Source of the DNA: a virus
Reading direction: 5' to 3' (one strand)
Virus record (IMG/VR): IMGVR_UViG_3300047548_000785
Span: 3,700 to 67,699 of that record
DNA length: 64,000 bases
Shown here: in pieces, positions 1 through 64,000 of the stretch
Layout: the number at the start of each line of letters is the position of its first letter
How positions within the stretch are numbered: the first letter of the stretch is position 1
Program-made: the position numbers and the translations under genes
Notes under the pieces: model-generated
Seen by the model: the letters and a program-made list of their open reading frames with translations, nothing else
Told to the model about the DNA's origin: nothing
Databases searched by the model: none

Positions 1-28
1 GCTTTTCAATTTCAAAGTAGTTGTTCAT
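1..28 (-). CDS. 5' end of a leftward gene running off the window (MNNYFEIEK...)
   Basis: ATG at 28 preceded by GAAAGGAAAACTA, the same RBS block found before the 104..259 ORF. Confidence 0.55.
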
Positions 29-81
29 TTTAGTTTTCCTTTCTTTCTTTATATTATTATTCAATCACACTTGTTTCTAAA

Positions 82-101
82 AGTCAAGGCGACACGCCGA
101 T
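82..101 (-). promoter_or_regulatory. Conserved upstream motif ATCGGCGTGTCGC next to a TTGACT -35-like box
   Basis: 13-bp GCGACACGCCGAT (+ strand 89-101) is repeated exactly at 315-327; TTGACT lies at 87-82 on the minus strand. Confidence 0.6.
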
Positions 102-103
102 AA

Positions 104-259
104 CTACGAAACTTTTTCTAACTTTTTTCCTGCTGGGTGTAGTGCCATAGCCTTGTGCAGGGGGCACAGAATATAAGTACCAACTACATTGCTAGTAGTG
201 ATAGGAACCCAAACACCACAGTCCTTGTGTCCACATTGTGTCGAATAAATCTTAGCCAT
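104..259 (-). CDS. 51-aa putative zinc-binding protein (not in the ORF track)
   Basis: Manual translation MAKIYSTQCGHKDCGVWVPITTSNVVGTYILCPLHKAMALHPAGKKLEKVS; CxxxxC...CxxH; RBS GAAAGGAAAACTA directly upstream. Confidence 0.7.
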   Translation of the reverse strand: MAKIYSTQCGHKDCGVWVPITTSNVVGTYILCPLHKAMALHPAGKKLEKVS

Positions 260-314
260 TAGTTTTCCTTTCGTTATGTATTCATTCTATATCAAGCCAC
301 TGACATTCTGGTAA

Positions 315-327
315 GCGACACGCCGAT
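315..327 (-). promoter_or_regulatory. Second copy of the ATCGGCGTGTCGC motif, upstream of 104..259
   Basis: Exact 13-bp repeat of 89-101, followed on the minus strand by a TAGAAT -10-like box and an RBS. Confidence 0.6.
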
Positions 328-470
328 GATCGAAAAAATAATTAAAAATAATTTGAACGTGGGGGGGTGTAGTGTGCGGACTAATTTTTCTTGCTTTTTC
401 TTTTCAAAACGTGTATCGTACATCTTTGCAAAATTTTGTAATTTTTGTAAAATCCAATTTTTGCAGGGTA

Positions 471-1211
471 TCACTCAACAACAAGCTTCTTGATCTCATT
501 AAGAATTAAAGCCGGAACACCAGCTTCTTCAGATACTCTATAACGTTCCTTCAAAGGAAGATTCATTCCATAACGCATAGGTGCTGCAGCATGTTCTGTA
601 GCCATAGCCAACAATTTATCATTAGCCTCATATCGCTTAAACACAATTTTCTTATCAGTCATAAACTCAACAAACATTAAAGGATCATTTTCCTTGACAC
701 TAAAATGTGTCTCCCCTTCTGGTACGTGATATTCCAAAGCCACATGCCTATACCATCTTCCAATATCAAATTCTCCAGTAGCTAAAAGTGCACCACGCAT
801 AGGAGAAAAAGCAGGGTAGTAGGGAGCAGTAAACTTAGCAACAACAGGTTCTGATGCAAACATAATCCAATTCAATGAATACGTCATAGCATAATAGTTT
901 TTAAGGTTTGAATGTCTTGTCTTCTGACATGCAATAGCAGCAGGAACCTGGTAACGATATGTTTCGGTTTCTTTAGCTTTTTCAATCTCTTCTAAATCAA
1001 AATCAAATTCTTCTGTAATGGCACTCTTAAACACGAATACATTATTCAACCTATCCTTCATTGCAGGACATCTAGTTTGATTAGCATATGGAGTCTTTTC
1101 TCCATGCACAAAGCTTAACAAGCTTTCTGGTTTGCGATAAACCATATTGTATGGTTCTCGTTCATGATCATAAGATCCAGGTGCCCAATAGACGGTAATC
1201 TCTTTGCTCAT
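471..1211 (-). CDS. Hypothetical protein, 246 aa (possibly beta-rich dUTPase/DUF6065-like fold)
   Basis: Long ORF with RBS GAGGAG; RCPA, GEFDIGRW and KENDPLMF segments. Fold guess is weak. Confidence 0.75.
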   Translation of the reverse strand: MSKEITVYWAPGSYDHEREPYNMVYRKPESLLSFVHGEKTPYANQTRCPAMKDRLNNVFVFKSAITEEFDFDLEEIEKAKETETYRYQVPAAIACQKTRHSNLKNYYAMTYSLNWIMFASEPVVAKFTAPYYPAFSPMRGALLATGEFDIGRWYRHVALEYHVPEGETHFSVKENDPLMFVEFMTDKKIVFKRYEANDKLLAMATEHAAAPMRYGMNLPLKERYRVSEEAGVPALILNEIKKLVVE

Positions 1212-1238
1212 TCTCTCTCCTCTTTTTTGCGGTATAAA

Positions 1239-1319
1239 TTATTTACCACATGTACATTGATCTCCACAGTCAGACTTGACCATAAGATCTTCTTCTAAAA
1301 AAACACATTCAGCACACAT
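1239..1319 (-). CDS. 26-aa Cys-rich micro-protein (not in the ORF track)
   Basis: MCAECVFLEEDLMVKSDCGDQCTCGK; starts 3 nt after the stop of 1323..1526 and fills the gap before 471..1211. Confidence 0.5.
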   Translation of the reverse strand: MCAECVFLEEDLMVKSDCGDQCTCGK

Positions 1320-1322
1320 GGT

Positions 1323-1526
1323 TTACCATTTTCCAATAGGACATTTTGCTTGCAGCAGGGTAGTTTTAAGTTGCATAAAACATCCACACTTTCTACACTT
1401 ATTCAAATATTTATTAAACGCAGGACATACTTTACAGATCTCTAATCTTTGCTCAATAAGTTCTTTATCTGATCTTGGTTGGTTTGGATCAAACAAATCA
1501 CTAAATTGTACGTCTCCATTTTTCAT
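1323..1526 (-). CDS. Small Cys-rich protein, DUF6171-like
   Basis: RLEICKVC...CRKCGCF...CPIGKW pattern; TGATATAAT lies 6 nt before the ATG. Confidence 0.8.
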   Translation of the reverse strand: MKNGDVQFSDLFDPNQPRSDKELIEQRLEICKVCPAFNKYLNKCRKCGCFMQLKTTLLQAKCPIGKW

Positions 1527-1631
1527 ATTTCAATTATATCAGGTTTGAGCTGTTCGGAAATTCCGAATAGTTGGTTTGGCAAAAGTTTCGCGGTATCAAA
1601 CCATCTCTGATGGTGTTTGCGAAGCAAACAA

Positions 1632-1698
1632 ATAACCCCTCATGATCGATCATAGTATTTATATAATCATCCTCGACCTATGTCGTATGAGGGGCTAT
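1632..1698 (-). ncRNA. Candidate structured small RNA (three-way junction)
   Basis: 12-bp closing stem plus two inner hairpins, directly downstream of a TTGACA-N16-TATAAT promoter; G-U wobbles form only on the minus strand. Confidence 0.55.
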
Positions 1699-1704
1699 AT
1701 AACC

Positions 1705-1732
1705 ATTATACACCTTTTGAACGGTTTGTCAA
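1705..1732 (-). promoter_or_regulatory. Consensus sigma70-type promoter, leftward
   Basis: TTGACA (1732-1727), 16-nt spacer, TATAAT (1710-1705). Confidence 0.7.
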
Positions 1733-1756
1733 TATACGAGGTTTATAATTATATAT

Positions 1757-2308
1757 ATGATTGCTAGGATAGTTATTGTCATATTAACGGTTTTGGGGGC
1801 AACTACCGTAATAGTTCCTCGCAGTACCCCCGAACCTTCTCAAACAACACCTGCCAACATGTGTGTGCTTCGGGAAAGAGTCGAGATTATTCCAAATACC
1901 ATGGTTTGGCCAGTATCTCCTACAGAAATAACATCACCATTTGGAGATCGTCCAGAATTACCTTTCGGATTTCACTATGGTTTAGATTTTGGGACAGGAT
2001 GGAGTGATCCTATTCCTGCAGTTATTGGAGGTACTGTTATTTTCGCAGGTTGGAGTTATGGCAATGAAATTCGTATTCAGAATGGTCAATACACATATCT
2101 TTACGCACATCTCAGTAAAATTGACGTAGTTGTAGGTCAAGAAGTTGCAATGGGTGAAATAATCGGTTTATCAGGCTCTACAGGGCTTTCGCTAGGTCCT
2201 CACCTGCATTTAGAAATCTGGGATAATGGAGTACCTATAGATCCGTATCCTATTCTTGTAGCACAAACAGAGGTTAAGAAGAATGTCACAGAAGAAGTAG
2301 TGTGTTAA
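1757..2308 (+). CDS. M23 family metallopeptidase with N-terminal signal/anchor
   Basis: HYGLD (HxxxD), YAHL and PHLHLE (HxH) motifs; hydrophobic N-terminus. Confidence 0.9.
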   Translation: MIARIVIVILTVLGATTVIVPRSTPEPSQTTPANMCVLRERVEIIPNTMVWPVSPTEITSPFGDRPELPFGFHYGLDFGTGWSDPIPAVIGGTVIFAGWSYGNEIRIQNGQYTYLYAHLSKIDVVVGQEVAMGEIIGLSGSTGLSLGPHLHLEIWDNGVPIDPYPILVAQTEVKKNVTEEVVC

Positions 2309-2310
2309 GT

Positions 2311-2527
2311 ATCTTTACATATAACAGCCTATATGTAAAAATAATCGCAAAATCTTTACATATAATGTGTGCGTTCATACACATTTTATCTGTTTAGGGG
2401 GGCTAAACTACTGCTTTAGGCCAAAAAGTGTGCGTTCGTGCACATTTAAAATCAGTACGATAGTTCCGAATACCGATAAAAGTTGGTGTAAAACAACAAT
2501 AATTGGTCTAAATCAGCACGATCGTTC
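2311..2527. repeat. Chain of three adjacent direct-repeat pairs with palindromes
   Basis: ATCTTTACATATAA at 2311 and 2352; 23-mer at 2364 and 2425 (20/23); 18-mer at 2449 and 2510 (16/18). Confidence 0.75.
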
Positions 2528-2547
2528 TCATTTAGCTTAAATAAGGT

Positions 2548-2589
2548 TTAGCAGTTGCAGCAAATACCGCAGTCTTCACATTCAATCAT
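2548..2589 (-). CDS. 13-aa Cys-rich micro-ORF MIECEDCGICCNC
   Basis: 5 of 13 residues are Cys; TACAAT lies 5 nt before the ATG. Very short, so chance cannot be excluded. Confidence 0.35.
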   Translation of the reverse strand: MIECEDCGICCNC

Positions 2590-2757
2590 ATTTTATTGTA
2601 TTCCCCGTATTCAAACATATGGAGGTTTGTTTATAGGGGCTATACTTCTCGCCGCGACTTTAGGTCCCCGAACTTTACCGCCGAAGCAATGTGTGTTTAT
2701 CTTAGTTATCAACATGTTGTGTATAACTTTTAAAAAGCACACTATAATAGATATATC

Positions 2758-3081
2758 ATGACTTGGCAAGAATGGGTTCCTCTCACCGTAGGTATCATAG
2801 CGATTATTACAGCACTCGGAGGTTTTCTAAGATATGTTATTAAAAACTTTTTACGTCAAGAACTTCATATAATCAAGCATGAACTTCAGCCTAATAGTGG
2901 TAAGTCTATTAAGGATCAAGTTACCAGGCTAGAAGAAACACAAAAAATAATGAAAATGGAACAAGACGATCATATTAAAACTCAACGTGAAGAAGAAAAT
3001 AAAATCGAACATCGAATCGATAAAATTGAAAAGAAAATTGATCGTTTATACGAGATTGTTATCCAAAAGCTCGGTAACTAA
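2758..3081 (+). CDS. Single-TM membrane protein with coiled-coil tail (DUF2746-like, possible lysis accessory)
   Basis: N-terminal TM helix, PNSGKSIKD motif resembling the NGGSSLRD motif of actinophage membrane proteins, heptad-like C-terminus. Confidence 0.75.
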   Translation: MTWQEWVPLTVGIIAIITALGGFLRYVIKNFLRQELHIIKHELQPNSGKSIKDQVTRLEETQKIMKMEQDDHIKTQREEENKIEHRIDKIEKKIDRLYEIVIQKLGN

Positions 3082-3198
3082 TATATATCTATATACCTTA
3101 TATCTTAATATCTTAGTTTGCTAGGTATTCTTCTTTCTTATATTATTAATATTATACACATAAGTTCATCTTCTTGATACAAAAAATAGATATTTTTA

Positions 3199-3256
3199 TG
3201 TAACAATTGTGTAACATTTTGATTACAAACATGTAACGTTATAATTATGTTATAAT
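3199..3256 (+). promoter_or_regulatory. 11-bp-period GTAAC repeats followed by extended -10 TGTTATAAT
   Basis: GTAAC at 3200, 3211 and 3233, ATTAC at 3222; TGTTATAAT at 3248-3256. Confidence 0.5.
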
Positions 3257-3263
3257 TTATTTG

Positions 3264-3318
3264 ACTACTACCTAGGTTTTCTCTCTCTCATACCCACTTC
3301 CTAGGTAGTAGTTTTTTT
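3264..3318 (+). ncRNA. Candidate hairpin small RNA / terminator with 23-nt pyrimidine-rich loop
   Basis: Perfect 13-bp stem ACTACTACCTAGG/CCTAGGTAGTAGT, T-run after it, and an extended -10 ending 7 nt upstream. Confidence 0.5.
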
Positions 3319-3391
3319 ATTTATAATTTTTTACCTGATATAATAATATAAGAAGAGAAGTCTTCGTTAACTGATAGGAAGTGGAATAAAA

Positions 3392-3484
3392 ATGGCTACT
3401 AAGTCAAATAAAAGAGACAACATGAATACGCCTGATGATGAATGGCTACCTGTTGGATATGATGCAGAAGAGGTCAACAAATGA
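3392..3484 (+). CDS. 30-aa peptide overlapping the endolysin start (ATGA)
   Basis: MATKSNKRDNMNTPDDEWLPVGYDAEEVNK; AGGAAG/GGA upstream; its stop overlaps the ATG at 3481. Confidence 0.5.
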   Translation: MATKSNKRDNMNTPDDEWLPVGYDAEEVNK

Positions 3485-5226
3485 GTTTGTGGTGGCCTGT
3501 AGATAATGTTAGAATTACTGGTGATTTCGCTGGATGGCCAGAGTTTTATTCGAAATATGGAATGAGAGGCCACAACGGAATTGATATTGGTGTTGGTGTA
3601 GGTACCCCAGTCTATGCCGCCGAAGCTGGCGTTATTCATTTTGAAGGATGGGGAAATAATAACGGATGGATGGGATCATCTGCTGGTATCTGTGTACTAA
3701 TTCGTCATGGCTGGGGTTACACTGGATATGCACACCTTTCTGAAACCCTTGTCAACAATGGTCAAAGTGTAGCAAAGGGTCAGCTTATTGGAAAGTCTGG
3801 TAACACTGGTCTTTCTACTGGTCCACACCTTCACTTTGAGACACTACCCCCAAGTCCAGACTGGAAAAATGGTTTTGCTGGTCGTGTAAACCCACGTAAT
3901 TATGGAATTGAGGCTCGTGGATCAAGTGGCGGTGGTGGTGCAATGACAGCACAACAGCGTCAGGTAGGCAGCGAACCAGTTAATCGTCGCCTAGACCCAA
4001 ATACTTCACGTGCACCTATTCCAGAGCAACTTGCTCCAGGTGACGTAGGAAACTTTAATGGATGGATTCGTGGAGAATCTGTTAATGGAAATAATGTTTG
4101 GTTCCGTGGTATTTCTGGAAACTGGTTCTGGTCTGGAGGATTTACCTCACAGTCTACAGCTGGTCTTACAGATCTTAATCCTGCACCAGCACCAGCACCT
4201 ACAAACCCAGCAGAAAGAGTTGTTGGAAGCGTTTCTGTAAGAAAACGTCCTACGCCTGCAACCTCCGGTGCTATTCTTGGAGAAATTCCTGCAAACACTA
4301 AGGTTGTTTTTGATGGATGGGCTGCAGGAGAAACTGTTGATGGAAACAACTTGTGGTATCACTCAGCAGAAGGATGGTGGTCCTGGTCTGGTGCATACAC
4401 CAAAGTTGCAAAGGATGGACTTAAGGATATGACTCCTAAGCCAACTCCAACACCAACGCCCACACCGACTCCAACGCCAACTCCTACCCCAACACCGAGT
4501 GGTCGTAAGCCAGTAAGTCAAACAACTCCAAACTGGGATATGAGTAGTTCAGACGCTCCGTCATCTTATCCAAGACCTACGGCAAAGAAAAGCAGTATTG
4601 TTTTCCCGTCTAACATTGTAGAACGGAAAGATCCTGCCAGTCCAAATGGATACACTGTTGGTCGTCCAGATCCTAAAGGTCCAAACCATATTGTTTTGCA
4701 TCATGCAGCGACAACTTCGTTATCTGGAGCAATCAATACTTTGCGAGGTACTAATGGTGCACCTACTGCAAACTATGTTGTTAAAGATAATGAGCTTGTA
4801 TCTATGGTTTCCGAAGAAGATACAGCGTGGACAAATGGCAGGTGGACATCTAACACATACTCAGTTACATTTGAAATGATTAATGAGTCTGGTTCTGGAT
4901 CAACATGGCAGCCACCATCAAAGGCTACATGTGAGACAACGGCATGGGCAATGGCAAGAGCAGCACAGAGATGGAATATTGAGCTACCACTCGAATATGG
5001 CATCAATGTGTTTGGACATAAAGATGTTTCAAAATCTGCGACAGCTTGTCCAGGAAATCTAGATGTAAAAGCGGTTGTAGCAAGAGCTAATGAAATTATC
5101 AAAACTACTCCAGCACCTACACCAACACCTAGTAATAATACCGACAAAAAGAAAATTGCAGATGCTCTAGATATTATTCAAGATAAAATTGGTGAAATTT
5201 CAAGCATTCTACGAGAAGAGAAGTAA
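3481..5226 (+). CDS. Modular endolysin: M23 peptidase, two SH3b-like repeats, Pro-Thr linker, Amidase_2
   Basis: HNGID/YAHL/PHLHFE; two GExVxGNNxW repeats; IVLHH...FE...GHKD...ACPG zinc amidase motif; directly upstream of a holin. Confidence 0.92.
   Translation: MSLWWPVDNVRITGDFAGWPEFYSKYGMRGHNGIDIGVGVGTPVYAAEAGVIHFEGWGNNNGWMGSSAGICVLIRHGWGYTGYAHLSETLVNNGQSVAKGQLIGKSGNTGLSTGPHLHFETLPPSPDWKNGFAGRVNPRNYGIEARGSSGGGGAMTAQQRQVGSEPVNRRLDPNTSRAPIPEQLAPGDVGNFNGWIRGESVNGNNVWFRGISGNWFWSGGFTSQSTAGLTDLNPAPAPAPTNPAERVVGSVSVRKRPTPATSGAILGEIPANTKVVFDGWAAGETVDGNNLWYHSAEGWWSWSGAYTKVAKDGLKDMTPKPTPTPTPTPTPTPTPTPTPSGRKPVSQTTPNWDMSSSDAPSSYPRPTAKKSSIVFPSNIVERKDPASPNGYTVGRPDPKGPNHIVLHHAATTSLSGAINTLRGTNGAPTANYVVKDNELVSMVSEEDTAWTNGRWTSNTYSVTFEMINESGSGSTWQPPSKATCETTAWAMARAAQRWNIELPLEYGINVFGHKDVSKSATACPGNLDVKAVVARANEIIKTTPAPTPTPSNNTDKKKIADALDIIQDKIGEISSILREEK
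4441..4497 (+). repeat. (Pro-Thr)9 linker with varied codons
   Basis: CCN ACN tandem units inside the endolysin. Confidence 0.9.
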
Positions 5227-5237
5227 GGAGGAGGATT

Positions 5238-5573
5238 ATGTATTTGTTTACAAAAGATTTTTGGACCTATGCTTTTGAGCGTATGGTAAAAACTATTGCT
5301 CAAGCTGCGATTGCTCTTATCACTGCCGAAGCTTTCGGTCTTTTTGACGGACAAGCATGGCTTAATGTTGCATCTGTAGCAGGTATGGCAGGAATTGTTT
5401 CTGTTCTTATGTCGCTACAATCATACTCAGCAGTCAACAATGATGCTGACATGAAAGCACTAGAAGCTACAGTTGCTAGAATGACGCAAAAGGCACAGAT
5501 TGTTGAGTCATCTGCACAAGCAATTAAGTCTGGTGCTGCAGGAGTAGAACTTCCTACAGACGCTAAGGGTTAA
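5238..5573 (+). CDS. Holin, r1t-like
   Basis: FWxxAxERxVKTxAQ motif and two hydrophobic helices; RBS AAGGAGG; follows the endolysin. Confidence 0.88.
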   Translation: MYLFTKDFWTYAFERMVKTIAQAAIALITAEAFGLFDGQAWLNVASVAGMAGIVSVLMSLQSYSAVNNDADMKALEATVARMTQKAQIVESSAQAIKSGAAGVELPTDAKG

Positions 5574-5587
5574 TTTGATCTAAAAAT

Positions 5588-5620
5588 GTGGGGGTAGTTT
5601 TTACGACTGCCCCCACTTTT
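5588..5620 (+). terminator. Intrinsic terminator after the lysis cassette
   Basis: GTGGGGGTAGT / ACTGCCCCCAC stem followed by TTTT. Confidence 0.85.
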
Positions 5621-5638
5621 ATCTGTTATAATTAAAAT

Positions 5639-6328
5639 ATGGCATTTCCAGGTACATACGACATTAATTACTATCGAGGAGATACATTCGAGTTTAGAAT
5701 TTATCCACGCGATAACAGTGGTGAAGCATTTAGCCTTCAAGGATATTTGCCACCATATTTTACTATTGCTAATGCCAAAGGAGATGCTGCTACTGTAATT
5801 AAAACAGGATATGCAGAAATTGTTTCCAATGAATATATCAAATGTGCTATTACACCAGATATTGGCAATGAACTAGTTGCTGGAACACAATATGTTTATG
5901 ACGTAGAAATTGCTAAGCCAGGGACCGACTACAACTATATCTACACACTGCTTAATGGTAGAGTAACCGTCTTCGAACAAGTTACTGATAAGCCTATTCT
6001 TACTGCACCAGTACCAATCTCAGATATATTCTTTAGCGAAATTCCAAATGGATTTGCAGGGGCATGGTCAAACCCATCTACTGGAGATGCTCCAACTACA
6101 TATACTATTTCACTTTCACCTTTACCTAACTTCTTGCCAAGTGCTACTTTCACATTTACACAGGCAGCAGTTCCTGGCCTACTGGCAAACACTGCAGCAG
6201 CTATATCTTCTCCAGCCTTCCCACTGATTCCTGGCACAACATATTATGTTAAAATTATTGGTTCTAATGCTGCAGGATCATCCGCAGCCTATATTGAGCC
6301 ATATGTATATGGGGCAGTTACATCATAA
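5639..6328 (+). CDS. Virion protein, BppU-N-like Ig domain plus C-terminal FN3-like domain
   Basis: YYRGDTFEF...YVYDVEI...LLNGRVTV; WSNP...LIPGTTYYVKI...NAAG. Confidence 0.7.
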   Translation: MAFPGTYDINYYRGDTFEFRIYPRDNSGEAFSLQGYLPPYFTIANAKGDAATVIKTGYAEIVSNEYIKCAITPDIGNELVAGTQYVYDVEIAKPGTDYNYIYTLLNGRVTVFEQVTDKPILTAPVPISDIFFSEIPNGFAGAWSNPSTGDAPTTYTISLSPLPNFLPSATFTFTQAAVPGLLANTAAAISSPAFPLIPGTTYYVKIIGSNAAGSSAAYIEPYVYGAVTS

Positions 6329-6341
6329 TTGGTAGGTATCA

Positions 6342-7115
6342 ATGGCAACTTTAAACCGAATTAAAGAAATTGAAGCCAGCATACCACCTGTACAAAAAGG
6401 TCCAGCTTCTGTTTTAGTCCAACCAGATTTTGGTGCTAGTGGTATTCGTGGTAGTTATATTTTGTACGGTTACGGTAATCCAGCGATAGCAGATTTCTCT
6501 TTATTTACTGGAGTCGAGCCATCTTTTAAGGTCCGACAACTAGACTGGTATATCAATCTACTTGCTTCTGATCCAGAATATTTGTGGGTATATCAATATC
6601 AAGGAACAAATGAATTATCTTGGAATCGTATCTTTAAAATTATTCCAAATACATATACCGATAAAATAGACGTTACGTATACTAATGGTGTTGGGACAAT
6701 ATCATTAACTATTCCTAAAGTTAGAATACCTATTGAAGAACAGCTAAAAAAGGATATCCCCACATCTTCTACTAAAGTAGATAATGAAGCAGAAATGCTA
6801 ACAACGAATATATCTGTAAACCAATACGTATTTAGAAGAGATGTTCAAAGATTTTATCAACTAACATCATCTGATTATGAAGATATTGCTAACTGGGCAG
6901 AACGTGTGCAAATGAATATTTTACTAGATATTGAACACACTAATCCAGTATCGCTATCATTTATTATTGATGACATTAAAGAAGTTACAGCTACATCGTC
7001 ATTCCAGCTCGACATGACTATAAATGCCGCTGAAATTTCAGAAACTCTTTCAGTTTTAACGTGGTCTAAGCTAGCTGGTGTTAAGCCAACAAATATAACT
7101 GTTAGCATGTTATAA
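6342..7115 (+). CDS. Putative minor tail protein, paralog of 7135..7737
   Basis: Shares GxxGxRGSxILYGxGxP, LDWYINL and FKIIPN motifs with the next gene. Confidence 0.75.
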   Translation: MATLNRIKEIEASIPPVQKGPASVLVQPDFGASGIRGSYILYGYGNPAIADFSLFTGVEPSFKVRQLDWYINLLASDPEYLWVYQYQGTNELSWNRIFKIIPNTYTDKIDVTYTNGVGTISLTIPKVRIPIEEQLKKDIPTSSTKVDNEAEMLTTNISVNQYVFRRDVQRFYQLTSSDYEDIANWAERVQMNILLDIEHTNPVSLSFIIDDIKEVTATSSFQLDMTINAAEISETLSVLTWSKLAGVKPTNITVSML

Positions 7116-7134
7116 TTAAATAATTGGAATAATC

Positions 7135-7737
7135 ATGGTAGATCAAATCGTTATCTTAGACTCAGAGAACCTGGTCGTGGCTGGTGGACTCAATGACATA
7201 CAAGTCGAAACAGACATTGGATCCCAGGGTAATCGAGGTAGCCTAATTCTTTATGGATCTGGAGACCCAAATCTAATTCCAATCTTTAATTTTCCACAGA
7301 CACCAAGATTGCTTGACTGGTATATTAACTTAGATACATCCGATCCAAACTATCTGTATATCTATCAGTATATTTCTAAAGATGGAAATATTACATGGGA
7401 TAAGCTATTCAAGATTATTCCTAATATTTACAGTGTTACGGAAAGAGTTAGCTTTGCTACCACCAATACTTCTACAGTATCAATTCTTGTTGCAAACACA
7501 ACACTTCCTCTTTTAGCTAACACAACACCATCTAGAGTAAACGCACACATTAATCTTCAGGCCGATGATGGTAGCATTATTGCATCTTCTTTTGTTATTG
7601 GACAAAATTCAATTGTAAATAATAACTTTGTTTTACCAATTACAATTACAGCAACTAAGCAAAATCCTTCAACACTGGCTTGGTCCAAGGTAACCAATGA
7701 AACCCTAACGGCTCATATTACTGTCAGTGTGATATAA
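7135..7737 (+). CDS. Putative minor tail protein, paralog of 6342..7115
   Basis: Same motifs as the previous gene; own TGTTATAAT box upstream. Confidence 0.75.
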   Translation: MVDQIVILDSENLVVAGGLNDIQVETDIGSQGNRGSLILYGSGDPNLIPIFNFPQTPRLLDWYINLDTSDPNYLYIYQYISKDGNITWDKLFKIIPNIYSVTERVSFATTNTSTVSILVANTTLPLLANTTPSRVNAHINLQADDGSIIASSFVIGQNSIVNNNFVLPITITATKQNPSTLAWSKVTNETLTAHITVSVI

Positions 7738-7755
7738 TAAATTTGGTGATCATTA

Positions 7756-8367
7756 ATGACTGAATCTATCGGTACCCCAATTCCTACAACCATTCCTGAA
7801 TTAGATGAAAATGCAAACATTCAGACTGCTCTAAGGCTATATCATTACGGAATTGATTCTGCTACTCCAGATATAAACTCTAATGAGTTTAAAGCATCTG
7901 TGGCAGGATACATTAAGGCTTTGCAAGAAGAAAAGGTTTCAAAAGATCCTACACTTATTTCTGCAACTGGTCAAAACCTAGACAACTTTAAAACAACTGG
8001 GTATTATCATTTTTCTTCCGCTGCAGCTAATGGTGGATCAAATTTCCCATCTATCTCTGGTACCGAATATGCAGGTGCAATGACGGTAATTAGTGCTGAT
8101 ACACAAGCATTTGTTTATCAAACCTACATTATGTCAGACACAACAAGACAAAATATTATGTGGTGGAGAGTATACTCTAGTGGTCAGTGGTCAACCTGGA
8201 AACGTGAAAATGATCACGTACATCCATCATCCGCCATTACAGACCCTGCAAACTTTACTGCAGGACGAATTTATTCTGGCGGATCTGTAACTGGAACTGC
8301 AACAAGATTTTTTATTCAAGCTACAACGCCAACATCTCCGTCAACTGGTGATATTTGGATCTGGTGA
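7756..8367 (+). CDS. Minor tail/fibre protein with pyocin-knob-like domain
   Basis: NLDNFKTTGYY...QTY...WWRVY...WSTWK and terminal GDIWI motif typical of fibre proteins. Confidence 0.7.
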   Translation: MTESIGTPIPTTIPELDENANIQTALRLYHYGIDSATPDINSNEFKASVAGYIKALQEEKVSKDPTLISATGQNLDNFKTTGYYHFSSAAANGGSNFPSISGTEYAGAMTVISADTQAFVYQTYIMSDTTRQNIMWWRVYSSGQWSTWKRENDHVHPSSAITDPANFTAGRIYSGGSVTGTATRFFIQATTPTSPSTGDIWIW

Positions 8368-8372
8368 TATAA

Positions 8373-10508
8373 ATGGCTTGGAGTCTTACTGGAGGTTCGT
8401 CTCAGGATACATCTGCAACACGACAGGGACAAAACAATTCTATTGTTTATGCAGCAGCTTACCTAAACTGGTCAAGTGGTGAATCTTTTGCAGGATATAC
8501 AACTAGCGGTGGTGTTACAATTGGTGATACCAGATACGGATTTACTGGACCAACACAAGTAAACTATGTGTCATATTCTCCATATTATGGAAGCTTAAGT
8601 GGAAGTACCACTGTTGGATCTGCATCGAGAACTTATCCACACGATACCAATGGTGCTCGTGGTGCTGTTGGGTGTTCAGTAGACTTTAATGGTGGCGGTG
8701 GTTATGCTCCAGGAGCACTAAGTGCTGGTGCTGGAACACAGCCAGCCGTTGACTATAACAGAACACCAGGAACACCAGCTGCAGGATCATCTGTAGCACA
8801 AGTTGTTGCAGGTACAACGATTCGCATTACTTCTGGTGTTGCAGCAGCCAATGCCAACGGTGGACCAATTTCTGATTATGAGTATCAATATAGAACAAGT
8901 ACTGATAAGGGTGTAACTTATAGTGCATGGACACCAACTACCCCAGGTTCAATGGGTACAGATAGAATTTTTGATCTTGCTAGCGTTACTCCAACAACCA
9001 GATATCAATTTCAAACACGTGCTCGATGTGGTGGAGATATTGGTGCCTGGAGTGCAGCAATTACTAAAAATGGGTGGCCAGGTGCACCAACTTTTGGAAC
9101 TGGTCAGGGGGCAGCAACAAATTATTCTGCCAGCGGTCGCATTGACCTAACATGGACGGCACCAAACTCAGATGGCACAATTACTGGCTATAACATTTAT
9201 CGTAAACTTAGTACCGATGCATCATTTCCAACTACCCCAACATATACTACAACTGGTACAGGAACATCTTATTCTGCTACCGGATTAACACTTGGTGCAA
9301 CATATAACTTTAAAATATCTGCTAGAAACGCATCGCTAGATGCCGATATAGCTGCCTTGGGAAGCACTGTAACAGCAGCACAGTCATCTACAGTTACTGC
9401 GGTAGCAGGTGGACCAACACTTGCACCAACAATTGGAACATCAGTAAGAAGTGCTACAACATCTGGAGTTATTCGTGTTAACTGGACAAAACCAGATGAA
9501 GCTCCAGGACAAATTAGTCAATATTTTGTATACAATGCTGCTGATGATGCCCTGCTTGCTAGACTGACTGCCACACCACCAACCGATCCACCCAATTTTG
9601 TAGATATTACTGGTCTTACAGTCGGTCAGTCATACAGTTTTTATGTAAAAGCAATGAATGACTTTGGTCAATCTCCTGCCTCTGCAGACTCAGTTGCCGT
9701 TTTTGCTCCAGGTATTACAGCAGCCCCAACTTCAATTACGGCAACACCAAGTACAACTGTAAGTGAAAGAATACGTGTAGCTTGGACTGCACCATCCGAA
9801 AACCCAGGAACCATTACATCGTATAAGGTGTATAGGGTTGATACAGGCCAGCTGGTTGCCACAGTTAATGGTAATACCCCTCTTTATGCAGACATTTCTA
9901 GTACTACTGTGGGGGCAGCAAATAATTTAGTTCAAGGCACATCTTATCAATTTTATGTAACAGCTACAAATGCATACGGAACAAGTCCTAACTCTGCAAA
10001 CTCTAATTCTGCTGTAGCACCAGGAACACCAACACAACCAGGAACGGCACTAACATTAACTAGAGTTAGTGGAGCACTTAAAGATATTAAAGTAGACTGT
10101 GATGCTTCTTCAACTGACTATGGTATGCCTATTACGAATTATTACATTCAATATGCAACATCAACCGATGGTGGAAACACATTTTCTTCGTGGTCAACAG
10201 AAGCTATCATGACTAGCAGAAGCACAACGTATACTGATATTGTTGGTGGTCTAACTTATAAATTTAGATGTTATGCAAAAAACAGTATTATTTATGAAGC
10301 AGATGGAACAACACCAATTACTAGGTTATACACAGAGGCAACAACTTATGTACCTGCAATTTTTAGGCGGTACACAGGAACAGCATTCCAATCTGGTGCA
10401 ACAATGAAACGTTATGATGGAACTAACTGGGTACAACTAACTATTGCTAAAAAGTATGATCCGACCAACCCAAATGCTGATATTGATGGCTGGGTTAATT
10501 TAACTTAA
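8373..10508 (+). CDS. Minor tail protein with about five fibronectin type III domains
   Basis: Repeated PxAP...WTxP...Y...GLTxGxxYxFxVxAxN units. Confidence 0.85.
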   Translation: MAWSLTGGSSQDTSATRQGQNNSIVYAAAYLNWSSGESFAGYTTSGGVTIGDTRYGFTGPTQVNYVSYSPYYGSLSGSTTVGSASRTYPHDTNGARGAVGCSVDFNGGGGYAPGALSAGAGTQPAVDYNRTPGTPAAGSSVAQVVAGTTIRITSGVAAANANGGPISDYEYQYRTSTDKGVTYSAWTPTTPGSMGTDRIFDLASVTPTTRYQFQTRARCGGDIGAWSAAITKNGWPGAPTFGTGQGAATNYSASGRIDLTWTAPNSDGTITGYNIYRKLSTDASFPTTPTYTTTGTGTSYSATGLTLGATYNFKISARNASLDADIAALGSTVTAAQSSTVTAVAGGPTLAPTIGTSVRSATTSGVIRVNWTKPDEAPGQISQYFVYNAADDALLARLTATPPTDPPNFVDITGLTVGQSYSFYVKAMNDFGQSPASADSVAVFAPGITAAPTSITATPSTTVSERIRVAWTAPSENPGTITSYKVYRVDTGQLVATVNGNTPLYADISSTTVGAANNLVQGTSYQFYVTATNAYGTSPNSANSNSAVAPGTPTQPGTALTLTRVSGALKDIKVDCDASSTDYGMPITNYYIQYATSTDGGNTFSSWSTEAIMTSRSTTYTDIVGGLTYKFRCYAKNSIIYEADGTTPITRLYTEATTYVPAIFRRYTGTAFQSGATMKRYDGTNWVQLTIAKKYDPTNPNADIDGWVNLT

Positions 10509-10509
10509 T

Positions 10510-10538
10510 TTGACGTTTTTAAAAAACCATGGTATTCT
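10510..10538 (+). promoter_or_regulatory. Promoter for the NlpC/P60 gene
   Basis: TTGACG-N17-TATTCT with TGG extension. Confidence 0.55.
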
Positions 10539-10570
10539 AGAAACTCATATATTTTTGTGAGGTGATAGCA

Positions 10571-11122
10571 ATGCTATCTTTTATTATTTCTAATGTTTTA
10601 ATTTGTTCTAACTCAATATTGGGTTTAAGTCCTACAAGTTTAGAGGACTACAGTGTAAACTCTTATCAAACAATAGAGTACCAAGCTTTTGTGGCATCAT
10701 CTACCGAGCCTATAACAATAGCTAGAGAAGATTTTACAGTCGAAGTGGTACCCGAACCACAGATTACAACGTTCTCCTCTCAGATCGTCTCTCAGGAGCT
10801 ACCAGCAACAAATTCTGTATTGGTTGGTTCTGCTATAAAGTATTTAGGACAAAATTGGGATTGCACAATGCTTGTTGAGCAAGCTTTAAGAGATTTAGGT
10901 TACTCTGTTCCAGATTTAGGTCCAATGCAATTTGGAGCTTATGGAATAGTTTTTAACGACCCGTCGCAAGTACAAGCAGGCGATATTATGATGCGTAATG
11001 GTCACGTAGCAATTTATGCTGGTAACGGAATGGCAGTGCATGGTGGTTTTGGCTTTGGTGGTGTTGTTTATACATCATGGGATGCAGATCCACATGGATT
11101 TTATCAATTTGTTCGTATCTAA
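10571..11122 (+). CDS. NlpC/P60 family peptidoglycan hydrolase with N-terminal signal-like segment
   Basis: WDCT (catalytic Cys), QAGDI, GHVAIYAGNG..VH; ATG 10571 preferred because GAGGTGA precedes it. Confidence 0.88.
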   Translation: MLSFIISNVLICSNSILGLSPTSLEDYSVNSYQTIEYQAFVASSTEPITIAREDFTVEVVPEPQITTFSSQIVSQELPATNSVLVGSAIKYLGQNWDCTMLVEQALRDLGYSVPDLGPMQFGAYGIVFNDPSQVQAGDIMMRNGHVAIYAGNGMAVHGGFGFGGVVYTSWDADPHGFYQFVRI

Positions 11123-11158
11123 TAATTCTCTTTATGATATTATTGTATAGGAGATAAT

Positions 11159-13132
11159 ATGTCGCTTATTAAAATGCAGCAACGCCGTGGTACTGTGGCA
11201 CAGTGGACCGCAGCAAACACCATTCTTGATGCCGGAGAAATCGGTGTTATCGTAGACCCAACAGACTCTGCCAATAACGGTAAAATTAAAATGGGTGATG
11301 GTGTTACGCCATGGAACAGCTTGCCATATGTTTTAAACGATACATATAATGCAGCTAAGTATGCAGTAATTAATGGTGCACAAACATTGTCTGGCCTTAA
11401 GACTTTTTCTAATGGTATTTCAGCTAATACACAAAGAATTCAGGCGGTAGCTGCTCCAGAACAAGCAACAGATGCTGCTAACAAAGAATACGTAGATAAT
11501 GCTATTGCTGGTTTGAACTGGAAAGAATCTGCAAATCTGTTAGCAGATACAAACATTGCACTAACTGGTAACACGGAAACATTAGTGATTGATGGACACG
11601 CAGCACTAGATTCTGGAGATGACGGATATCGACTACTTCTTATTGGTCAAACTACAACTAGTGAAAACGGAATTTATGTTTATAGTGATAATGGAACAAC
11701 ATACACACTAACACGCTCAGCTGATGCCGATGCCACAGATGGTTCGGAACTTATTAATGCTACAATATTTATTCAAGAAGGTACTAACTATGCCACATCC
11801 TCTTGGGTACAAAGCAATCACTACCTTGTTGACTTTAATGATCAGGAATGGGTTCAATTTTCTGGTGCTGCTCTTATTACTGCTGGATTAGGGCTAACTA
11901 AATCTGGTAACACCATTAATGTTGGCGGTACTACAGATCGCATTGTTGCTAATAATGATAGTATTGATATTTCTGCTAACTATGTTGGTCAACCATCAAT
12001 TACTACCGTTGGAACTATTGGAACTGGTACTTGGAATGGAACTGCAATTTCTCCAATTTATGGCGGTACTGGGCTAACATCTTATGGTACTGGTGATTTA
12101 CTTTATGCTAGCAATGCAACAACTCTTGCTAAGTTACCTGCAGAAGCTACAGGCAACGCTCTTATTACCAATGGTGTTGGGGCACTACCAAGCTGGGGCA
12201 AAATAAATATTGCATCACATGTATCTGGTTTGGCAACAGGAGTTGCATCTTTCTTAGGAACACCATCTAGTGCTAATCTATATTCTGCACTAACCACAAA
12301 AACAGGAACTGGCGGTAACGTGGTGTTTGCTACTGCACCTACAATTACTGGTGCAACTTTAGACGGTACTAAAACTATTTCGGGTACAACAAATATTACT
12401 GGAACAACAACAATTGGTGCTGGTTCTACCATTACAACTCCAACAATTTCTACTGGTATGACCATCTCTTCTGGAACACTAGATCTGGCCGCAGGAACTG
12501 CAACAGCTGCCCCACTTGACTTTGATCCAGGTACAAACCTAACAACTCCAGCAGCAGGGGTTGTAGAGTATGATGGATCTGTATTTTACACAACCCCATC
12601 CACATCTTATGGTAGATCAGTAGTTGCCACACAAATTTTTACATCTGGTATCGGTACTGCAGGTATTGCTGCAACAACAAACTATGCCCTTTTCCCAGCA
12701 GCTAACGATACAATTACGCTACCAATTGGAACATATAGGGTAGAGCTTAACTTTGCATTAGCTGTTGCTACATCTACAACTAGTACAGCTCTAAACCTAA
12801 ACCTTCGTGGTGCAGGAACAGCTGCTGGCTCATTTACCTGGATTGGTAACGGAGCGATTACCGCAGCAGCAGCTCCAACACAATATGCACACCAAGCAAT
12901 TGCCTTGGGTACAGTCATCACAGTGGCACCAGCATCAGCTGTAGCAGGACGTGTCTACACGGTTACTGGATCTGGAATTTTGAGGGTAACGACAGCAGGA
13001 ACAGTCATTCCTGCATACCAATTCCCAACATCACCTGCCTCTGGTGTTGTAACACTATATGCACAAAACCATGTGGTTATTAGCCAGCTATCATCATCTG
13101 GCTCTGCAGCTTCTCAAGGTGCTTGGGCATAA
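11159..13132 (+). CDS. Tail fibre protein with Mtd/hyaluronidase-type N-terminal domain
   Basis: QQRRGTVAQW..AN..L..GEIG...KMGDGVTPWNSLPY; DAANKEYVD; GGTGLTSY..GDLLYAS; Gly/Thr/Ala-rich. Confidence 0.88.
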   Translation: MSLIKMQQRRGTVAQWTAANTILDAGEIGVIVDPTDSANNGKIKMGDGVTPWNSLPYVLNDTYNAAKYAVINGAQTLSGLKTFSNGISANTQRIQAVAAPEQATDAANKEYVDNAIAGLNWKESANLLADTNIALTGNTETLVIDGHAALDSGDDGYRLLLIGQTTTSENGIYVYSDNGTTYTLTRSADADATDGSELINATIFIQEGTNYATSSWVQSNHYLVDFNDQEWVQFSGAALITAGLGLTKSGNTINVGGTTDRIVANNDSIDISANYVGQPSITTVGTIGTGTWNGTAISPIYGGTGLTSYGTGDLLYASNATTLAKLPAEATGNALITNGVGALPSWGKINIASHVSGLATGVASFLGTPSSANLYSALTTKTGTGGNVVFATAPTITGATLDGTKTISGTTNITGTTTIGAGSTITTPTISTGMTISSGTLDLAAGTATAAPLDFDPGTNLTTPAAGVVEYDGSVFYTTPSTSYGRSVVATQIFTSGIGTAGIAATTNYALFPAANDTITLPIGTYRVELNFALAVATSTTSTALNLNLRGAGTAAGSFTWIGNGAITAAAAPTQYAHQAIALGTVITVAPASAVAGRVYTVTGSGILRVTTAGTVIPAYQFPTSPASGVVTLYAQNHVVISQLSSSGSAASQGAWA

Positions 13133-13179
13133 TGCCTAATTTCCCTAGTCATATATGTTAAAATTGATTAGGAGACTTT

Positions 13180-16100
13180 ATGGCAATAATAACTTATCTT
13201 AGCAACAATTCAACGCCTGATTCTGGTAGTTCTTGGGCCTCTAGCAACGTTTATTCACTATGGTATCCAAACGTTGCTGTTGCCGCTGCACACGATGGTA
13301 CATTTCCAATTTATGTAAATTATGCTGCTCTTAAAATACGTTCAAATGTTTCTTCACCAGCACTTATTACATCTCTTTTGTTAAAAAATAATACTAGTAC
13401 CTGGTTATCAGATAATAGCCCAACAGCACCATACAGCACAACTACAACATCTGAAATTGGTTTTGGTTTTAGCGATGTTGTTTTTCTTAATACTGATGGC
13501 TCTTTAAAGGTTGAAGTTAATTCAAGTGCTCCGCCCTCACTATACTTTAATACCGCATCGGTTACTGGTGCTGCTATCAAAAATGCAACTACAGATGCTA
13601 CTATTTTTTCAGATAAAACTATTTTCGGATATTTAAACTATATTGCTGTACCCTCTTCACCAGGAATTACAAATATATCTAATATAACAAATGATGGATT
13701 TTCTTTTAAAGTTTCTGTTCCCTCTTTTACAGGGGGTGAATCTATTAATGGATATCGTATTCAAATAGCAACTGACACAGCATTTACACAAAATCTTCAG
13801 ACTCAAGATATAAGTTATGATGGAACAAATACAACAGTTAATGTAACTGGTAAAAATCCAAATACTAGATACTACATTAGAGCTTTTGCAAAAAATCCAT
13901 TGTGGAGTTTTGCAGGTAAAGGATCTCAGTGGTCTAATACTGCAACTGTTCAGACAGCAATCTATCTCCCAACATTTTCAGATAGTTCAATTGTTTCAAG
14001 TGCCTATACTGGATTGTCGTACTCAGATCAGGTTACTGCCACTTCCAGTGCTTTAGCTGGATCAATTACTTATGCAGCAACTGGACTACCAAGTGGTCTA
14101 TCTATTAGCTCTTCTACTGGAGCAATTACTGGTACCCCAACAACAGTTGGTAATTCAGCAATTACATTTACTGCAACAAATACAGATGGACAAACAGTAA
14201 GTCCTACAAGATATCTTTTTATTACAGATTCAGCAACACTTTGGTTTGGTCCCAACCTTTTAGATACGGCAAAAACTGGATTAAACTATACTGCAAATGT
14301 CTATGCTTTTAATGCTACCTCATACTCCGTATCTACTGGTCAATTGCCAAGCGGTATATCATTAAATACAACAACTGGAGAAATATCTGGAAAGACTTAT
14401 GACATTGGCAGTTTTACTTTTGACATTACCGCCAACATTTCGACAGACGGTGGTTCTGGATCTATTACAAAAACATTCACCATGACTTCTGAAAAGTCTA
14501 ACGTTTCCGCTGGTCTCGTATCAACACCATCAAATCTTTATGCAGAACGTGTTTATGCAGAGCAGCCATTAGCACTTTGGTCTATGGATGAAAACGTAGA
14601 TTATATTTCTAAAATCTCTGAAAATCAACGAGACATGGCACAGAACTGGGATGTTCTTAATGGAGATGCGGCAGAGTTCAGTGATGTAACATTTACACCA
14701 CCAATGGCAAGTATGATAAATATGGTTACGGTTCCAGACTACGAGGAAAGTCCAGACGCAGTTCTTGAAGCTACCAACTTAGTAACTAATCCATCGATGG
14801 AAACAGGTGGAGCCAGCGGTATTGTAATCAGGGAAAATCTTATTCAAAACCCAACAATGGACGGTATCGTTCCAAGTTCTTCTCAGTCAATAGCAACTAA
14901 TTTAGCTACAAACCCCAACATGGTAACTACATCTGGAACCACCACTATTCGTGAAAACCTCCTAGCAAATCCATCTTTTGAAAAGGTTGCTAATGGAACA
15001 GATATTGTTAGGTCAAACCTTATTAGCAATCCTAGTTTTGAATTAAATACAAGTGGTTGGACAAACTTAGCAAATACTTTGTTATCAAGAGTTCCTGATA
15101 ATTCTATTGTTGGATCTTATGTAGCAAAACTAGAGGCTACTGCAGGTGGTACAGGATCTAATTTTTTTGCCGCCAACACAGGATCTGCTCTCAATTTAGT
15201 AGATCCTGATAAAACCTACACATTTTCTGTATATGTAAAATCAACAACAGCAAAAACAATTGGAATTCGTCATGCTTGGGTAGATGCCTCTCAAAATGTA
15301 ATTGGAAGTATTAACACTTTTTCTGCAACTAGCTTGTCTGCAAATACGTGGACTCGTATTTCTACAACTCAAACTGCCCCAGAAAATGCATACAGAGTTT
15401 CTGTTGGAGTTATTGGTAGTGCATCAGAGTCTTGGGCACCAGGAGATATTATTTATATAGACGGAGCAATGCTTGAAGACAGCCTTGTTGCTACAACTTA
15501 TTTTGACGGCAGTCTACAAGATTCTTTATCTGAGTATTATTCATGGACTGAAACAGAGCACAACTCTCCATCAATTCAAACAGCTCAATTAGTTACAACA
15601 CTAACAAATATTGCACCTAACCCAAATATGGCAGAAACTGATGGGGTAGTTGATGTTAAGCGTAATCATGCAAATAATCCAGTTGCAAAGTATGTTGGTG
15701 GGTCAGTGGACCCAGCTAAGCAAGTTTCAAGAACAAACCTCGTAGCCAACTCAAGTTTTGAAACAGTAACAATAGGCTGGCAAGCAATTGGAACCGCAAC
15801 ATTGGCTCCTGATGGCGGTCAGTTCTTTGATGGACTGTCATCAGCCAAGCTAACATGTTTAGCAGTAGGTGACGGTATCGAACAAGTTCTTGGTGAAAGA
15901 CCTACTGTATCTCCAAACACACCATATACATTGTCTGTATATGTAAAGGGTGAAGCTGGAAAAAAGGCTATCTTGTTGCTGGATTGGTTTGATGCAAGCG
16001 ATACTTATATCAGTCAAGTCAGCAGCTCTTCCTACACTATGACTGGTGATTGGCAAAGAATGTACTTTTTTGGTGCAATATCACCAAATAACGCAGTTAC

Positions 16101-19100
16101 AGCAAGTATCAATGTTAGAAATTTAACTTCTGGTGCACACACATTTTATCTAGATGCAGTCTTATTTGAAAGTAGTCGCATATTAGAGCCATATTTTAAT
16201 GGAAATACCACCGATCAGCTAGGTTTTGAGTATGTTTGGGCCGACATAGAAAATAACAGTGTTTCTAGACAGCTATCAGAGCAAATAGTAATTAAAGAAA
16301 ATAAAATTTACAATCCATCATTTGAAAATGGTTTCTTTGGTTGGTCTGATGTTGGTATAAACTTCTACGGGTTTGAACTAAGTTCTGATGTAGCACCTGG
16401 GCTTTCTACAAAATCACTTCAAGTAATTGCAGGTGCAAACTCAGGTCTTAAGAATCTTGGAATTCAGGCACTACCATCAACTCAATACACTTTTTCTGCC
16501 TGGATTAAAGGTCCTGCTGGAAAAACATCTATATTGGGTGTACGCTACTATGATAGTTCAATGACCGAACTAAGCTCTCCCTTCCCTAACTTTTCTTCCT
16601 CTATTCCATTTACAGGAGATTGGCAAAGAGCATACTTTACCTTTACTTCTCCAGCAAATACTGCATACGTAGAACCAGAAATTCAGGTACAGGATATATC
16701 ACTAACAACATTCTACGTTGATGATGTGATGCTTGAAGAAGGAAGTACTCTTAATAATTACTATGATGGAAACAGTGTTCCTAGCGAAGGGTTGAGATAC
16801 AAGTGGAGTGATGAAATTAATGATAGTACTTCTATTATGTACGCACTTCCAGCCAAAGGATTTGACTGCTCAGGAACTCAAAGCATAATGTATGCATCTA
16901 ATGATGCTACAACAGAAAGTTTTGCACGGTATTATGCCACAAGTACCCACAACAATATTATTGAAGTTGGAGCAGTATCGGGTCTAGCTATTGGAACACA
17001 ATACTTGTTTAAGGCACAAGTTAGATCATCCACATCACGCACATTTGACTATTTAATTGGTGCAAATGGACAAGTTAGCGTTGCACTAGTTCCATATACA
17101 TGGAAAGAAGTTAATATGCTATATACTGTATCAGCAACAAATACAAATGTTCAGCTAACACTTCCAAGCATGGTTGCCGGAGAAACGTTTGATATTAAAG
17201 AAGTTCTTGTTGAAAAAACATCTGGATTCTCACGGCCATACTTTGACGGTGATTTTGTATCCACAGACTCAGACCTTACATATGGTTGGAGAGGCGAACC
17301 ACATGACTCTAATTCAGTACTTTTGGGAGCTAAAGTATATGGTGTTGCAGATGACAATGGACTTGATATTCGTGCATTTAGATCAGAAGCATGGTCTGCA
17401 AATGGAACAAGGTCTTTGCGAATTATTAACTATGGCGGATTTAATAATGATGGTATAACAATAGCTAGTGTCGATCAAACTACATATGGATCGTTAAATA
17501 TTCCACAGCTACTTCCAGGTAAAACATATACGGTAAAGGCGGTAGCTAGACTAAATGGTACAGTATCTGGATCTACATATTCTCGAAGCATCTGTTTTGC
17601 AACTGGATCAACTATTGTTTCTTATGTACAGGCACCAAATACTATTGGAACACACGAGCTTAGTCTTACATTTACAGTACCTGCCGATTCTACCAACCAC
17701 AGAATATTTTTAACTAGCTCTGGATATAATAATCCATACAACTATGATATGTGGTGGGATAAGCTGTTGATTGTTCGTGGAGAATATGATGGACTATACT
17801 TTGATGGAGACACAGCAAATGAAGAAGATCGATACTATTCTTGGGCAGGGGAGCCAAGCAAGAGTGTTAGTTATAGGCAGGGACTTGGACTTTATGGTTG
17901 GACTGGCGTAAATGCTGCACCAGTTTATGAGCTAGGACATTCACGATCAGGAACAGCATCAGCATTTATGCGTGTATCAGACAACGTTGAATACCCACGA
18001 ATGACTAGTGACAATGTCCCTGTGCTTAGTGGTTTTTCATATTCTGCCTCAGCATACATGCAATTGGCATCAGATACCAATTCGCGTATCAGCATTGACT
18101 GGAAAGATTCTGCAGGTGTTTTAATTTCACGTTCAGAAACATCAATTGCCACTTCTCCTACAGGAAGAATTTCGGTATCTGGAGTTGCTCCAGATGGTGC
18201 TACTCAGGCATCAGTTTCCCTAGGGTTTGATGATGGAACTATTGCGTCAACTCAGCTCAGTTTTGACGACGTTTTATTTGAACAATCCCCAACTATTAAT
18301 AGTTATTTTGATGGAGATTCGCTATCTGTTGATGGTCTAAGTGAAGGCACAATTGACTGGTCTGGTGATGACCATGCTTCATCATCTACAGTTATTGAGG
18401 CTGGAATAAATGATTTTAGCTCTATTTTAGGAAAAACATCTACATACTCCATTTCATCAGTTGATTTTAGTGGTGGTAAAGCTGCAAGGGTATTTCTTAG
18501 ATCATCATCTCAAACAGACATAGCAGTAAATACAGTTAATACTACTGAAGGCAATACTTATACTTTATTGATAAAAGCAAGAGCTAATTCAAGATCTCAA
18601 ATAGTATATCCACAGATTAGTGGAGACGTTGGTGATCCTGTATTGTTGCAACAAGGTGTATGGACTGAGATTAGAATGATTGGAACAGCGGTTACTGGTG
18701 CTACAGAAACAGTTGGATTACGTCTATTAAATTCTATGGGTCATCAATTTGGAGACACAATTGACATTGATTATGCAATGGTTGTTGATGGAGAATATTA
18801 TAATGGATACTTTGATGGCTCTATATCTAATTCTGAACTAGACGGAACTGTATCTTGGTTTGGAACACCAAACAATAGCATAAGCACACTAAGTGGACCA
18901 GAAATTTATTTTTGGAATGGCTATAATGGTGGAATTGTATCAAGCTCAAGCACAGTAAGCAATGATAGCGGATATTCTGCTCTAGTCTTAACAAGTGCAT
19001 CAGATGAGGGTATTACATCTTCTCCAATGCCTACAGTTATAGGTGAGCCATATACATTCTCTGCATATATCTATGTGAAAAAACAAGAAAACGTTACAAT

Positions 19101-22100
19101 TCAAATTGATGAAGCTTCAAGGCAGGTAGTGGTACAACCAAATACCTGGACCAGGGTTTCACATTCACGCATAGCCTCAAGCACTACGCATACAGTACGA
19201 CTCTTACTTGCTAACGGTGGCGGTATTATGTTTGTTGATAATGCACTATTTGAAAAGGGTTCCTCTGTACTCAGCTACTTTGATGGTGAGACAACCAATC
19301 CAGATGCCGACTTAGAGTATGACTGGTCTGGTACTGCACATCAATCATCAAGTACGCTTTCTGGTACCGCAGTGGCTGGCTATACAAATAACGGAAGTGT
19401 TGCACTAATCCAATCTTCGGTTTGGGATTCAACAGGAAGCAAATCTATGAGAATGGTATCGCTTTCAAAATCTAATGAATCTGGTACTAGTGGTGCTCTT
19501 TATAACATAAGTACTTTGACTAATGGTAAGAAGTATACGGCAATGGTTAAGTATAGACTAACATCCCCACTCGTTGGTGATAAAAATCCAGAATATCTAA
19601 CATTGCGTGCTGCTAATTCGAGTGGAACGACAGTTGTTCGCACATCAAATGGATCAAATACAACTGGAGTACACGAGCTGAAACTTGTATTTACAAAAAC
19701 ATCAGAGATTACGGCAATACATTTATCTAGCGGTGTAGGGTCTGGTGCTGGAACAGTATGGTGGGACGACTTCTTAATTGTTGAGGGCGAATACAATGGA
19801 ACATATTTTGACGGGGACAGCGTAGACTCTGAAGTTATTGGTGAAAATGTTTTTGAATGGACTGGTACACCACATGCTTCTGCTTCTACAAAATCAATAC
19901 TACAAACAAGTTTACTAACAACAATGGTTAGCCCTTCGCTCGGATCTGTTGAAGACTTCAATGCTGAGATGGAATCAATTGCTTTTTCAGCATGGATATA
20001 CCCATTTGCAAGAATTATCGATGCCTATATTGGATACAGATATACAGACGTGAACGGTATCGATATCGAACATATTCAAAAATTTGATATTAATCAGCAA
20101 GATACCTGGAGCTTAATTTCCTATTCGTTTAAACTACCAACACAGTTTACAAATCTAAGAATGGTAATTAAAACTCTGGTTGCCCTTCCCACCAAAACAC
20201 CAACCACAGATAGCTACAAGTTCTTGGTACATGGAATGACAGCTGGACAATGGTCTGAATCATTCTTTACACGTTCTTTAGGAGCTACCGTTCAAGAACT
20301 TACAGATGAAATTGCTGTTTCTGGTACTGGAGTTTTTGCTAATGCATATGGTTTGCAACGGAATAATGGATATTATATGGCATACGATAACCGATTGGCT
20401 GCTCGTAATACTGGTATTCCAATGGTATATGGTGCTACAAATAGTACTAAGATTACACCAGCACCAACTGCTGGGGACCCATCATTTGTTTTTCCAGGGC
20501 TAGGTTTTATGAATGCTTCTGGACAGTATGCAAATCTTACATTAGAGTTGTGGCTTAAAATTCAGTCTTCAGCAACTCAACCAAGAAGAATATTGGGACC
20601 AGTAGCAGAAGGATCAACAGACGGACTATACGTTAATGATGGTCTTTTAGTTCTTAAAGTTGGAGAAAGTTTTGACTCCTACTTTATTAAAGAATGGGAT
20701 CGACCAATGTTAGTTGCAATTAAGCTAAAAGGTGATTCAGCACTACTATCAATTAATGGTGAAGAAGTTATTAGCTTAACGCTAGATCCATCGCAAGTGG
20801 AATTTCCAACAGAATTTATTACAATAGATAACGTAATCAAAAAACAAGACTTTATTGGTATTTATGCATATGAAGATGTGCCATCAATTGAGATTGACTG
20901 TATTGGAATTTATCCATATATTGTTCCAGATATTGTTGAAAAGCGACGTTTTGTCTACGGCCAAGGTGTAGATGTTCCAGAAGCAATTGTTGGATCTGGA
21001 TCAGACTCAACTGTTACTATTGATTATCCAGTTGCAAACTATGCAAAAAATTATCTATATCCAGATATTGGTAGATGGAACCAGGGTATTAACGAAAACC
21101 TAGAAATTAACAATACATCTATTAGCTCACCAACCTATGAACTACCAACACTATTCTTTTCTAATGAGTCAGAGTCTTCGTGGTACTCGGATATTGAGTC
21201 AATCCAAGTTTCTGGTCTAGAGCCATTTATTAATCTTAAACCTAATGTACTTTATGATGAAGCAGTAAGTGTTTGGGATAATACCGAAGCATATATATTA
21301 TTTGATTCAATTAGTACTTTGTCACAAGATCTTGAAGCTTTTTATGGTATATTTATGCCAAACTATTCTGCTGGTGTCAAGCAAACGCTTTTCTTTATAG
21401 AAGATGAAGAGTCGAGCAATTACTTTGAGATATTTATTAATGAAGACAATGAAATTGTATATGAGTTAGCAGTTGCTAATTCTGATACTGCCGGTGGGTA
21501 TGACAAAGAAGTTATTTATACATATCAATCAGAAGAGAGTACTATGATTCCAGTCGGAATTAATATTGATAGTTTTGCAAATACTTATGGCGGAAACGTT
21601 CTTGACTTCTTTGGCAAAGTGTCAACACTTAAGTTTTATGTTGCAGGAAGTCGGTTCCTTGAAAACACATTTGATGGAAACATTGTTTCTGTTGGATTCT
21701 GTACAGCTCGAAACCTACAAAAAATTCTAAGTCTATTCAATACAAATGGAACTATTATGACTTTGGAAGACTACGAGTCTGATGTACGCTTGTATGATGG
21801 TGGTAATGTTGTTACAACAATTTGGGAGGCAACAGTTGATGCAGGTAACACATTCTTTGGATCATCGTCTTCTGGATTTATTTCAATAGTAGACGGTGGA
21901 AGCCCATTTGGTATTCTAACAACTGCTGCTCAACGTCATACCGCTAGCTATACCTTATTGCCTAAGAACTACCTTGGCAAGTTTATGCTGGATATTGCTA
22001 CTAATGGGTACTGGCAAGACCATGTACCATTGGGATATTTTGGTAAATATGTAAATGCTGGTGATGGAACCGAATATTATGAATTAGATTTCTTGCAGTT

Positions 22101-23394
22101 TAATATTTCATACCCAAATATTCACAAATATTTAGAGGGCATTTATGATACAGAAAATTCAGTTGTTAAAACATTTGTGTCTTTCGACTATATGCAAGAT
22201 GACGCATCAATTGACATTGTTGGATATACAGATGGCAATAATGAGCCAAGACTAACTAGGCTCGAACCTGCACCTAGCTCTAATGTTATTACACCAGGAT
22301 CAAACTGGGCAGAAACATTGTATGAAATTACTAATGATACAGTTATTTATCCACCATCAGATACCGACTTTAACGACCTAGCTTTGGTATTGCATGTTGA
22401 AGTTATTTCAAATGGCATTATGGAGAGTCCAGTAGAAATTGAGTCTTTGCAAATAGCATCAACTGCACTTAATTCGTTTGTGCCAAATCCGGTGGGTACT
22501 AAAAATGGAAAAGAAATCTTCCCCTACCTACGCTCTTCTGGTTACTTTGACTATAAGGGTAAAAACCCATACTCAATCTATAAAGGAACGTCTCCATACC
22601 TTTACCTCACAGGTAATAGCGGAATTAAACTACTTGACTTTAAAGAAAATGCCATTGATAGAGGAATCAGTATTCCAATTAATACTGAAAAAACACCATA
22701 CTATAAGTTATCCGCCATTCAGCTTTCAGCTAGATATGATGCTGAAACTTTTCCAAATAGAGTTGTTGAAGTCATGGAAGTTGAAAGCAAAGAAGGAACC
22801 TTTAAAATTTATATGGCTCCAGAAGATGGTAGAGGAACGCGAGCAAGATTGTACCCAGTTGATGCACAAACTGGACTACCATATAATAATCTAGTTTTCT
22901 TTGTTAATGGCATACCAGTAACAGAGGCAATTGTTGAGATCAATTCCTGGTTTATGATAGCAATTGTGTTTAATTCTGCATTAGACTTTAGCTCAGCTAG
23001 TGGTGCTATTCGAATGACTGGACCACTCCTATTCAATAATCTTAGTTACTACAAAACTAGAGAAAGTGACGAGGTTAATAGGTCTACATACCGTAAATGG
23101 TTTGGTGTCTCTGTTATCGATGGTGAAGGAGTGCCTTGGGATTACTGGAAGAGTGGGGTACCAGAAATTGGTGTGCCGCAATCAGAATGGGCAATTCAAC
23201 CATTTACGTGGAGAACAGTGCTTTATGCAACACTTCTTCCATCCGCCGCTGTTGACGGAGAAACGCTTTATCGTAAGTTTACGGGTACCAATAGGTTTAC
23301 AGTAGACACAGACAGCCTACTTCGTATTCGTAACTATAAGTATTCTGCTTATAACGCTACTGGGTGGCAAACAAAAGTTACTTCACCTGTATAA
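13180..23394 (+). CDS. Giant virion protein, 3404 aa: FN3, two putative Ig (He_PIG-like), nine CBM4/9-like modules, LamG-like region
   Basis: LPSGLSISSSTGAITGTPT-type Ig repeats; nine NxxxN(P/S) and nine Y(F/Y)(D/N)G motifs; TLELWLKI LamG-like segment; RBS AGGAG. Confidence 0.85.
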   Translation: MAIITYLSNNSTPDSGSSWASSNVYSLWYPNVAVAAAHDGTFPIYVNYAALKIRSNVSSPALITSLLLKNNTSTWLSDNSPTAPYSTTTTSEIGFGFSDVVFLNTDGSLKVEVNSSAPPSLYFNTASVTGAAIKNATTDATIFSDKTIFGYLNYIAVPSSPGITNISNITNDGFSFKVSVPSFTGGESINGYRIQIATDTAFTQNLQTQDISYDGTNTTVNVTGKNPNTRYYIRAFAKNPLWSFAGKGSQWSNTATVQTAIYLPTFSDSSIVSSAYTGLSYSDQVTATSSALAGSITYAATGLPSGLSISSSTGAITGTPTTVGNSAITFTATNTDGQTVSPTRYLFITDSATLWFGPNLLDTAKTGLNYTANVYAFNATSYSVSTGQLPSGISLNTTTGEISGKTYDIGSFTFDITANISTDGGSGSITKTFTMTSEKSNVSAGLVSTPSNLYAERVYAEQPLALWSMDENVDYISKISENQRDMAQNWDVLNGDAAEFSDVTFTPPMASMINMVTVPDYEESPDAVLEATNLVTNPSMETGGASGIVIRENLIQNPTMDGIVPSSSQSIATNLATNPNMVTTSGTTTIRENLLANPSFEKVANGTDIVRSNLISNPSFELNTSGWTNLANTLLSRVPDNSIVGSYVAKLEATAGGTGSNFFAANTGSALNLVDPDKTYTFSVYVKSTTAKTIGIRHAWVDASQNVIGSINTFSATSLSANTWTRISTTQTAPENAYRVSVGVIGSASESWAPGDIIYIDGAMLEDSLVATTYFDGSLQDSLSEYYSWTETEHNSPSIQTAQLVTTLTNIAPNPNMAETDGVVDVKRNHANNPVAKYVGGSVDPAKQVSRTNLVANSSFETVTIGWQAIGTATLAPDGGQFFDGLSSAKLTCLAVGDGIEQVLGERPTVSPNTPYTLSVYVKGEAGKKAILLLDWFDASDTYISQVSSSSYTMTGDWQRMYFFGAISPNNAVTASINVRNLTSGAHTFYLDAVLFESSRILEPYFNGNTTDQLGFEYVWADIENNSVSRQLSEQIVIKENKIYNPSFENGFFGWSDVGINFYGFELSSDVAPGLSTKSLQVIAGANSGLKNLGIQALPSTQYTFSAWIKGPAGKTSILGVRYYDSSMTELSSPFPNFSSSIPFTGDWQRAYFTFTSPANTAYVEPEIQVQDISLTTFYVDDVMLEEGSTLNNYYDGNSVPSEGLRYKWSDEINDSTSIMYALPAKGFDCSGTQSIMYASNDATTESFARYYATSTHNNIIEVGAVSGLAIGTQYLFKAQVRSSTSRTFDYLIGANGQVSVALVPYTWKEVNMLYTVSATNTNVQLTLPSMVAGETFDIKEVLVEKTSGFSRPYFDGDFVSTDSDLTYGWRGEPHDSNSVLLGAKVYGVADDNGLDIRAFRSEAWSANGTRSLRIINYGGFNNDGITIASVDQTTYGSLNIPQLLPGKTYTVKAVARLNGTVSGSTYSRSICFATGSTIVSYVQAPNTIGTHELSLTFTVPADSTNHRIFLTSSGYNNPYNYDMWWDKLLIVRGEYDGLYFDGDTANEEDRYYSWAGEPSKSVSYRQGLGLYGWTGVNAAPVYELGHSRSGTASAFMRVSDNVEYPRMTSDNVPVLSGFSYSASAYMQLASDTNSRISIDWKDSAGVLISRSETSIATSPTGRISVSGVAPDGATQASVSLGFDDGTIASTQLSFDDVLFEQSPTINSYFDGDSLSVDGLSEGTIDWSGDDHASSSTVIEAGINDFSSILGKTSTYSISSVDFSGGKAARVFLRSSSQTDIAVNTVNTTEGNTYTLLIKARANSRSQIVYPQISGDVGDPVLLQQGVWTEIRMIGTAVTGATETVGLRLLNSMGHQFGDTIDIDYAMVVDGEYYNGYFDGSISNSELDGTVSWFGTPNNSISTLSGPEIYFWNGYNGGIVSSSSTVSNDSGYSALVLTSASDEGITSSPMPTVIGEPYTFSAYIYVKKQENVTIQIDEASRQVVVQPNTWTRVSHSRIASSTTHTVRLLLANGGGIMFVDNALFEKGSSVLSYFDGETTNPDADLEYDWSGTAHQSSSTLSGTAVAGYTNNGSVALIQSSVWDSTGSKSMRMVSLSKSNESGTSGALYNISTLTNGKKYTAMVKYRLTSPLVGDKNPEYLTLRAANSSGTTVVRTSNGSNTTGVHELKLVFTKTSEITAIHLSSGVGSGAGTVWWDDFLIVEGEYNGTYFDGDSVDSEVIGENVFEWTGTPHASASTKSILQTSLLTTMVSPSLGSVEDFNAEMESIAFSAWIYPFARIIDAYIGYRYTDVNGIDIEHIQKFDINQQDTWSLISYSFKLPTQFTNLRMVIKTLVALPTKTPTTDSYKFLVHGMTAGQWSESFFTRSLGATVQELTDEIAVSGTGVFANAYGLQRNNGYYMAYDNRLAARNTGIPMVYGATNSTKITPAPTAGDPSFVFPGLGFMNASGQYANLTLELWLKIQSSATQPRRILGPVAEGSTDGLYVNDGLLVLKVGESFDSYFIKEWDRPMLVAIKLKGDSALLSINGEEVISLTLDPSQVEFPTEFITIDNVIKKQDFIGIYAYEDVPSIEIDCIGIYPYIVPDIVEKRRFVYGQGVDVPEAIVGSGSDSTVTIDYPVANYAKNYLYPDIGRWNQGINENLEINNTSISSPTYELPTLFFSNESESSWYSDIESIQVSGLEPFINLKPNVLYDEAVSVWDNTEAYILFDSISTLSQDLEAFYGIFMPNYSAGVKQTLFFIEDEESSNYFEIFINEDNEIVYELAVANSDTAGGYDKEVIYTYQSEESTMIPVGINIDSFANTYGGNVLDFFGKVSTLKFYVAGSRFLENTFDGNIVSVGFCTARNLQKILSLFNTNGTIMTLEDYESDVRLYDGGNVVTTIWEATVDAGNTFFGSSSSGFISIVDGGSPFGILTTAAQRHTASYTLLPKNYLGKFMLDIATNGYWQDHVPLGYFGKYVNAGDGTEYYELDFLQFNISYPNIHKYLEGIYDTENSVVKTFVSFDYMQDDASIDIVGYTDGNNEPRLTRLEPAPSSNVITPGSNWAETLYEITNDTVIYPPSDTDFNDLALVLHVEVISNGIMESPVEIESLQIASTALNSFVPNPVGTKNGKEIFPYLRSSGYFDYKGKNPYSIYKGTSPYLYLTGNSGIKLLDFKENAIDRGISIPINTEKTPYYKLSAIQLSARYDAETFPNRVVEVMEVESKEGTFKIYMAPEDGRGTRARLYPVDAQTGLPYNNLVFFVNGIPVTEAIVEINSWFMIAIVFNSALDFSSASGAIRMTGPLLFNNLSYYKTRESDEVNRSTYRKWFGVSVIDGEGVPWDYWKSGVPEIGVPQSEWAIQPFTWRTVLYATLLPSAAVDGETLYRKFTGTNRFTVDTDSLLRIRNYKYSAYNATGWQTKVTSPV

Positions 23395-23412
23395 TATGGT
23401 ATACTTATGGTT

Positions 23413-23793
23413 ATGGACAAAATAATGAAGGGCCAAATTGGTAAAACTAAGATTCAGGTTATTGAAGAACCTTTCTCTAATGCAGGCTTATATATATGGG
23501 TAAAGCCAGATGGTAAGGCTTTTACTGGTGGAAATAATGACCCACTTTGTATTGAGTCAATGCGAGGAGATCAGTCTAAGATTGACGAACTAACAAAAGC
23601 TGCTGCCTATTATGGACAACCAGAAGGTCAGGCAGTGTTTTTCCCAAATCAAAGAATGGTTAGTGACGAAACACATAGCGAACAGGTTGATCGTATGGTT
23701 AACGGATTAATACCATCTGAAAATGACCTTGGTGCACTAATTGCAGCTAAAAAGACTATTGAGACATATGGAGCTGATGCATATAATGCATAA
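23413..23793 (+). CDS. Hypothetical protein upstream of the portal
   Basis: ORF track 23407..23793; ATG 23413 is 7 nt after TGGTATACT, so it is the likelier start. Confidence 0.75.
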   Translation: MDKIMKGQIGKTKIQVIEEPFSNAGLYIWVKPDGKAFTGGNNDPLCIESMRGDQSKIDELTKAAAYYGQPEGQAVFFPNQRMVSDETHSEQVDRMVNGLIPSENDLGALIAAKKTIETYGADAYNA

Positions 23794-25390
23794 TGACGGA
23801 TTAACTAGACTTGAAATTCCACTTAAATTGGATGACGTTATTGATGATGATACCAATAAGATTCTCGATCCATTTAATAAAACATGGGATGAAATTAAAG
23901 ATTACCATGGCCTAGACGTTAACTTTAAACGACGCAATACCAGAATCGCAAAAGCAGAGGCATCAGAAGCCTATCTAGATTCAGCTAGTGCAATTGACAG
24001 CGGTATTGATGGAGCCAAGTCTAAAAAGCTTAACCCAGGAGCTGTATATCGTAATGCTTATGGTATTTTTGATATCATTACACCACCCTATGATGTTTAT
24101 CAGCTTGCTGGATACTATGACACTTCCTTTGCTAATCACGCAGCTATTGACGCTAAGGTAGAAAACACTGTCGGACTAGGATATGATTTTACCGTTTCCG
24201 ATAAGACGATGCTAAAGCTTGAAATGAGTGAAAATAAAACTGCAGTTGAAAAGGCTAGAAAACGTATTGAACGTTTAAAAGTAGAACTCAGGGACTGGCT
24301 TGAAAGCCTTAATCAAGACGAGAGTTTTACAAGCATTATGGAAAAGGTTTACACAGATGTTCATTCTGTAGGAAATGGCTATATTGAAGTTGGTCGTAAA
24401 ATTAATGGAGAGATTGGATATATTGGTCATATCCCAGCAACAACTGTTCGTGTACGTCGCCTACATGATGGTTTTGTTCAAATGATTTCTAATAAAGTAG
24501 TTTACTTTAGAAATTTTGGGGCATCTAATCCAAACCCAATCACACAAGATCCACGTCCTAATGAGATAATCCACATTAAGGAATACTCTCCTCTTAATAC
24601 TTTTTACGGTGTACCAGATGTTATTGCTGCCATGCCTTCACTTCTGGGTGACGCACTTGCATCACAATATAACATTGATTATTTTGGTAACAAGGCAGTT
24701 CCTAGATATGTTGTTACACTAAAGGGTGCATCACTTTCTACAGAAGCAGAAGATAAACTATTTAAGTTTTTGCAAACCAACCTTAAGGGTCAATCCCACA
24801 GAACATTGTACATTCCTTTGCCAGGAGACTCTGACACCAATAAGGTTGAGTTTAAGATGGAACCGATTGAAAACGGTGTACAAGAAGGATCATTCCACAA
24901 CTATCGCCAACAGGTCCGTGATGATATTCTGATTGCCCATCAAGTACCATTATCTAAACTTGGTGGATCTGATTCTTCAGCAATTGCAGCTTCTTTAGCT
25001 CAAGATCGTACATTTAAGGAACAGGTTGCAAGGCCTGCACAGCGTAATTTGGAAAAAATTCTTAATAAGATTATTCGTGAAAAGACAGACATTCTAGATT
25101 TCAAGTTTAATGAGCTTACATTGACAGACGAAAATGTACAATCACAAATTCTAGAACGCTATGTACGTAATAAGATTATGGTTCCCAACGAAGCTCGTGA
25201 AGCAATTAACTTGCCACAACGTCCAGATGGTGACGAGCCAATGGAGATGTCTTCAAGACAAGCAGCAGATGCAACTGCAAACCAAATGCAAACACGTGAA
25301 CGTGATGCTGAAAGGTCTGCCAACCAATCTGATGGGGATGCCACTGTAGAAGGTCGCAATGCCCAGGGCGAGGGTCCTGCATCATCTTAA
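23786..25390 (+). CDS. Portal protein
   Basis: GNGYIEV, EIIHIKEY...YGVP, YFGNKAVP, AHQVP, MVPNEARE..NLP motifs. Start uncertain (track gives 23741). Confidence 0.92.
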   Translation: MHNDGLTRLEIPLKLDDVIDDDTNKILDPFNKTWDEIKDYHGLDVNFKRRNTRIAKAEASEAYLDSASAIDSGIDGAKSKKLNPGAVYRNAYGIFDIITPPYDVYQLAGYYDTSFANHAAIDAKVENTVGLGYDFTVSDKTMLKLEMSENKTAVEKARKRIERLKVELRDWLESLNQDESFTSIMEKVYTDVHSVGNGYIEVGRKINGEIGYIGHIPATTVRVRRLHDGFVQMISNKVVYFRNFGASNPNPITQDPRPNEIIHIKEYSPLNTFYGVPDVIAAMPSLLGDALASQYNIDYFGNKAVPRYVVTLKGASLSTEAEDKLFKFLQTNLKGQSHRTLYIPLPGDSDTNKVEFKMEPIENGVQEGSFHNYRQQVRDDILIAHQVPLSKLGGSDSSAIAASLAQDRTFKEQVARPAQRNLEKILNKIIREKTDILDFKFNELTLTDENVQSQILERYVRNKIMVPNEAREAINLPQRPDGDEPMEMSSRQAADATANQMQTRERDAERSANQSDGDATVEGRNAQGEGPASS

Positions 25391-25457
25391 ATAAAAATAG
25401 TGTATAATAGTAACAAAACTATAACAATGCATAAAAAAGGGTATATAATAAAGTAGT

Positions 25458-26735
25458 ATGACTATTTCTAAAGCACACTTTGAATCAGAAGGCGACAACG
25501 TTCGTCTATCAATGCCATTCAGCAAGGTAGATCAGGAACGTCGCATCGTCTCTGGTTTTGCTACCCTCGATAACATTGACAAGCAGCAAGACATTGTCAC
25601 AACTGAGGCATCCCTAAAAGCATTTGCTAAATTCCGTGGGAATATTAGAGAGATGCACCAACCATCTGCAATCGGTAAAATGGTATCTTTCAAAGAAGAT
25701 AAATACTTTGACCCAGAAACTAAAAAGTTTTATTCTGGGGTTTACGTATCTGCATATGTTTCTAAGGGTGCACAGGATGCATGGGAAAAAGTGCTAGATG
25801 GTACATACACAGGTTTTTCTATTGGTGGCCGTATGAATAAGTGGGATGACGCTTATGACGAAAAAATGGATGCATCAATTCGCATTATTAAAGACTACGA
25901 TCTAGTTGAGCTATCTTTGGTTGATAACCCTGCGAATCAGTTTGCCAGCATTCTATCTGTTGAAAAGGTAGATGGCGTAAACGTAGTTACTGGAGATAAC
26001 GTCAATCTTGAAATTGAAAATGTATTTTGGGATAAAGAGTCTGGACTAGTAATGCTTTCTGAAAAAGAGGTTGCAGTTAGTCCAACCTCTGGTGCACCAA
26101 TGCAAAATATAGGCTTCGTTGAGAAAAACGATGGAGATAAAACCAATATGATAAAGTTCTTAGTTGATAGTGCTAAAGGCATTAATACAATTGAGATTAA
26201 TAAGGAGGATAACATGACAGAAGAAATCGTAAATGATGCAGTTGCAGAAGAAGTAACTGTTGATGAAACTGTTGAGATCGCTCCAGAGGCAGATGCCGAA
26301 GTTGAAGCCACAGCTGTAGAGACTGAAAAGGCAGACATGCCTTCAGGCAGCTCAGCTGCAGGTGAAGACGAGGAAGAGGACGAAGAGGAAGAGTCCGAAG
26401 ACGAAGAGGTATCAAAGTCAAAAGAAGAAGAAGCTGTTAAAGCAGCTACTGAACTTAAGGATGCCGTTACATCAGCCTTTAGCGAAATCACAGCAGTAAT
26501 TAAATCACTTAGTGAAGAAATTGCTGCACTTAAGAAGTCCCAAGAACTCACAGATGCAAAACTTGCAGATGCTGAAAAGGGATTTGAAGATCTTGGAAAG
26601 TCCATTGATGCTCTAGAAGCAGATACAGCTTTCCGTAAGTCTGGCGATCTGGGCGAGATCGTACAGGAACCAGCAATGGTTGAAAAATCAGTATGGGGCG
26701 GACGTTTCCTCACAAATGCCGATCTACTGAAATAA
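25458..26735 (+). CDS. HK97-type prohead protease fused to acidic coiled-coil scaffold
   Basis: IVSGFAT..NIDKQQD, REMH, GFSIGG, ELSLVDNPAN; acidic helical C-terminal part. Confidence 0.9.
   Translation: MTISKAHFESEGDNVRLSMPFSKVDQERRIVSGFATLDNIDKQQDIVTTEASLKAFAKFRGNIREMHQPSAIGKMVSFKEDKYFDPETKKFYSGVYVSAYVSKGAQDAWEKVLDGTYTGFSIGGRMNKWDDAYDEKMDASIRIIKDYDLVELSLVDNPANQFASILSVEKVDGVNVVTGDNVNLEIENVFWDKESGLVMLSEKEVAVSPTSGAPMQNIGFVEKNDGDKTNMIKFLVDSAKGINTIEINKEDNMTEEIVNDAVAEEVTVDETVEIAPEADAEVEATAVETEKADMPSGSSAAGEDEEEDEEEESEDEEVSKSKEEEAVKAATELKDAVTSAFSEITAVIKSLSEEIAALKKSQELTDAKLADAEKGFEDLGKSIDALEADTAFRKSGDLGEIVQEPAMVEKSVWGGRFLTNADLLK
26214..26735 (+). CDS. Putative scaffolding protein from an in-frame internal start
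   Basis: TAAGGAGG-ataac-ATG in frame with the protease, exactly where the acidic region begins. Confidence 0.65.
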   Translation: MTEEIVNDAVAEEVTVDETVEIAPEADAEVEATAVETEKADMPSGSSAAGEDEEEDEEEESEDEEVSKSKEEEAVKAATELKDAVTSAFSEITAVIKSLSEEIAALKKSQELTDAKLADAEKGFEDLGKSIDALEADTAFRKSGDLGEIVQEPAMVEKSVWGGRFLTNADLLK

Positions 26736-26764
26736 AAAATTAAAATCACTGGGAGGTGAAATAT

Positions 26765-27877
26765 ATGTCGGAAGAAATCATTAAAAATATTCCTGGTACA
26801 GGCGGAGCTTATCCAAACAGCGATGGGCAGGTTGCATCAGGTGGTATTGGTGGTGTTTCAGATCCAGCTTTCCCATTCGTAGGTAACAACACTCCTGCGG
26901 AGGCTGAGTATGGTCTAACAAGCGGTCCAAACGCCGTTAACCCATCATTTACCGAGAACCCACGATACGAAGGTGCTGGTATCCTACGTCCTGAACAGGC
27001 TCGTCGTTTTATCGACTACGTCTGGGACGCTACCACACTCGCTAACGATGGTCGTCGCGTGACTATGCGTGCAAACACTATGGAACTTGAAAAGGTTAAC
27101 GTAGGTGAGCGTGTTGTTCGTGCTGCTAACCAGGGTGATGCATCATTCACAAATGCTGGTGCAACATTCAGCAAGATTGAGCTTACAACTAAGAAGCTAC
27201 GTCTTGACTGGGAAGTATCATCTGAAGCTCTCGAAGACAATATTGAAGGAGGTGCTCTTGAGGACCACTTGGTTCGTCTCATGACCACCGCTTTCGGTAA
27301 TGACATCGAGGACCTTGCTATTAACGGTGACACAGCACAGAGCGGAGATCCATTCCTTGGAATCATGGACGGATTCATTGCTCGCAACCAGAACGATGGC
27401 TACTCTCACGAGGCAGTTGTCGATCAGGCTGATGCTAACTGGACAGTTCACGACATGCAGAAGCTAGTTCTAGCTATGCCACGTCGTTACCGTGCACTCC
27501 AGACAGGACTTAAGTTCTATGCTGGAACTGACACATTCGCTAACATTGTCAAGAACAATGGTACAGTCTTCGACTCAATCGGTTCAACCGAAGCAGCTCG
27601 TGGATCATACCTTGGTGGTGTAGACCAGACAATTGGTGGAGCACGTCAAACTCGTGTACTTGGTATTCCAGTTCTCGAAGTTCCTTACTACCCTGCGGAC
27701 TATGTAGACCTTACATTCCCACAGAACCGTATTTGGGGCTTCCAGCGTGATATCACAGTTAACCGTTTCTACGTTCCTAAAAAGGACACAATCGAATACA
27801 CCGTATTCGTTCGATTCGGAATTAACTGGGAAGAGCAGGATGCAATCGCTTGGGCAACTAAGCCAGTAGCTTCCTAA
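26765..27877 (+). CDS. Major capsid protein (HK97 fold)
   Basis: GILRPEQARRFID, EVSSEALEDNIEG, DLAINGD...DGFI, VLGIPVLEVP; GGAGGTGA RBS; follows the protease. Confidence 0.93.
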   Translation: MSEEIIKNIPGTGGAYPNSDGQVASGGIGGVSDPAFPFVGNNTPAEAEYGLTSGPNAVNPSFTENPRYEGAGILRPEQARRFIDYVWDATTLANDGRRVTMRANTMELEKVNVGERVVRAANQGDASFTNAGATFSKIELTTKKLRLDWEVSSEALEDNIEGGALEDHLVRLMTTAFGNDIEDLAINGDTAQSGDPFLGIMDGFIARNQNDGYSHEAVVDQADANWTVHDMQKLVLAMPRRYRALQTGLKFYAGTDTFANIVKNNGTVFDSIGSTEAARGSYLGGVDQTIGGARQTRVLGIPVLEVPYYPADYVDLTFPQNRIWGFQRDITVNRFYVPKKDTIEYTVFVRFGINWEEQDAIAWATKPVAS

Positions 27878-27894
27878 TCCTGGATAACACCTTT

Positions 27895-27932
27895 AGGGGG
27901 GCAGGGACTTCGGTTCCTGCCCTCTTATTTTT
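27895..27932 (+). terminator. Intrinsic terminator after the capsid gene
   Basis: GGGCAGGGAC-TTCG-GTTCCTGCCC stem-loop with T-rich tail. Confidence 0.88.
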
Positions 27933-27974
27933 ATAATTATGATGTATAATAAGAAGAGTAGTTGAGGAGATAGC

Positions 27975-28157
27975 ATGTCAGACGAAGAATACGATAAGGT
28001 TGCCGTATATTCTTCTAGAAATGTTTTTTGGGAGGGTGTGGGAAGAATTTCCCGAGGCTACAATATAATGACCAAGGACAAAGCTGAAAAGTGGTTAACA
28101 AAAGATACCACTAGGATTGCTACGCCAGAAGAGGTCGCCAAGGAGTACGGAATTTAA
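27975..28157 (+). CDS. Hypothetical 60-aa protein
   Basis: RBS GAGGAG; stop overlaps the next start. Confidence 0.75.
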   Translation: MSDEEYDKVAVYSSRNVFWEGVGRISRGYNIMTKDKAEKWLTKDTTRIATPEEVAKEYGI

Positions 28158-29068
28158 TGGAAATTTTAAGAGTGCCACCATACCCAATCACAGCAACATG
28201 GGATGTACCAGAAGCGAATGCAGACTATGTAATTTACATCGAGGACTTGGTTGATCACTCATTTGAAAACATAGATATCACATCTGATGAAGATTCCCAA
28301 ATTCACTACATAATGCCACGAACTAAACTACAGTTCGATAGAGACTTTTTGTTTAGAGTTTATGATACATCTGGAGAAATCGTTATTGACTCAAACTTAA
28401 CCGTATATAGACCATATATTGATCCTAATATGCTTGGCACAACGCCAGCAGAGGTTGAGCAGTATAAAGAGCTAGAAATTGTGGCTAGGGGTATTGTGGA
28501 TTCTTATTTAGGATCGGCTGGAGGATTCTACAATCACAAACTTGTTATTCAGCAGGTAGGCCAGGGTACAGATTACTTCCCAATTTGGCATGATTCTAAC
28601 CGAGTACTTAAAGTTTATGAAAACAATGTGTTAGTATATGACTCAGAAACTCCAGATGACTGGGAGTTTACTTATGCCATTACCCTCGACAATAGTGCAA
28701 TTATAAGAAATTATACTGGTATTTGGAATAGAAGTGAGTCTAAGCCTATTTTGCCACCGAGAGCAATTGGAGACATTGGATTTTATGGTTATGGTGGAGT
28801 TACCTTCCCCAAAGGCTATGACTATACTTTTGTAATTGATGCTGGATATAAGGCTGTTCCACCCGATGTGGAGATTGCCATGAAGTATTTGATTAATGAC
28901 ATTGAATGTGGAAATAACGACTACTATAACCGTTTTATTACTCAATATAGTACAGATCAGTTTAGTATTAAGTTTGCATCACAATTCCTGGAGGGAACTG
29001 GTAATCTGGTTGTTGATAAAATTTTGAGTAATTATAAAGGTAATCAGTTTAAACCAGGAGTCTTATAA
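28157..29068 (+). CDS. Putative head-to-tail adaptor
   Basis: Position after the capsid gene; AGYKAVPPDVEIA and VDKILSNY adaptor-like segments. Confidence 0.7.
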   Translation: MEILRVPPYPITATWDVPEANADYVIYIEDLVDHSFENIDITSDEDSQIHYIMPRTKLQFDRDFLFRVYDTSGEIVIDSNLTVYRPYIDPNMLGTTPAEVEQYKELEIVARGIVDSYLGSAGGFYNHKLVIQQVGQGTDYFPIWHDSNRVLKVYENNVLVYDSETPDDWEFTYAITLDNSAIIRNYTGIWNRSESKPILPPRAIGDIGFYGYGGVTFPKGYDYTFVIDAGYKAVPPDVEIAMKYLINDIECGNNDYYNRFITQYSTDQFSIKFASQFLEGTGNLVVDKILSNYKGNQFKPGVL

Positions 29069-29514
29069 TGATTTGCGAATCCACTAATGTAATATACCCA
29101 CTTTTAGCAGATATTATGTATGCAGATGTTCAGCAAAGTGCTTATGGGCAAATTGCTAAAACATGGGAGCTAGATGCTACAATTGCATGTGGATTTGAAC
29201 CTGCAAATGCTAAGAATAAACCTGGTGTACAAACAAGTGTTGCAGTGACTTTGGACCACTCTCTAGTTGGACGTACTCGTAAAGATATTAGAATTACAAG
29301 TGAACAAGCTGCTAAATCTTTGACAAACATTATTATTACCAATATCCGCGATAGATTTAATAATCAGGTATATGTTGAAAGCTCTGGCCCACGTTCAGGT
29401 CAGCCTACACTATTTGAGGTAGCAACATGTGAGCCAATTATTGGTGCATTTGGTAAGGTGGAGTATTACAAAATTGTACTGAAACGTTCTGATAATCAGG
29501 GGGTAGATGTATGA
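29068..29514 (+). CDS. Putative head-to-tail stopper
   Basis: Synteny, size and beta-rich sequence. Confidence 0.6.
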   Translation: MICESTNVIYPLLADIMYADVQQSAYGQIAKTWELDATIACGFEPANAKNKPGVQTSVAVTLDHSLVGRTRKDIRITSEQAAKSLTNIIITNIRDRFNNQVYVESSGPRSGQPTLFEVATCEPIIGAFGKVEYYKIVLKRSDNQGVDV

Positions 29515-30176
29515 AAATAAAATTTGATGATCGTAAACTAATGAAAGATCTTAACAATATAGTTGCTTACTCTAATGGATTTTGTGAAGGTGTTGTATTG
29601 GGAAAGCCAAAGATGCTTAATAATCTAGGAGAGCTTATTAAAGATTTAGCTGGTGAATATATAGATGCCAATGCACGTATGAATCCAAAATCATTACACC
29701 ATGTTTATGAGTGGTATCAGGTTGGTAGCCCAGCAGCTAGACTTTTTGATATAAACTATTTGGTTTCTGGTAGAGGTTTGTCGTTCAACTCTACATTTAG
29801 ACAATCAACTACAGTTAAAGATGGGTCTAATAAACCATTTTATAATAAAGCAAACATTATGGAAAACGGAATTGGAGTAACTATTAGACCTATAGAGTCC
29901 AAGGTCCTTGCCTTCACTGTTGATGGTAAAGATGTATTTACACCAAATTCTGTTTTTGTTGATGAACCAGGAGGAAATGTTCAGGGAGAATTTTATGAAG
30001 CATTTAAAAGTTTTTTTCTTACATATCTTTCGCAAGCTTTCTTAGATGTTAGTGGTTTATCCCAAAACATTAAAAACCCTGTAACTTTTAAAACTAATAT
30101 GCGAGCAGGTGCTAACGGTGGTAGAAGTGTTGGTATTAGGGTTGGAACAGAATGGATTTCGAAGGTAGGTAAATAA
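29511..30176 (+). CDS. Putative neck/tail completion protein
   Basis: Synteny; IRPxxSKVLAF motif seen in HK97 gp10-like proteins. Confidence 0.55.
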   Translation: MKIKFDDRKLMKDLNNIVAYSNGFCEGVVLGKPKMLNNLGELIKDLAGEYIDANARMNPKSLHHVYEWYQVGSPAARLFDINYLVSGRGLSFNSTFRQSTTVKDGSNKPFYNKANIMENGIGVTIRPIESKVLAFTVDGKDVFTPNSVFVDEPGGNVQGEFYEAFKSFFLTYLSQAFLDVSGLSQNIKNPVTFKTNMRAGANGGRSVGIRVGTEWISKVGK

Positions 30177-30178
30177 TT

Positions 30179-30745
30179 ATGGCAATAACATATCCCCCAG
30201 TTTTTATTAACGAATACTTGGCAGAAAAGGTAACAGAACTAATTCCAGATCGTTTTTATGGTCCTTTTAGGTTTTTCCCAACATTACCCACAGATCTAAC
30301 AGCAATGACTGAGAGCTTTCCAGAAGCATCTAACGATGTTTTCGCGGTATTTGACAGAATGTTTAGAATGAGAAGAACAGCTTTCCCACATATAAAAGAA
30401 GAGCAGGTAATATATACATTTTATAAAATGAATAGCGACATAGAAGCTCTCATGGAAACAGTTCAGATTGTTAGTGAGCTGCTAGACCGCACCGATGAAT
30501 CTGCACAAGAAATTAATGCTTGGCTCGAATCTAAAATAGTCAATGGTGTTGTCACTTTTGGATCTGGTTCTTTAGCAAGAGAGTTTAATCCAGTTTTCTT
30601 TCATGAACTTAAAATATATCAACTCGAAGAAACAAGTGACCTAATGCCTTTTGAAACAGTGCGAACACACAGTGCTAGCAAAATTGTTATTAGCTATAAA
30701 TACCATGCCGAACAACGCTCTTTTCACGAAGAGATAAATTCATAA
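30179..30745 (+). CDS. Putative tail terminator
   Basis: Immediately before the major tail gene; size consistent. Function from synteny only. Confidence 0.55.
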   Translation: MAITYPPVFINEYLAEKVTELIPDRFYGPFRFFPTLPTDLTAMTESFPEASNDVFAVFDRMFRMRRTAFPHIKEEQVIYTFYKMNSDIEALMETVQIVSELLDRTDESAQEINAWLESKIVNGVVTFGSGSLAREFNPVFFHELKIYQLEETSDLMPFETVRTHSASKIVISYKYHAEQRSFHEEINS

Positions 30746-30818
30746 TTGTAATAAACGGCTGATATAATTAAAGCGAGGAAACACGCCCATTAATCCATAG
30801 AAAAATGAGGTGAAAAAT

Positions 30819-31469
30819 ATGGCATATTCAAGAGGTTCAAGCACTAACATTATCGTCGGTGCAGCTGCTCTATTTACTTATGAGGGCGGAGAGCTATCAG
30901 ATGCAGATCTTCCAGATCTCGCAACTACTGATGCCAGTCGTTCAGCGAGAGAAGCACTCACTGACGACGCAGCATTCCGTAACGTAGGTTACACATCAAA
31001 CGGTCTCGAACTACAATTCCAGCCTGACTTCGGTGAGGTTAGCGTTGACCAGATTCTCGACGTTGCAAAACTCTTCAAGCAAGGTATGCAGGTTAACCTA
31101 AATACCGCGTTTGCAGAAGCAACACTTGAGAACTTGCTTTTCGCAATCGCTGGTTCAGACAGCCAACTTTACACAGGTACAGGTAACCAATGGGGTGGCG
31201 AGCAGGTCCTAGACCTAACCGCTGGTAATATTGGTGAATGTCCAGTAGAGCGTGGTCTTGTTGCAGTTGGTCCAGGTACAGGTGACTGTGCACTAGGATC
31301 CAGCATCGAGCGTATCTATGTAGCATACCGTGCACTTTCAATTGAAAGCGTTACTGTATCTGCAAAGCGTGACGAAGCAACAATGTTTGAGGTATCCTTC
31401 CGTCTACTACCAAATGACGCAGGATCCTACGGTAAGATTGTTGACCGCACTATCACTCCTGCATCCTAG
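30819..31469 (+). CDS. Major tail (tube) protein
   Basis: NIIVGAA, VGYTSNGLEL, VDQ, AEATLENL; GAGGTGA RBS; followed by a terminator. Confidence 0.88.
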   Translation: MAYSRGSSTNIIVGAAALFTYEGGELSDADLPDLATTDASRSAREALTDDAAFRNVGYTSNGLELQFQPDFGEVSVDQILDVAKLFKQGMQVNLNTAFAEATLENLLFAIAGSDSQLYTGTGNQWGGEQVLDLTAGNIGECPVERGLVAVGPGTGDCALGSSIERIYVAYRALSIESVTVSAKRDEATMFEVSFRLLPNDAGSYGKIVDRTITPAS

Positions 31470-31499
31470 TATGTAGAGGTAATAACTTAATAATAGATT

Positions 31500-31531
31500 G
31501 GCCTAGGCATAAACTCCTAGGCCTTTCTGTT
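31500..31531 (+). terminator. Terminator after the major tail gene
   Basis: GGCCTAGG-N8-CCTAGGCC followed by TTTCTGTT. Confidence 0.7.
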
Positions 31532-31545
31532 GCTATAATAGAATG

Positions 31546-32235
31546 ATGGCAACTAAAGTTTATGAAACAAAATATATTACATTATTAGATAATGCTTCTA
31601 TTTGTTTGACACCATTAAAAATAAAATATTTAAGAGAATTCATGGTAGAGTTTGAAAAACTTAGAGATGCCACATCTAATGAAGAGACTATCGAACAACT
31701 AGCTTATTGTGCTTTAATATGTATGAAACAGTTTAGGCCAGACATTGTTTCCTTAGAACAACTTGAAGACATTACCGATATAGAATTGCTTTATGACATT
31801 ATTGAGTTTTCTGCTGGTGTTAAACTTAGACAGCAACCAGAGATAAAGGAAGAGTCAGAATCAAAAGAACAAGAAGGTGATGTTTGGGAATCGCTAGATC
31901 TTGCCAAATTAGAGGCAGAAGTTTTTATTTTGGGTATATGGAAAGATTACGACGAGCTAGAAACATCACTGTCAATGCCCGAATTAGTAACAACGTTGAG
32001 TGCAAGACGAGAACTAGATTATGAAGAAAAGAAATTCTTAGCCGCCATGCAGGGGGTAGATCTTGACAAGAGTTCTGGTAAAGAAGAAAAGAATGCCTGG
32101 GAGGAAATGAAGGCAAGAGTGTTTAGTAACGGACAGGCAGCCAGCTCAGACGACGTTCTTGCTTTACAGGGTGTTAATGCTCAAAAAGCTGGTTTTGGTA
32201 TTGGAATGGGCCTTGACTACCAAAAAATTAGCTAA
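31546..32235 (+). CDS. Tail assembly chaperone, long (GT-like) form
   Basis: First ~95 aa align with 32288..32605; C-terminal extension with W...ELE..LSMPEL. Confidence 0.75.
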   Translation: MATKVYETKYITLLDNASICLTPLKIKYLREFMVEFEKLRDATSNEETIEQLAYCALICMKQFRPDIVSLEQLEDITDIELLYDIIEFSAGVKLRQQPEIKEESESKEQEGDVWESLDLAKLEAEVFILGIWKDYDELETSLSMPELVTTLSARRELDYEEKKFLAAMQGVDLDKSSGKEEKNAWEEMKARVFSNGQAASSDDVLALQGVNAQKAGFGIGMGLDYQKIS

Positions 32236-32287
32236 TTTAATAATGTCTTGTGTTATAATTGAATGAAACCTTTAAAGGAGGAAGTAA

Positions 32288-32605
32288 ATGGCAACAAATG
32301 TCAACGAACCAGTTACCGTCGAATTGATTGATGGAACAACTGTACAAATCAGACCGCTAAAAATTTCACTACTTAAATCATTTATGAATAAGTTTGGTGA
32401 CATTGCCGCTGTCGCAGAAAATAATGATAAGTCAATGGAAATTCTTATGGAGTGTGTTCAAATCGCTATGAGACAATATAAGCCAGAAATCGCTGAAGAT
32501 CTTAAAGCTCTTGAAGACAATCTTGATCTTCCAACAGTTTACAAAATCATTGAAGGTGCCGCTGGCGTGAAGCTCTCTGATGTTTCTAGCTCAATCATGG
32601 CATAA
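32288..32605 (+). CDS. Tail assembly chaperone, short (G-like) form
   Basis: Directly before the tape measure; AAAGGAGG RBS; paralog of the previous N-terminus. Confidence 0.78.
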   Translation: MATNVNEPVTVELIDGTTVQIRPLKISLLKSFMNKFGDIAAVAENNDKSMEILMECVQIAMRQYKPEIAEDLKALEDNLDLPTVYKIIEGAAGVKLSDVSSSIMA

Positions 32606-32631
32606 TTTATAAACAAAAGAGGTACTAATGA

Positions 32632-35600
32632 ATGAGTGATATTGAATCCAATATTAATATTAATATTGACACCAGCAATGCTTTAGCAAATCTAAAAGCA
32701 TTACAGAGACAAATATCGCTCTTTCATACCTCCATGGCTAAAGGTGGTGCAGCCACCAATGCCGAGCTTGCTAGATTGCAGCAAAATCTTATCAATGGTA
32801 TTAACGCCACTGGTAACTTTGCTGCATCTATGCAAACTGTTCGTACCACCACCGAAACATTTACCAATGCATTAGAAAAGAACAAACTCTCGATGGGAGA
32901 GTATTTTAGATATGCTGGTAGTCAGGTAGGTGGCTTTAGACGACTATTCTCTAGCGAATTTGACACAATTGAAAAGGTAGCTAGAGAAAGAGTTAAAACA
33001 CTACAAACTCAATATATTAAGATGGGGCGTGATGCCAATGGTGCTATGCAGGCCATTGCTGTCAGGCCCCTATCTCTTGATATGCAAAATCTGGGAACAC
33101 AAACAGCAATCGCTGCCCAAAAACAACAAATCTTCAACCAGTTAATCAAACAAGGTTCTACAAACCTTCTTAACTTTGGTAAGAACACTCAGTGGGCTGG
33201 TCGCCAGCTTATGGTTGGTTTTACTATTCCATTATCAATTTTTGGTGCCACGGCTGCTCGTGAGTTTATGAAGATTGAGGAACAAACCCTTAAGTTCCAA
33301 AGAGTTTATGGCGACATGTCTACGCCAATCGAAGAAACTAATAAGATGGCCGATGCTATCAAGAACCTTTCTGGCGAATTTACACAGTATGGTATTGCTG
33401 TCGAAAAGACAATGGGGCTGGCTGCAGATATTGCTGCTATGGGTGAGCAAGGTGAAGATCTTCTTGCGTCTGTTCAAGAAACAACCAGACTATCAGTTCT
33501 TGGTGGGGTAGAGCAACAACAAGCACTAGAAGCTGTTACATCACTAACCAATGCATTTGGTGTATCTACTGAACAACTATCTGGAAAAATTAACTTTTTA
33601 AACTCTGTTGAAAACCAAACAATTACATCTATTGAAGATTTAACAGAGGCTATTCCCAAGGCTGGTCCAGTTGTACAACAGCTTGGTGGAGACCTTGAAG
33701 ATCTAACATTCTTCCTCACTGCTATGCGTGAGGGTGGAATTAATGCGTCAGAATCTGCCAACGCTCTCAAATCTGGTTTAGCATCTATGATTAACCCAAC
33801 CCAAGAGGCAAAAGATATGCTTATGGGACTTGGCATTAATCTAGAAGCAATTGTTAATGCAAATAGAGGAAACCCGTCTGCCTTTGTTGTTCAGTTTGCA
33901 CAAGCACTTGATACCCTAGATCCAACAGATAGAGCAAGAGCAATTGAACAGCTATTTGGTAAATTCCAGTTTGCTCGTATGTCTACACTATTCCAAAACG
34001 TAATTGCCGAGGGTAGCCAGGCACAAAGAGTTCTTGGACTTACTCAAGCCACTGCAGAAGAATTAGCAGTACTTGCAGATAGAGAAATGAAGCGTATTTC
34101 AGAATCTCCAATGTATAAGTTTAAAAAAGCTTGGGAGGATATGAAAGCTGCTCTGGCACCAGTTGGTGAGCAATTCCTTAAGGCTATTACTCCAATTATT
34201 GAATTTGGAACACAAATTTTAAATAAGTTTAACGAAATGAATGATGGTGCAAAAAGCTTTGTCATCATCTTAACTACAGCAGTAGCTGGAATTGGGCCAG
34301 TGCTACTGATGACATTTGGTTTGATAGCCAACGGTGTTGCAAACATTATTAAAGCTTTTGCTGCAATGAGCAATTTCTTTAATAGAGCTGGAAATTCTTC
34401 ACAAGTACTTGGTGAACAAACTAACTACATGACTCAGCAACAACTAGAGGCTGCGGCAGTAGCAGCATCTCTAAATCAAACGCACACTCAGCTAACTCAA
34501 ACATTTACATCAGAAGCCAGTGCTGTTAAGAGATTGTCTGCAGAGTATGAAAGGGCCGTTGCGGCCCAAGCTTTAATGCGTGGCCCAATCGTTTCTGGAG
34601 GCACCACTAAACGACCTAAGAAATACGCTAAGGGTGTTACGATGGTTCCAGGCAATGGCAATCGTGATACTGAGCCAGCAATGCTTACACCTGGAGAAGC
34701 AGTTATTCCAGCACCCATGGTTGAAAAATATGGTCCACTAATTGAGGGTATGATTGCAGGTTCGATTCCTGGCTATAACGGTGGCACTATGTCTGTAGGG
34801 CAAGCCAAGGATATCTCTGGACTTTATAGAGCACCAAGTGCCATTAAAGCACAAACACAAAAGATTGTCTGGGACACTCTAGAAGCAGAAATTAAGGCTA
34901 TTGAAGCTGCAGTTAAGGGTGCACCAGGAGTAACACAGTCAAAGATTAATAACCTCACACAAAAACAAGCTTCTCACATTGCACCAGATATTCAGCAAAT
35001 GCAAGCAGGTGGTCAAAACATTAATGTTAAAAATTGGAAGGCTGGAAACCTACAGGCTGATCTTGGTGGAATAAATAACTACCTTAATTCACTTGGTGAA
35101 AATTCTAAAGTCCTTGAAAACTTTAAGTCCTCACATATTGATGTTGCTGCCAAAGAACTGGGTATGTCTATGGCTGAAGTTGAAAAAGAATTAGATCTGT
35201 TAAAAAAGGGTATCCACCCAACTACCCGATCTGCTGGTAAGGTTTTGCAAAGGGTTGCAGCAACAGATCCTGGATACCAAGGCAAAGCTGTTAGTGCGGC
35301 AATGGGCGAAAGACTCAAGGGAAACTACTATGAAACATTAGCACAAAGATCATATGATCCTAAAAAAGATGAAGTTGTAGCTAAACAGGTTAAAACAAGA
35401 ATTGTTAAAATGCAAACCCTTTTGAATAATGCTGTAAGCGAGGGTGTCAATGAAGCTGCACAAAGTAAATCTCCGTCTCAACGTGCCAAAAAAGCTGGTA
35501 AAAATATTTCTGACGGAACAATTATTGGCATTAACGAGGGCATAGATGATGCTAAACGAGCAGGTCAGCGTATTGGTATGGCAGCAACAAGTGGTATGGT

Positions 35601-38600
35601 GTCAGCCACTGGGGTTGCTGCTGGTGCTCAAACGGTAGACGAAAATGGTAACGTTATCATGGCTGGTGGAAGCCAGGCAGATCAAGATGACGACAAAAAG
35701 AAAAAGCCTAGATCTAAGTTTAGCAAAATGGCAGGTAAAGCAAGTGCTGCAGGTTTTATTGCAACGGGGGCAGTTTCAGCAGCATCTATGGCAGGAGGAC
35801 CTGTTGGAGATATAGCAGGACAGTTATCTGGACCTCTTATGGCAATTTCATCCGTAGGATCTTTGTTCACCATGATGCCTCCACAAATTGCTGCAGTTGT
35901 TGCCGCTATAGCATTACTAGTTATTGCAGCAACAGCATTGGTTGATGCATTTAATAAGTCTAGGGATGCAGCGATTGAACAGGTTAAAGCTACACAAGCT
36001 AGCAAAAAGTCGCTACAAGATTTTGCTGAGTTTAGCGGTAAGGCTACAGCAGGTGAGATTAGGGACAAGCAGCGAGAAGCACAAATGGCTACTCCTGGAT
36101 TGGGAACAGGACAAAATACATTTGGTGCCAGCTTCCTTGAAAGTGATCCAGGAAAGGCTATGGCTCAAAGTGTTCAGGATGCACTTAAAAAGGGCGGTAG
36201 AGAGGCTGCTCAATCAGACTTAACAAATCAATTAGCTAATGCTGTATCCAGTGGAGTACTAACAGCTTTAGAGGCAAAGTCTATAGCAGCCAACATTGCT
36301 GGTGAACTAAAAGATCTTGATTTTGGTATTTCCGTAAACGGTAAGCTAGATGAACTACTTGGTCCAAATGGTGAAAACCTAAAGAATGATCCAATTAACG
36401 TTAGATTAAAAATTCAAGAACAAAGTAGGCGAGAGATGCAAAAAGCTCTTAACGACCTCACTCTTGATGGCCTTATCGAAGATGTGGATAAAGTTGCACT
36501 AGGACTTTCATTAACACCATTTGCTCCAACCCAAATTACAGGTTCAATCATGCTTTTAGTTGGCCAAATTGAAAGATTGGGTAGAGTTGGCGGTGCAGCC
36601 GCAGCACAAATGCAAACCATGTTTGAGGTTACCCAGGAACAGGTTGACGCACTTGAGCTTGATTATCAAAAGAGAATTGAAATTGCTAGAGCTGCAGGAA
36701 ATATAACTAACGCACAAGAACTTGAGTTAGAGCTTATGCAAGCTAAGAATAAGCTCATACAAGAACAGTCAGAAGCAACAGCAGAACTTCAGATGGCATA
36801 TCAAAGTGCTGGGTTTATGCAACAAGGAGCCATGACAAGCGGTGCAATTAAGTCTGTAGAAATGGCATATAAGGGTACTCCAGAAGAAGAGCTTGCAAAA
36901 CAAGCTAAGGATGCCATTATTAATCAGCAGGGTATTGGAAACTCTATGGAGTTTATCCTTCTTGGAAAACTTGCTACCAAGGATATTTCACCAGTACAAT
37001 TCATCACCTTGATGGAAGACTTTAAAGACCCTCAAAATCTTAACAAGGTTCTTAATACTTTGGTTAACCTCGATGCTGCATCTGCAGATCAGGTTATGTA
37101 TCTGATGGAACAGTTTGGTGATAATGAAGAAGTTAAGATGAAGTTTAATACCATGATCACAACTGATGCTAATGGTAAACCATTAACTGCTGCAGAGACT
37201 CAAGAATATATTGAGCAATTTGCGAATATTAGTCAACTGCAAAACGTTGTAGACGTAAAAGCAGTTATGACATTCTATGTAGAAAATCCAGAAAAATTTG
37301 ATCAGGTTCAGTCAAAAATTGATGCACTGAATGAAATGCCAGATGCAAACTTTACAGCATATGCTAATGCGGTTGGCCTAGAAGAACTTGCTGGAATGAA
37401 CGATCTTGCTGCTCAATTTAGTAGCTTACCAGCATCTGAATCTAAAGATTTTGTTAGTAATGTTTTAACTATATATGAAACTAGAGGAACCCCAGCATTC
37501 CAGAAAAACTTAGCAGCACAAAATGCAGCAGGATTTAAAGGTGGTAAGGGTACGGCCATGGACTTTGCTATTGCATCCGCCACAAAGTCTACAAATGAAG
37601 CTATACGTGCTAGAAACGCAGCTAAAACAGCTAAGTTTAACGAAGAAATGGCTGCCTACAATGAATCTGGTGGCGGCGGCGGTGGCGGCGGCGGTGGCGG
37701 AGAGCCTATCAAGGTCAAGACTTTGGACAATATTCTTAAGAAAATGCGAGACCTCCGATCTATAACTACTGCTGTAACAGATGGATGGAATGCTTCTCGT
37801 AATGCTTTGGACGGCATGTTCGGTAGTGGTGTTGCAGGATTTAATGGTTTGCAAAATCAAATGCGTAAACTCGGTGCAGGAGAAGACCTGATTAGCCTAA
37901 TTGCAGGTATGGATCCAGAAGAGTATGAACGTCGCAAGAATGAACTATTTAACTTTGATGCGTCTGGAAACATTACTAGCTTTAAGCAGGGCTTGGCATC
38001 AATCGCTGCTGGTTTAAGAGCAATTGCACTTGGAGAATTTAACAATAAGCAAGAAGCTACAATTAAATCGTTTAATGATCAAAACGTTGCAATTAAAAAA
38101 TTGGTTGCTAACGGAATGAGTTATGCAGATGCTTTAAAGGTTGTAGAAGATACAGAACTTGCGGCAGCAATTGCTCGTGAGGGTAACAATGAAACAATTA
38201 AAGAACTTATCAAGAATACAGAAAAGGCTACAGAGGCAACCAAGGCTCTTGCAGCTGCTCAAGCTGTTGCTGGTCAAAACAAGGACTACGTAAACCAACA
38301 AAAACTTTTAGCTTCACTACAAGAAAATCCACTAGGACTTAACAGTGATGCAATTAGTGCAATCCTAGAAGACTCAAACCTTCAAACCCTATATCAAGAC
38401 CTTTTAAGTAACCCAAGTGTAGATCCACAAATTCTAGAAGACGCACTAAATAATGCAATGAATAAGGCCGATACTCAGCTAGCTATTGATAAGTTAACTT
38501 TGCCAGGAATGGAAAAGATTTTTAACGATGGATTTAATAAGGCAATGGAAGCCTTCTCAGCACAAGAAGAAGCAATTACCCTTGAATTTAATATCAAGAA

Positions 38601-41292
38601 AAAACCTTTCGAAGATGCTATTCGTTTGGCACAGCAGTCTATTGAAGACTTACAGAGTGCACCTGGTGGTCTTGATGATTTGAGTGCTGAACTAGAACGT
38701 ATTGGTAACGAAGAAGCCGATATTAACAAGATTTACGAAGAAAGACAAAAAGCTCTTGATGAAATTGCTGCTGCCAATGAAGACATTATTGAACTACAAC
38801 GAGGCCAGCTAAGTGTTGCCGATGCACTTTCTCAGGGTGACATTGCTGCAGCAGCACGAGCTGCACAGGAATTGCGTGCTAAGCAAGCATCACAGTCAAT
38901 TTCTAAGCAGGGTGACCAACTTGAAAAGAGTCGTAGAGCTGAGATTGACAAGCTTACTGGTAAAAATGGTTTAAATAGAGAACAAATTGAAGAGCGTATT
39001 CGTAAAATTAAAGAACAGATTTTGGCAATTGAAGAAGATCAACTTGAACCAGCACAATATCAACTCACATTGCTTGAACGTCAAGAACAAAGCCAGATTG
39101 ATTCACTAACTGTTTTGGGTAAAACTAAAGAAGAGTGGATGAAAATTAAGAACAATATTGATCTTGCCAGAACTAGTAGCGATAAGTACAAGAAGGCTAT
39201 GAACGAGGCATTGGGTGTTGTACAAGATATTGTTACAGAATGGGGAGCTATTGATTCTAAGGAAGTTAAACTAGACTTTAAGTGGAACCCTCTTAATACC
39301 CCAGAGTCCACTATTGGTTCACAGGGTCCAGGGGCAGAACAAACTACCCCAGGAAGTTCGGGTAGTGCTGGAGATGGACCTCCAGTAGAACCAAACCTAG
39401 AAGAAGAATTAACTGGAGACGAACTATTCAGTATAGATAATTGGTTTGAGGATATTACCGAAAGTGGTTGGTGGAAGAGCCTTGTTGCTATTAAAGAAAC
39501 CATTGATGAACTTATTCTTAAACCACTTGGAGAAGGTTTTAAGGTTCTTTGGGAAAATATTTCAACCTGGTGGAACGAAACCGTAGTTCCAATCTGGAAT
39601 GACTTGGCTGAAGCCTTCTTTGCCTCACCAATCGGCCAATTTGTAACATGGTTTGATACAAATATTGTTCAGCCAATTATTGCACTAATAAAGCCATTGG
39701 TAGACTGGTTCTTTGCAGATGACAGTATTGAAAATAAAAAAGCTGACATTATGAGATTCCTCTATGACATACAGCTAAAATTCCTAGACTTTGGAATTAA
39801 GCTTGTAGACTCTATTATGCCAATTGCTCAAGGCTTTGACTTGCTATTTGGAACTAATCATGCCGAAAAGCTTGCAGGCTGGAAAGAGCAAGCAGTTTCT
39901 GATATGGATGAAGTTAAGAAGAAAATGGAAGAGCTTCCTATTGCAGGAGCAGGAGCTTTTGACAAACTTAAAGAAAACTTTGCAACCTTTGAGGCTTCAG
40001 CTGCAGGTGGTTTAGAATCTATCAAAGCTAACATTTCAAGCTTGCCTGCAGACACTCAGGCGGCCATTCTGGAGGAACTACCTAAAAACTTTGCTTCTGC
40101 TGCAGAGTGGGCAAATGTGGATATTGGATTAATTGAAGAAAAAATTAAAGGTTTGCCAATTGAAACACAAAATGCTATTAAAACTGAGCTACTAAATAAC
40201 TTTACAGAGTTTAGTAAGTTGGCAAACGAAGAACTTAAAATTACAGAGCAAGCTCTTAATAATTTGCCACAAGCAACAGAAGATGCAATTCGCAGTAAGT
40301 TACCAGCAAACTTTACTACATTTAGAGAACTAGCCAATACAGATATTCAGGCTGTTGTAAGTGCAATGAACTTAATGCCAGAAAGTACTAGAAATGCTAT
40401 TGCTCAGACACTACCTGCTAATTTTGCGGAAATGGCAAGCAAAGCAGGAGTAGATATTAGTGGTATTGAAACAGCAATTAGTGGAATTCCAGATAAGACT
40501 AAAACTGCTATAACCGTTGGTCTTCCACAAAACTTTAACACATTTAGAAATTCTGCTAACGGTGATGTGCTTTCGGTAAGTGAAGGCCTTAAGGGAATAC
40601 CAGCACAAACTAAGGCTCCATTAGAAGTAGATCTAGCAAAACAGTTTGCAGCTACATCAGCAAAAGCTCAAGCAGATATGTTGGGTGTGCAAAATAAGGT
40701 AAAAGAAATTCCAGGCAGCCTCAGCTCAAGCATGGCCAGTGTAGGTTCTAGTGGTGGAGCTGGTTTTAAAGGTGCCGTTAATAAAATTTTTGATGACATG
40801 AGAAACTTTTCTGTCATGGGCTTTAAACCATTTGCTGGATTACCAAGACTATATGCTAAGGGTGGTATTGTTCCGGGACGGGGAAACAAAGATACAGAGT
40901 CTGCACTTCTAACTCCTGGAGAGTTTGTTATTCGCAAAGACATTGTTTCTCGATATGGTAAAGAATTCTTTGATAACATTAACCGTGGTCAGCTGGCAAT
41001 GAGTCAGGTAACTGGAAACATGCCCACTAAAGCTCAAATTGATCAAGCTTTTAACAGGCAGATCGGTCTTGGTCAAATGCGAGGCCCAAAATTTGATACT
41101 AAAGATATTAAACCAGGAACAATTAAGGATGTTCAACCACAGAGAGCAATGAGCATGGATTCAGTGTATAATAATACATATAGCATTAATGTTAATGCTG
41201 GTGGAAATGCTAATCCTAATGATATTGCAAATGCAGTAATGAGAGAAATCAAGAGGGTAGACGACCAAAGAATTAGGGGAAATAGATTCTAA
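32632..41292 (+). CDS. Tape measure protein, 2886 aa
   Basis: Very long Ala/Gln/Lys-rich helical ORF after the chaperones; TP901-like core (GINASESANALKS); DTxxAxLTPGExVI motifs. Confidence 0.95.
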   Translation: MSDIESNININIDTSNALANLKALQRQISLFHTSMAKGGAATNAELARLQQNLINGINATGNFAASMQTVRTTTETFTNALEKNKLSMGEYFRYAGSQVGGFRRLFSSEFDTIEKVARERVKTLQTQYIKMGRDANGAMQAIAVRPLSLDMQNLGTQTAIAAQKQQIFNQLIKQGSTNLLNFGKNTQWAGRQLMVGFTIPLSIFGATAAREFMKIEEQTLKFQRVYGDMSTPIEETNKMADAIKNLSGEFTQYGIAVEKTMGLAADIAAMGEQGEDLLASVQETTRLSVLGGVEQQQALEAVTSLTNAFGVSTEQLSGKINFLNSVENQTITSIEDLTEAIPKAGPVVQQLGGDLEDLTFFLTAMREGGINASESANALKSGLASMINPTQEAKDMLMGLGINLEAIVNANRGNPSAFVVQFAQALDTLDPTDRARAIEQLFGKFQFARMSTLFQNVIAEGSQAQRVLGLTQATAEELAVLADREMKRISESPMYKFKKAWEDMKAALAPVGEQFLKAITPIIEFGTQILNKFNEMNDGAKSFVIILTTAVAGIGPVLLMTFGLIANGVANIIKAFAAMSNFFNRAGNSSQVLGEQTNYMTQQQLEAAAVAASLNQTHTQLTQTFTSEASAVKRLSAEYERAVAAQALMRGPIVSGGTTKRPKKYAKGVTMVPGNGNRDTEPAMLTPGEAVIPAPMVEKYGPLIEGMIAGSIPGYNGGTMSVGQAKDISGLYRAPSAIKAQTQKIVWDTLEAEIKAIEAAVKGAPGVTQSKINNLTQKQASHIAPDIQQMQAGGQNINVKNWKAGNLQADLGGINNYLNSLGENSKVLENFKSSHIDVAAKELGMSMAEVEKELDLLKKGIHPTTRSAGKVLQRVAATDPGYQGKAVSAAMGERLKGNYYETLAQRSYDPKKDEVVAKQVKTRIVKMQTLLNNAVSEGVNEAAQSKSPSQRAKKAGKNISDGTIIGINEGIDDAKRAGQRIGMAATSGMVSATGVAAGAQTVDENGNVIMAGGSQADQDDDKKKKPRSKFSKMAGKASAAGFIATGAVSAASMAGGPVGDIAGQLSGPLMAISSVGSLFTMMPPQIAAVVAAIALLVIAATALVDAFNKSRDAAIEQVKATQASKKSLQDFAEFSGKATAGEIRDKQREAQMATPGLGTGQNTFGASFLESDPGKAMAQSVQDALKKGGREAAQSDLTNQLANAVSSGVLTALEAKSIAANIAGELKDLDFGISVNGKLDELLGPNGENLKNDPINVRLKIQEQSRREMQKALNDLTLDGLIEDVDKVALGLSLTPFAPTQITGSIMLLVGQIERLGRVGGAAAAQMQTMFEVTQEQVDALELDYQKRIEIARAAGNITNAQELELELMQAKNKLIQEQSEATAELQMAYQSAGFMQQGAMTSGAIKSVEMAYKGTPEEELAKQAKDAIINQQGIGNSMEFILLGKLATKDISPVQFITLMEDFKDPQNLNKVLNTLVNLDAASADQVMYLMEQFGDNEEVKMKFNTMITTDANGKPLTAAETQEYIEQFANISQLQNVVDVKAVMTFYVENPEKFDQVQSKIDALNEMPDANFTAYANAVGLEELAGMNDLAAQFSSLPASESKDFVSNVLTIYETRGTPAFQKNLAAQNAAGFKGGKGTAMDFAIASATKSTNEAIRARNAAKTAKFNEEMAAYNESGGGGGGGGGGGEPIKVKTLDNILKKMRDLRSITTAVTDGWNASRNALDGMFGSGVAGFNGLQNQMRKLGAGEDLISLIAGMDPEEYERRKNELFNFDASGNITSFKQGLASIAAGLRAIALGEFNNKQEATIKSFNDQNVAIKKLVANGMSYADALKVVEDTELAAAIAREGNNETIKELIKNTEKATEATKALAAAQAVAGQNKDYVNQQKLLASLQENPLGLNSDAISAILEDSNLQTLYQDLLSNPSVDPQILEDALNNAMNKADTQLAIDKLTLPGMEKIFNDGFNKAMEAFSAQEEAITLEFNIKKKPFEDAIRLAQQSIEDLQSAPGGLDDLSAELERIGNEEADINKIYEERQKALDEIAAANEDIIELQRGQLSVADALSQGDIAAAARAAQELRAKQASQSISKQGDQLEKSRRAEIDKLTGKNGLNREQIEERIRKIKEQILAIEEDQLEPAQYQLTLLERQEQSQIDSLTVLGKTKEEWMKIKNNIDLARTSSDKYKKAMNEALGVVQDIVTEWGAIDSKEVKLDFKWNPLNTPESTIGSQGPGAEQTTPGSSGSAGDGPPVEPNLEEELTGDELFSIDNWFEDITESGWWKSLVAIKETIDELILKPLGEGFKVLWENISTWWNETVVPIWNDLAEAFFASPIGQFVTWFDTNIVQPIIALIKPLVDWFFADDSIENKKADIMRFLYDIQLKFLDFGIKLVDSIMPIAQGFDLLFGTNHAEKLAGWKEQAVSDMDEVKKKMEELPIAGAGAFDKLKENFATFEASAAGGLESIKANISSLPADTQAAILEELPKNFASAAEWANVDIGLIEEKIKGLPIETQNAIKTELLNNFTEFSKLANEELKITEQALNNLPQATEDAIRSKLPANFTTFRELANTDIQAVVSAMNLMPESTRNAIAQTLPANFAEMASKAGVDISGIETAISGIPDKTKTAITVGLPQNFNTFRNSANGDVLSVSEGLKGIPAQTKAPLEVDLAKQFAATSAKAQADMLGVQNKVKEIPGSLSSSMASVGSSGGAGFKGAVNKIFDDMRNFSVMGFKPFAGLPRLYAKGGIVPGRGNKDTESALLTPGEFVIRKDIVSRYGKEFFDNINRGQLAMSQVTGNMPTKAQIDQAFNRQIGLGQMRGPKFDTKDIKPGTIKDVQPQRAMSMDSVYNNTYSINVNAGGNANPNDIANAVMREIKRVDDQRIRGNRF
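40042..40707 (+). repeat. Six tandem 37-aa repeats in the tape measure
   Basis: (L/I/M)PxxTxxAIxxxLPxNFxxxxxxAxxD at an exact 111-nt period. Confidence 0.85.
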
Positions 41293-42698
41293 TGACAACA
41301 GTACCATACATGCAGGGTAGAAAAAAATACCAAAGACCGCAAGGTCTTTTGTTTGCAAACAATAGCGGTACTATTGTTACTAGTGGTGGTCAAAGTTTTT
41401 ATTTACCACTAGGTAATGAAGTTGGCCAAGATGAATATACTGGCGAGGGTAATGAGTTTATGCTTCTTACCGATGATAACCGTGGCTCAATTGATTTTAG
41501 CTCAACACGTATTGAAAAACGTGAAAGAACAATTAATGGCAGAATGCGTTCTTATCACGTCGCAGACAAACTTAAGATAAGCGTATCCTGGGATCTTATT
41601 CCATCACGGGCATTCTCTCAAAACCCCAACTTTGATAGTGATACTGGTAAAACATCTCTACGATCTAAGCCATTAAGAACAGGATATTTAGATCCACAGC
41701 GTACCGTAACTCTGACATACTCAAGCGATGAAAAGTATGTTAATGTCGGTGGATTGGAATATACATACCCAGACAAAGTTGTGACAATGCCAGACAAACT
41801 TGTATATTTACCAGGAGATATTGTCTGGGCAGACGAAGAAAGAACAATCGCTATCCGTATTCCTGGTCAAATCTATTGGGATGATCAGCTTGTTGTTAAA
41901 GCTAGAGAACAAGAGGGATCAATATTTTGGGAAGAGCAAGCAAAAGAAGAGCTAACAGTCCTTCCTGGTAATATTTATTTTGATGAACAAGTTAATACTA
42001 AGCTGGTTGCTGTTGAAAAACAAGTTTATTGGGCAGACGAAACAAAAACAACTAAGGTTGTTATTCCTGCTAGCGTAGAGCTTGCACAGGTTACAGAAAC
42101 AGTTCGTGTTAAAGAACCAGACCAGGTTGTTCTAGCAGAACAGGAAAGTCTTGAAAGAGTTAAAGAACCATCTACCGTTATTATATCTGGAGAAATTGAA
42201 CAGGTAAGAGTAGTTGAACCAGATGAAATTATTGTGCAAGAAGTTACGGTTCAAGTTAGACAAAGAGAAAACGAAAATCCTTATGTTTTACAGCCAGGAG
42301 ATACTGTTGTTGTAGAAGGAAAGACAATCACACTACCACAAACTAAGCAGTATGTGGCTCGAACAGCTACGCTTACAGACACCTTTACGGGTACTAGAGC
42401 AACAACACAAAAATCGCAACAGTATACTACAGATGGTGGAGCAGGTGGTGTTGAAATTTTGGATTGGTATGAGAGATACACTGGATCATTTTGGGTTTAC
42501 CTTTCCTACGACAAGTATAATAACTTTGATGTTTTATACTCTAACGGAGAATTAGATTTTGATTCGCGGTATAATAATATTGGTAAATATAATCAAGTTA
42601 TTGAAATGTTTTTTGCAGACTTTTCATACTCCGTGCAAAAACGTGGTGGTACCGACCATGATCTTTGGAACATTTCTTTAACACTGGAAGAGGCATAA
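41292..42698 (+). CDS. Tail-tip protein (distal-tail position) with internal 17-aa repeat insert
   Basis: First gene after the tape measure; RIEKRERTINGRMRSYHVADK and WNISLTLEEA segments flank a Val/Glu-rich repeat region. Confidence 0.75.
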   Translation: MTTVPYMQGRKKYQRPQGLLFANNSGTIVTSGGQSFYLPLGNEVGQDEYTGEGNEFMLLTDDNRGSIDFSSTRIEKRERTINGRMRSYHVADKLKISVSWDLIPSRAFSQNPNFDSDTGKTSLRSKPLRTGYLDPQRTVTLTYSSDEKYVNVGGLEYTYPDKVVTMPDKLVYLPGDIVWADEERTIAIRIPGQIYWDDQLVVKAREQEGSIFWEEQAKEELTVLPGNIYFDEQVNTKLVAVEKQVYWADETKTTKVVIPASVELAQVTETVRVKEPDQVVLAEQESLERVKEPSTVIISGEIEQVRVVEPDEIIVQEVTVQVRQRENENPYVLQPGDTVVVEGKTITLPQTKQYVARTATLTDTFTGTRATTQKSQQYTTDGGAGGVEILDWYERYTGSFWVYLSYDKYNNFDVLYSNGELDFDSRYNNIGKYNQVIEMFFADFSYSVQKRGGTDHDLWNISLTLEEA

Positions 42699-45600
42699 TG
42701 TTTAAAGATGAAACACTACAAGAACATCTAGAAACTTCTTCCACAATTAGAACACAGACTGCAGCTATTGCAGAGTGGAATTTAAACATTGCAGAAAATA
42801 TTTTGCAGGCTGGTAACTATAGATATCGACCAACCGATAGCACATCGCTATATCAAAATATTGCAGCCTCATTTGATGTTACCGATGAAAATAAGTTTTA
42901 CACTGGTGCTACAGACTCTGACATCACAATCGATGGCGGTCTTGATGATGATAACGAAACTCCAATTGCATTTGCCTCAAAACAACAAAAAGAGCAGATG
43001 TTGTATTCTCTTGAGTCCTGCTTTGATAGATTTCGACCTCGTTCAGGTATCAATAAAATAAGATTTTTCAAAAACAAATATACTCATTTTGAAAACATAG
43101 ACATGGCCCGTAGACCACGATATTATATATCTGATAAAACAGATAAGTTTAAATATTGGACTTCTTGGCGATACGAGGGTAGTGTTGAACGTGGTATTGC
43201 CAATAAAAAGGTCGGAGACGAATACTATATTGAAGATGCAGCTCCATATGTTGTTTACAAAGATATTATTCCGACAAATCGCATTGTTGTTAAAATGCAA
43301 ACTCACATTGGCGATGTACAATTGGGAAATAGTGGGGTATTTAGCAATAAAAAGGGCATCTTTAGTGATCCATTTTTTGGTGAAGAAAACAAAGCCACAC
43401 CAGTACGTTGGAGAATTCAGTATTTAGATGCAAATGATAACTGGACTACAGCAATTTCGTTTAATAGAAACTCTGTAAGACGAACTGGTTTGCCAATCAT
43501 TGGACCAGATGGCTATGTAGAAATCGGCTACGGTTTGATTATCCCAGAAGAATACCGCGAAATTTTTGCATATGCTGGCGAATATGCATCAGCAGATTTC
43601 TTGCCACCAGCGGAAAGTGTTTCAACTGGTACAGCATATTTAGTTTTACCAACCGTTAATGAATCTGGTGCAGGAACTTTTTATATTCAGCGTGGCGATG
43701 GTGTGTATGATACATTTTCTGCACAATATAGTTGGCAGGTTGAAGAAGAAACAATTAACAGTCAGACAAACTATGTTAACGATCTAACTTCACCAAACAG
43801 TTTTATTAATAGTGCAGACGGTGCAGTTCAGTATCGAGAGTTTCAGTATATTTGTGGACTACGTATTGTAGTAGAAACAATGAATGTGTTTGATTCATCT
43901 CTAGATTTAATTGAGCTATCTCCACGACTTGCCGTAGATCTTTCAGATAAGGTCACCAGCTTCTCACTGACAAAACATGCATCAGATCTAGGACAAAGTG
44001 GTATGCCTGTTGGACAACTATTAGCATCCACTGGAAGTTTAGAGTTATTTGACTATGACCAAGCATTTTTGCCAGAAAATACAAATAGTATTATTTCTTC
44101 CATTGTTACACAAAATCTACAAATTAAATTCTTTGAAATTATTGCTGGAGTAGAAGAAGTTACAGATACATATACCCGTATCTATGATTATTATGTACCA
44201 CTTAAAACAATGTACATTGACGGATTCCCCGAAAATTCTCTAACAGATCGTAGCGTACAGCTAAATCTTCGAGACCTATTCTTTTATTTCGAGTCAACAA
44301 CGGCACCTAAAATTGTAATTGAAAACGCATCACTTAGCTATGCTGTTTCATTGCTTCTAGATAGTGCAGGTTTTTCAAATTATGTGTTTAAGAGAGTGGC
44401 AAATGAAACAGATATGATTATTCCTCACTTCTATGTTGAACCAGATACCAGCATTGCCGAGGTATTATCAGACATAGCCGTATCAACACAATCAGCAATG
44501 TTCTTTGATGAATATAATAATCTAGTTGTTATGAGTAAGAACTATATGATGCCTACACCAGAACAAAGAGAAGAAGATCTTACGCTATACGGAACTAATG
44601 ATACTATTAATGAGGGTGTGCAAAAAAATAAGAGAAAGCAGCCCAAGCTAGCTAATATTATTGATGTTGCATCTCAAACAAATGAAGTTTATAATGATGG
44701 TGTATTAAACTACTCTACAAAATATATTCAAAAATCTTATAGTAGTATTCGTCAAGCAAATTTAATTGATCGAGATAAGACATGGATATATAAACCATCA
44801 TTGCTTTGGGAAGTATCACCATCTACAAATACTAAATCTGTTAATGAAGAACTTTCTAATCAATCAGCTTACTCTTTGAGTGCTATTCCACTTAACTCAA
44901 ACTTAACGAATGAACTACCTGTCGTTGTCAACCGTAAATTAAAAAATAATATTATTGACTTTGGCGAGGGTGTTTATTGGCTAAGTAGATACAATGGTTA
45001 TTTTTACGCCAACGGTGAAGTAATTAAGTATGACGCTGTTCAGTATAGTGTTTCTGGCCTAACAGCAGAAGAGATTGCTGAAAATGGCGGCAACAGGGTT
45101 TGGATTAACAGTGTTCAAGAGTACCAAAAGTATTTTGCCAAACTTCCATTCAATGGCAAGATTTATCCAACTGGTCTAGTTCGTATTTATGCCGAACCAA
45201 ATTATGAAACCATAAATGGAGTCACTTATCTAAAAAATGGTGCTGTAGCTAAGCATGGAAGAATGCAGTTTGGAACTGGGTTGAAGCTTGCATCTGGAAA
45301 AATTGTTCCAGTTTTCCATAATGCAGGACTATCACCATATTGGTCATCAGAAGCTGCACTCGGTGGTGTAAAGATGGATACTAAATATTTGTTTGGTCAA
45401 AATGTAGACACATCATTTTCTGGTATTTTTTCCGATACTATTTTAAGAGGAACGGTAGACATTAAGGGTAACCAAGAAGTTTTAGTTAATGCTACTATTA
45501 CTGGAAGTACGGGTAACCCAACAATTATTGAAAGTCAAAATCATGATCTTAATGTTAATGATCTAATTTACTTTACAACATCTGCCGATAATCTTCCAGA

Positions 45601-48175
45601 TAACATGCCAATTGGTAAGCCATATCTAGTCCATAGCATTGTAGATGTTAATAAATTTAAAATTAAAACGACAGACGGAACGCTTGTTCAACTAACAACT
45701 ACAGATTTAACAAATCAGTCTGGAACACACAGCTGGAGAACAGCAATTCCACAATCCAATTTAACTAGCGTCTCTGTTGCTGCTTCAAGTCCAGGAACCG
45801 ATGCCGCTAAGTTAACAAAAAATGCACACGGCCTGTTTTCTGGTCAGCCTGTTTATTTATCTGGCACAATGCCAACTGGTTTTACTTCTAACATTGTTTA
45901 TATAGTTGCAAGCACACCAACTGCTAATACCTTTACTTTAAAAAAGCTCGATGGAGATCCATTAACAGCATCCTCTACTGGCACCATTACTGTTACTCCG
46001 CTTAGATATCCTGCTGTCTTTAACCTAACCAAACACAGATTTATTAAAGATGAAAAGATTTATTTTACTAATGCCAATAAAGCAACGAGCATTAATGGTT
46101 TATATGGTGTTAATAACTATTATGTTTCAGGCACAGGACTTTCTGCCAATCGTTTTATGGTTTCTTCCAATATCAATGGAACCAGACTTATTCTTCCTAA
46201 CGACAATAATAGTGAAGCTAAGGTAAATGCCAATTTGCTTCAGTTTGAGGTAGACAGGCAATTAGTCCTACCCGACGTCACCAACTTGGCCAAGGGATTT
46301 TCTGTAGAAAAAATTTCTGGAACTGGAACTTTAGCTACTGGTACGGTTATTACCAGGGTAGATACAGACCGCAAAGTTATTGAAATTTCTCCGACAATTG
46401 TAAAGCGATTTAGTCCAGATAAAACAGATCCTGCAACTGGAGATCTTGTTATTAATGAAATTAGAGTTGTAGACCAGGTGCCTACGGTTGTTGGTTTTGC
46501 TGGGGTAGACTCAAACAAACAAAGAGCAAAAACAACTACACGTAATGGTATCATTAAAAACTTTATGAGCAGTGCATACATTGAAGATGGCAAGGCAAAC
46601 AGACTCCTTACAACTCAGTCTGGAACCATTCAGTCATCAGCACTTGTTCTAAATGGATCTAACACAGCTTCCTCTGAAACAGCACCAAAGTTTGTCACAT
46701 ATGTTTATAAAAAATTAGAAGATAGATTTAGACATTTTGGTACCAGAATGCGAATTATTGGTAAAATAAATAATAATGAAACTCGTGGACAATCTCCAGA
46801 AGGATCAAAAACTTACTATCAGGCAGCTGGTGACTCAGCAGAAAAGTCAACTGCAATTGGTGGAGCCTCTGGTGGTTTGGCAGTGCTTCTAAATCCACTA
46901 ACAAACAACGGATATTACTTTGAACTGATTGCTTTAACAGAAAACGATACTAGCTCCTATGAGGGAAGTAGTGGAATTCATAATATTGTTTTTTATAAAG
47001 TTAAGAGAAACGCTACAGCAACTTCAAATACAGCCGATGCCATACCAATTAAATTGTGGGGTGGTCTTGCCAGTATCATTACCGATGGTGGGCAGTTTAC
47101 TGGTCAACAAAGAATTGCAGCAGAAGAAAAAACAACCGTTTATGACTTGGCTGTTGAGTATGTCAAGGTTGGATCTTCTCTCAAGTTTTACCTATACGTA
47201 AACGATGTTTTGGTTGCGACTGTTATAGATGATAAGCCACTACCAATTGTTAACAATATGGCATTGTTTATTCGTGAATCTTCACGGGTTATGTTTGAAA
47301 ATGTGTATGCCCTAACAGAAAATTATAGTCAAAATACTGCATTCAAGGTCGGCTCTATTTCTGACTCAGTATTTGGCGACCTAGAAATTAATGCCACTAA
47401 TGCTTTCCGCAAATATTCAATGAGTGGTATGGTTCAGCAAGCATATCTATCTGGAATTAGTGGAAGTGAGCCACCCAAGTTTAATATTTATTTTGAAGAA
47501 TTTGGCACTATTATGAGGGAAGCTGCCTACTTTAATGTTCGTTACGATAAAGCTTATCCTGCACTATATGCCAAGCTAGCACCAACATTTAATCAGCTTA
47601 AGGGGTATGTTGTTTCTGGATTTGTCGCCAATGCTTACGGTGCTGAGTTCCTGATTTTTAACTCAACAGATAGTGCACTCAACCTAGACTCAACGAGTGG
47701 TAATTACTTGCGTATTCTTGGGGTAACGTTTACACAGCAATCAAATAATGAATTAACAGTAGATGAATATTTTGATAAACTATCTGATCTATCTAATCCT
47801 ACCTATACATCACCTACTACGGTTATTTCTCCACAAAAGGTTAGGGAACAATATTATGACATTAACTTTAGTAGAACAACGTATGGTCGCAAACAATTTA
47901 GCCTAACAACTAAATATCTACAAACACATGATGATGCAGAAGAAATGATGGGCTGGCTTGCGTCTAAGATTATGCAACCAAGGAAGTCTGTTGGTTTACG
48001 TGTATTTGCTATGCCAACACTACAACTTGGAGATATCATTAAAATTGATTATAAAAGTAATGAGGGCGTCGATCAAATTGCATCGCCAGATACTAGGTTT
48101 GTAGTTTATAGTATTGAGTATACTAAGAGTGTAGAAGGTCCATCTATGACTGTATATGTAAGTGAGGTGAAATAA
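42698..48175 (+). CDS. Large tail-tip/hub protein
   Basis: MFFDEYNNL and PTLQLGDIIKI hub-like motifs; ATG 42698 overlaps the previous stop (track start 42665). Confidence 0.8.
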   Translation: MFKDETLQEHLETSSTIRTQTAAIAEWNLNIAENILQAGNYRYRPTDSTSLYQNIAASFDVTDENKFYTGATDSDITIDGGLDDDNETPIAFASKQQKEQMLYSLESCFDRFRPRSGINKIRFFKNKYTHFENIDMARRPRYYISDKTDKFKYWTSWRYEGSVERGIANKKVGDEYYIEDAAPYVVYKDIIPTNRIVVKMQTHIGDVQLGNSGVFSNKKGIFSDPFFGEENKATPVRWRIQYLDANDNWTTAISFNRNSVRRTGLPIIGPDGYVEIGYGLIIPEEYREIFAYAGEYASADFLPPAESVSTGTAYLVLPTVNESGAGTFYIQRGDGVYDTFSAQYSWQVEEETINSQTNYVNDLTSPNSFINSADGAVQYREFQYICGLRIVVETMNVFDSSLDLIELSPRLAVDLSDKVTSFSLTKHASDLGQSGMPVGQLLASTGSLELFDYDQAFLPENTNSIISSIVTQNLQIKFFEIIAGVEEVTDTYTRIYDYYVPLKTMYIDGFPENSLTDRSVQLNLRDLFFYFESTTAPKIVIENASLSYAVSLLLDSAGFSNYVFKRVANETDMIIPHFYVEPDTSIAEVLSDIAVSTQSAMFFDEYNNLVVMSKNYMMPTPEQREEDLTLYGTNDTINEGVQKNKRKQPKLANIIDVASQTNEVYNDGVLNYSTKYIQKSYSSIRQANLIDRDKTWIYKPSLLWEVSPSTNTKSVNEELSNQSAYSLSAIPLNSNLTNELPVVVNRKLKNNIIDFGEGVYWLSRYNGYFYANGEVIKYDAVQYSVSGLTAEEIAENGGNRVWINSVQEYQKYFAKLPFNGKIYPTGLVRIYAEPNYETINGVTYLKNGAVAKHGRMQFGTGLKLASGKIVPVFHNAGLSPYWSSEAALGGVKMDTKYLFGQNVDTSFSGIFSDTILRGTVDIKGNQEVLVNATITGSTGNPTIIESQNHDLNVNDLIYFTTSADNLPDNMPIGKPYLVHSIVDVNKFKIKTTDGTLVQLTTTDLTNQSGTHSWRTAIPQSNLTSVSVAASSPGTDAAKLTKNAHGLFSGQPVYLSGTMPTGFTSNIVYIVASTPTANTFTLKKLDGDPLTASSTGTITVTPLRYPAVFNLTKHRFIKDEKIYFTNANKATSINGLYGVNNYYVSGTGLSANRFMVSSNINGTRLILPNDNNSEAKVNANLLQFEVDRQLVLPDVTNLAKGFSVEKISGTGTLATGTVITRVDTDRKVIEISPTIVKRFSPDKTDPATGDLVINEIRVVDQVPTVVGFAGVDSNKQRAKTTTRNGIIKNFMSSAYIEDGKANRLLTTQSGTIQSSALVLNGSNTASSETAPKFVTYVYKKLEDRFRHFGTRMRIIGKINNNETRGQSPEGSKTYYQAAGDSAEKSTAIGGASGGLAVLLNPLTNNGYYFELIALTENDTSSYEGSSGIHNIVFYKVKRNATATSNTADAIPIKLWGGLASIITDGGQFTGQQRIAAEEKTTVYDLAVEYVKVGSSLKFYLYVNDVLVATVIDDKPLPIVNNMALFIRESSRVMFENVYALTENYSQNTAFKVGSISDSVFGDLEINATNAFRKYSMSGMVQQAYLSGISGSEPPKFNIYFEEFGTIMREAAYFNVRYDKAYPALYAKLAPTFNQLKGYVVSGFVANAYGAEFLIFNSTDSALNLDSTSGNYLRILGVTFTQQSNNELTVDEYFDKLSDLSNPTYTSPTTVISPQKVREQYYDINFSRTTYGRKQFSLTTKYLQTHDDAEEMMGWLASKIMQPRKSVGLRVFAMPTLQLGDIIKIDYKSNEGVDQIASPDTRFVVYSIEYTKSVEGPSMTVYVSEVK

Positions 48176-48825
48176 TGGCTTTATCAAGACAACAACAAAA
48201 TCTTATTAATAGCTTACAAAAAGAACGGCAAACTAAAATTGATGCTATTAAAGCTAGGGCTGGGAAAAGGGCATTGACCAAGGCTCAGCAAACCGAAATT
48301 AGCAATATTGAAAAAAGCTATTCAAGTCAGATAACCAAGGTTAGGTCTACACCAATGACCCCAACACCAATTGCACAGGGAGAGCTGACTAGATCTCGCG
48401 GCATCAAGGTTGCAACTCCAGACATCATTGAGTGGGATAGCTCGTCAATACCGATTGAATTCATGACCGACCTTTTATTTGAAGAAATTGGTGGTCAGGA
48501 AATTTTAACTATTTCTCGCAACAATACTATTAACGGTCAAAATGTTTTATATAGTCCAATTAAAAATTTAGCAGACTTAGATTTAGCATATAACTCTTTA
48601 AATATTTTTGCTATACCAGATCCCATTAACGCCTACTTTAATAACTTTTCAATTAAACTTGAAAACCTTACACCAACTACTGGCACGGGAAATGATGGAG
48701 AAATTGTTTATGTTGAAAAAACAACTGGTCATTTAACTGTCAATGTTATTGGCATGGCACCAAGTGATCAGGTTGAAATACAGATATTGTCTAGCGGAAA
48801 TATAAGTGACGATATAGTATACTAG
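48175..48825 (+). CDS. Hypothetical virion-module protein
   Basis: Coupled to the previous stop; basic N-terminus. Confidence 0.7.
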   Translation: MALSRQQQNLINSLQKERQTKIDAIKARAGKRALTKAQQTEISNIEKSYSSQITKVRSTPMTPTPIAQGELTRSRGIKVATPDIIEWDSSSIPIEFMTDLLFEEIGGQEILTISRNNTINGQNVLYSPIKNLADLDLAYNSLNIFAIPDPINAYFNNFSIKLENLTPTTGTGNDGEIVYVEKTTGHLTVNVIGMAPSDQVEIQILSSGNISDDIVY

Positions 48826-48838
48826 TATAGAGGATATT

Positions 48839-50080
48839 ATGATTACAAATAAAGGTAGAGACATTATTGCTAAGTACCTCATCGGTCAAGCTCCAGCATA
48901 TGCCTCTCACATTGCACTTGGTTGTGGTGCTAAACCACTCAACCTATCAGAAGCTTATGAGCCATATCTTAGCGAATATGCAGCAAAAACAGAAATGGAT
49001 TTTGAAATGATCAGAACTCCAATCACTTCTCGTGGGTATGTTACTGATCTTGTTTTTAATGATTTAAGTGGACAATATGAAGAGGTATCTAAAGTAGTTT
49101 TTACTGCAGAATTGCCAACAGAACAAAGATATGCAATTACTGAAATTGGTGTTTTTTCTGCTAAATCAAATCCTTCTGCTACAGGTAGAGATAGCAGAAT
49201 TCTGTACACGTTTACAGATCTTGAGAACTGGGAATTTCACGATAAAACAACCTCGGTTGGCTTGGGGGCAACAATTGCGTCACCACTATATGGAGATAGC
49301 AATGATGGTAACTTAAACGTTGCACCATATACCTTGATCGATCCTAATGCTGCAGATACAGAGCCAAATAGAAGGTACACTGCATTTAGGACCACTACCG
49401 ACAATGTAATGTTTGATAGCCCAACTAGATTACCGAGATATGAAAGATGTCGCTATCTAGACACCATGATTATGGTCCCTGGAGACATGTCATTTATTGA
49501 TAAAAACAGTAATAACGAATTGTTTATTAAAACAGAGGATGCTGATGGCTACTATGGAACACATATTCACCTTGCAGGCACTAGCGTTCCATTAGCAGAA
49601 AATGCACCATCAGATAAGCTTAAGCTAGCATTCTCTATTGTTAATAAGTCTATTGACACAATTGCTCAACCAACAGCTGTTAGACTTGTTGTACAATTTT
49701 CTGCAGACGATCTTGATATTTCTACTAATTATGCATCTATGAATATTGAACTAGTAGACGGGGAAAACGGTGTTGACTTTGCAACAAACAGATATCATGT
49801 TGTTACACAACAACTTGAAGATCTTTTAAAGAGTGCAACATTCTCTTGGTCAGCAGTTAGACTAGTCAAAGTATACGCTACTGTTTTAAGTGGATCATCT
49901 CCTACTCACGACTATTATGTTGCTTTGGATGGACTGCGTTTTGAAAATACAACATCTGAAAATCCACTATATGGAATATCTGGATATTCTGCGGTACGTA
50001 CTAAAGATGCTGTCACTATTGTTAAAGATGCCAACTCTTCCAGTTTAGTAGAATTTAGATTTGGTTTGGATGTGGCATAA
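48839..50080 (+). CDS. Putative baseplate/tail-collar-like protein
   Basis: MITNKG..IAK...HIALG.G and ITEIGVF motifs. Confidence 0.7.
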   Translation: MITNKGRDIIAKYLIGQAPAYASHIALGCGAKPLNLSEAYEPYLSEYAAKTEMDFEMIRTPITSRGYVTDLVFNDLSGQYEEVSKVVFTAELPTEQRYAITEIGVFSAKSNPSATGRDSRILYTFTDLENWEFHDKTTSVGLGATIASPLYGDSNDGNLNVAPYTLIDPNAADTEPNRRYTAFRTTTDNVMFDSPTRLPRYERCRYLDTMIMVPGDMSFIDKNSNNELFIKTEDADGYYGTHIHLAGTSVPLAENAPSDKLKLAFSIVNKSIDTIAQPTAVRLVVQFSADDLDISTNYASMNIELVDGENGVDFATNRYHVVTQQLEDLLKSATFSWSAVRLVKVYATVLSGSSPTHDYYVALDGLRFENTTSENPLYGISGYSAVRTKDAVTIVKDANSSSLVEFRFGLDVA

Positions 50081-51367
50081 GTGGCGGTACGCGGAGGGTT
50101 GCAAAAGTCTAAAGTACTGGCAACAGAACTGCCAGAGCCATACCTTATTATTCCAGATGAAAAAACTATTGTTACCATTCAGGTTGCTTCTAATATAGCT
50201 ACCATTACAACCAAAGAAGTTCACGGCTTTGAGGTTGGACAGATTATTTTTGTCGGTGATGTAAACTCTATATTAAATGGTGAATATCGAATAACTGCTG
50301 TAACAAATAAAACAATTTCTTTTGCCAAAATAACTGCAGATACTGGCCCAACAAATACAACAAGTGGCGTTGTATCTCAGAGATCTATTAACCCTATTCA
50401 GATAACGCATTATGAAAGATTAGATAATTTTGTTAAACTAACTACAATTGCAGATCATAACTTTGCAAATGGAAACACTGTTTTTGTACAAGGTGTGGAC
50501 AGCGGATTAGATGGAACTTTTGAAATTACAAGGGTTACTGAAAATACATTTTCATATAAAAAATCTGGTTCAAACATAGCTAAGACTTCAGTTACTGGAG
50601 CATGGTCTTCTCAAAAAAGTATTCAAAAACGTAAAGATGAAATTAGAATTACAAATGTTGCCCTTAGTGCCAATATTGCAACAATTACAACAGATGTTCC
50701 ACATTATTATACTGTAGGGGTTTCTGTTTGGGTACAGGATGTAAACTCTACTTTTAATGGTGAATATGTTGTTAAGACTACTCCAACAGCAACCACATTT
50801 ACATTTGACAAAACAAACGGAAATGTCACGTCAACTCCAGTCACAACTGGTAGTGTGGTTCGTAAATCATATCTAACTTTTTATACACGATATCGAGTGG
50901 TATCAGAAGACAAAAACCAAACCTCTCACTGGTCACCCATTTATTCCGTATTAGCACCATATTGGTTTAGAAAGCCATCTAATGGTGGTGTTCGTATATC
51001 TCAATTTAATACAACTGGGACTGGTAAAACAATTAACATTTCTTGGGACCCAGTAGACTTAATGATTGAGAATAACTTTACTCGTCGTGCTGTGTATTAT
51101 GATGTATGGCTAAAGTGGCACAATAATAATGATGCTATTTTAGGTAATAATGGTGACTGGATTTATGAGCAGCGTGTTAGTGGAACAAGTCATCAAATTA
51201 ACGTTCCAACCTCATATCAGTATACGGATAGGATTACAGGTGTTGTAACTACAAGACCTATTGCCCCAAACAGACTTTCGATTGAAATTCGCATGAGAGG
51301 CAATCCAATAACCAGAACAAATACTAGATTCTTATTAGCTTACGAGTTACTTGATGCTACAGTATAG
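50081..51367 (+). CDS. Virion protein with three tandem small beta-barrel repeats
   Basis: Three copies of TITT...H.F..G..V.V..V.S..(N/D)G.(Y/F).I...T..T.(S/T)(F/Y).K. Confidence 0.75.
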   Translation: MAVRGGLQKSKVLATELPEPYLIIPDEKTIVTIQVASNIATITTKEVHGFEVGQIIFVGDVNSILNGEYRITAVTNKTISFAKITADTGPTNTTSGVVSQRSINPIQITHYERLDNFVKLTTIADHNFANGNTVFVQGVDSGLDGTFEITRVTENTFSYKKSGSNIAKTSVTGAWSSQKSIQKRKDEIRITNVALSANIATITTDVPHYYTVGVSVWVQDVNSTFNGEYVVKTTPTATTFTFDKTNGNVTSTPVTTGSVVRKSYLTFYTRYRVVSEDKNQTSHWSPIYSVLAPYWFRKPSNGGVRISQFNTTGTGKTINISWDPVDLMIENNFTRRAVYYDVWLKWHNNNDAILGNNGDWIYEQRVSGTSHQINVPTSYQYTDRITGVVTTRPIAPNRLSIEIRMRGNPITRTNTRFLLAYELLDATV

Positions 51368-51395
51368 TCTGTGCTAAACTAGTATAGGAGGAAAA

Positions 51396-51848
51396 ATGGC
51401 AAAACTAACATTACCGCAACGTGGGCAGCCACTAGATGTTGCATACATCTATCAAATTGTGGAAGCCGTGAATAATCTTTCTAATCAGCTTAATCCAACA
51501 ACAGCAAAATACACAACAATTGATACTGCGGCAAATGGTCAGCAATCTGTTCGTACAGCAGATGCACGCATCGTCGGAGGGTACAAGGCAGTAACAAGAG
51601 GATCAGCAACAAACGCTAACTCCGAAGTGCCATTTAACTATACATTCTCTGATTTTAAATACGTTCCAATTGTAACTGCAACTCCAATCATTATTAGCAC
51701 GACAAGCACTGATGCGAGCAAGGATGTAAGCGTAGTTCTTACCCAAGTAACAACCAACAGGGTTGATGGCATTGTTAAATTTAACACAAGCGGTGTATCT
51801 TCTGTGGGTGTAAATCTTGTCATTGTCGGTATCCCAATTCCAAAGTAA
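51396..51848 (+). CDS. Small tail protein, H-type-lectin/gp53-like C-terminus
   Basis: FKYVPIVTAT...VNLVIVG pattern; RBS AGGAGG. Confidence 0.6.
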   Translation: MAKLTLPQRGQPLDVAYIYQIVEAVNNLSNQLNPTTAKYTTIDTAANGQQSVRTADARIVGGYKAVTRGSATNANSEVPFNYTFSDFKYVPIVTATPIIISTTSTDASKDVSVVLTQVTTNRVDGIVKFNTSGVSSVGVNLVIVGIPIPK

Positions 51849-51850
51849 TC

Positions 51851-52375
51851 ATGATCCCATTATCAGAGTACAACAATGCTCCAGTGATTCCAGGCAGTAA
51901 GACAGTCTGGTTTCTCAATGGCGATCTTGTAAGAGTTTATCATCTCAACAGATCTAATGGAATTATGTCTGTATATAACATTAATAAGGATAGGATTGAA
52001 AGTTGTTTAATTAGTGACTTTAAGAAAAATAGACTACGAGCTTATACAGTTAAAGAAACAGCAGAGTTAATTAATAGACACAAAAAATATTTACCAACAT
52101 TAATGGAGAATGGATCAATTCCATATCCAACAGGATCATCTAAAGACGGGGTACGGGGATGGCAAATTAGATCTTATTATTCAGAATTGCAAGTGCATGA
52201 AATTCGTGATATACTTGCTACCTACAGTATGGGTCGCCCACGCAAAGATGGTATGATAAATAATGACGTTACACCAACTCGACAAGAGTTGACTAGACGC
52301 ATGGGAGATGGTATACTTACTTATACAAAGAATTCTGATGGGGAATTTATTCCTGTATGGTCGGAATCAATCTAA
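51851..52375 (+). CDS. Putative DNA-binding protein with MerR-like HTH
   Basis: AYTVKETAELINRH...L..LMENGSIP...RSYYSE. Confidence 0.65.
   Translation: MIPLSEYNNAPVIPGSKTVWFLNGDLVRVYHLNRSNGIMSVYNINKDRIESCLISDFKKNRLRAYTVKETAELINRHKKYLPTLMENGSIPYPTGSSKDGVRGWQIRSYYSELQVHEIRDILATYSMGRPRKDGMINNDVTPTRQELTRRMGDGILTYTKNSDGEFIPVWSESI
52187..52317 (+). promoter_or_regulatory. Two intragenic promoters ahead of the replication genes
   Basis: TTGCAA-N17-TATACT (52187-52215) and TTGACT-N17-TATACT (52289-52317), both with TGn extension. Confidence 0.6.
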
Positions 52376-52389
52376 CAGAGAGAGAAACA

Positions 52390-52596
52390 ATGGAAAACGA
52401 AAACACTAAAATTACAGTTACACTTGGTTATACATTGAACCTAGGTAACTTTGAGTCACTCCGTGTTGACCTGGGAGTATCAGATTCCCGACGCGATGGT
52501 GAGACTGTCGATCAGGCCTTTGAACGTGTCTACGATTTTGTAGAGCAAAAGCTTATCGAAAAGACTAAAGAAGCCAAAGAAGAAATCGCTGAATAA
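52390..52596 (+). CDS. Hypothetical 68-aa protein
   Basis: TLNLGNFESLRVD motif; ATG 52390 follows an AG-rich RBS. Confidence 0.75.
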   Translation: MENENTKITVTLGYTLNLGNFESLRVDLGVSDSRRDGETVDQAFERVYDFVEQKLIEKTKEAKEEIAE

Positions 52597-52904
52597 TGGC
52601 GGAACGCAAAGACCGAATGGCTTTGCTTAGTAGGTATGATAAACATTACCTATTTCACTATGAGGTAAAGCCAACGTATAATAAGTGGGCTGAGCAATGG
52701 GCTGCCGATGCACTCATTGACTCGTATGGTTTGCAATATTGCTATGACTTGCTAGATTATTACTTTCAAAATGCAGGCAAACCAGAGTGGAAGTATTTTG
52801 CAAATTTTGCAAATGAGATTATTCAATCTAAAACAAATAGAGAACAAGATGAAAAAGAACGCAAAGAGCGTAGAGAGATGGCAAAGAGGTGGCTAAGTGA
52901 GTAA
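52596..52904 (+). CDS. Hypothetical protein upstream of the helicase
   Basis: Coupled on both sides; no recognised motif. Confidence 0.75.
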   Translation: MAERKDRMALLSRYDKHYLFHYEVKPTYNKWAEQWAADALIDSYGLQYCYDLLDYYFQNAGKPEWKYFANFANEIIQSKTNREQDEKERKERREMAKRWLSE

Positions 52905-54117
52905 TACTGAGGCAAAATTAATTTCTGCCGTACTAGAAGATAAACAGATCCATGTATTGCTACAGGCCAATGTAGATACTCTACTAAGAACGCATGGCGA
53001 TATCTGGACTTTTATTAGAAACTACTTTGAACAGAATGGCTCTGCACCACCAGCATCACTGGTTGTAGATAAGTTTCGTGACTTTGAACCAATCAAAGAA
53101 GTTGGGGCAACAAAGCACCACCTAGAAGAGTTGCAAGGTGAATATCTTGAAGATAGCCTTAAAGATATTTTGCGTAATGCTGCTAGTGAGGTCCAGGGTG
53201 GGCAAGGTACAGAGGCCCTAGAACATCTAATTGCAAAGACATCGGAGCTAAAGAAGAATACTGCTATTATTAGAGATATCGATGTAACAGATATCGAATC
53301 TGCTGTAGCATATTACGAGCAGGTCAAAAAGCAACAGGAGGCTGGATCAATTGGAATTAAAACTGGACTTCCTGGGTTTGATAATTATCTACCTGCTGGT
53401 ATCACCCCCGGCCAGCTTGGTGTGTTTCTTGCTTATCCTGGTATTGGTAAGTCGTGGCTATCACTTTACTTCGCTGTTCAAGCGTGGAAACAAGGACGAT
53501 CACCACTAGTCATTAGCCTCGAAATGAGTGAGACTGAAGTTCGTAACCGTGTATTTACAATTATGGGTGAAGGACTGTGGTCGCACAGGCAGCTGTCTGC
53601 AGGTAATGTTGAGTTAGACGATCTTCGTAAGTGGCACAAACGACACCTAGAAGGTAAACCAGAGTTTCATATTATCTCAAATGATAGTGGTGGAGAAGTA
53701 ACCCCATCGGTTATTCGCGGTAAGATAGACCAGTATAAACCAGATCTAGTTATTGTTGACTACCTGCAGCTGATGTCTCCAAATTCAAAATCTGATAGCG
53801 AAGTTGTTCGTATGAAGAATTTGTCTCGTGAGCTAAAGCTACTTGCTATCTCAGATGAAATTCCAATTATTGCTATTTCATCAGCTACCCCAGATGATGT
53901 AACTAAACTAGATACAGTTCCTACACTAGGTCAGACATCATGGTCTCGTCAAATTGCATACGATGCAGACTGGGTAATGGCACTAGGTCGTGGACCAAAC
54001 TCAGATATTATTGAGTGTGTTTTCCGTAAAAACCGTAATGGTTTTATGGGTGAGTTCCTTGTACAGGTTGACTTTGATAAAGGTTGGTATCACTACAAAG
54101 ACTTTGAAGATAACTAG
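52897..54117 (+). CDS. dnaB: DnaB-like replicative helicase
   Basis: AYPGIGKS Walker A, ISLEM, VIVDYLQLM, SRELKLLA, YDADWV, KNRNG. Confidence 0.95.
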   Translation: MSNTEAKLISAVLEDKQIHVLLQANVDTLLRTHGDIWTFIRNYFEQNGSAPPASLVVDKFRDFEPIKEVGATKHHLEELQGEYLEDSLKDILRNAASEVQGGQGTEALEHLIAKTSELKKNTAIIRDIDVTDIESAVAYYEQVKKQQEAGSIGIKTGLPGFDNYLPAGITPGQLGVFLAYPGIGKSWLSLYFAVQAWKQGRSPLVISLEMSETEVRNRVFTIMGEGLWSHRQLSAGNVELDDLRKWHKRHLEGKPEFHIISNDSGGEVTPSVIRGKIDQYKPDLVIVDYLQLMSPNSKSDSEVVRMKNLSRELKLLAISDEIPIIAISSATPDDVTKLDTVPTLGQTSWSRQIAYDADWVMALGRGPNSDIIECVFRKNRNGFMGEFLVQVDFDKGWYHYKDFEDN

Positions 54118-54129
54118 TATAATGGATAC

Positions 54130-54474
54130 ATGGAAAGTTTTCATCATAAGCCACTTAAAAAATTTGGAATAGATGGGATTATTCATGACGACTCTGCAAT
54201 ATGGAGACTGAAAATTGAATATGTAAATCTTATAACATCTGAAATGAGAATTTTGGGTTATGTACCGAGACTTGACATCAATACAGACTTTACAGTACAA
54301 TATAATCACACAAAAAAATATTTTGAATTTAAGTTATCAGTTTATGGAGTATACGTAGGAAAAAGGAAAAGTGAATGGATTACAGGAATAGACGAAACAC
54401 GAGTGATATATACACAGAAGAGCAAATCAGACGAATCATCGAAGGCAGTGGAATCACAGTCGAATCCGAAGTAG
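54130..54474 (+). CDS. Hypothetical protein overlapping the primase start
   Basis: TATAAT 6 nt before the ATG; 114 aa. Confidence 0.7.
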   Translation: MESFHHKPLKKFGIDGIIHDDSAIWRLKIEYVNLITSEMRILGYVPRLDINTDFTVQYNHTKKYFEFKLSVYGVYVGKRKSEWITGIDETRVIYTQKSKSDESSKAVESQSNPK

Positions 54475-55319
54475 ACTCTGACTATCTTATTTTTTGTCCA
54501 TTTCACAACAATCACCGCACTCCTGCAGGAGAAATTGATAAGGTAACTGGCATATTCTTTTGTTTCTCATGCCATAAGGCCTGTGATCTTATTGAGTTTG
54601 TTATGCACACATCTGGTCGAACATACTTTGAAGCTGCACGATTTATCAAAAGCAAAGAAACAGACAGCGACATATCTGATCTGGTAACAAAACAATTAAA
54701 TAAAGAACCAGAGTTTGTGGAGTTTGACGAGTTTACAATTAAGCGACTGCATACAGCAGCTATTGATTCACCACGTGCCATGCGTTATTTTAGCGGTCGT
54801 CTGATTACAGAAGCCTCTGTGCGTAAGTTTCAGCTCGGTTACTCTGATAAGCGTGACATGGTTACAATTCCAGTGCACTCTCCAGATGGCATGTGTGTTG
54901 GTTTTGTAGGTCGTTCTGTCGAGGGCAAAGAGTTTAAGAATAGTCCTAAATTACCCAAGAGTAAAACATTGTTTAATATCCACAGGGTAAAAACCTCACG
55001 AGAAGTTTACGTTGTTGAATCATCGTTTGATGCTATACGTCTCGATCAGTGTGGTATGCCAGCAGTAGCGACTTTGGGTGCTAGCGTTAATGGAACGCAA
55101 ATTGAACTTCTTCAAAAATATTTCAATGAAATAATTGTCATTGCAGATAATGATGAAGCAGGCGGTAACATGAAAAATAAGTTAGTAGAAAAACTTGGGT
55201 CTCGTGTAACTGTCGTACAACTAAATAAAGAATATAAAGATATTGGCGACATGGATAATGAATCAATTAAAGACCTGCGTGTCGGATTTGACAAATCTAT
55301 CCTAGCCATGCTAAACTAA
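54375..55319 (+). CDS. dnaG: DNA primase (CHC2 zinc finger plus Toprim)
   Basis: CPFH...CFSC, GFVGR, VVESSFD, ATLG, ADNDEAG. Confidence 0.93.
   Translation: MDYRNRRNTSDIYTEEQIRRIIEGSGITVESEVDSDYLIFCPFHNNHRTPAGEIDKVTGIFFCFSCHKACDLIEFVMHTSGRTYFEAARFIKSKETDSDISDLVTKQLNKEPEFVEFDEFTIKRLHTAAIDSPRAMRYFSGRLITEASVRKFQLGYSDKRDMVTIPVHSPDGMCVGFVGRSVEGKEFKNSPKLPKSKTLFNIHRVKTSREVYVVESSFDAIRLDQCGMPAVATLGASVNGTQIELLQKYFNEIIVIADNDEAGGNMKNKLVEKLGSRVTVVQLNKEYKDIGDMDNESIKDLRVGFDKSILAMLN
55277..55317 (+). promoter_or_regulatory. Promoter for the SSB gene with upstream GCGTGTCG motif
   Basis: GCGTGTCG (55277-55284), TTGACA (55288-55293), TGC-TAAACT (55309-55317). Confidence 0.6.
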
Positions 55320-55350
55320 TAATCCCACTGAGGAACACTAAGGAGAAAAA

Positions 55351-56007
55351 ATGAGTGTAATTAAAGGGCTAAAAAATATCAACGCACTACTTGATAAGCC
55401 AAAGTATGATGAAGATAAGCCTCGCGTCCGCTGGCTCAAGCTAGCTGATGGTCAGGCAGTTAAGATCCGTTTTATTGAGGAATTGGATGAAGATTCAGCC
55501 AACTACTCAGAAGATCGTGGTCTTGCTCTTGTTGTTAAGGAGCACACTAATCCAAAGGACTACCGTCGCAAGGCCGTAGACACCATGGATACCGAAGGCC
55601 GTGACTGGGCAGAAGAGATGCACCGCAAGGACCCAAAGGCAGGTTGGCGTGCACGCCTTCGCTTCTACTGCAACGTACTTGTTGACGATGGTATCGAAGA
55701 CCCATACGTAGCCATTTGGTCTATGGGTGTTAGCAAGCAGTCATCCTTTAACACCATTCGAGAGTACGCACTTGAGACTGGAAGCATTTCCAACCTCACT
55801 TGGAAGCTCAAGCGTAATGGTCAGGGTACTGAAACAAGCTATACCCTTATCCCATCTGCACCAGATGCAGAACCATTTGCATGGGGAGAAGTTAAGCCAT
55901 TCCCACTAGAGAATGCTCTTAACAAGATTCCTTATGCTGAGCAGGAGGCATACTACCTAGGTTTTGATGGTGGTTCTTCTGCAACATCATCGAATACCGA
56001 CTGGTAA
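55351..56007 (+). CDS. Single-stranded DNA-binding protein, gp32-like
   Basis: WLKLADG...IRF, RFYCNVLV, KLKRNGQGTETSY, terminal DW; lies between primase and polymerase. Confidence 0.75.
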   Translation: MSVIKGLKNINALLDKPKYDEDKPRVRWLKLADGQAVKIRFIEELDEDSANYSEDRGLALVVKEHTNPKDYRRKAVDTMDTEGRDWAEEMHRKDPKAGWRARLRFYCNVLVDDGIEDPYVAIWSMGVSKQSSFNTIREYALETGSISNLTWKLKRNGQGTETSYTLIPSAPDAEPFAWGEVKPFPLENALNKIPYAEQEAYYLGFDGGSSATSSNTDW

Positions 56008-56013
56008 TTCACC

Positions 56014-56043
56014 TGGGGGTCGCCAGAACACTGGCGGCCCTCA
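56014..56043 (+). terminator. GC-rich hairpin between ssb and dnaE, no U-tract
   Basis: 13-bp stem TGGGGGTCGCCAG/CTGGCGGCCCTCA with two G-U pairs; loop AACA. Confidence 0.55.
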
Positions 56044-56070
56044 ACACCTACTATAAGAGAGAGATTATAC

Positions 56071-59000
56071 ATGAGCTACGTTGGACTACACGTTCACACT
56101 CACTATTCGTTGTTTGACGGCATCGCAACACCACAAGAATATGTGGACCGAGCACAAGAGCTTGGTATGCCAGCTATTGCTATTACAGATCATGGTTCGC
56201 TATCTGGACACCGTGAAATGTACCGTACTGCTAAGGAAGCAGGAATTAAGCCTATCCTCGGTGTAGAGGGGTATATGGCACAAGACCGTTTCGATCATCG
56301 TGATGCATCGGAGCGTGAGCACGTTCTTGATATGGTTTATAACCACATTGTTATTCTCGCTAAGAACGAGAAGGGTTTAGAAAACTTAAATAAGCTTAAC
56401 GAGATTGCTTGGACAGAAGGTTTCTTTAAGAAGCCACGTATTGACTTTGAGGTACTTGAACAGTACAGCGAAGGTCTTATTGTTACCTCGGCTTGCCCCA
56501 GTGGAATTGTAGCAAAGTCCATTGAGACTGGCGAGCTTGCTGTAGCTAAAGAAAAGATTGAGTGGTTCCACCGTGTATTTGGTGACGACTATTACATTGA
56601 GGTAATGCCTCACAATGCACCAGAGATTAACAAGACTCTGTTGGAGCTGGCAGACGAGTACGGTATTAAGGCCGTTGTAACTCCAGACTGCCACCACTCA
56701 CACACTGGTCAGAAAGAGATTCAGGAGCTTAAACTTATTCTGAACACCTACTCAAACAAGATTGAAAAGGGTGCCACCTTTGAGAAGTCTCGTGAGTATG
56801 ACAATCTCATGGATCGACTTGACTATTTGTATGGTGCAGACCGCCAGATGTCGTTTAATAAGTTTGAGATTCATTTGCTTTCCTATGAAGAGATGAAGGC
56901 TGCCATGGAAAAGCAGGGTATTGATCGTGAAGATATCTACCAGCACTCATTAGAGATTGCTAACAAGGTAGAAGACTATAACATTCAGGACCACCTAGAC
57001 CTGCTTCCTGCACAGTACCTCAAGCCAGACGAGGAGCTACGTTCCATGGCTATTGAAGGTTTGGTAGCACGTGGTTTGGATGGTAAAGAAGAATATATTG
57101 CACGCCTAGAAGAAGAGCTTCAGGTAATTAAAGATAAGAAATTTGCCCCATACTTCATGGTTGTTCGCAACATGATTAACTGGGCTAAGAAAGAAGGTAT
57201 TCGTGTCGGTCCTGGGCGTGGTTCAGCTGCTGGTTCTCTCTTGTGTTATGCTCTTGGTATTACTGATATCGATCCAATTGTTCATGGCCTTTTGTTCTTC
57301 CGTTTTATTAATCCAGAACGAAATGACTTCCCAGATATTGATACTGATATTCAAGACTCTCGTCGTGATGAAGTAAAAGAATATCTAGTTAAACAATATC
57401 GTCACGTTGCATCTATTGCTACATTTCTACAATTTAAGGATAAGGGTGTAGTTCGAGATATTGCACGTGTACTCCACATTCCACTCACTGATGTCAACAA
57501 GGTGCTCAAGACCATTGATACGTGGGACGAATACTGTACCTCTAAAACTACCCTATGGTTTCGTGAAAAGTACCCAGAGGTAGAACAGTATGGAGAGCAG
57601 CTACGTGGTCGCATTCGTGGTACTGGTATCCACGCTGCTGGTGTGGTTACTGCAAAGGAGCCTATCTTTAAGTACGCTCCAATGGAGACTCGTACATCAC
57701 CAGGTACAAAGGAACGCATCCCTGTTGTTGCTGTAGACATGGGTGAGGCTGAGCGTATTGGATTGATTAAGATCGATGCCCTGGGCCTCAAGACCTTGTC
57801 TGTGCTTGATGACACTATTAATATTATTAAAGAACGTCACGGTGTAGAAATCAAACCACTTGAAATTGATATGGAAGACCGTCAGGTTTACGAAATGCTT
57901 TCCGCAGGTCACACCAAGGGTGTGTTCCAGTGCGAAGCTACACCATATACAAACCTACTGGTAAAGATGGGGGTAAAGAATCTTGATGAACTTGCAGCAT
58001 CCAATGCTCTCGTTCGTCCAGGTGCTATGAATACCATTGGTAAAGACTATATTGCACGTAAGCACGGTAAGCAGAATGTTGACTATCGTCACATGAAGAT
58101 GAAAGAGTTTACTGGCGATACATATGGCTGTATTCTCTACCAGGAGCAAGTTATGCAGGCCTGCGTGGAGCTTGGTGGCATGACAATGACTACAGCTGAC
58201 AAGGTTCGTAAAATCATTGGTAAGAAAAAGGATGCTAAAGAGTTTAAGCAGTTTGAAGACATGTTCGTCAAAGGTGCATCTCAATATCTTGGAGAAGAAG
58301 GTGCTAAGGATCTCTGGCATGACTTTGAGGCTCACGCAGGGTATTCCTTTAACAAGTCACACGCTGTAGCATACTCTACTCTTTCTTATTGGACTGCATG
58401 GCTCAAGTATCACTACCCACTTGAGTTCATGTTTGCTCTTCTTAAAAATGAGAAGGACAAGGACACACGTACAGAGTACTTGATTGAGGCAAAGCGTATG
58501 GGTATTCCAATTAAGCTGCCACACGTAAATGACTCAGACATCGACTTTAAGATTGAGGGCAAGGGTATTCGCTTTGGTCTTGCTGGTATCAAGTATGTAT
58601 CAGATATTATTGCATCTCGATACATTGCAGCACGCCCATTTAATTCTTACAAAGAGCTTGAAGAGTTCACCTTTGGTAAAGGTAACGGTGTAAATAGTCG
58701 TGCACTCAATTCTATGAGACTTATCGGTGCTGCTACCTTCCCAGATAACCCTAGGAACGACGCTGAGGTGCGAGAACATCTTTATGAGTACCTTAACCTA
58801 CCCGAGTTTAACATTTCAGTTCCTCCACACTTCCATGCTTTTATTAATGAGGCAGAGGAGTACGAGGAAAAGGGTGCCTTCATTCTGATGGGCATGGTAA
58901 AGAATATCAAGCGAGGCAAGGGTTGGTCACGTGTAGAGATCCTAGACAAGACTGGTGTTGTTGGTATTTTTGATGACGAGCAGACCACGATTGAGGCAGG

Positions 59001-59343
59001 TAGGACTTACATCATTCTTGCTAGCGATAACAGGATTACTTCTGCTATCCCAGTGGATGAAGCTAAAGGTTCTGATAATGGTGTAATTAAGTTCTTAAAC
59101 TATCGTCAGCTTCCCTATACAGACGAAGAACTGTATGTCATCGCCTTTAAGCCAAGGGTAACCAAGGCAGGTAAGAAGATGGCCTACATGGTACTGGCAG
59201 ACACAGCACGTGAGCTACACTCTGTAACAGTATTTCCAACGCAATTCCCAAAGGCTTACATGAAAGTCAAAGAGGGTAATGCATACAAATTTGATTTTGG
59301 TAAAACAAAAGACGGAACAATAATAATGAATGAGGTATATTAA
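56071..59343 (+). CDS. dnaE: DNA polymerase III alpha subunit
   Basis: PHP motifs LHVHTHYS and ITDHG; GPGRGSAAGS; PDIDTD; GIHAAG; KIDALGL; YSFNKSHA. Confidence 0.97.
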   Translation: MSYVGLHVHTHYSLFDGIATPQEYVDRAQELGMPAIAITDHGSLSGHREMYRTAKEAGIKPILGVEGYMAQDRFDHRDASEREHVLDMVYNHIVILAKNEKGLENLNKLNEIAWTEGFFKKPRIDFEVLEQYSEGLIVTSACPSGIVAKSIETGELAVAKEKIEWFHRVFGDDYYIEVMPHNAPEINKTLLELADEYGIKAVVTPDCHHSHTGQKEIQELKLILNTYSNKIEKGATFEKSREYDNLMDRLDYLYGADRQMSFNKFEIHLLSYEEMKAAMEKQGIDREDIYQHSLEIANKVEDYNIQDHLDLLPAQYLKPDEELRSMAIEGLVARGLDGKEEYIARLEEELQVIKDKKFAPYFMVVRNMINWAKKEGIRVGPGRGSAAGSLLCYALGITDIDPIVHGLLFFRFINPERNDFPDIDTDIQDSRRDEVKEYLVKQYRHVASIATFLQFKDKGVVRDIARVLHIPLTDVNKVLKTIDTWDEYCTSKTTLWFREKYPEVEQYGEQLRGRIRGTGIHAAGVVTAKEPIFKYAPMETRTSPGTKERIPVVAVDMGEAERIGLIKIDALGLKTLSVLDDTINIIKERHGVEIKPLEIDMEDRQVYEMLSAGHTKGVFQCEATPYTNLLVKMGVKNLDELAASNALVRPGAMNTIGKDYIARKHGKQNVDYRHMKMKEFTGDTYGCILYQEQVMQACVELGGMTMTTADKVRKIIGKKKDAKEFKQFEDMFVKGASQYLGEEGAKDLWHDFEAHAGYSFNKSHAVAYSTLSYWTAWLKYHYPLEFMFALLKNEKDKDTRTEYLIEAKRMGIPIKLPHVNDSDIDFKIEGKGIRFGLAGIKYVSDIIASRYIAARPFNSYKELEEFTFGKGNGVNSRALNSMRLIGAATFPDNPRNDAEVREHLYEYLNLPEFNISVPPHFHAFINEAEEYEEKGAFILMGMVKNIKRGKGWSRVEILDKTGVVGIFDDEQTTIEAGRTYIILASDNRITSAIPVDEAKGSDNGVIKFLNYRQLPYTDEELYVIAFKPRVTKAGKKMAYMVLADTARELHSVTVFPTQFPKAYMKVKEGNAYKFDFGKTKDGTIIMNEVY

Positions 59344-59660
59344 TGTTTGATGATTTATGTGAAGAACTACATAAAACAGCAGTAGAAAAAGGCTTTTGGC
59401 CTGAAGATGTTGATGACATCTTTGTAACTAAACAACTTATGATGATTGTGTCGGAAGCTGTTGAGGTTATGGAGGCTATTCGCAAGGATAAGGGTGAAGA
59501 AGAGATTGCAGACGAAATGGCTGATATCTTGATCCGTACCTTTGATTTGTACGCTGGTTTAGTAGAACACGGGTATACTAGAGTATCCCTTGATTATGCT
59601 TTTGAAAAGAAAACTAATGTAAATAAGACAAGACCAGAAAGACACGGGGTACGATTCTAA
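59343..59660 (+). CDS. MazG-like NTP pyrophosphohydrolase
   Basis: SEAVEVMEA...DEMADILIR. Confidence 0.85.
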   Translation: MFDDLCEELHKTAVEKGFWPEDVDDIFVTKQLMMIVSEAVEVMEAIRKDKGEEEIADEMADILIRTFDLYAGLVEHGYTRVSLDYAFEKKTNVNKTRPERHGVRF

Positions 59661-60673
59661 TGACAACCATTGATGAAGCACTTGCTTTACTAGATCCTAA
59701 ACTACGCAAAAAGGTTTCTGCTGGAGTAGGAATTAAAACTGAGTTTCAAAAGACACCAAGTCCTGGACTCAATAGGGCTTTGGGAGGGGGACTACCTTAT
59801 GGACGACAGGTTCTGTTATGGGGTAGCAAGTCATCTGCCAAGTCTTCCCTATGTCTACAAACCATTGGTATTGCACAAAAAGAAGGCAAGCTGTGTGCAT
59901 GGATTGATGCTGAGATGTCCTACGATGAAGAATGGGCAAAGCGACTTGGAGTGGACACAGAGCAGCTAATCTATTCAGAGGCTCGTAGCATTAACGACAT
60001 GGTCGATGTTGCTGTCGGTCTTCTACATGCAGGAGTAGATATTATTGTCATTGATAGTATTAGCTCCTTGTTACCAGCGGTATACTTTGAGAAGGACTCT
60101 GATGAACTTAAGCAGCTAGAGAATACTAAGCAGATTGGTGCAGAGTCTAAAGATCTCAAGCACGCATGGCTTATGATTAACTATGCTAACAATCGTGAGA
60201 AGCCAGCACTTATTATTGCAATTTCTCAATCACGTAATAATATTTCTGCTATGTACACACAGAGTGTGCCTACAGGTGGTCAGACTACACAGTTTATGTC
60301 GTCTACCATTATTAAGTTATTCTCTTCCACATCCGATTCTCAGGCTATTAAGGCTAAGATTAAGGTAGGAGATAAGCTCATTGAACAAAAAGTTGGCCGA
60401 CGTGTACGCTGGGAAGTTCAAAACTCAAAGACATCTGCACCAGGAGATAGTTCTGAATATGACTTTTATTTCCGTGGTGACCGAATCGGAATTGATGCCA
60501 TTGGAGATCTTGTAGATACTGCAGAAATGCTTGGTATCGTAGAACGTACTGGTGCATGGTACATCCTTCCAGATGGCTCTAAGGTACAAGGCCGTGACGC
60601 TTTTGTGGCTAAAGTACGCGAAGATGAAATCCTTCGTGCATCTATTGAGGAGAAGCTCAATGGGCAGGTATAA
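59660..60673 (+). CDS. recA: RecA-like recombinase
   Basis: LGGGLPYGR, WIDAE, IIVIDSI, ISQ.R, TGG, GAWY; Walker A is atypical. Confidence 0.93.
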   Translation: MTTIDEALALLDPKLRKKVSAGVGIKTEFQKTPSPGLNRALGGGLPYGRQVLLWGSKSSAKSSLCLQTIGIAQKEGKLCAWIDAEMSYDEEWAKRLGVDTEQLIYSEARSINDMVDVAVGLLHAGVDIIVIDSISSLLPAVYFEKDSDELKQLENTKQIGAESKDLKHAWLMINYANNREKPALIIAISQSRNNISAMYTQSVPTGGQTTQFMSSTIIKLFSSTSDSQAIKAKIKVGDKLIEQKVGRRVRWEVQNSKTSAPGDSSEYDFYFRGDRIGIDAIGDLVDTAEMLGIVERTGAWYILPDGSKVQGRDAFVAKVREDEILRASIEEKLNGQV

Positions 60674-60839
60674 CATCTACTCTGGTACATTTATCTGCCA
60701 AACATGCGGTGCAGAGGTGCCTACCATTCGTAGCTATCCAAATGAAAAGAAGCTAACTTGGATGTGTAAGGAAAGACACGTTAGCGAAGTTAGTCTTAAT
60801 ACAAAGAAAACGAGGAAAGATTATGAGCGAGAGGGGTGA
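60660..60839 (+). CDS. 59-aa zinc-ribbon protein
   Basis: CQTC...CKERH; GAGGAG before ATG 60660 (track start 60552 is too long). Confidence 0.7.
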   Translation: MGRYNIYSGTFICQTCGAEVPTIRSYPNEKKLTWMCKERHVSEVSLNTKKTRKDYEREG

Positions 60840-61110
60840 GTCTAAGCGTCTTGGTGCTAAGCAGCACAAAAACTCAGGACGTAATACTAAAAAGGGCGAT
60901 GCTACTTGGTATAACTTTTGCGTTGACTTCAAAGAGGTGGGTAAATCCTTTACACTAAACAAAGAAGTATGGGCTAAAGCATGTACTGATGCCATTAAAA
61001 ATAATTTAGATCCTGCCATAGTTGTTGTAATTGGCGAGGGTAATTCCAAAACAAGACTAGCAGTCATTGAACTAGATCTTTTAGAGCAATTGCTAGATGA
61101 CGGAGATTAG
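60823..61110 (+). CDS. Putative Holliday junction resolvase, PD-(D/E)xK type
   Basis: E...NSG...KGD...VDFK motif order. Confidence 0.7.
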   Translation: MSERGESKRLGAKQHKNSGRNTKKGDATWYNFCVDFKEVGKSFTLNKEVWAKACTDAIKNNLDPAIVVVIGEGNSKTRLAVIELDLLEQLLDDGD

Positions 61111-61125
61111 GGTATACTAGATATA

Positions 61126-61431
61126 ATGGAAAAAACAGAAACAACGATTGATGCAATCAATTGGGTACAAGAAATAGCAGATTATATGAATGATGATGAT
61201 CTGTCAGATGCTCTTGCCATGGTTGCAAAATTAATTATTAAACCAGATATTCCTCTACAGGTTGCTACCATTGAGATTGTACGCTTACAGGCTATTGCAG
61301 CTAAGATGCAGTTTAAGGCAACCTGGTTAACCAATGTAGATAAGGGAGATAGAGCGAAGAAGAATATCTATTATACGGCAGCAGAGGCAATTAATAATTT
61401 AGTTGCAGCTCTTAAGTATATTATTCGCTAA
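61126..61431 (+). CDS. Hypothetical helical protein
   Basis: 101-aa ORF; TATACT 7 nt before the ATG. Confidence 0.75.
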   Translation: MEKTETTIDAINWVQEIADYMNDDDLSDALAMVAKLIIKPDIPLQVATIEIVRLQAIAAKMQFKATWLTNVDKGDRAKKNIYYTAAEAINNLVAALKYIIR

Positions 61432-61433
61432 AT

Positions 61434-62243
61434 ATGATTATGAAAAATTTACTAAGTCAGGTTATGGAAAAGCCAGCAGACGTTAAGGTTGTTGACACAT
61501 CTGGAATTGATGTCGATTCCCTTGTGGAAAAAATTAAGTCTGGATATATTGCTAACCGTGGTCCAAGACATCAACAGAAGAAAACATTTGCACCATCAAC
61601 CATTGCTTATGGACACGGCGAATGTGCTCGTTATTGGTACCTTGCATTTGAGGGCGGTACCTTTGAAGATAACGCAGATGCTTTTGCAGGAGCCAATATG
61701 ACCAATGGTACGTTGTCACACGCACGTATTCAAAAGGCAATGGAAGATGCAGGCATTCTTAAAGAAGCAGAGTTTAAGATCATTAACAATGATCCACCTA
61801 TTTTTGGATACGGAGACGTTATCCTAGACTGGGAAGGCGAGGAGCTTCTCGGTGAAATTAAAACAATGATGAATGAGGGGTTCGAGTATCGTAAGAATAA
61901 TCGTAGACCTAAGTCTGGACACCTTATTCAGTTATTGATTTATATGAAAATTCTACAGAAGAAAAAAGCTGTTCTGATTTATGAAAATAAAAACAATCAC
62001 GAACTACTTGTTTTGCCTGTTGAAATAAACGATTATTACATCAAGTGGGTTAACCAGGCATTTGACTGGATGCGAACGGTACGTAAATCATGGGAAGACA
62101 AAAAGCTTCCAGAAAAGGTTTATCGTTCTAATTCTAAGATTTGCAAGTCTTGTCCTTTGAGCAAGGTTTGTGCAGATGCTGGCAAGGGAGACGTAAGAAT
62201 CAATTCCCTGGAGCCGCTAGATGAAAAACTGTCAATGGTGTGA
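61434..62243 (+). CDS. Cas4-like PD-(D/E)xK exonuclease
   Basis: CAR, H, GYGD, EIKT, QLxxY and CxxCxxxxxC Fe-S staple. Confidence 0.85.
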   Translation: MIMKNLLSQVMEKPADVKVVDTSGIDVDSLVEKIKSGYIANRGPRHQQKKTFAPSTIAYGHGECARYWYLAFEGGTFEDNADAFAGANMTNGTLSHARIQKAMEDAGILKEAEFKIINNDPPIFGYGDVILDWEGEELLGEIKTMMNEGFEYRKNNRRPKSGHLIQLLIYMKILQKKKAVLIYENKNNHELLVLPVEINDYYIKWVNQAFDWMRTVRKSWEDKKLPEKVYRSNSKICKSCPLSKVCADAGKGDVRINSLEPLDEKLSMV

Positions 62244-62514
62244 TGCCAACTTTAACCCAAGAGTATCTTATCAGATCTACTGTAGCGATACATGTAGAGA
62301 AGAAGCTACTAAAGAAAAAATAGCTCAACGCTATATAATTTCTAGACGCAACAGAATGATGGGCAAGACAAAAACATGTAAGTCTTGTGGACAACCATTG
62401 TCGGTATATAATGATGAACCACTATGTTCCGCATGTGTTGTTAATCCATCTGATGTTTCCAAAGCAATTAAAGAGATTAAGGGGATAGCTAATGGCAAGC
62501 GAAAGCTCGAATAG
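62221..62514 (+). CDS. Cys-rich zinc-finger protein
   Basis: CxxC, YCSxxC, CxxC, CxxC. Confidence 0.75.
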   Translation: MKNCQWCDANFNPRVSYQIYCSDTCREEATKEKIAQRYIISRRNRMMGKTKTCKSCGQPLSVYNDEPLCSACVVNPSDVSKAIKEIKGIANGKRKLE

Positions 62515-63052
62515 TTTTGTCTCTATCGATGCTAATACTACAAGCATTGCTTTTGCGTTGTGGGAAAATGATAGCTTAAAATCTATTGGAAAGATTTATT
62601 GGGAGGGCAAAACTAACTATGAGAAGGTAGCAGATGCTGCTAAAAAGCTATCTGCTGCTTTTTCAGTTGTCGCTAACACCGACACAGTTGTCATTGAACA
62701 TACTGTTTTTATGAATAGTCCAAAGACTGCAGCAGATCTTGCACTGGTCCAAGGTGCTATTCTGGCGGCATTGTCAATGGCAGGTGTTAAAACAATTAAA
62801 TCAATTAATCCAATTGCTTGGCAAACCTTTATTAAAAATGGTAGGCTAACTACACCAGAGAAACAGGTAATACGCAATGAAAATCCAGGAAAATCAGATG
62901 CATGGTACAAGAATAAAGAGCGAGAGTTTAGAAAACTTCGAACAATTTCTTTTGTCAATAAACGATATGGTCGCACCGTTACAGATAACGACATTGCAGA
63001 TGCAATTGGCATTGGCCACTATGCAATCTTCAACTGGGAAAAACTAGGTTGA
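62492..63052 (+). CDS. RuvC-like resolvase
   Basis: SIDA, VVIE, DxADAIGIG RNase H-fold acidic motifs. Confidence 0.85.
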   Translation: MASESSNSFVSIDANTTSIAFALWENDSLKSIGKIYWEGKTNYEKVADAAKKLSAAFSVVANTDTVVIEHTVFMNSPKTAADLALVQGAILAALSMAGVKTIKSINPIAWQTFIKNGRLTTPEKQVIRNENPGKSDAWYKNKEREFRKLRTISFVNKRYGRTVTDNDIADAIGIGHYAIFNWEKLG

Positions 63053-63064
63053 CAAGGAGACGCT

Positions 63065-63220
63065 ATGGGTGTAAAATTATATCAGAACGAAGCTTGGCTA
63101 CGTAAGCGATTTCAGGTAGATCGTAAAACACCAGAGCAGATTGCTGCTGAATGTGGAGCTAGTCTAAAAACAATATACATATATTTAGATAAATTTGGAT
63201 TGAGGAAATTAAAAAAATGA
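63065..63220 (+). CDS. 51-aa helix-turn-helix protein (not in the ORF track)
   Basis: MGVKLYQNEAWLRKRFQVDRKTPEQIAAECGASLKTIYIYLDKFGLRKLKK; RBS AAGGAG; ATGA overlap with the next gene. Confidence 0.8.
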   Translation: MGVKLYQNEAWLRKRFQVDRKTPEQIAAECGASLKTIYIYLDKFGLRKLKK

Positions 63221-63531
63221 CTTATCAGGGCTTTAAATCTAACGAAGAGTTATTCGTAGAATACTACGATGCAGCTAACCGAGCTAAGCAAGAAATGGAT
63301 ATGGTTAACCATCCTAAGCATTACACCTCAGATCCATCTGGTGTAGAGGCCATTGAGATTACTCGTCACCGCAACTTTAACATTGGTAATGCTATTAAGT
63401 ATTTATGGCGAGCTGGACTCAAAGAAGATGCAAACAAAAGCACACTGCAAAAGCAGGTAGAAGATTTACGCAAGGCTGTATTCTATATCAATGATGAAAT
63501 TGCACGACTGACTGGAGAGTTTGATGGCTAA
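63217..63531 (+). CDS. DUF3310 family protein
   Basis: DMVNHPKHYT, GNAIKYLWRAG, EDLRKAVFYI. Confidence 0.88.
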   Translation: MTYQGFKSNEELFVEYYDAANRAKQEMDMVNHPKHYTSDPSGVEAIEITRHRNFNIGNAIKYLWRAGLKEDANKSTLQKQVEDLRKAVFYINDEIARLTGEFDG

Positions 63532-63859
63532 GCTAAAGAAAACGGACATGCCAAGTGTTCCAGTAGCAAATACAAGTAAATTTGCATACGAGTCCTTTTG
63601 GGTTAATCCAGAGGGGTTTACTATCAGTGCTGGTGATATAATTAAGATTAAGGGTAAAAACGCATTTGGTGTTGGTGAATGGGGCATTCAGTTTAAAGTG
63701 AGAGCCTTTTGCACCAATATTGAAACTGGGAAGAAGTGGGTTGACTGCTACGAAATGTATCGTGGTCGTGCAGGTGTTATGAGATCGTTTGCCCTTGATA
63801 GAATTAAGCGAATACCACCAAGGAGGAAGCGTCGTGTCAATCGAACAGAAGACAGTTGA
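63521..63859 (+). CDS. Hypothetical protein, SH3-like beta pattern
   Basis: GDIIKIKG...F...WVDC...RSF..DRIK. Confidence 0.7.
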   Translation: MMAKLKKTDMPSVPVANTSKFAYESFWVNPEGFTISAGDIIKIKGKNAFGVGEWGIQFKVRAFCTNIETGKKWVDCYEMYRGRAGVMRSFALDRIKRIPPRRKRRVNRTEDS

Positions 63860-64000
63860 GCATTTAGATCAGGTCAACAAAGTTGTAGCAAAATATCTTG
63901 AGGGTAATGACCCAACAAAGATTTCCAAAGAACTTGCTATTCCACGTCAAAAGGTTGTTGCTTATCTAGATGAATGGCGACAGATGGCATCTAATAATGC
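63834..64000 (+). CDS. 5' part of an HTH-containing gene running off the window
   Basis: AAGGAGG then GTG 63834: MSIEQKTVEHLDQVNKVVAKYLEGNDPTKISKELAIPRQKVVAYLDEW... Confidence 0.75.
   Translation, partial: MSIEQKTVEHLDQVNKVVAKYLEGNDPTKISKELAIPRQKVVAYLDEWRQMASNN

What the first reader, a model, noticed from the sequence alone, without database searches (positions are those of the whole stretch)
1632..1732. Candidate novel three-way-junction RNA behind a perfect consensus promoter
Seen: TTGACA-N16-TATAAT points left into DNA with no ORF. The transcript would start at about 1698 and fold as P1 AUAGCCCCUCAU/AUGAGGGGUUAU (12 bp), P2 CGAC-AUAG-GUCG, and P3 GAU-GAUUAUA-(7-nt loop)-UAUGAUC-G-AUC, then UUGUUU. 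The P1 and P3 wobble pairs are G-U only on the minus strand, matching the promoter direction. The downstream gene has its own promoter, so this is probably not just a leader. I do not recognise the fold as tRNA, hammerhead or a known riboswitch.
Basis: partly seen in the sequence, partly recalled or inferred. Interest (0 to 1): 0.7.

Follow-up and report, generated by a model that had tools for sequence, protein, structure and literature searches.

The report
Conserved promoter-plus-hairpin small RNA unit
A perfect bacterial-type promoter in a freshwater phage starts transcription right at the foot of a long RNA hairpin that related phages also keep, so it is probably a small phage RNA of unknown job, but it is a plain hairpin, not a three-way junction.

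Summary
TTGACA-16-TATAAT (1732..1705, minus strand) is the only 12/12 promoter in the 64 kb window.

Four homologues were found, from three further lineages: L010, L071/L077 and L096. All keep the promoter, exactly 6 nt between the -10 and the first paired base, and a 12-bp closing stem.

The conserved fold is one imperfect 20-bp hairpin with a variable 20-23 nt loop. It pairs in 80 of 80 cells and has 3 compensatory pairs. All its wobble pairs are G-U on the promoter's strand.

A U-rich tail follows. The next gene has its own extended -10 promoter 5-6 nt before an ATG with no Shine-Dalgarno.

Best reading: a self-contained unit giving a roughly 70-80 nt hairpin RNA by partial intrinsic termination at the head of the early arm. 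Rivals are a 5'-end stabiliser or leader, and a put-like or attenuator element.

There is no Rfam match. No expression data exist. Only four lineages are known. Interest is moderate.

The parts
1727..1732 (-). -35 hexamer TTGACA, followed by an invariant AACC
   Evidence: It is TTGACA in window, L010, L071 and L077, and TTGCCA in L096. Mean pairwise identity is 0.92 for the hexamer and 1.00 for AACC.
1705..1710 (-). -10 hexamer TATAAT
   Evidence: The relatives have TATACT (L010) and TACAAT (L071, L077, L096). Spacers are 16, 17, 18, 18 and 17 nt. In run X3 the spacer gains a net 1 nt in three contigs, and no hexamer change is listed.
1698..1698 (-). Predicted transcription start, the first base of P1
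   Evidence: Inferred. There are exactly 6 nt between the -10 and P1 in 5 of 5 sequences, although those 6 nt are only 53% identical. It has not been mapped experimentally.
1687..1698 (-). P1 5' arm, AUAGCCCCUCAU
   Evidence: All 12 pairs are kept in all sequences. Two pairs change on both sides (C-G to U-A). Two change on one side through G-U.
1678..1685 (-). Inner stem 5' strand, CGA+CAUAG (the A at 1686 is unpaired)
   Evidence: It pairs with 1655..1651 and 1649..1647. All 8 of 8 pairs are kept in all sequences. One pair is compensatory (A-U to G-C) and one is G-C to G-U.
1656..1677 (-). Variable terminal loop, 22 nt here and 20-23 nt in relatives.
   Evidence: Mean pairwise identity is 0.47. 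All hairpin changes listed for X3 contigs fall at 1658-1674. In the window the three-way junction is -26.4 against -25.1 kcal/mol for the hairpin.
1644..1655 (-). Inner stem 3' strand, CUAUG-A-UCG, plus the 3-nt AUC internal loop
   Evidence: The bulged A and the AUC/AUU loop are present in all 5 sequences.
1632..1643 (-). P1 3' arm, AUGAGGGGUUAU
1618..1631 (-). U-rich tail, UUUGUUUGCUU and onward; with the paired UUAU it forms a terminator-like tract
   Evidence: T-tail scores counted from GGRG are 3.51, 3.43, 2.69, 2.69 and 3.20. The 95th percentile on this strand is 2.52 and the 99th is 3.42. Neighbouring clear terminators score 3.9-4.6. The tail sequence itself is only 48% identical.
1615..1629 (-). 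Small hairpin or palindrome, GUUUGC-UUC-GCAAAC
   Evidence: It is identical in L010. One X3 contig shows a double change at 1618 (T>G) and 1626 (A>C) that keeps the pair. It is not clearly kept in L071 or L096.
1600..1614 (-). Hairpin ACCAUC-AGA-GAUGGU, followed by the conserved UUGAUACC (1599..1592)
   Evidence: L071 has a different hairpin (AAUCAG/CUGAUU) at the same place before GAUACC. L096 lacks it.
1553..1567 (.). Perfect palindrome TTCGGAAATTCCGAA at the -35 position of the next promoter; a candidate regulator site
   Evidence: Related copies occur in L071:470-520. Its function is inferred.
1533..1541 (-). Extended -10 TGATATAAT of the DUF6171 gene, 6 nt before the ATG, with no Shine-Dalgarno (leaderless arrangement)
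1323..1526 (-). DUF6171 gene (67 aa), the first gene of the leftward arm
   Evidence: Pfam PF19668 at 2.7e-9 and phrog_13558.
1757..2308 (+). Divergent M23 peptidase gene; its ATG lies 25 nt from the -35 hexamer
   Evidence: Pfam PF01551 at 1.3e-26.

Best explanation
This is a self-contained small transcription unit of about 100 bp.

A near-consensus housekeeping-sigma promoter fires leftward. This step is inferred from sequence and conservation. The transcript begins at the first base of a roughly 67-nt imperfect hairpin. This step is inferred from the fixed 6-nt distance to the -10.

The hairpin, shown by comparison, has these parts:
- a 12-bp closing stem;
- a 1x3 internal loop;
- an 8-bp inner stem with a bulged A;
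- a 20-23 nt loop that is free to vary.

The four G/C pairs at the stem's foot are followed by UUAU plus further U-rich sequence. A substantial share of polymerases would therefore terminate there. The product would be a very stable RNA of about 70-80 nt whose two ends are paired to each other. The rest would read through into the early arm. Both outcomes are inferred.

The genes downstream do not need this promoter, because each has its own, often leaderless, promoter. What the small RNA does is not known. The strongly conserved stem sequence and bulges beside a free loop suggest that the stem is recognised by a protein or by RNA polymerase. It does not look like an aptamer or ribozyme.
For: Promoter. 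It scores 12/12 and is unique in the window. It is kept in 5 of 5 sequences while the spacer is 55% identical. The spacer length drifts between 16 and 18 nt, and is 17 nt in three X3 contigs.

Fixed 6-nt gap to P1 in 5 of 5 sequences.

Hairpin.
- 80 of 80 cells pair.
- 3 pairs change on both sides and 3 on one side through G-U.
- Slid controls pair in 30-50% of cells.
- 8 of 500 shuffles reach the observed percentage paired or the covariation score (the rows were window, L010, L071 and L077).
- L096, found later, shows the same 20 pairs by eye and by MFE.
- The covariance model scores 71-77 bits for L071, L077 and L096, which were not in the model.

Strand. The promoter strand is more stable than the opposite strand in 5 of 5 sequences, by 2.3-8.4 kcal/mol.

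Unit boundaries. blastn conservation against L096, L097 and L099 runs 1628/1632 to 1732/1734, which is exactly from the -35 to the end of P1.

Tail. It is U-rich in all sequences despite 48% identity.

Independence from the next gene.
- An extended -10 sits 5-6 nt before the ATG, with no Shine-Dalgarno, in window, L010, L071 and L096.
- The distance from the hairpin to the next ORF varies from about 67 to about 205 nt.
- TATAAT-N5-9-ATG sits at 6 called ORF starts in the window.

Setting in L071 and L096. The unit is the last of a tandem row of small promoter-RNA-terminator units (tRNA-Trp and two unknown RNAs). One of those ends in a similar two-tier hairpin with an 11-nt loop and a strong U-tract.

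Literature. [quoted passage not shown]
Against: - There are no expression data of any kind. The start, the end and the termination efficiency are all inferred.
- The tail is weaker than clear terminators in the same phages: 2.7-3.5 against 3.9-4.6. In L071, L077 and L096 only 4-5 of the 10 nt after P1 are U.
- The loop of 20-23 nt is far larger than in textbook terminators. The simple terminator scan did not call it.
- Stems are 86-94% identical while neutral parts are about 50%. That is more sequence constraint than a terminator needs.
- Only four lineages are known. L071 and L077 are near-identical, so the covariation count is small and has no formal significance test.
- No complementary target for the loop was found in the phage DNA held.
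- The element is absent from 78 of 80 other phage loci carrying DUF6171, so it is a lineage-specific accessory.
Confidence: 0.5

Rival explanations
1. 5'-terminal stabiliser or leader. Most transcripts read through. The hairpin sits flush with the 5' end and protects a long early mRNA from 5'-end-dependent decay (RNase E/J, RppH). The mechanism would be that of the ompA or SP82 5' stem-loops, which I recall from memory.
For: - The hairpin starts at the predicted +1 in 5 of 5 sequences.
- The U-tail is weaker than in neighbouring terminators.
- Few terminator-like sites occur further left: 2 minus-strand candidates in 5.5 kb, against 4.2 expected for both strands together.
- The whole 177-nt leader is highly structured, with z -5.51.
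Against: - The next gene has its own leaderless-type promoter and no Shine-Dalgarno. A read-through RNA would therefore translate it poorly.
- Sequence and length between the hairpin and the next ORF are not conserved across lineages.
- The other early promoters of this arm carry no such hairpin. I judged this by eye.
Confidence: 0.22
2. Cis-acting regulator of elongation. One form is a promoter-proximal terminator that a phage factor must override, as lambda Q does at pR'-tR'. The other is a put-like RNA that binds the polymerase that made it and makes it resistant to terminators.
For: - The place and size match putL, which is about 70 nt, lies just downstream of the early promoter PL, and pairs from nucleotide 3 of the transcript (PMC9378689, passages seen).
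- The stem sequence and bulges are conserved far above the neutral level, as expected for a surface that docks on a protein.
Against: - put has two stem-loops. Here only one hairpin is conserved.
- There is no excess of terminators downstream, and the arm has many internal promoters.
- The genes to the left look like early genes, not a block that needs switching on.
- There is no Rfam hit.
Confidence: 0.12
3. DNA-level element. The long imperfect palindrome would be an operator, an origin, or a single-strand initiation site in the divergent control region, and the RNA fold would be incidental.
For: - It lies between divergent gene arms, among other palindromes at 1553-1567, 1600-1614 and 1615-1629.
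- Compensatory changes keep a DNA palindrome as well as an RNA stem.
- Stem sequence is highly conserved.
Against: - All three variable non-Watson-Crick positions are G-U on the promoter strand, which makes them A-C mismatches on the other strand.
- The opposite strand is less stable in 5 of 5 sequences.
- The asymmetric bulges (A opposite AUC, and a bulged A) are conserved.
- The distance to the promoter is fixed.
- The arms are 43-44 bp apart, which is unlike an operator.
Confidence: 0.07
4. One reading: a three-way-junction RNA with a ligand-binding or self-cleaving core.
For: In this genome the three-way junction is the MFE fold, and P2/P3 pairs hold about 0.84-0.90 probability in the ensemble.
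Against: - P2 pairs in 68.8% of cells and P3 in 62.5%, with no compensatory change.
- 4 of 4 homologues fold as a single hairpin.
- The listed X3 changes hit the P3 5' strand and the P2 closing base with no listed partner change.
- The junction and loop are the least conserved part.
- There is no Rfam ribozyme or riboswitch hit.
Confidence: 0.03

Closest known systems
Short promoter-proximal phage RNAs ended by an intrinsic terminator: lambda oop RNA, lambda 6S / Stx-phage StxS from pR'-tR' (recalled from memory), and the '5'UTR-derived ncRNA candidates' of virulent Pseudomonas phages (PMC10914365, passages seen)
   Same: It has its own strong promoter and a hairpin plus U-rich tract within about 80 nt. 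It sits in front of genes that do not depend on it. The product would be about 70-80 nt.
   Different: The transcript would consist of the hairpin alone, with no single-stranded 5' seed region. No antisense target was found. The tail is weaker and the loop much larger than in those examples. Nothing is known about expression.
HK022 putL RNA (PMC9378689, passages seen)
   Same: It is a structured RNA of about 70 nt that begins within 1-3 nt of the start of an early-promoter transcript. Its stems carry conserved bulges.
   Different: put has two stem-loops in a V shape with a triplex. Here there is one conserved hairpin. No sequence likeness was tested, because no put model or sequence was held. 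No need for antitermination is seen downstream.
Canonical intrinsic (Rho-independent) terminator
   Same: The stem foot is G/C-rich. An A-rich 5' flank pairs with the first U's. The tail is U-rich in all lineages.
   Different: The stem is an interrupted 20 bp and the loop is 20-23 nt. It starts at +1 of its own promoter, so it ends no upstream gene. Its stem sequence is conserved beyond what pairing needs.
5'-terminal stabilising stem-loops of mRNAs (E. coli ompA, B. subtilis phage SP82; recalled from memory)
   Same: The hairpin is flush with the predicted 5' end.
   Different: Those elements act on the downstream message. Here the downstream gene has its own promoter, and the linker is not conserved.
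phi29 pRNA, a three-way-junction RNA made from an early promoter (recalled from memory)
   Different: There is no Rfam hit of any kind in the window. The junction is not conserved. The phage is a siphovirus-like genome of roughly 100 kb with a tape-measure protein, not a phi29-like virus.

Membership tests
Intrinsic terminator | Stable G/C-rich stem immediately before the tail | tested here: met
   There are four C-G pairs next to UUAU. The hairpin scores -22.8 to -25.9 kcal/mol in 5 of 5 sequences.
Intrinsic terminator | U-tract directly 3' of the stem | tested here: inconclusive
   T-tail scores are 2.69-3.51, all above the strand's 95th percentile of 2.52. They are below the 3.9-4.6 of clear terminators nearby.
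Intrinsic terminator | Short loop (3-8 nt) and a continuous stem | tested here: not met
   The loop is 20-23 nt and the stem has a 1x3 internal loop and a bulge. The simple scan did not call it. A neighbouring unit in L071 does use an 11-nt loop with a two-tier stem.
Intrinsic terminator | RNA 3' ends at the U-tract | not testable with these tools
   No RNA run holds the stretch.
Stand-alone phage sRNA (oop/StxS type) | Own promoter, conserved | tested here: met
Stand-alone phage sRNA (oop/StxS type) | Base-pairing target for an exposed region | tested here: not met
   Complementarity of the loop to the phage DNA held is no better than for shuffled loops. Between 26 and 96 of 100 shuffles reach the observed score. 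Host genomes were not testable.
HK022 put RNA | Two adjacent stem-loops of about 70 nt just after an early promoter | tested here: not met
   Place and size fit. The two-stem form (P2+P3) exists only in the window and is not conserved.
HK022 put RNA | Read-through of downstream terminators in cis | not testable with these tools
   This needs transcription assays. No excess of terminators is seen downstream.
Riboswitch or small self-cleaving ribozyme (three-way-junction types) | Conserved junction or loop nucleotides and a conserved multi-helix fold | tested here: not met
   Interior identity is 47% against 86-94% for the stems. P2 and P3 are not kept. There is no Rfam match.
tRNA / tmRNA / tRNA-like | Cloverleaf recognised by ARAGORN or the Rfam tRNA model | tested here: not met
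   The same tools do find tRNA-Trp beside the element in L071 and L077.
5'-terminal mRNA stabiliser | Hairpin within 0-2 nt of the 5' end | tested here: inconclusive
   The geometry fits in 5 of 5 sequences, but the start site is predicted, not mapped.

The most novel reading that the evidence does not exclude
The unit is a new family of phage small RNA in freshwater, probably actinobacterial, siphophages. It would be a closed hairpin RNA whose near-invariant stem with fixed bulges is a docking surface for a host or phage protein, such as RNA polymerase, an RNase or a defence sensor. Its fast-evolving 20-23 nt loop would set specificity. The RNA would act as a decoy, an anti-defence RNA, or a host-directed antisense RNA made from the strongest promoter as soon as the DNA enters the cell.
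Probability: 0.2. Interest if true: 0.6.

Novelty: new member of a known kind. Interest (0 to 1): 0.38.

Why it matters
If the unit makes an abundant early hairpin RNA, it adds a non-coding player to the take-over phase of a large group of uncultured freshwater phages. Small RNAs of actinobacterial-type phages are almost unexplored.

It also offers a compact, portable promoter-plus-hairpin module with built-in comparative data for studying three things:
- how a terminator-like hairpin works when it starts at +1;
- how 5'-paired RNAs escape decay;
- whether such RNAs dock on polymerase, as put does.

If it is only a leaky terminator or stabiliser, it is ordinary phage gene-expression punctuation.

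The practical gain here is the corrected structure and a covariance model (R1) that finds the family.

Tried and rejected
Known RNA families. Rfam at gathering level over the whole window gave 0 hits. Rfam by E-value over 1500-1800 gave 5 weak hits, all far below gathering scores. L071 and L010 gave only tRNA-Trp. ARAGORN found no tRNA or tmRNA.

Close relatives in GenBank phages. There was no match for 1-6000 in near mode or 1500-1800 in distant mode.

IMG/VR scans.
- Exact P1 patterns gave 0 hits.
- The downstream-hairpin pattern gave 0 hits.
- The M23 protein gave 0 relatives.
- The 246-aa protein gave 7 distant loci with different gene order and no element.
- The inner-stem pattern gave 4 loci. 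One of them (L098) is a chance match in coding DNA.
- The promoter+P1 pattern gave the same 3 true loci.

GTDB genomes. The pattern gave 6 matches. None scores with the model: the best is 16.6 bits at E 0.23.

Paralogues. Model R1 finds only the element itself in the window and in the 67.7 kb record. The record behind L010 is not held, so it was not searched.

Expression. No RNA holder is listed among 13 runs. The four runs laid are DNA contigs.

Antisense target. The first script timed out. The rewritten test found nothing above shuffled loops.

Small ORF from the AUG at 1653 (39 aa). Counterparts of 26, 20, 20 and 17 aa exist. I rejected it as a gene for these reasons:
- the lengths and C-termini differ;
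- there is no Shine-Dalgarno and no promoter in front;
- its variable codons change the amino acid, and each change is compensated in the non-coding 5' arm.

The P1 arm as a repeated motif. With up to 2 mismatches there are 6 matches against 4.3 expected. Only the two arms themselves are close.

Earlier notes of this scan were not open to the session.

Papers. A search for 'DUF6171' found 0 papers. A five-term search on phage small RNAs listed 17 papers, and I read passages of two. Supplementary tables, such as Table S7 of PMC10914365 with the 29 ncRNA candidates, could not be seen and might hold closer analogues. I make no claim that the element is absent from print beyond these two searches.

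Full report
SETTING

The window is bases 3700-67699 of a 67.7 kb IMG/VR virus record rated 63% complete. The record carries:
- a portal, a head protease and a capsid-like protein;
- a 2886-aa tape-measure protein;
- a 3404-aa protein with carbohydrate-binding and Ig-like domains;
- a DnaB-like helicase and a large DNA polymerase.

The portal is 47% identical to that of Streptomyces phages of about 131 kb. The DNA is held by freshwater metagenome runs. From these facts I infer an actinobacterial host. This is not shown.

Everything left of base 1732 is transcribed leftward:
- DUF6171, 67 aa, at 1526..1323;
- a 246-aa protein at 1211..471;
- then many small ORFs, each behind a repeated promoter-like motif.

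Everything right of 1757 is transcribed rightward: an M23 peptidase, a small membrane protein, an M23+amidase lysin and the structural genes. The finding therefore sits in the divergent control region, at the head of the leftward arm.

THE OBSERVATION

It holds. TTGACA-16-TATAAT at 1732..1705 scores 12/12. It is the only perfect match in 64 kb. The chance expectation is 0.09, and 9 of 100 shuffles gave one.

MFE is -26.4 kcal/mol, z is -3.73, and 0 of 200 shuffles fold as well. The opposite strand gives -20.5.

Stability alone would not single it out. Among 25,568 windows of 81 nt it ranks 40th after GC adjustment, and it is the 15th distinct locus.

It matches no Rfam family and is not a tRNA or tmRNA.

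RELATIVES

GenBank phages hold nothing similar.

A metagenome scan with the neighbouring M23 protein gave one syntenic contig, L010, at 61% protein identity.

A scan with DUF6171 gave 80 phage loci. A covariance model built from window+L010 (R1) found the element in 2 of them, L071 and L077, at 71 bits. These two are near-identical contigs of 95 kb. The other 78 loci and the 7 distant loci L002-L008 gave nothing below E 0.4.

A pattern scan based on the inner stem added L096 at 76.7 bits. Matches in GTDB genomes were chance.

In addition, contigs of an unrelated aquatic run (X3) cover 1630-1743 at about 90% likeness.

In all, there are four lineages with sequence in hand, plus one seen only as a list of differences.

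WHAT IS CONSERVED

blastn conservation against L096, L097 and L099 runs from 1628/1632 to 1732/1734. That is exactly from the end of P1 to the -35 hexamer, with unalignable DNA on both sides.

Mean pairwise identity by region among the four lineages:

| Region | Identity |
|---|---|
| -35 hexamer | 0.92 |
| AACC after the -35 | 1.00 |
| -10 hexamer | 0.81 |
| Spacer | 0.55 |
| 6 nt between the -10 and P1 | 0.53 |
| P1 arms | 0.86 |
| Inner stem strands | 0.94 and 0.88 |
| Terminal loop | 0.47 |
| Tail | 0.48 |

The gap between the -10 and the first paired base is exactly 6 nt in 5 of 5 sequences. This puts the usual start position on the first A of P1.

Spacers are 16, 17, 18, 18 and 17 nt. 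In X3, three contigs each gain a net 1 nt in the spacer, and no hexamer change is listed.

Selection on the hexamers and on the geometry, but not on the sequence between them, is what a working promoter predicts.

THE STRUCTURE

RNAalifold on window+L010 returns one long hairpin, not a junction. It consists of:
- P1, 12 bp;
- an unpaired A;
- CGR paired with YYG;
- a bulged A;
- CAUAG paired with CUAUG;
- a 3-nt AUC/AUU loop on the 3' side;
- a 20-23 nt terminal loop.

Counted on window, L010, L071 and L077:
- all 80 cells form standard pairs;
- 3 pairs change on both sides: two C-G to U-A in P1 and one A-U to G-C in the inner stem;
- 3 pairs change on one side through G-U;
- slid controls pair in 30-50% of cells;
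- 8 of 500 shuffles reach the observed pairing or covariation score.

L096, found afterwards and not in that count, shows the same 20 pairs.

They pair in 68.8% and 62.5% of cells, and no pair changes on both sides.

By MFE, 4 of 4 homologues fold as the single hairpin. Only the window prefers the junction, by 1.3 kcal/mol (-26.4 against -25.1), holding roughly 84-90% against 10% of the ensemble.

The X3 differences listed inside the hairpin all lie at 1658-1674:
- six substitutions;
- an inserted base after 1667;
- an inserted base after 1658 or after 1660;
- a deleted base at 1674.

These all fall in the terminal loop of the hairpin model. Under the junction model they fall on the 5' strand of P3 and the closing base of P2, with no partner change listed. 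That table is truncated ('32 more are not shown'), so it is supporting evidence only.

STRAND AND MOLECULE

All three variable non-Watson-Crick positions are G-U on the promoter's strand. The promoter strand is the more stable in 5 of 5 sequences, by 2.3 to 8.4 kcal/mol.

Together with the conserved asymmetric bulges and the fixed distance to the promoter, this favours an RNA over a DNA palindrome. Three sites is thin evidence, though.

WHAT FOLLOWS THE HAIRPIN

The tail is U-rich in every lineage although its sequence is not conserved.

Carafa-type T scores from the last G are 3.51, 3.43, 2.69, 2.69 and 3.20. The 95th and 99th percentiles on this strand are 2.52 and 3.42. Obvious terminators in these phages score 3.9-4.6.

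The first four tail bases (UUAU) pair with the AUAG/AUAA at the 5' end, as the A-tract and U-tract of many terminators do.

Further downstream, the window and L010 share two small hairpins at 1615-1629 and 1600-1614, and a UUGAUACC block. One X3 contig carries a pair-preserving double change at 1618/1626. L071 keeps only part of this and L096 almost none.

THE NEXT GENE

The candidate that the scan reports at 1533..1505 has its -10 inside the ORF and cannot serve.

Instead, TGATATAAT at 1541..1533 lies 6 nt before the ATG, and there is no Shine-Dalgarno. The same arrangement precedes the first ORF after the element in L010 (TGATATACT +6), L096 (TGATATAAT +6) and L071 (TGATATAGT +5). In L071 it also precedes DUF6171 itself. 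By eye it is common among the 80 DUF6171 loci.

In the window, TATAAT-N5-9-ATG coincides with 6 called ORF starts. These phages therefore use leaderless messages. The gene after the element does not need the consensus promoter, and a read-through RNA would present its ATG internally without a ribosome-binding site.

The distance from the hairpin to that ORF ranges from about 67 to about 205 nt.

NEIGHBOURS IN THE OTHER LINEAGES

In L071, L077 and L096 the element is the last of a tandem row of small units in the same direction:
- promoter, tRNA-Trp(CCA), terminator;
- promoter, a structured RNA of about 150 nt, terminator;
- promoter, an RNA of about 75 nt, terminator;
- then the element.

The third unit ends in a two-tier 14-bp hairpin with a bulge and an 11-nt loop before a strong U-tract. 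Long, interrupted terminator hairpins are therefore in use here.

In the window and L010, an M23 peptidase gene on the other strand takes the place of that row.

MECHANISM

I commit to a self-contained unit. Host polymerase starts at about 1698. The nascent RNA closes P1 over the pre-folded inner hairpin as the 3' arm emerges. A good share of complexes release in the U-rich tract at 1618-1631. The product is a 70-80 nt RNA with both ends paired, and the rest of the complexes read on.

- Shown: the conservation of the promoter, the geometry and the hairpin, and the strand bias.
- Inferred: the start site, termination and stability.
- Unknown: what the RNA does.

The loop has no better complement in the phage DNA held than shuffled loops have. 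Observed best scores are 26, 21, 26, 26 and 22, against shuffled means of 23-28. Between 26 and 96 of 100 shuffles reach the observed value. Host genomes could not be searched.

The high sequence conservation of the stem and its bulges, beside a free loop, hints at recognition of the stem by a protein or by polymerase.

RIVALS

- A 5' stabiliser or leader for read-through mRNA. It fits the flush 5' hairpin and the weak tail, but not the independent leaderless promoter or the unconserved linker.
- A put-like RNA or an attenuator overridden by an antiterminator. putL is also about 70 nt and begins at nucleotide 3 of the PL transcript (PMC9378689, passages). However, put has two stem-loops, and there is no excess of terminators downstream.
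- A DNA-level palindrome. The G-U bias argues against it.
The comparison argues against it.

VERDICT

The three-way junction is a peculiarity of this one genome. It is a new member of a known kind: promoter-proximal hairpin or small RNAs of phages. Interest is moderate. The evidence rests on four lineages, and there are no expression data.

Noticed in passing
window 1524-1541(-), 1744-1759, 2743-2760, 5627-5641, 25444-25460, 31534-31548: TATAAT sits 5-9 nt before the ATG of six called ORFs, with no Shine-Dalgarno visible at the two I read closely. The same arrangement precedes DUF6171 in many of 80 related phage loci. This looks like widespread leaderless mRNAs, which would fit an actinobacterial host (portal 47% identical to Streptomyces phages).
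   Followed up: partly
L009 (record bases 1-4000; window 1-330), minus strand: A promoter-like motif, TTGACAATGTCAGTGGTT...TAGATT, is repeated at least 8 times. One copy sits before almost every small leftward ORF. The conserved TGTCAGTGG in the spacer may be a regulator site.
   Followed up: no
window 1553-1567: A perfect palindrome, TTCGGAAATTCCGAA, sits at the -35 position of the DUF6171 promoter. Related copies occur twice in L071:470-520 and near window 2461-2480. It is a candidate operator.
   Followed up: partly
window 1615-1629: The palindrome or hairpin GTTTGC-GAA-GCAAAC is identical in L010. One contig of run X3 has a double change at 1618 and 1626 that keeps the pair.
   Followed up: partly
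window 2309-2757 and 3082-3391: Two long non-coding stretches of 450 and 310 nt. The first is conserved with L010, L096 and L097 in blocks, and parts occur at about 99% likeness in runs from other habitats. It holds repeated ATCTTTACATATAA boxes and two similar hairpins (TGTGCGTTC..ACA).
   Followed up: no
L071:680-1143 (also L077, L096:2200-2700): A tandem row of small transcription units lies just upstream of the element: tRNA-Trp(CCA), a structured RNA of about 150 nt, and an RNA of about 75 nt. Each has an extended -10 promoter overlapping the previous terminator. The two unknown RNAs have no Rfam match.
   Followed up: partly
window 1534-1653(-): A mechanical 39-aa ORF starts at an AUG inside the hairpin. 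Counterparts of 26, 20, 20 and 17 aa exist in the relatives. I judged it non-coding.
   Followed up: yes
window 89-101, 314-326; L009 2576-2617, 3363-3404: A repeated GTCAAG-N-CGACACGCCG box lies upstream of several leftward genes. Similar TCGGCGG...ATAGAGATACC boxes occur in many DUF6171 loci. Its meaning is unknown.
   Followed up: no
window 13180-23394: A 3404-aa ORF with three CBM_4_9 stretches and He_PIG Ig-like domains, probably a giant fibre or adhesin.
   Followed up: no

What the first reader, a model, noticed from the sequence alone, without database searches (positions are those of the whole stretch)
14773..19905. Matryoshka protein: nine CBM-like domains apparently nested inside one another
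Seen: intact modules here open with NxxxN(P/S)SFE and close with Y(F/Y)(D/N)G...W.....S.S about 155-160 aa later. Openers O1-O9 lie at 14773, 14833, 14896, 14953, 15013, 15604, 15664, 15733 and 16297. Closers lie at 15499, 16192, 16759, 17239, 17797, 18304, 18808, 19276 and 19804. O1-O5 and O6-O8 are only about 20 aa apart, while the last six domain bodies have no opener. The order is a balanced bracket string: (((( () (( () () )) )))). Last-in-first-out pairing largely matches subtypes: the NPSME/NPNM openers O1, O3 and O6 pair with the three GEYxGxYFDG bodies, and the SFE openers pair with L(F)E...YFDG bodies. Inference: recursive insertion into the same loop after the first strand, up to seven deep, building a branched stalk in which each domain is completed by a strand up to ~1500 aa away. 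The block itself interrupts the host protein. I know of no described phage protein built this way.
Basis: partly seen in the sequence, partly recalled or inferred. Interest (0 to 1): 0.92.

Follow-up and report, generated by a model that had tools for sequence, protein, structure and literature searches.

The report
Nested sugar-binding domains in phage protein
A giant phage structural protein carries nine sugar-binding jelly-roll domains that appear to be inserted one inside another like nested brackets, a layout that also turns up, unremarked, in many phage tail proteins.

Summary
ORF 13180-23394 (3404 aa) has nine strand-1 motifs (NLxxNPSFE) and nine CBM_4_9-type bodies ending in YFDG..W.G..S.S, in the order ((((()((()())))))). 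Six bodies lack only strand 1, and six spare strand-1 motifs are stacked upstream.

Nested insertion is the best reading (about 0.7), on four grounds:
- Spare openers and opener-less bodies match in number in 69 of 126 apparently whole relatives, and within one in 103. Shuffled counts give a mean of 29 matches.
- On one baseplate-hub scaffold, each extra body comes with one extra 20-aa opener.
- A compatibility score learned from intact domains ranks last-in-first-out pairing 3rd of 720 orders for this protein.
- A docking prediction puts opener O7 on the last strand of body B4, the predicted partner, with score 0.70 against 0.00 for controls.

Evidence against:
- AlphaFold2 left O6 and O7 unplaced in cis.
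- Only one of the six long-range pairs has contact-level support.
- One family carries 7-9 unmatched openers.

Recursive same-fold insertion is published for RNA polymerase Si3. I found no description of it for phage CBMs. I class it as a new variant of a known kind.

The parts
13180..23394 (+). Giant ORF (3404 aa, P0001). N-terminal fn3/He_PIG Ig domains, then the nested CBM block at residues about 511-2243, then a C-terminal 1160 aa of unknown fold.
14776..14802 (+). O1, spare strand-1 motif NLVTNPSME (res 533-541). Predicted partner is body B9.
   Evidence: PSSM 31.3
14836..14862 (+). O2, spare strand-1 motif NLIQNPTMD (res 553-561). Predicted partner is B8.
   Evidence: 23.2
14899..14925 (+). 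O3, spare strand-1 motif NLATNPNMV (res 574-582). Predicted partner is B7.
   Evidence: 24.2
14956..14982 (+). O4, spare strand-1 motif NLLANPSFE (res 593-601). Predicted partner is B6.
   Evidence: 32.8
15016..15042 (+). O5, strand 1 attached to its own body B1 (res 613-621).
15049..15594 (+). B1, intact CBM body with YFDG closer (res 624-805).
   Evidence: 133 bits
15607..15633 (+). O6, spare strand-1 motif NIAPNPNMA (res 810-818). Predicted partner is B5.
   Evidence: 17.9; not confidently docked
15664..15690 (+). O7, degenerate spare strand-1 motif NHANNPVAK (res 829-837). Predicted partner is B4.
   Evidence: 11.1; docked on the last strand of B4
15736..15762 (+). O8, strand 1 attached to B2 (res 853-861).
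15769..16287 (+). B2, intact innermost CBM (res 864-1036). Only 30% identical to P0007 (segment 851-1036, which includes O8).
   Evidence: 10-residue block means of pLDDT mostly 88-96, two blocks 76 and 79; Z 17.4 to CBM22 1h6x
16300..16326 (+). O9, strand 1 attached to B3 (res 1041-1049).
16336..16851 (+). B3, intact innermost CBM (res 1053-1224). 37% identical to P0007 (segment 1037-1225, which includes O9).
16852..17337 (+). B4, opener-less body (res 1225-1386).
17350..17892 (+). B5, opener-less body, WWD/GEY type (res 1391-1571).
17890..18405 (+). B6, opener-less body (res 1571-1742).
18412..18906 (+). B7, opener-less body, GEY type (res 1745-1909).
18907..19374 (+). B8, opener-less body (res 1910-2065).
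19372..19908 (+). B9, opener-less body, WWD/GEY type (res 2065-2243).
14719..14748 (+). Tentative tenth, outermost opener-like motif NMVTVPDYEE (res 514-523), 19 aa before O1. A similar motif (NAVTVPDYEE) stands at the same place in P0007.
   Evidence: PSSM only 3.2: weak
19966..20178 (+). Tentative tenth, divergent body without YFDG (res 2263-2333 match body HMM positions 49-118).
   Evidence: 13.6 bits: weak

Best explanation
The block is a tree of nine CBM4/9/16/22-type beta-jelly-rolls, possibly ten, built by recursive domain insertion. Each module consists of a short pre-strand, strand 1 (NLxxNPSFE), the rest of the sandwich, the last strand, a YFDG turn, a Y.W.G strand and an S.S strand. 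Strand 1 packs against the last strand and the pre-strand packs against the S.S strand, so the two ends of every module lie side by side. Child modules sit in the loop between strand 1 and strand 2 of the parent. Read last-in-first-out, the tree is B9 > B8 > B7 > B6 > {B1, B5 > B4 > {B2, B3}}. O1 to O4 are strand 1 of B9 to B6, and O6 and O7 are strand 1 of B5 and B4. Inner modules can fold first, and each outer one closes only when its body has been made, up to 1534 residues after its first strand. The likely result is a doubly tethered, branched array of glycan-binding modules whose whole chain enters and leaves its host protein at one point. The most variable modules (B2, B3) sit at the tips, where they probably set host-surface specificity. 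What is shown: the sequence anatomy, the CBM fold, and the statistics in relatives. What is predicted: the O7-B4 contact. What is inferred: the other five long-range pairs, the folding order and the adhesin role.
For: 1. Anatomy. The nine bodies align from strand 2 to the S.S strand. Opener-less bodies follow the preceding closer within 0-4 residues. Pfam CBM_4_9 scores 96.5 bits against a cut-off of 25.9. In the AlphaFold2 model, B2 with its attached opener matches CBM22 1h6x at Z 17.4, rmsd 3.0, 151 residues aligned, starting at the chain's first strand.
2. Stoichiometry. Of 258 relatives with at least one body, 177 passed the filters (all bodies YFDG-type, at least 12 aa before the first body, at least 15 aa after the last). 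Of those, 126 had any spare opener or opener-less body. Counts were equal in 69, within one in 103, and 68 were balanced, properly nested strings. Shuffling the counts among proteins gave a mean of 29.3 equalities and a maximum of 47 in 10000 shuffles. Whole ORFs read from DNA give (), (()), (()) three times, and a 9:9 string ((((())))).
3. Natural series. On one baseplate-hub scaffold, forms with 1, 2 and 3 CBMs differ by one 15-20 aa opener for the added opener-less body. The scaffold fold is identified.
4. Pairing. A compatibility score was learned only from intact domains. Over 71 proteins it gives a last-in-first-out total of -885.0, against -1373.9 for first-in-first-out and a permutation mean of -1188.5 (sd 64.1). 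None of 1000 permutations reached the last-in-first-out total, and it beat the permutation mean in 48 of 71 proteins. For this protein, with itself and P0007 left out of training, it ranks 3rd of 720 orders.
5. Docking (ESMFold2). The O6-O7 peptide (res 800-851) was docked against B4+B5 (res 1226-1560). ipSAE was 0.70, 0.70 and 0.00 (median 0.70), and the best of 3 controls scored 0.00. That mark was reached by 58 of 80 solved complexes and 2 of 110 mismatched pairs. The runs agree in at least 22% of contacts, and the partner's pLDDT is at least 27. The confident interface is res 821-836 (pre-strand plus O7) against res 1339-1346 (last strand of B4), YFDG 1354-1357 and res 1375-1385 (S.S strand). 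This is the canonical CBM geometry on the partner that last-in-first-out pairing predicts. Because solved CBM folds exist, the pass may partly reflect likeness to them.
6. A relative, P0163, with layout (). AlphaFold2 with a collinear 28-row alignment gives mean pLDDT 81.2, and the spare opener region 231-260 scores 84-92 although an intact domain separates it from its body.
7. Identity to the only close relative, P0007, falls towards the inside of the nest: B9 76%, B8 65, B7 65, B6 59, B5 68, B4 51, B3 37, B2 30.
Against: AlphaFold2 on res 800-1560 left O6 and O7 unstructured (model residues 1-45, pLDDT about 31-33). It still folded B4 and B5 at pLDDT 50-92 without them. Even the attached O9 region scored below 50, so the alignment was poor there. 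One of the three docking runs scored 0.00. O6 was not confidently placed on B5. The docking was in trans, so it cannot tell cis from inter-subunit pairing. Contact-level support exists for only one of six long-range pairs, and the rank of 3 of 720 is driven mainly by the O7-B4 cell. For P0163 I could not read which domain the spare opener touches. The fold search aligned CBM chains to model residues 254-257 through 396-468, that is mainly the inner domain, and gave no row spanning the spare opener together with the outer body. Counter-examples exist. Six proteins (the P0019/P0006 family) carry 7-9 unmatched openers with conserved C-termini, and in L005 the next ORF is unrelated. Four other proteins (P0208, P0213, P0238, P0254) show two extra openers after their last recognised body; in the three I examined (P0208, P0213, P0254) the tail reads opener-opener-divergent CBM, which leaves one opener unmatched. 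MementoMori gp33 ends in a single extra opener (MementoMori). Twenty-three of the 126 proteins are off by two or more. The proteins are related, so the statistics overstate independence.
Confidence: 0.7

Rival explanations
1. Strand exchange between copies. The spare openers complete opener-less bodies of a neighbouring subunit, or of another protein, so the array is a beta-strand zipper for assembly rather than a nest within one chain.
For: The docking pass was obtained with separate chains. Two homolog families look complementary. One ends in 7-9 unmatched openers plus the first strands of a body. The other starts at a conserved Met in mid-body and has 7-9 opener-less bodies in excess.
Against: In this protein openers and bodies balance within one chain, 9:9, as they do in 69 of 126 relatives. 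Nothing here shows oligomerisation. The two families were not found on one contig, and in L005 the next gene is unrelated.
Confidence: 0.12
2. Autonomous stalk. The 20-aa NLxxNPSFE units are a linker or stalk repeat in their own right, and opener-less bodies fold alone as sandwiches with one strand fewer. The equal counts would then be a by-product of duplication history.
For: AlphaFold2 folded B4 and B5 at pLDDT 50-92 with O6 and O7 disordered. Openers without any matching body exist in the P0019/P0006 family and before some terminal CBMs.
Against: Counts of spare openers and opener-less bodies track each other far better than shuffled counts do (69 equalities against a mean of 29.3 and a maximum of 47). 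The 1-, 2- and 3-domain series adds one opener with the opener-less outer body. Openers are most compatible with the last-in-first-out body. O7 docks as strand 1 of B4. Opener-less bodies lack exactly the strand that solved CBM16/22 structures start with.
Confidence: 0.1
3. The openers do complete the bodies, but in another order (first-in-first-out or mixed), giving a threaded rather than a nested topology.
For: Counts alone cannot tell the orders apart, because the spare openers nearly always all precede the opener-less bodies.
Against: First-in-first-out scores worse than random pairing (-1373.9 against a permutation mean of -1188.5, with last-in-first-out at -885.0). O7, not O6, docked on B4. 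Non-nested pairing would force chain crossings (inference).
Confidence: 0.03

Closest known systems
CBM insertions in 'evolved' Dit and Tal proteins of siphophages of Gram-positive bacteria
   Same: A CBM4/22-type jelly-roll is inserted into a structural tail protein and displayed for cell-wall glycan binding (passages seen in PMC8540738, PMC13232314 and 10.1101/2025.01.07.631744). The relative P0163 is a gp27/Mu gp44-like baseplate hub with CBMs inserted: the hub fold aligns over model residues 1-758 with only about 290 residues aligned, Z 20.
   Different: The passages I read describe single insertions or CBMs placed one after another along the chain, not CBMs inserted into CBMs. Here the nesting is up to seven deep, and the host protein lies next to the portal gene and is not a recognised Dit or Tal.
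Si3 insertion of cyanobacterial RNA polymerase beta', with recursively inserted HABAS (SBHM) domains
   Same: Domains of one fold are inserted into other domains of the same fold, repeatedly. [quoted passage not shown]
   Different: The fold, protein and biology are all different. Here the insertion point is always the loop after strand 1. The spare strands pile up as a 20-aa repeat. The number of layers varies widely between relatives.
Tandem CBM arrays of glycoside hydrolases (for example the CBM22-1/CBM22-2 tandem, 4xup)
   Same: The fold is the same, and several copies act on glycans. Structural matches to the modelled B2 are Z 16.8-17.4.
   Different: Those arrays are beads on a single string, each domain contiguous in sequence. 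Here six of nine domains are discontinuous.
Actinobacteriophage 'minor tail proteins' (Arthrobacter phages Mimi gp188, Molivia gp23 and Wollypog gp89; Microbacterium phage MementoMori gp33)
   Same: They share the same module, the same motifs and the same bracket layouts: (((())))), (), (()) and ()(.
   Different: They are 24-36% identical only, from high-GC hosts, and have no more than 8 bodies. Their records carry a name only, and I found no account of their domain topology.

Membership tests
CBM_4_9 (PF02018) / CBM4-9-16-22 beta-jelly-roll superfamily | Sequence match to the family profile above its curated cut-off | tested here: met
   96.5 bits against a cut-off of 25.9, 4 stretches, best at 1041-1170. 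Weak direct hits to CBM16 chains 2zez and 3oea, E 2e-4 to 1e-3, aligned from the chain's first strand NLIVNG....
CBM_4_9 (PF02018) / CBM4-9-16-22 beta-jelly-roll superfamily | Jelly-roll fold superposable on solved CBMs | tested here: met
   Predicted B2 (model 50-206) against 1h6x CBM22: Z 17.4, rmsd 3.0, 151 aligned. Against CBM4-2 4bj0: Z 17.1, rmsd 2.0, 143 aligned. Only B2 filled the hit list, so the other bodies rest on sequence alignment to it.
CBM_4_9 (PF02018) / CBM4-9-16-22 beta-jelly-roll superfamily | Binds carbohydrate in a cleft lined with aromatic residues | not testable with these tools
   No ligand or residue analysis was done. The adhesin role is an inference.
Evolved Dit/Tal-type CBM insertion in a phage tail protein | The CBM interrupts a recognisable tail structural fold | tested here: inconclusive
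   Met for the relative P0163 (hub fold split around residues about 233-604). For the window protein the flanks have no assigned fold. The only hints are a weak opener-like motif at res 514 and a weak partial body at 2263-2333.
Evolved Dit/Tal-type CBM insertion in a phage tail protein | The protein is part of the tail tip or baseplate | not tested
   The gene lies after tail-fibre-like ORFs and before portal, protease and capsid genes, and is separated from the tape measure and minor tail genes. No virion data are available.
Recursive same-fold domain insertion (as in RNA polymerase Si3) | An inner domain lies between two secondary-structure elements of an outer domain of the same fold, repeatedly | tested here: met
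   Met at sequence level: a balanced bracket string of depth 7, with bodies lacking only strand 1. At contact level only O7-B4 is supported, and by prediction.
Recursive same-fold domain insertion (as in RNA polymerase Si3) | Confirmed by an experimental or confident whole-chain structure | tested here: not met
   AlphaFold2 on res 800-1560 left O6 and O7 at pLDDT about 31-33. No solved structure of such a module was found.

The most novel reading that the evidence does not exclude
The NLxxNPSFE stack may be a general beta-strand zipper. Openers and opener-less bodies need not lie in one chain, and phages may use multi-strand complementation to lock two virion proteins, or copies of one, together. 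The P0019/P0006 family (7-9 spare openers, ending in an opener plus the first strands of a body) and the P0152/P0004 family (starting at a conserved Met in mid-body, with 7-9 bodies in excess) would be the two halves of such a lock. The window protein would be the fused, single-chain form.
Probability: 0.15. Interest if true: 0.85.

Novelty: new variant of a known kind. Interest (0 to 1): 0.66.

Why it matters
If the nesting is real, this is a simple modular rule for building branched, doubly tethered arrays of glycan-binding domains from one insertion point. The rule is to add one 20-aa strand upstream and one body downstream. It appears in many phage tail and hub proteins that are currently labelled only 'minor tail protein'. 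That would have several consequences. Domain annotation would change, because six of the nine domains here are discontinuous and would be mis-cut by any domain parser. It would give an extreme natural case for protein folding, with a first strand waiting up to about 1500 residues for the rest of its domain. It would point to the innermost, most variable modules as the likely host-range determinants. It would also suggest a scaffold for displaying several binding modules from one loop.

Tried and rejected
1. Close relatives. Megablast of the gene against 50,697 phage records found no match. The IMG/VR scan with the block found none. The 5.8-billion-protein search found one close relative only, P0007, at 59% identity over the searched block 520-2250 (69% in the whole-length alignment). 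I could therefore not compare orthologs lacking the block.

2. First detectors. Regex detection of closers double-counted. A short opener HMM missed O7. Both were replaced by a PSSM.

3. It does not generalise and was dropped as evidence. In passing, Met at the F position is commoner in spare openers (48 of 185) than in attached ones (19 of 359).

4. The hypothesis that the excess-opener and excess-body families are adjacent halves of one gene. In L005 the ORF 2 nt after P0019 is an unrelated fibre-like protein. Further scans found no contig with both families. This stays unresolved.

5. AlphaFold2 of res 800-1560 gave no support for cis placement of O6 or O7. I treat this as uninformative rather than negative, because the alignment was mis-registered: my own MAFFT trial aligned P0007 at 28% identity over this segment, against 59% in BLAST over the whole block, and the attached O9 region also scored low.

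6. Reading contacts of the spare opener in the P0163 model from fold-search ranges failed. All CBM rows began at the inner domain (model residues 254-257) and ended at 396-468.

7. I did not run it. A profile score is additive over positions and cannot tell matched from mismatched pairs. I used a pairwise compatibility score instead. For P0007 that test was uninformative (rank 59 of 120), because one degenerate opener fell below threshold and shifted the pairing.

8. Streptomyces phage BoomerJR has the nearest portal (47% identity), but no giant gene lies before it.

9. Literature. Eight full-text searches and passages of five papers gave no description of CBMs nested in CBMs in phage proteins. 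The library holds open-access papers only, and supplements were closed, so this is not proof of absence.

10. Earlier notes of this scan gave nothing.

Full report
**What is there.** The finding lies in one intact ORF, 13180-23394 (+), of 3404 aa. Its neighbours are phage structural genes: tail-fibre-like ORFs upstream, then portal, maturation protease and capsid protein directly downstream, then a 2886-aa tape measure and a 1836-aa minor tail protein. The portal is 47% identical to those of 131-kb Streptomyces phages, yet the window has about 39% G+C. Pfam sees fn3 and He_PIG Ig domains at the N-terminus and CBM_4_9 in the block (96.5 bits against a cut-off of 25.9). PHROGs sees 'minor tail protein' and the CBM part of evolved Dit proteins.

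- The bracket string is ((((()((()())))))), with depth 7.
- The nine bodies align with one another from the 'GW' strand to the S.S strand.
- The six opener-less bodies follow the previous closer with 0-4 residues between HMM envelopes, so they have no room for a first strand of their own.
- The opener is strand 1 of the fold. Solved CBM16 chains begin with the same motif, and the modelled B2 with its opener superposes on CBM22 and CBM4 from their first residues (Z 17.4, rmsd 3.0, 151 aligned for 1h6x).
- An opener PSSM gives 669 hits in 157 proteins at threshold 8, against 7 and 1 in reversed and shuffled sequences. All nine openers here score at least 11.1.

**Relatives.** A tblastn of the block hits 53 phage records, all actinophages: Microbacterium 38, Arthrobacter 9, Brevibacterium 3, Streptomyces 3. 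Nearly all the listed hits fall in genes annotated minor tail protein. A search of 1.84 billion representatives with one intact module gave 1457 proteins at E up to 0.001. With two further searches I held 258 proteins with at least one body.

**Counts of openers and bodies.**
- I kept proteins in which all bodies have the YFDG closer, at least 12 aa precede the first body and at least 15 aa follow the last. That left 177 proteins, with 81 dropped as another subfamily or apparently truncated.
- Of the 177, 126 have any spare opener or opener-less body.
- Counts are equal in 69, differ by one in 34, and differ by two or more in 23. Sixty-eight are balanced, properly nested strings.
- Shuffling the counts among proteins gives a mean of 29.3 equalities and a maximum of 47 in 10000 shuffles.
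- In several of the minus-one cases I inspected by eye, a degenerate or start-truncated opener fell below threshold.
- ORFs read stop-to-stop from DNA give (), (()), (()) in three loci, and a 9:9 string much like the window's in an IMG/VR contig.
- The proteins are related to one another, so these figures overstate independence.

**A natural series.** One family shares a scaffold that the fold search identifies as a gp27/Mu gp44-like baseplate hub. The hub aligns over model residues 1-758 with about 290 residues aligned, Z 20, so the hub itself is split by the insert. On this scaffold:
- Twelve aligned members have one CBM.
- Three have two, laid out (()).
- One has three, laid out (()()).

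The two-CBM forms differ from the one-CBM forms by one extra 19-20 aa opener upstream and one extra body of about 170 aa downstream. The three-CBM form keeps the spare opener and the outer body of its closest two-CBM relative and has a second intact inner domain.

**Which opener goes with which body.** I found the 20 most covarying pairs of opener-strand and body columns in 542 intact (attached) domains, then scored spare openers against opener-less bodies.
- Over 71 proteins with at least two such pairs, last-in-first-out pairing totals -885.0.
- First-in-first-out totals -1373.9.
- Within-protein permutations average -1188.5 (sd 64.1), and none of 1000 reaches the last-in-first-out total.
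- Last-in-first-out beats the permutation mean in 48 of 71 proteins.
- For the window protein, with itself and P0007 left out of training, last-in-first-out ranks 3rd of 720 orders, mostly because of the O7-B4 cell.

The signal may be physical contact or common descent of an opener and its body from one intact domain. Either origin is what insertion predicts.

**Structure predictions.**
- AlphaFold2 on res 800-1560 (O6, O7, O8+B2, O9+B3, B4, B5) gave mean pLDDT 73.4 and pTM 0.42. O6 and O7 were unstructured (about 31-33), and B4 and B5 were folded at 50-92. The attached O9 region was also below 50, which points to a poor alignment there. This gives no support in cis.
- The complex tool (ESMFold2) was given B4+B5 and the 52-aa O6-O7 peptide. 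It scored ipSAE 0.70, 0.70 and 0.00 (median 0.70), against 0.00 for the best of three controls. That mark was reached by 58 of 80 solved complexes and 2 of 110 mismatched pairs. The runs agree in at least 22% of contacts, and the partner's pLDDT is at least 27.
- The confident interface joins res 821-836 (pre-strand VVDVKR plus O7) to the last strand of B4 (res 1339-1346), its YFDG (1354-1357) and its S.S strand (1375-1385). O7 thus takes the place of strand 1 on the partner that last-in-first-out pairing predicts, and the pre-strand pairs with the closer. This explains why every module ends in the conserved Y.W.G..S.S extension: it brings the two ends of a module together, which an insertable module needs.
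- O6 was not confidently placed on B5. The pass may owe something to the model's knowledge of CBM folds, and being in trans it cannot separate cis from inter-chain pairing.
- AlphaFold2 on the two-CBM hub protein P0163, with a collinear alignment, gave mean pLDDT 81.2. The spare opener region scored 84-92, although an intact domain lies between it and the outer body. I could not read its contacts.

**Evidence that does not fit.**
- Six proteins (P0019, P0155, P0156, P0006, P0106, P0157) have arrays such as opener-opener-body repeated, 7-9 unmatched openers and a conserved C-terminus. In the one contig I could fetch, the next ORF is unrelated.
- Five others (P0002, P0152, P0153, P0004, P0005) start at a conserved start codon (Met or Val) in mid-body and have 7-9 bodies too many.
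- The numbers of these two families, and the split body, are complementary. That suggests pairing in trans, but I could not place them in one genome.
- Four proteins (P0208, P0213, P0238, P0254) show two extra openers after their last recognised body. In the three I examined the tail is opener-opener-divergent CBM, leaving one opener unmatched; MementoMori gp33 ends in one extra opener.

**Further pattern.** Identity to P0007 falls from the outside of the nest to the inside: B9 76%, B8 65, B7 65, B6 59, B5 68, B4 51, B3 37, B2 30. The opener stack stays at 81% and B1 at 78%. The tips B2 and B3 are therefore the fast-evolving parts, as expected for specificity determinants. A tenth, outermost layer is possible: a weak opener-like motif at res 514, present in similar form in P0007 (PSSM 3.2), and a partial divergent body at 2263-2333 (13.6 bits). 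This is not established.

**Comparison with what is known.**
- CBM insertions into Dit and Tal proteins are well described, but in the passages I read they are single or sequential (PMC8540738, PMC13232314, 10.1101/2025.01.07.631744).
- Recursive insertion of one fold into itself is published for the Si3 element of cyanobacterial RNA polymerase (PMC11515920, passages).
- Eight full-text searches found no account of CBMs nested in CBMs in phage proteins. The library is open-access only, and supplements were closed.

**Verdict.** Nested insertion is the best-supported reading (0.7), and it is widespread rather than unique to this protein. I class it as a new variant of a known kind, with interest 0.66. 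An experimental structure or cross-linking data are needed to settle it.

Noticed in passing
homologs P0019, P0155, P0156, P0006, P0106, P0157 and P0002, P0152, P0153, P0004, P0005; locus L005:4353-11794: Two complementary families. One ends in 7-9 unmatched strand-1 motifs plus the first strands of a body, with a conserved C-terminus. The other starts at a conserved Met in mid-body with 7-9 opener-less bodies in excess. This may be one nest split over two polypeptides. In L005 the gene right after P0019 is an unrelated fibre-like ORF.
   Followed up: partly
L001 (Arthrobacter phage Mimi gp188), residues about 250-395 of the protein: An insertion of about 145 aa sits inside the closer of the first body, between YFDG and the FTYGW strand. 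This would be a second permissive insertion site. I did not identify the inserted domain.
   Followed up: no
homologs P0163, P0167, P0191, P0170 and twelve one-CBM relatives: A gp27/Mu gp44-like baseplate hub scaffold carries 1, 2 or 3 CBMs inserted at one point (hub fold aligned over model residues 1-758 with about 290 residues aligned, Z about 20).
   Followed up: partly
all homologs (script): Met replaces Phe in NPSFE far more often in spare openers (48 of 185) than in openers attached to their body (19 of 359). Unexplained.
   Followed up: no
window 23741-25390 and the whole window: The portal is 47% identical to those of 131-kb Streptomyces phages (BoomerJR, Yaboi), but the window has about 39% G+C, and those phages lack a giant gene before the portal.
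   Followed up: partly
window 32632-41292 and 42665-48175: A very long tape measure protein (2886 aa) is followed, after a 468-aa ORF, by an 1836-aa ORF matching a minor tail protein PHROG. I did not examine either for the same modules.
   Followed up: no
window 3481-5226: A 581-aa ORF combines an M23-type peptidase-like N-terminus with an amidase/endolysin-like C-terminus, judged by PHROG names only.
   Followed up: no

Follow-up and report, generated by a model that had tools for sequence, protein, structure and literature searches.

The frameshift that joins the G and T tail assembly chaperones is among the most conserved recoding events, and the usual explanation of this conservation is a fixed ratio of the two proteins. 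The locus described here, in which the two domains share one reading frame, raises the question of how such a ratio could be set by other means. Among long-tailed phages, the conserved G-T frameshift is exemplified by gpG and gpGT of phage lambda, where, in the account given in the review by Atkins et al. 2016 (PMC5009743, on Levin 1993; Xu 2004, 2013, 2014), a -1 frameshift at one locus yields abundant G and rare G-T, at a ratio of about 30:1, with G binding the tape measure and T binding the tube protein. The locus under study belongs to an uncultured freshwater phage (IMG/VR record IMGVR_UViG_3300047548_000785, 63%-complete) and lies within a stretch of 64,000 nucleotides, hereafter the window, that covers positions 3,700 to 67,699 of this record. 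The gene order is tube, long chaperone gene, short chaperone gene and tape measure, with the following features.

30760..30768, + strand: TGATATAAT, extended -10-like box upstream of the tube gene (pattern search; putative function)
30819..31469, + strand: major tail (tube) protein gene (phrog_2175, E 6e-32)
31500..31530, + strand: intrinsic-terminator-like hairpin GGCCTAGG...CCTAGGCC with a T-rich tail (folding, z -3.8)
31531..31539, + strand: P1, candidate extended -10 box TGCTATAAT, with the hexamer ending 6 nt before ATG 31546
31546..32235, + strand: long chaperone gene, hard-wired G-T, 229 aa from ATG 31546
31546..31830, + strand: G-like N-terminal domain of the long protein (phrog_10504, E 3e-16)
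31831..31884, + strand: linker, acidic/lysine-rich and poorly conserved (alignment A1; pLDDT 30-40)
31885..32232, + strand: T domain of the long protein (phrog_10474, E 5e-15)
32251..32259, + strand: P2, candidate consensus extended -10 box TGTTATAAT (sequence, pattern search)
32274..32281, + strand: Shine-Dalgarno sequence AAAGGAGG, 6 nt before ATG 32288
32288..32605, + strand: short chaperone gene, G only, 105 aa (phrog_10504 match)
32632..41292, + strand: tape measure protein gene, 2886 aa (PF10145 PhageMin_Tail, E 2e-26)

The initial annotation had placed two paralogous genes between the tail tube and the tape measure, the first with a same-frame extension of ~135 aa that the second lacks, and each of these points is borne out; all sequence features that it quoted were found where it had put them. 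The flanking genes are identified by phrog_2175 on one side and PhageMin_Tail on the other, and the two proteins between them, both of which match phrog_10504, are identical at 39 of 96 positions (41%; BLASTP, E 3e-20, residues 2-95 vs 1-96) and share the motifs PLKI..L..F, C....M.QY.P and LED..D...Y.I.E.A.G.K. Beyond the G domain, the long protein continues for about 134 aa in the same open frame whereas the short protein ends. In-frame slippery heptamers are absent from the long gene where G meets T, and from the short gene, and the long product of the window, with G and T in one open frame, is encoded without a programmed frameshift. The N-terminal domain is common to both products as a pair of paralogues rather than as one identical polypeptide. 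An in-frame ATG is also found at 31543, and its use would extend the long protein to 230 aa. The tube gene, which at the DNA level resembles its major tail protein counterparts in Streptomyces phages, has GAGGTG ahead of its ATG at 30819; the open reading frame list places the start at GTG 30810. No terminator-like site separates the short gene from the tape measure gene. Elsewhere in the virus record, no tRNA genes were detected, and a search for WhiB (PF02467) in this 63%-complete sequence gave no match. The sequencing runs that contain the sequence comprise five DNA rows, two of which may derive from the source sample, with no RNA run among the matches listed.

The homologs that bear on the function of the pair come from cultured phages of Actinobacteria. 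In a tblastn search, the long protein matches 130 phage records (127 Streptomyces and 3 Rhodococcus; best E 1e-31), and Streptomyces and Rhodococcus phages are the only cultured relatives that were found. All 40 records listed of the 130 show a match in two pieces; the matched regions mostly underlie coding sequences annotated as 'tail assembly chaperone', in some cases 'hypothetical protein', and two records carry no annotation. In Stanwilliamsviridae phages of Streptomyces, homologs of both domains are present (Coruscant gp60/61, Faust gp37/38, TunaTartare gp36/37 and Francob gp36/37), with 35-44% identity across 80-90% of the long protein and with the same flanking genes, namely an Ig-domain major tail protein and a very long tape measure. 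These phages differ from the window in having a single G gene and a T in the -1 frame that overlaps the end of G; in TunaTartare and Francob, the two are annotated as joined (j2) chaperone coding sequences. The second G of the window has no counterpart in these phages because the interval between T and the start of their tape measure gene is 3-105 nt.

Structural comparisons point in the same direction. For each G domain, the model shows a beta-hairpin followed by four helices (pLDDT 70-84 for the long G). The highest-ranking BFVD model bears the name 'tail assembly chaperone' (E 7e-7, TM 0.77), and names referring to a TAC or to a frameshift chaperone account for 14 of the best 50 BFVD matches. 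In a fold search against 48,161 PDB representatives, the two top-ranking structures, both with weak scores, are YqbN (3klu; Z 5.6) and, in second place, 2ob9, the tail assembly chaperone of HK97 (Z 4.4, rmsd 3.6, 77 aligned residues). A Foldseek search of the PDB with the short model gave nothing at E <= 0.001, with 2ob9 at E 2.6 and TM 0.45, and PDB searches with the sequence profiles A1 and A2 returned rows at chance level alone (E >= 0.6). The predicted complex of the tube protein with the T domain scored 0.00 in two runs without controls and is neutral with regard to binding. Altogether, sequence homology, gene neighborhood and, more weakly, predicted fold support the assignment of the two genes as a paralogous pair of G and G-T tail assembly chaperones that appears to replace the frameshift.

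A hint at how this arrangement may have come about is given by two uncultured close relatives from IMG/VR, L090 and L156, which resemble the window in the tube protein, the T domain (65-76% identical) and the start of the tape measure, and which encode a single G followed by T in the -1 frame, without a second G. The heptamers CCCAAAC and CCCAAAT are located exactly at the opening of the T frame in L090 and L156, respectively, and this CCCAAAY heptamer is the same as that of the Streptomyces phage Faust. In the long protein of the window, the site of the frame shift in relatives corresponds to the linker. The G proteins of L090 and L156 are 54% identical to the short copies. In L090, the single G is located behind a terminator and is preceded by TGCTATAAT and a Shine-Dalgarno sequence. 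The layout of L090 and L156 is the probable ancestral state.

The survey of relatives for fused, frameshifted and duplicated states that the initial annotation had called for covered 161 sources, that is, 160 related viral loci and the window, and shows that the duplicated state is dominant. A fused G-T gene followed by a complete second G is found in 151 of these sources; in 8 more, the fused gene is present and the second G is cut by the end of the locus or, in one case (L125), split across two frames; the canonical layout is limited to L090 and L156. The fused gene and the full second G are also present in all five MAG contigs. The T domain is the best conserved region of the long protein, with 39 of the 49 invariant columns in alignment A1.

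The signals upstream of the two genes are different, and this difference is conserved among the relatives. The initial annotation had described the long form as lying behind a terminator, with a leaderless-type start, and the short form as having its own -10 box; all these elements can be recognized in the window, and the pattern recurs in the relatives. The hairpin proper occupies 31500-31523 and is followed by TTTCTGTT; a hairpin with a different stem sequence is found at the equivalent place in all 41 unique relatives that were folded. No Shine-Dalgarno sequence is present between P1 and the ATG of the long gene. Among the unique upstream regions of the relatives, 79 of the 80 that belong to the long gene contain a TG-extended TANNNT box whose end is 6-9 nt upstream of the start, and Shine-Dalgarno-like motifs are found in none of the 80 regions of the long gene vs 99 of the 100 regions of the short gene (GGAGG in 90, GGAG or GAGG in another 9). 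The consensus extended -10 box TGNTATAAT shows a similar distribution, being present upstream of 98 of the 100 short genes vs 8 of the 80 long genes. Judging from these patterns, the sites would act as a terminator, two promoters and a leaderless start. In read-through transcripts, the AUG that starts the long gene could be paired within a further hairpin, which is predicted in 26 of the 41 unique relatives with a 5-bp stem, a count obtained without a shuffled control. The candidate motif TATAATNGAATGA, considered as a duplicated element of both promoters, was not significant, with 2 matches, a number equalled in 20 of 100 shuffles.

Combined with the lambda model, these observations outline a route by which the two products could be made without recoding. 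As in lambda, the pair is located between the tube and tape measure genes and consists of proteins that begin with a common domain, to which the longer of the two adds a T domain at its C terminus; by analogy, G would be expected to coat the tape measure and T to recruit the tube protein. Unlike in lambda, there is no frameshift and T is in frame with a G domain of its own. No sequence similarity to lambda G was seen, and the Pfam TAC families gave no match. Given that the short form is encoded by a second gene and is only about 41% identical, the two G modules of the window are no longer the same polypeptide. The lineage appears to have hard-wired G-T as a single in-frame gene (31546-32235), with the paralogue at 32288-32605 providing the short form; recoding would be unnecessary because this second, G-only gene supplies the short product. 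If the lambda analogy applies, the short protein would coat the 2886-aa tape measure protein, and a few copies of the long protein would join through their G domain, so that the T domain could recruit the tube protein. The ratio of short to long product is probably set at initiation. The long gene would be expressed from behind the terminator of the tube gene, from an extended -10 box that is mostly non-consensus in this group; with the spacing observed at P1, transcription should begin at the A of the ATG, yielding a leaderless message, and read-through transcripts would present the long gene without a Shine-Dalgarno sequence. The short gene would combine a consensus extended -10 box with a strong Shine-Dalgarno sequence. 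Every transcript that crosses the long gene also covers the short gene, so that the short gene should always have at least as much message as the long gene. Leaderless mRNAs in Actinobacteria can be well translated, and therefore a leaderless start alone is not proof of low output. From the asymmetry of promoters and Shine-Dalgarno sequences, the short product would be expected to greatly exceed the long one. A chaperone pair of a long-tailed, siphovirus-like phage, consisting of an in-frame G-T gene and a G-only paralogue, with the ratio probably controlled through initiation, is the reading that we favor, at a probability of roughly 0.78.

Several other explanations of the locus deserve consideration. 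The two genes might be unrelated to chaperones, their products being small proteins of a structural or regulatory kind whose location upstream of the tape measure gene is fortuitous. In line with this, the Pfam scan of both proteins gave no family above the cut-off, Phage_TAC included (the best was DUF4778, with 19 bits vs 27), the PHROG families matched carry the label 'unknown function', and some homologs of the short protein are named 'inhibitor of KinA sporulation pathway' by JGI. Such an origin is nevertheless very improbable given the homology to annotated, frameshift-joined chaperones of Streptomyces phages, the genomic position, which fits chaperones, and the enrichment of TAC-named proteins among the structural neighbors. 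The probability is practically negligible that an indel from sequencing or assembly produced the fused frame in an ordinary frameshift locus and that the second G is a decaying remnant. A one-base error would indeed join G and T, and the second G of L125 is broken over two frames; against this, 159 of the 161 independent sources, which come from many metagenomes, have an unbroken fused frame, 151 of them have a complete second G, with 36 invariant columns, and proteins of the fused length number in the thousands in databases (6595 matches to the long form, of 126-403 aa, along with 1688 matches to the short form).

The pattern of divergence between the two G copies leaves more room for debate. 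In the same 47 loci, the mean pairwise identity is 53% for the long G vs 66.5% for the short protein, and invariant columns number 10 of ~96 in the long G compared to 36 of 105 in the short protein and 39 of ~116 in T. In the G trees (~97 columns), the canonical G joins the short copies instead of branching outside the pair, and a long branch divides the long group from the group of short and canonical G; in the T tree, L156 is weakly nested within the duplicated clade and L090 is basal. All these trees come from short alignments, of about 97-112 columns. The low constraint on the long G, the difference in identity within the same loci and the long branch are compatible with subfunctionalized paralogues, that is, two chaperones whose division of labor is not chiefly a matter of dosage, the uncoupled long G being specialized, for instance, for one site on the tape measure, the short protein coating the remainder and the ratio being secondary. 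As the principal explanation this seems unlikely, considering that both copies retain the shared motifs and that a dosage design would lead one to expect the conserved asymmetry of promoters and Shine-Dalgarno sequences; each reading is compatible with the other. Alternatively, the long G domain could be a xenologue acquired by recombination from another phage lineage, in which case the pair would be a mosaic and not a tandem duplication. The long G is ~40% identical to the short and canonical G and 36% identical to the Streptomyces G, yet the adjoining T is 65-76% identical to that of the canonical relatives, and the AU test disfavors a clade of short and long G that excludes the canonical G (p 0.025, for a group picked after the tree was known and from about 97 columns). 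Nonetheless, no donor with a long-type G was found among the 383 T-domain clusters or the phage records, and accelerated evolution after the duplication, with long-branch attraction to the outgroup, yields the same tree, so that a foreign origin of this domain appears improbable. Under the favored reading of a duplicated chaperone pair, too, the lambda model of identical, co-assembling G modules may not transfer unchanged, given that the long G is only ~40% identical to the short one and evolves faster.

A broader evolutionary scenario can be proposed tentatively and is considered doubtful in its entirety. A very abundant freshwater clade of phages may have replaced the near-universal frameshift with duplication and hard-wiring, moving control of the ratio from the ribosome to a weak leaderless promoter of G-T and to a consensus -10 box and strong Shine-Dalgarno sequence of G. 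Within this scenario, the clade would record the transition itself, given that its close relatives keep the CCCAAAY frameshift, and the G modules would not need to be identical, as suggested by the faster divergence of the uncoupled long G, which hints at a distinct site on the tape measure and at the possibility that the long form is a specialist for this site.

The arrangement has a parallel in another group of viruses. Some T4-like phages are described as encoding their TAC by a short gene and a separate, fused long one, without frameshifting (PMC10885494, citing Vladimirov, Gautam & Davidson 2022, Virology 566:9). As defined there, the T4-like two-gene chaperones are similar to the pair in the window in combining a short gene with a longer fused gene in the absence of recoding. 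They differ in that the T4-like phages, here represented by this description alone, are contractile-tailed whereas the window contains a siphovirus-type module related to those of actinophages; the difference in virus group makes an independent origin likely. In the literature covered, no duplicated, non-frameshift chaperone pair was found for siphoviruses or actinophages, the statement on T4-like phages being the sole precedent. The proposal in the initial annotation of an alternative to a near-universal frameshift thus stands with respect to the two-gene pair, which is conserved in 151 of the 161 sources, and falls as a first case, in view of the T4-like precedent as described in PMC10885494. 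The pair is real and is a new, probably independent member alongside the T4-like two-gene chaperones.

These findings have immediate consequences for annotation: thousands of metagenomic phages carry a frameshift-free 'G-T' gene and a second, small G gene that at present is either unnamed or misnamed, in some JGI records as 'inhibitor of KinA sporulation pathway'. For uncultured phages, the locus also offers what seems to be a clean case of leaderless-type gene starts that are conserved. More generally, lineages without the frameshift suggest that the chaperone ratio can be set by other means, and the matched frameshifting and duplicated loci, which have the same tube, T and tape measure, make it possible to test what the frameshift buys.

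The chaperone genes lie in a virus record of 67.7 kb (estimated 63% complete, G+C about 39%), 64 kb of which make up the window. The gene order around them is:

23741-25390, + strand, portal
between portal and major capsid, + strand, protease/scaffold
26756-27877, + strand, major capsid
between major capsid and major tail protein, + strand, four small head-tail genes
30819-31469, + strand, Ig-domain major tail protein (phrog_2175)
31543/31546-32235, + strand, long chaperone gene (230/229 aa)
32288-32605, + strand, short chaperone gene (105 aa)
32632-41292, + strand, tape measure protein (2886 aa, PhageMin_Tail domain)

The tape measure protein exceeds the approximately 2100 aa of its Streptomyces relatives and contains a run of about eleven glycines around residue 1740; its size implies a tail of great length. 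Directly 5' of the portal gene, a single ORF (13180-23394, +) encodes a 3404-aa protein with three CBM_4_9 carbohydrate-binding domains and He_PIG Ig-like domains, unusual for a phage in both size and place. A 581-aa protein containing Peptidase_M23 and Amidase_2 domains (3481-5226, +) is likely an endolysin or a tail lysin.

The initial annotation described the long and short genes as paralogs, the first carrying a same-frame extension, and was right at each point checked. The two proteins are 41% identical (E 3e-20) where residues 2-95 of the long one align in BLASTP with residues 1-96 of the short one, and the long protein extends about 134 residues past this G-like (N-terminal) part, with the frame unchanged. 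A Pfam search of both proteins yielded no family above the cut-offs. The long protein matches phrog_10504 over residues 2-111 (E 3e-16) and phrog_10474 over residues 132-209 (E 5e-15), and the sole match of the short protein is phrog_10504 (E 3e-20); PHROGs lists the two families under 'unknown function'. In a tblastn search of 50,697 phage records, the long protein matched 130 (127 from Streptomyces phages and 3 from Rhodococcus phages), and all 40 records listed among these show a two-piece match; the CDSs matched in these 40 carry the name tail assembly chaperone, or hypothetical protein in some cases, and two records lack annotation. Because the Streptomyces phage matches consist of G and a T (C-terminal) part in the -1 frame, annotated in TunaTartare and Francob as a joined (j2) CDS, the annotators' form for a frameshift product, the window pair is homologous to the canonical G / G-T locus, but has T in frame. 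This homology and the conserved fused layout support the core of the earlier reading, namely a G / G-T chaperone pair made without frameshifting.

The AlphaFold2 models of the two proteins, built from alignments of 44 and 37 homologues, share the layout of the G domain, a beta-hairpin followed by four helices. The mean pLDDT of the short protein model is 74.6; in the long protein, the values are 70-84 for the G part, 30-40 for the linker and 41-54 for the T part. A Foldseek search of PDB with the short model gave zero matches at E <= 0.001; 2ob9, the tail assembly chaperone of HK97, came 22nd (E 2.6, TM 0.45). The best BFVD match is an uncultured-phage 'tail assembly chaperone' (E 7e-7, TM 0.77), and 14 of the 50 BFVD matches listed bear one of the names tail assembly chaperone and pre-tape-measure frameshift protein. 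In a Foldseek-independent search of 48,161 PDB representatives, the top two ranks are occupied by YqbN (3klu; Z 5.6, rmsd 4.1, 85 aligned), which we take to be a prophage chaperone homologue, and HK97 2ob9 (Z 4.4, rmsd 3.6, 77 aligned). By rank, the modelled fold supports a tail assembly chaperone, but it is no proof since the Z values are low by the guidance of the search tool. Many JGI records for short chaperone homologues carry the name 'inhibitor of KinA sporulation pathway (predicted exonuclease)', which looks like a propagated misannotation.

The two-gene layout is widespread. At E <= 1e-3, the long protein has 6595 non-redundant matches of 126-403 aa, and those in the best 120 span 224-240 aa. 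For the short protein, there are 1688 matches of 57-184 aa. The survey of relatives for fused, frameshifted or duplicated states, proposed at the outset, included the best 80 of 154 confirmed IMG/VR loci found with the long protein, the best 80 of at least 590 IMG/VR loci found with a profile of distant T-only ORFs, and the window, all scanned in three forward frames with G and T profile HMMs. A fused G-T gene followed by a complete second G is present in 151 of these 161 sources. In 5 more the second G is partial (cut by the locus end or, in one case, split over two frames), and in 3 the locus ends less than 400 nt past T; only two uncultured loci, L090 and L156, have G and T in different frames and no second G. 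An assembly artefact as the source of the fused frame is ruled out by this conservation and by the common fused length in the databases. The split second G (L125:2872-3161) reflects a sequencing indel or else the decay of this copy.

The same arrangement of fused G-T and second G was found in 5 of 5 contigs from bacterial MAG assemblies; one MAG contig has about 650 nt between the two genes (L169:1231-1881). A single Acidimicrobiaceae MAG contains two of the five and a Nanopelagicales MAG a third, all Actinomycetota; the remaining two are binned with Flavipsychrobacter and Methylococcus, the binning of phage contigs being weak evidence of the host. The nearest cultured relatives are phages of Streptomyces and Rhodococcus, and the window sequence occurs in freshwater metagenomes; no WhiB gene was found in the virus record (63% complete).

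A T-domain profile search retrieved 383 clusters at E <= 1e-3 among 1.84 billion representatives. Among the best 150 listed, which were re-scanned for both domains, 9 carry G and T together and the other 141 have just T (median 95 aa, range 49-217), including 6 longer than 135 aa whose N-termini were unrecognised by the G model used. Therefore, counted by 50% clusters, most of the family has G and T split, and loci with the fused state form a well-populated minority; frameshifting is not proven by a T-only ORF alone.

In the Streptomyces phages Coruscant and Faust, a G ORF of 114-115 aa is followed by a T ORF in the -1 frame, which is open over the final 12-20 codons of G; the tape measure gene begins directly 3' of T, so that there is no space for a second G. 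The two canonical uncultured loci share with the duplicated ones the tube protein, the T domain (65-76% identical) and the tape measure start. Their single G ends in '...DPN...', the T frame opens straight past a stop codon, and the opening sequences, GAC CCA AAC in L090 and GAC CCA AAT in L156, contain canonical X XXY YYZ heptamers. Faust has GAC CCA AAT at the matching position, whereas Coruscant (L001:2780-2850) has the non-canonical GAC CCG GAA where the others have CCCAAAY. The window long gene contains no in-frame slippery heptamer at the G/T junction, the sole one (TTTGGGT) being at codon 129 within T, and the short gene contains none. The ancestral, frameshifting state is still present in L090 and L156. 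Upstream of G in L090, a terminator hairpin is followed by TGCTATAAT and then by a leader of ~30 nt and AAAGGAG, a layout that matches the window short gene. Extra DNA 3' of T in L090 (~2830-3130) contains an ORF in which C..C......C.KHYRRLLKHG motifs recur; this may be an insert resembling a homing endonuclease.

The predicted start signals of the two genes are distinct. The hairpin that precedes the long gene (31500-31523), together with TTTCTGTT, is terminator-like, and the 91-nt upstream region folds better than 200 of 200 shuffles (z -3.8). All 41 unique relatives folded have a hairpin of at least 8 pairs at the matching place, with several different stems followed by TTTCTGTTT-like tails. 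Immediately 3' of the hairpin is the extended -10 box TGCTATAAT (31531-31539); the ATG at 31546 starts 7 nt past the hexamer, the usual distance for a transcription start. A TG-extended TANNNT is present in 79 of 80 unique long-gene upstream regions (TATACT 29, TAGAAT 23, TAAAAT 17, TATAAT 8, TAAACT 2) and ends 6 (41), 7 (14), 8 (6) or 9 (18) nt before the start; GGAG, GAGG or AGGA is found in the final 20 nt in none of the 80. Transcripts that read through can form base pairs between the -10 region and the long-gene start codon (31529-31553; GUUGCUAU / AUGGCAAC), and for 26 of 41 relatives a comparable weak pairing is predicted, without a control; the pairing may contribute to keeping read-through RNA untranslated or be due to chance. 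By comparison, TGNTATAAT precedes the short gene in 98 of 100 unique upstream regions, with GGAGG within 20 nt of the ATG in 90 and GGAG or GAGG in 9 more.

No terminator-like sites were found between the long gene, the short gene and the tape measure gene; therefore, both read-through from the putative tube promoter and transcripts from the putative long-gene promoter would include the short gene. Judging from these signals, the two-promoter design would give at least as much short as long RNA and, probably, a large excess of the short protein. Control of dosage by initiation is plausible. Actinobacteria translate leaderless messages efficiently, so that a leaderless start need not imply little long protein. 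TGNTATAAT occurs 11 times in the window, with 5.2 occurrences expected and at least 11 in 5 of 100 shuffles; several of the sites stand immediately 5' of genes. As an ATG or GTG stands exactly 6 nt past the hexamer at 3 sites against 0.49 expected, leaderless-type starts appear to be a habit of this phage. Boxes with an ATG at this distance at 5624-5641 (+), for the gene at 5639-6328, and at 1524-1541 (-), for a minus-strand start at 1526, suggest further leaderless genes.

In a 100-row G tree including 47 loci (from 92, after an 80% identity filter), the two canonical loci and four Streptomyces phages, the short copies and the two canonical G form one group (100/99), and the long G domains are placed between this group and the Streptomyces outgroup. 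A 38-row tree with 16 hand-picked loci recovers four groups, each on one side of a branch, and again joins canonical and short (99/95). The best tree uniting short and long copies is 10.6 log-likelihood units worse (AU p 0.025), for a group chosen post hoc and with long branches involved. The mean pairwise identity of canonical G is 54% to the short copies and 40% to the long G domains; short and long are 40% identical, and Streptomyces G is 35-37% identical to each other group. Within groups, the identity is 66.5% for the short copies and 53% for the long G domains. These sequence comparisons show the short gene as the conservative copy, resembling the ancestral G, and a faster, still continuing divergence of the long-copy G domain; T, which holds 39 of the 49 columns that are invariant in the long alignment, is the best conserved part. 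The duplication may be younger than the split from the canonical loci, with acceleration of the long copy, or older, with later loss; recombination may also have been involved.

According to passages in Atkins et al. (PMC5009743), in the standard model gpG and the rare gpGT (~30:1) both bind the tape measure and the T part binds the tube protein, the G-T frameshift being widely conserved 'except T4'. The PRFect paper (PMC10885494) states that about one-third of the SEA-PHAGES genomes have no frameshift annotation, and a sentence there mentions separate short and fused long genes in some T4-like phages, so that, for that group, the two-gene concept is already published. Since poly-T slip signals of T4-like TAC-N genes are mentioned in another text (PMC12846349), the T4-like phages appear to be mixed. 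A full-text literature search found no such non-frameshift pair described for siphoviruses or actinophage relatives.

Altogether, the observation of a two-gene G / G-T pair is confirmed, and the window pair represents a very widespread case, probably of independent origin, in a different group of phages. To the known precedent, this clade adds sister loci that have kept the frameshift, a two-promoter layout that is conserved, and evidence of faster evolution in the uncoupled G domain of the long form.
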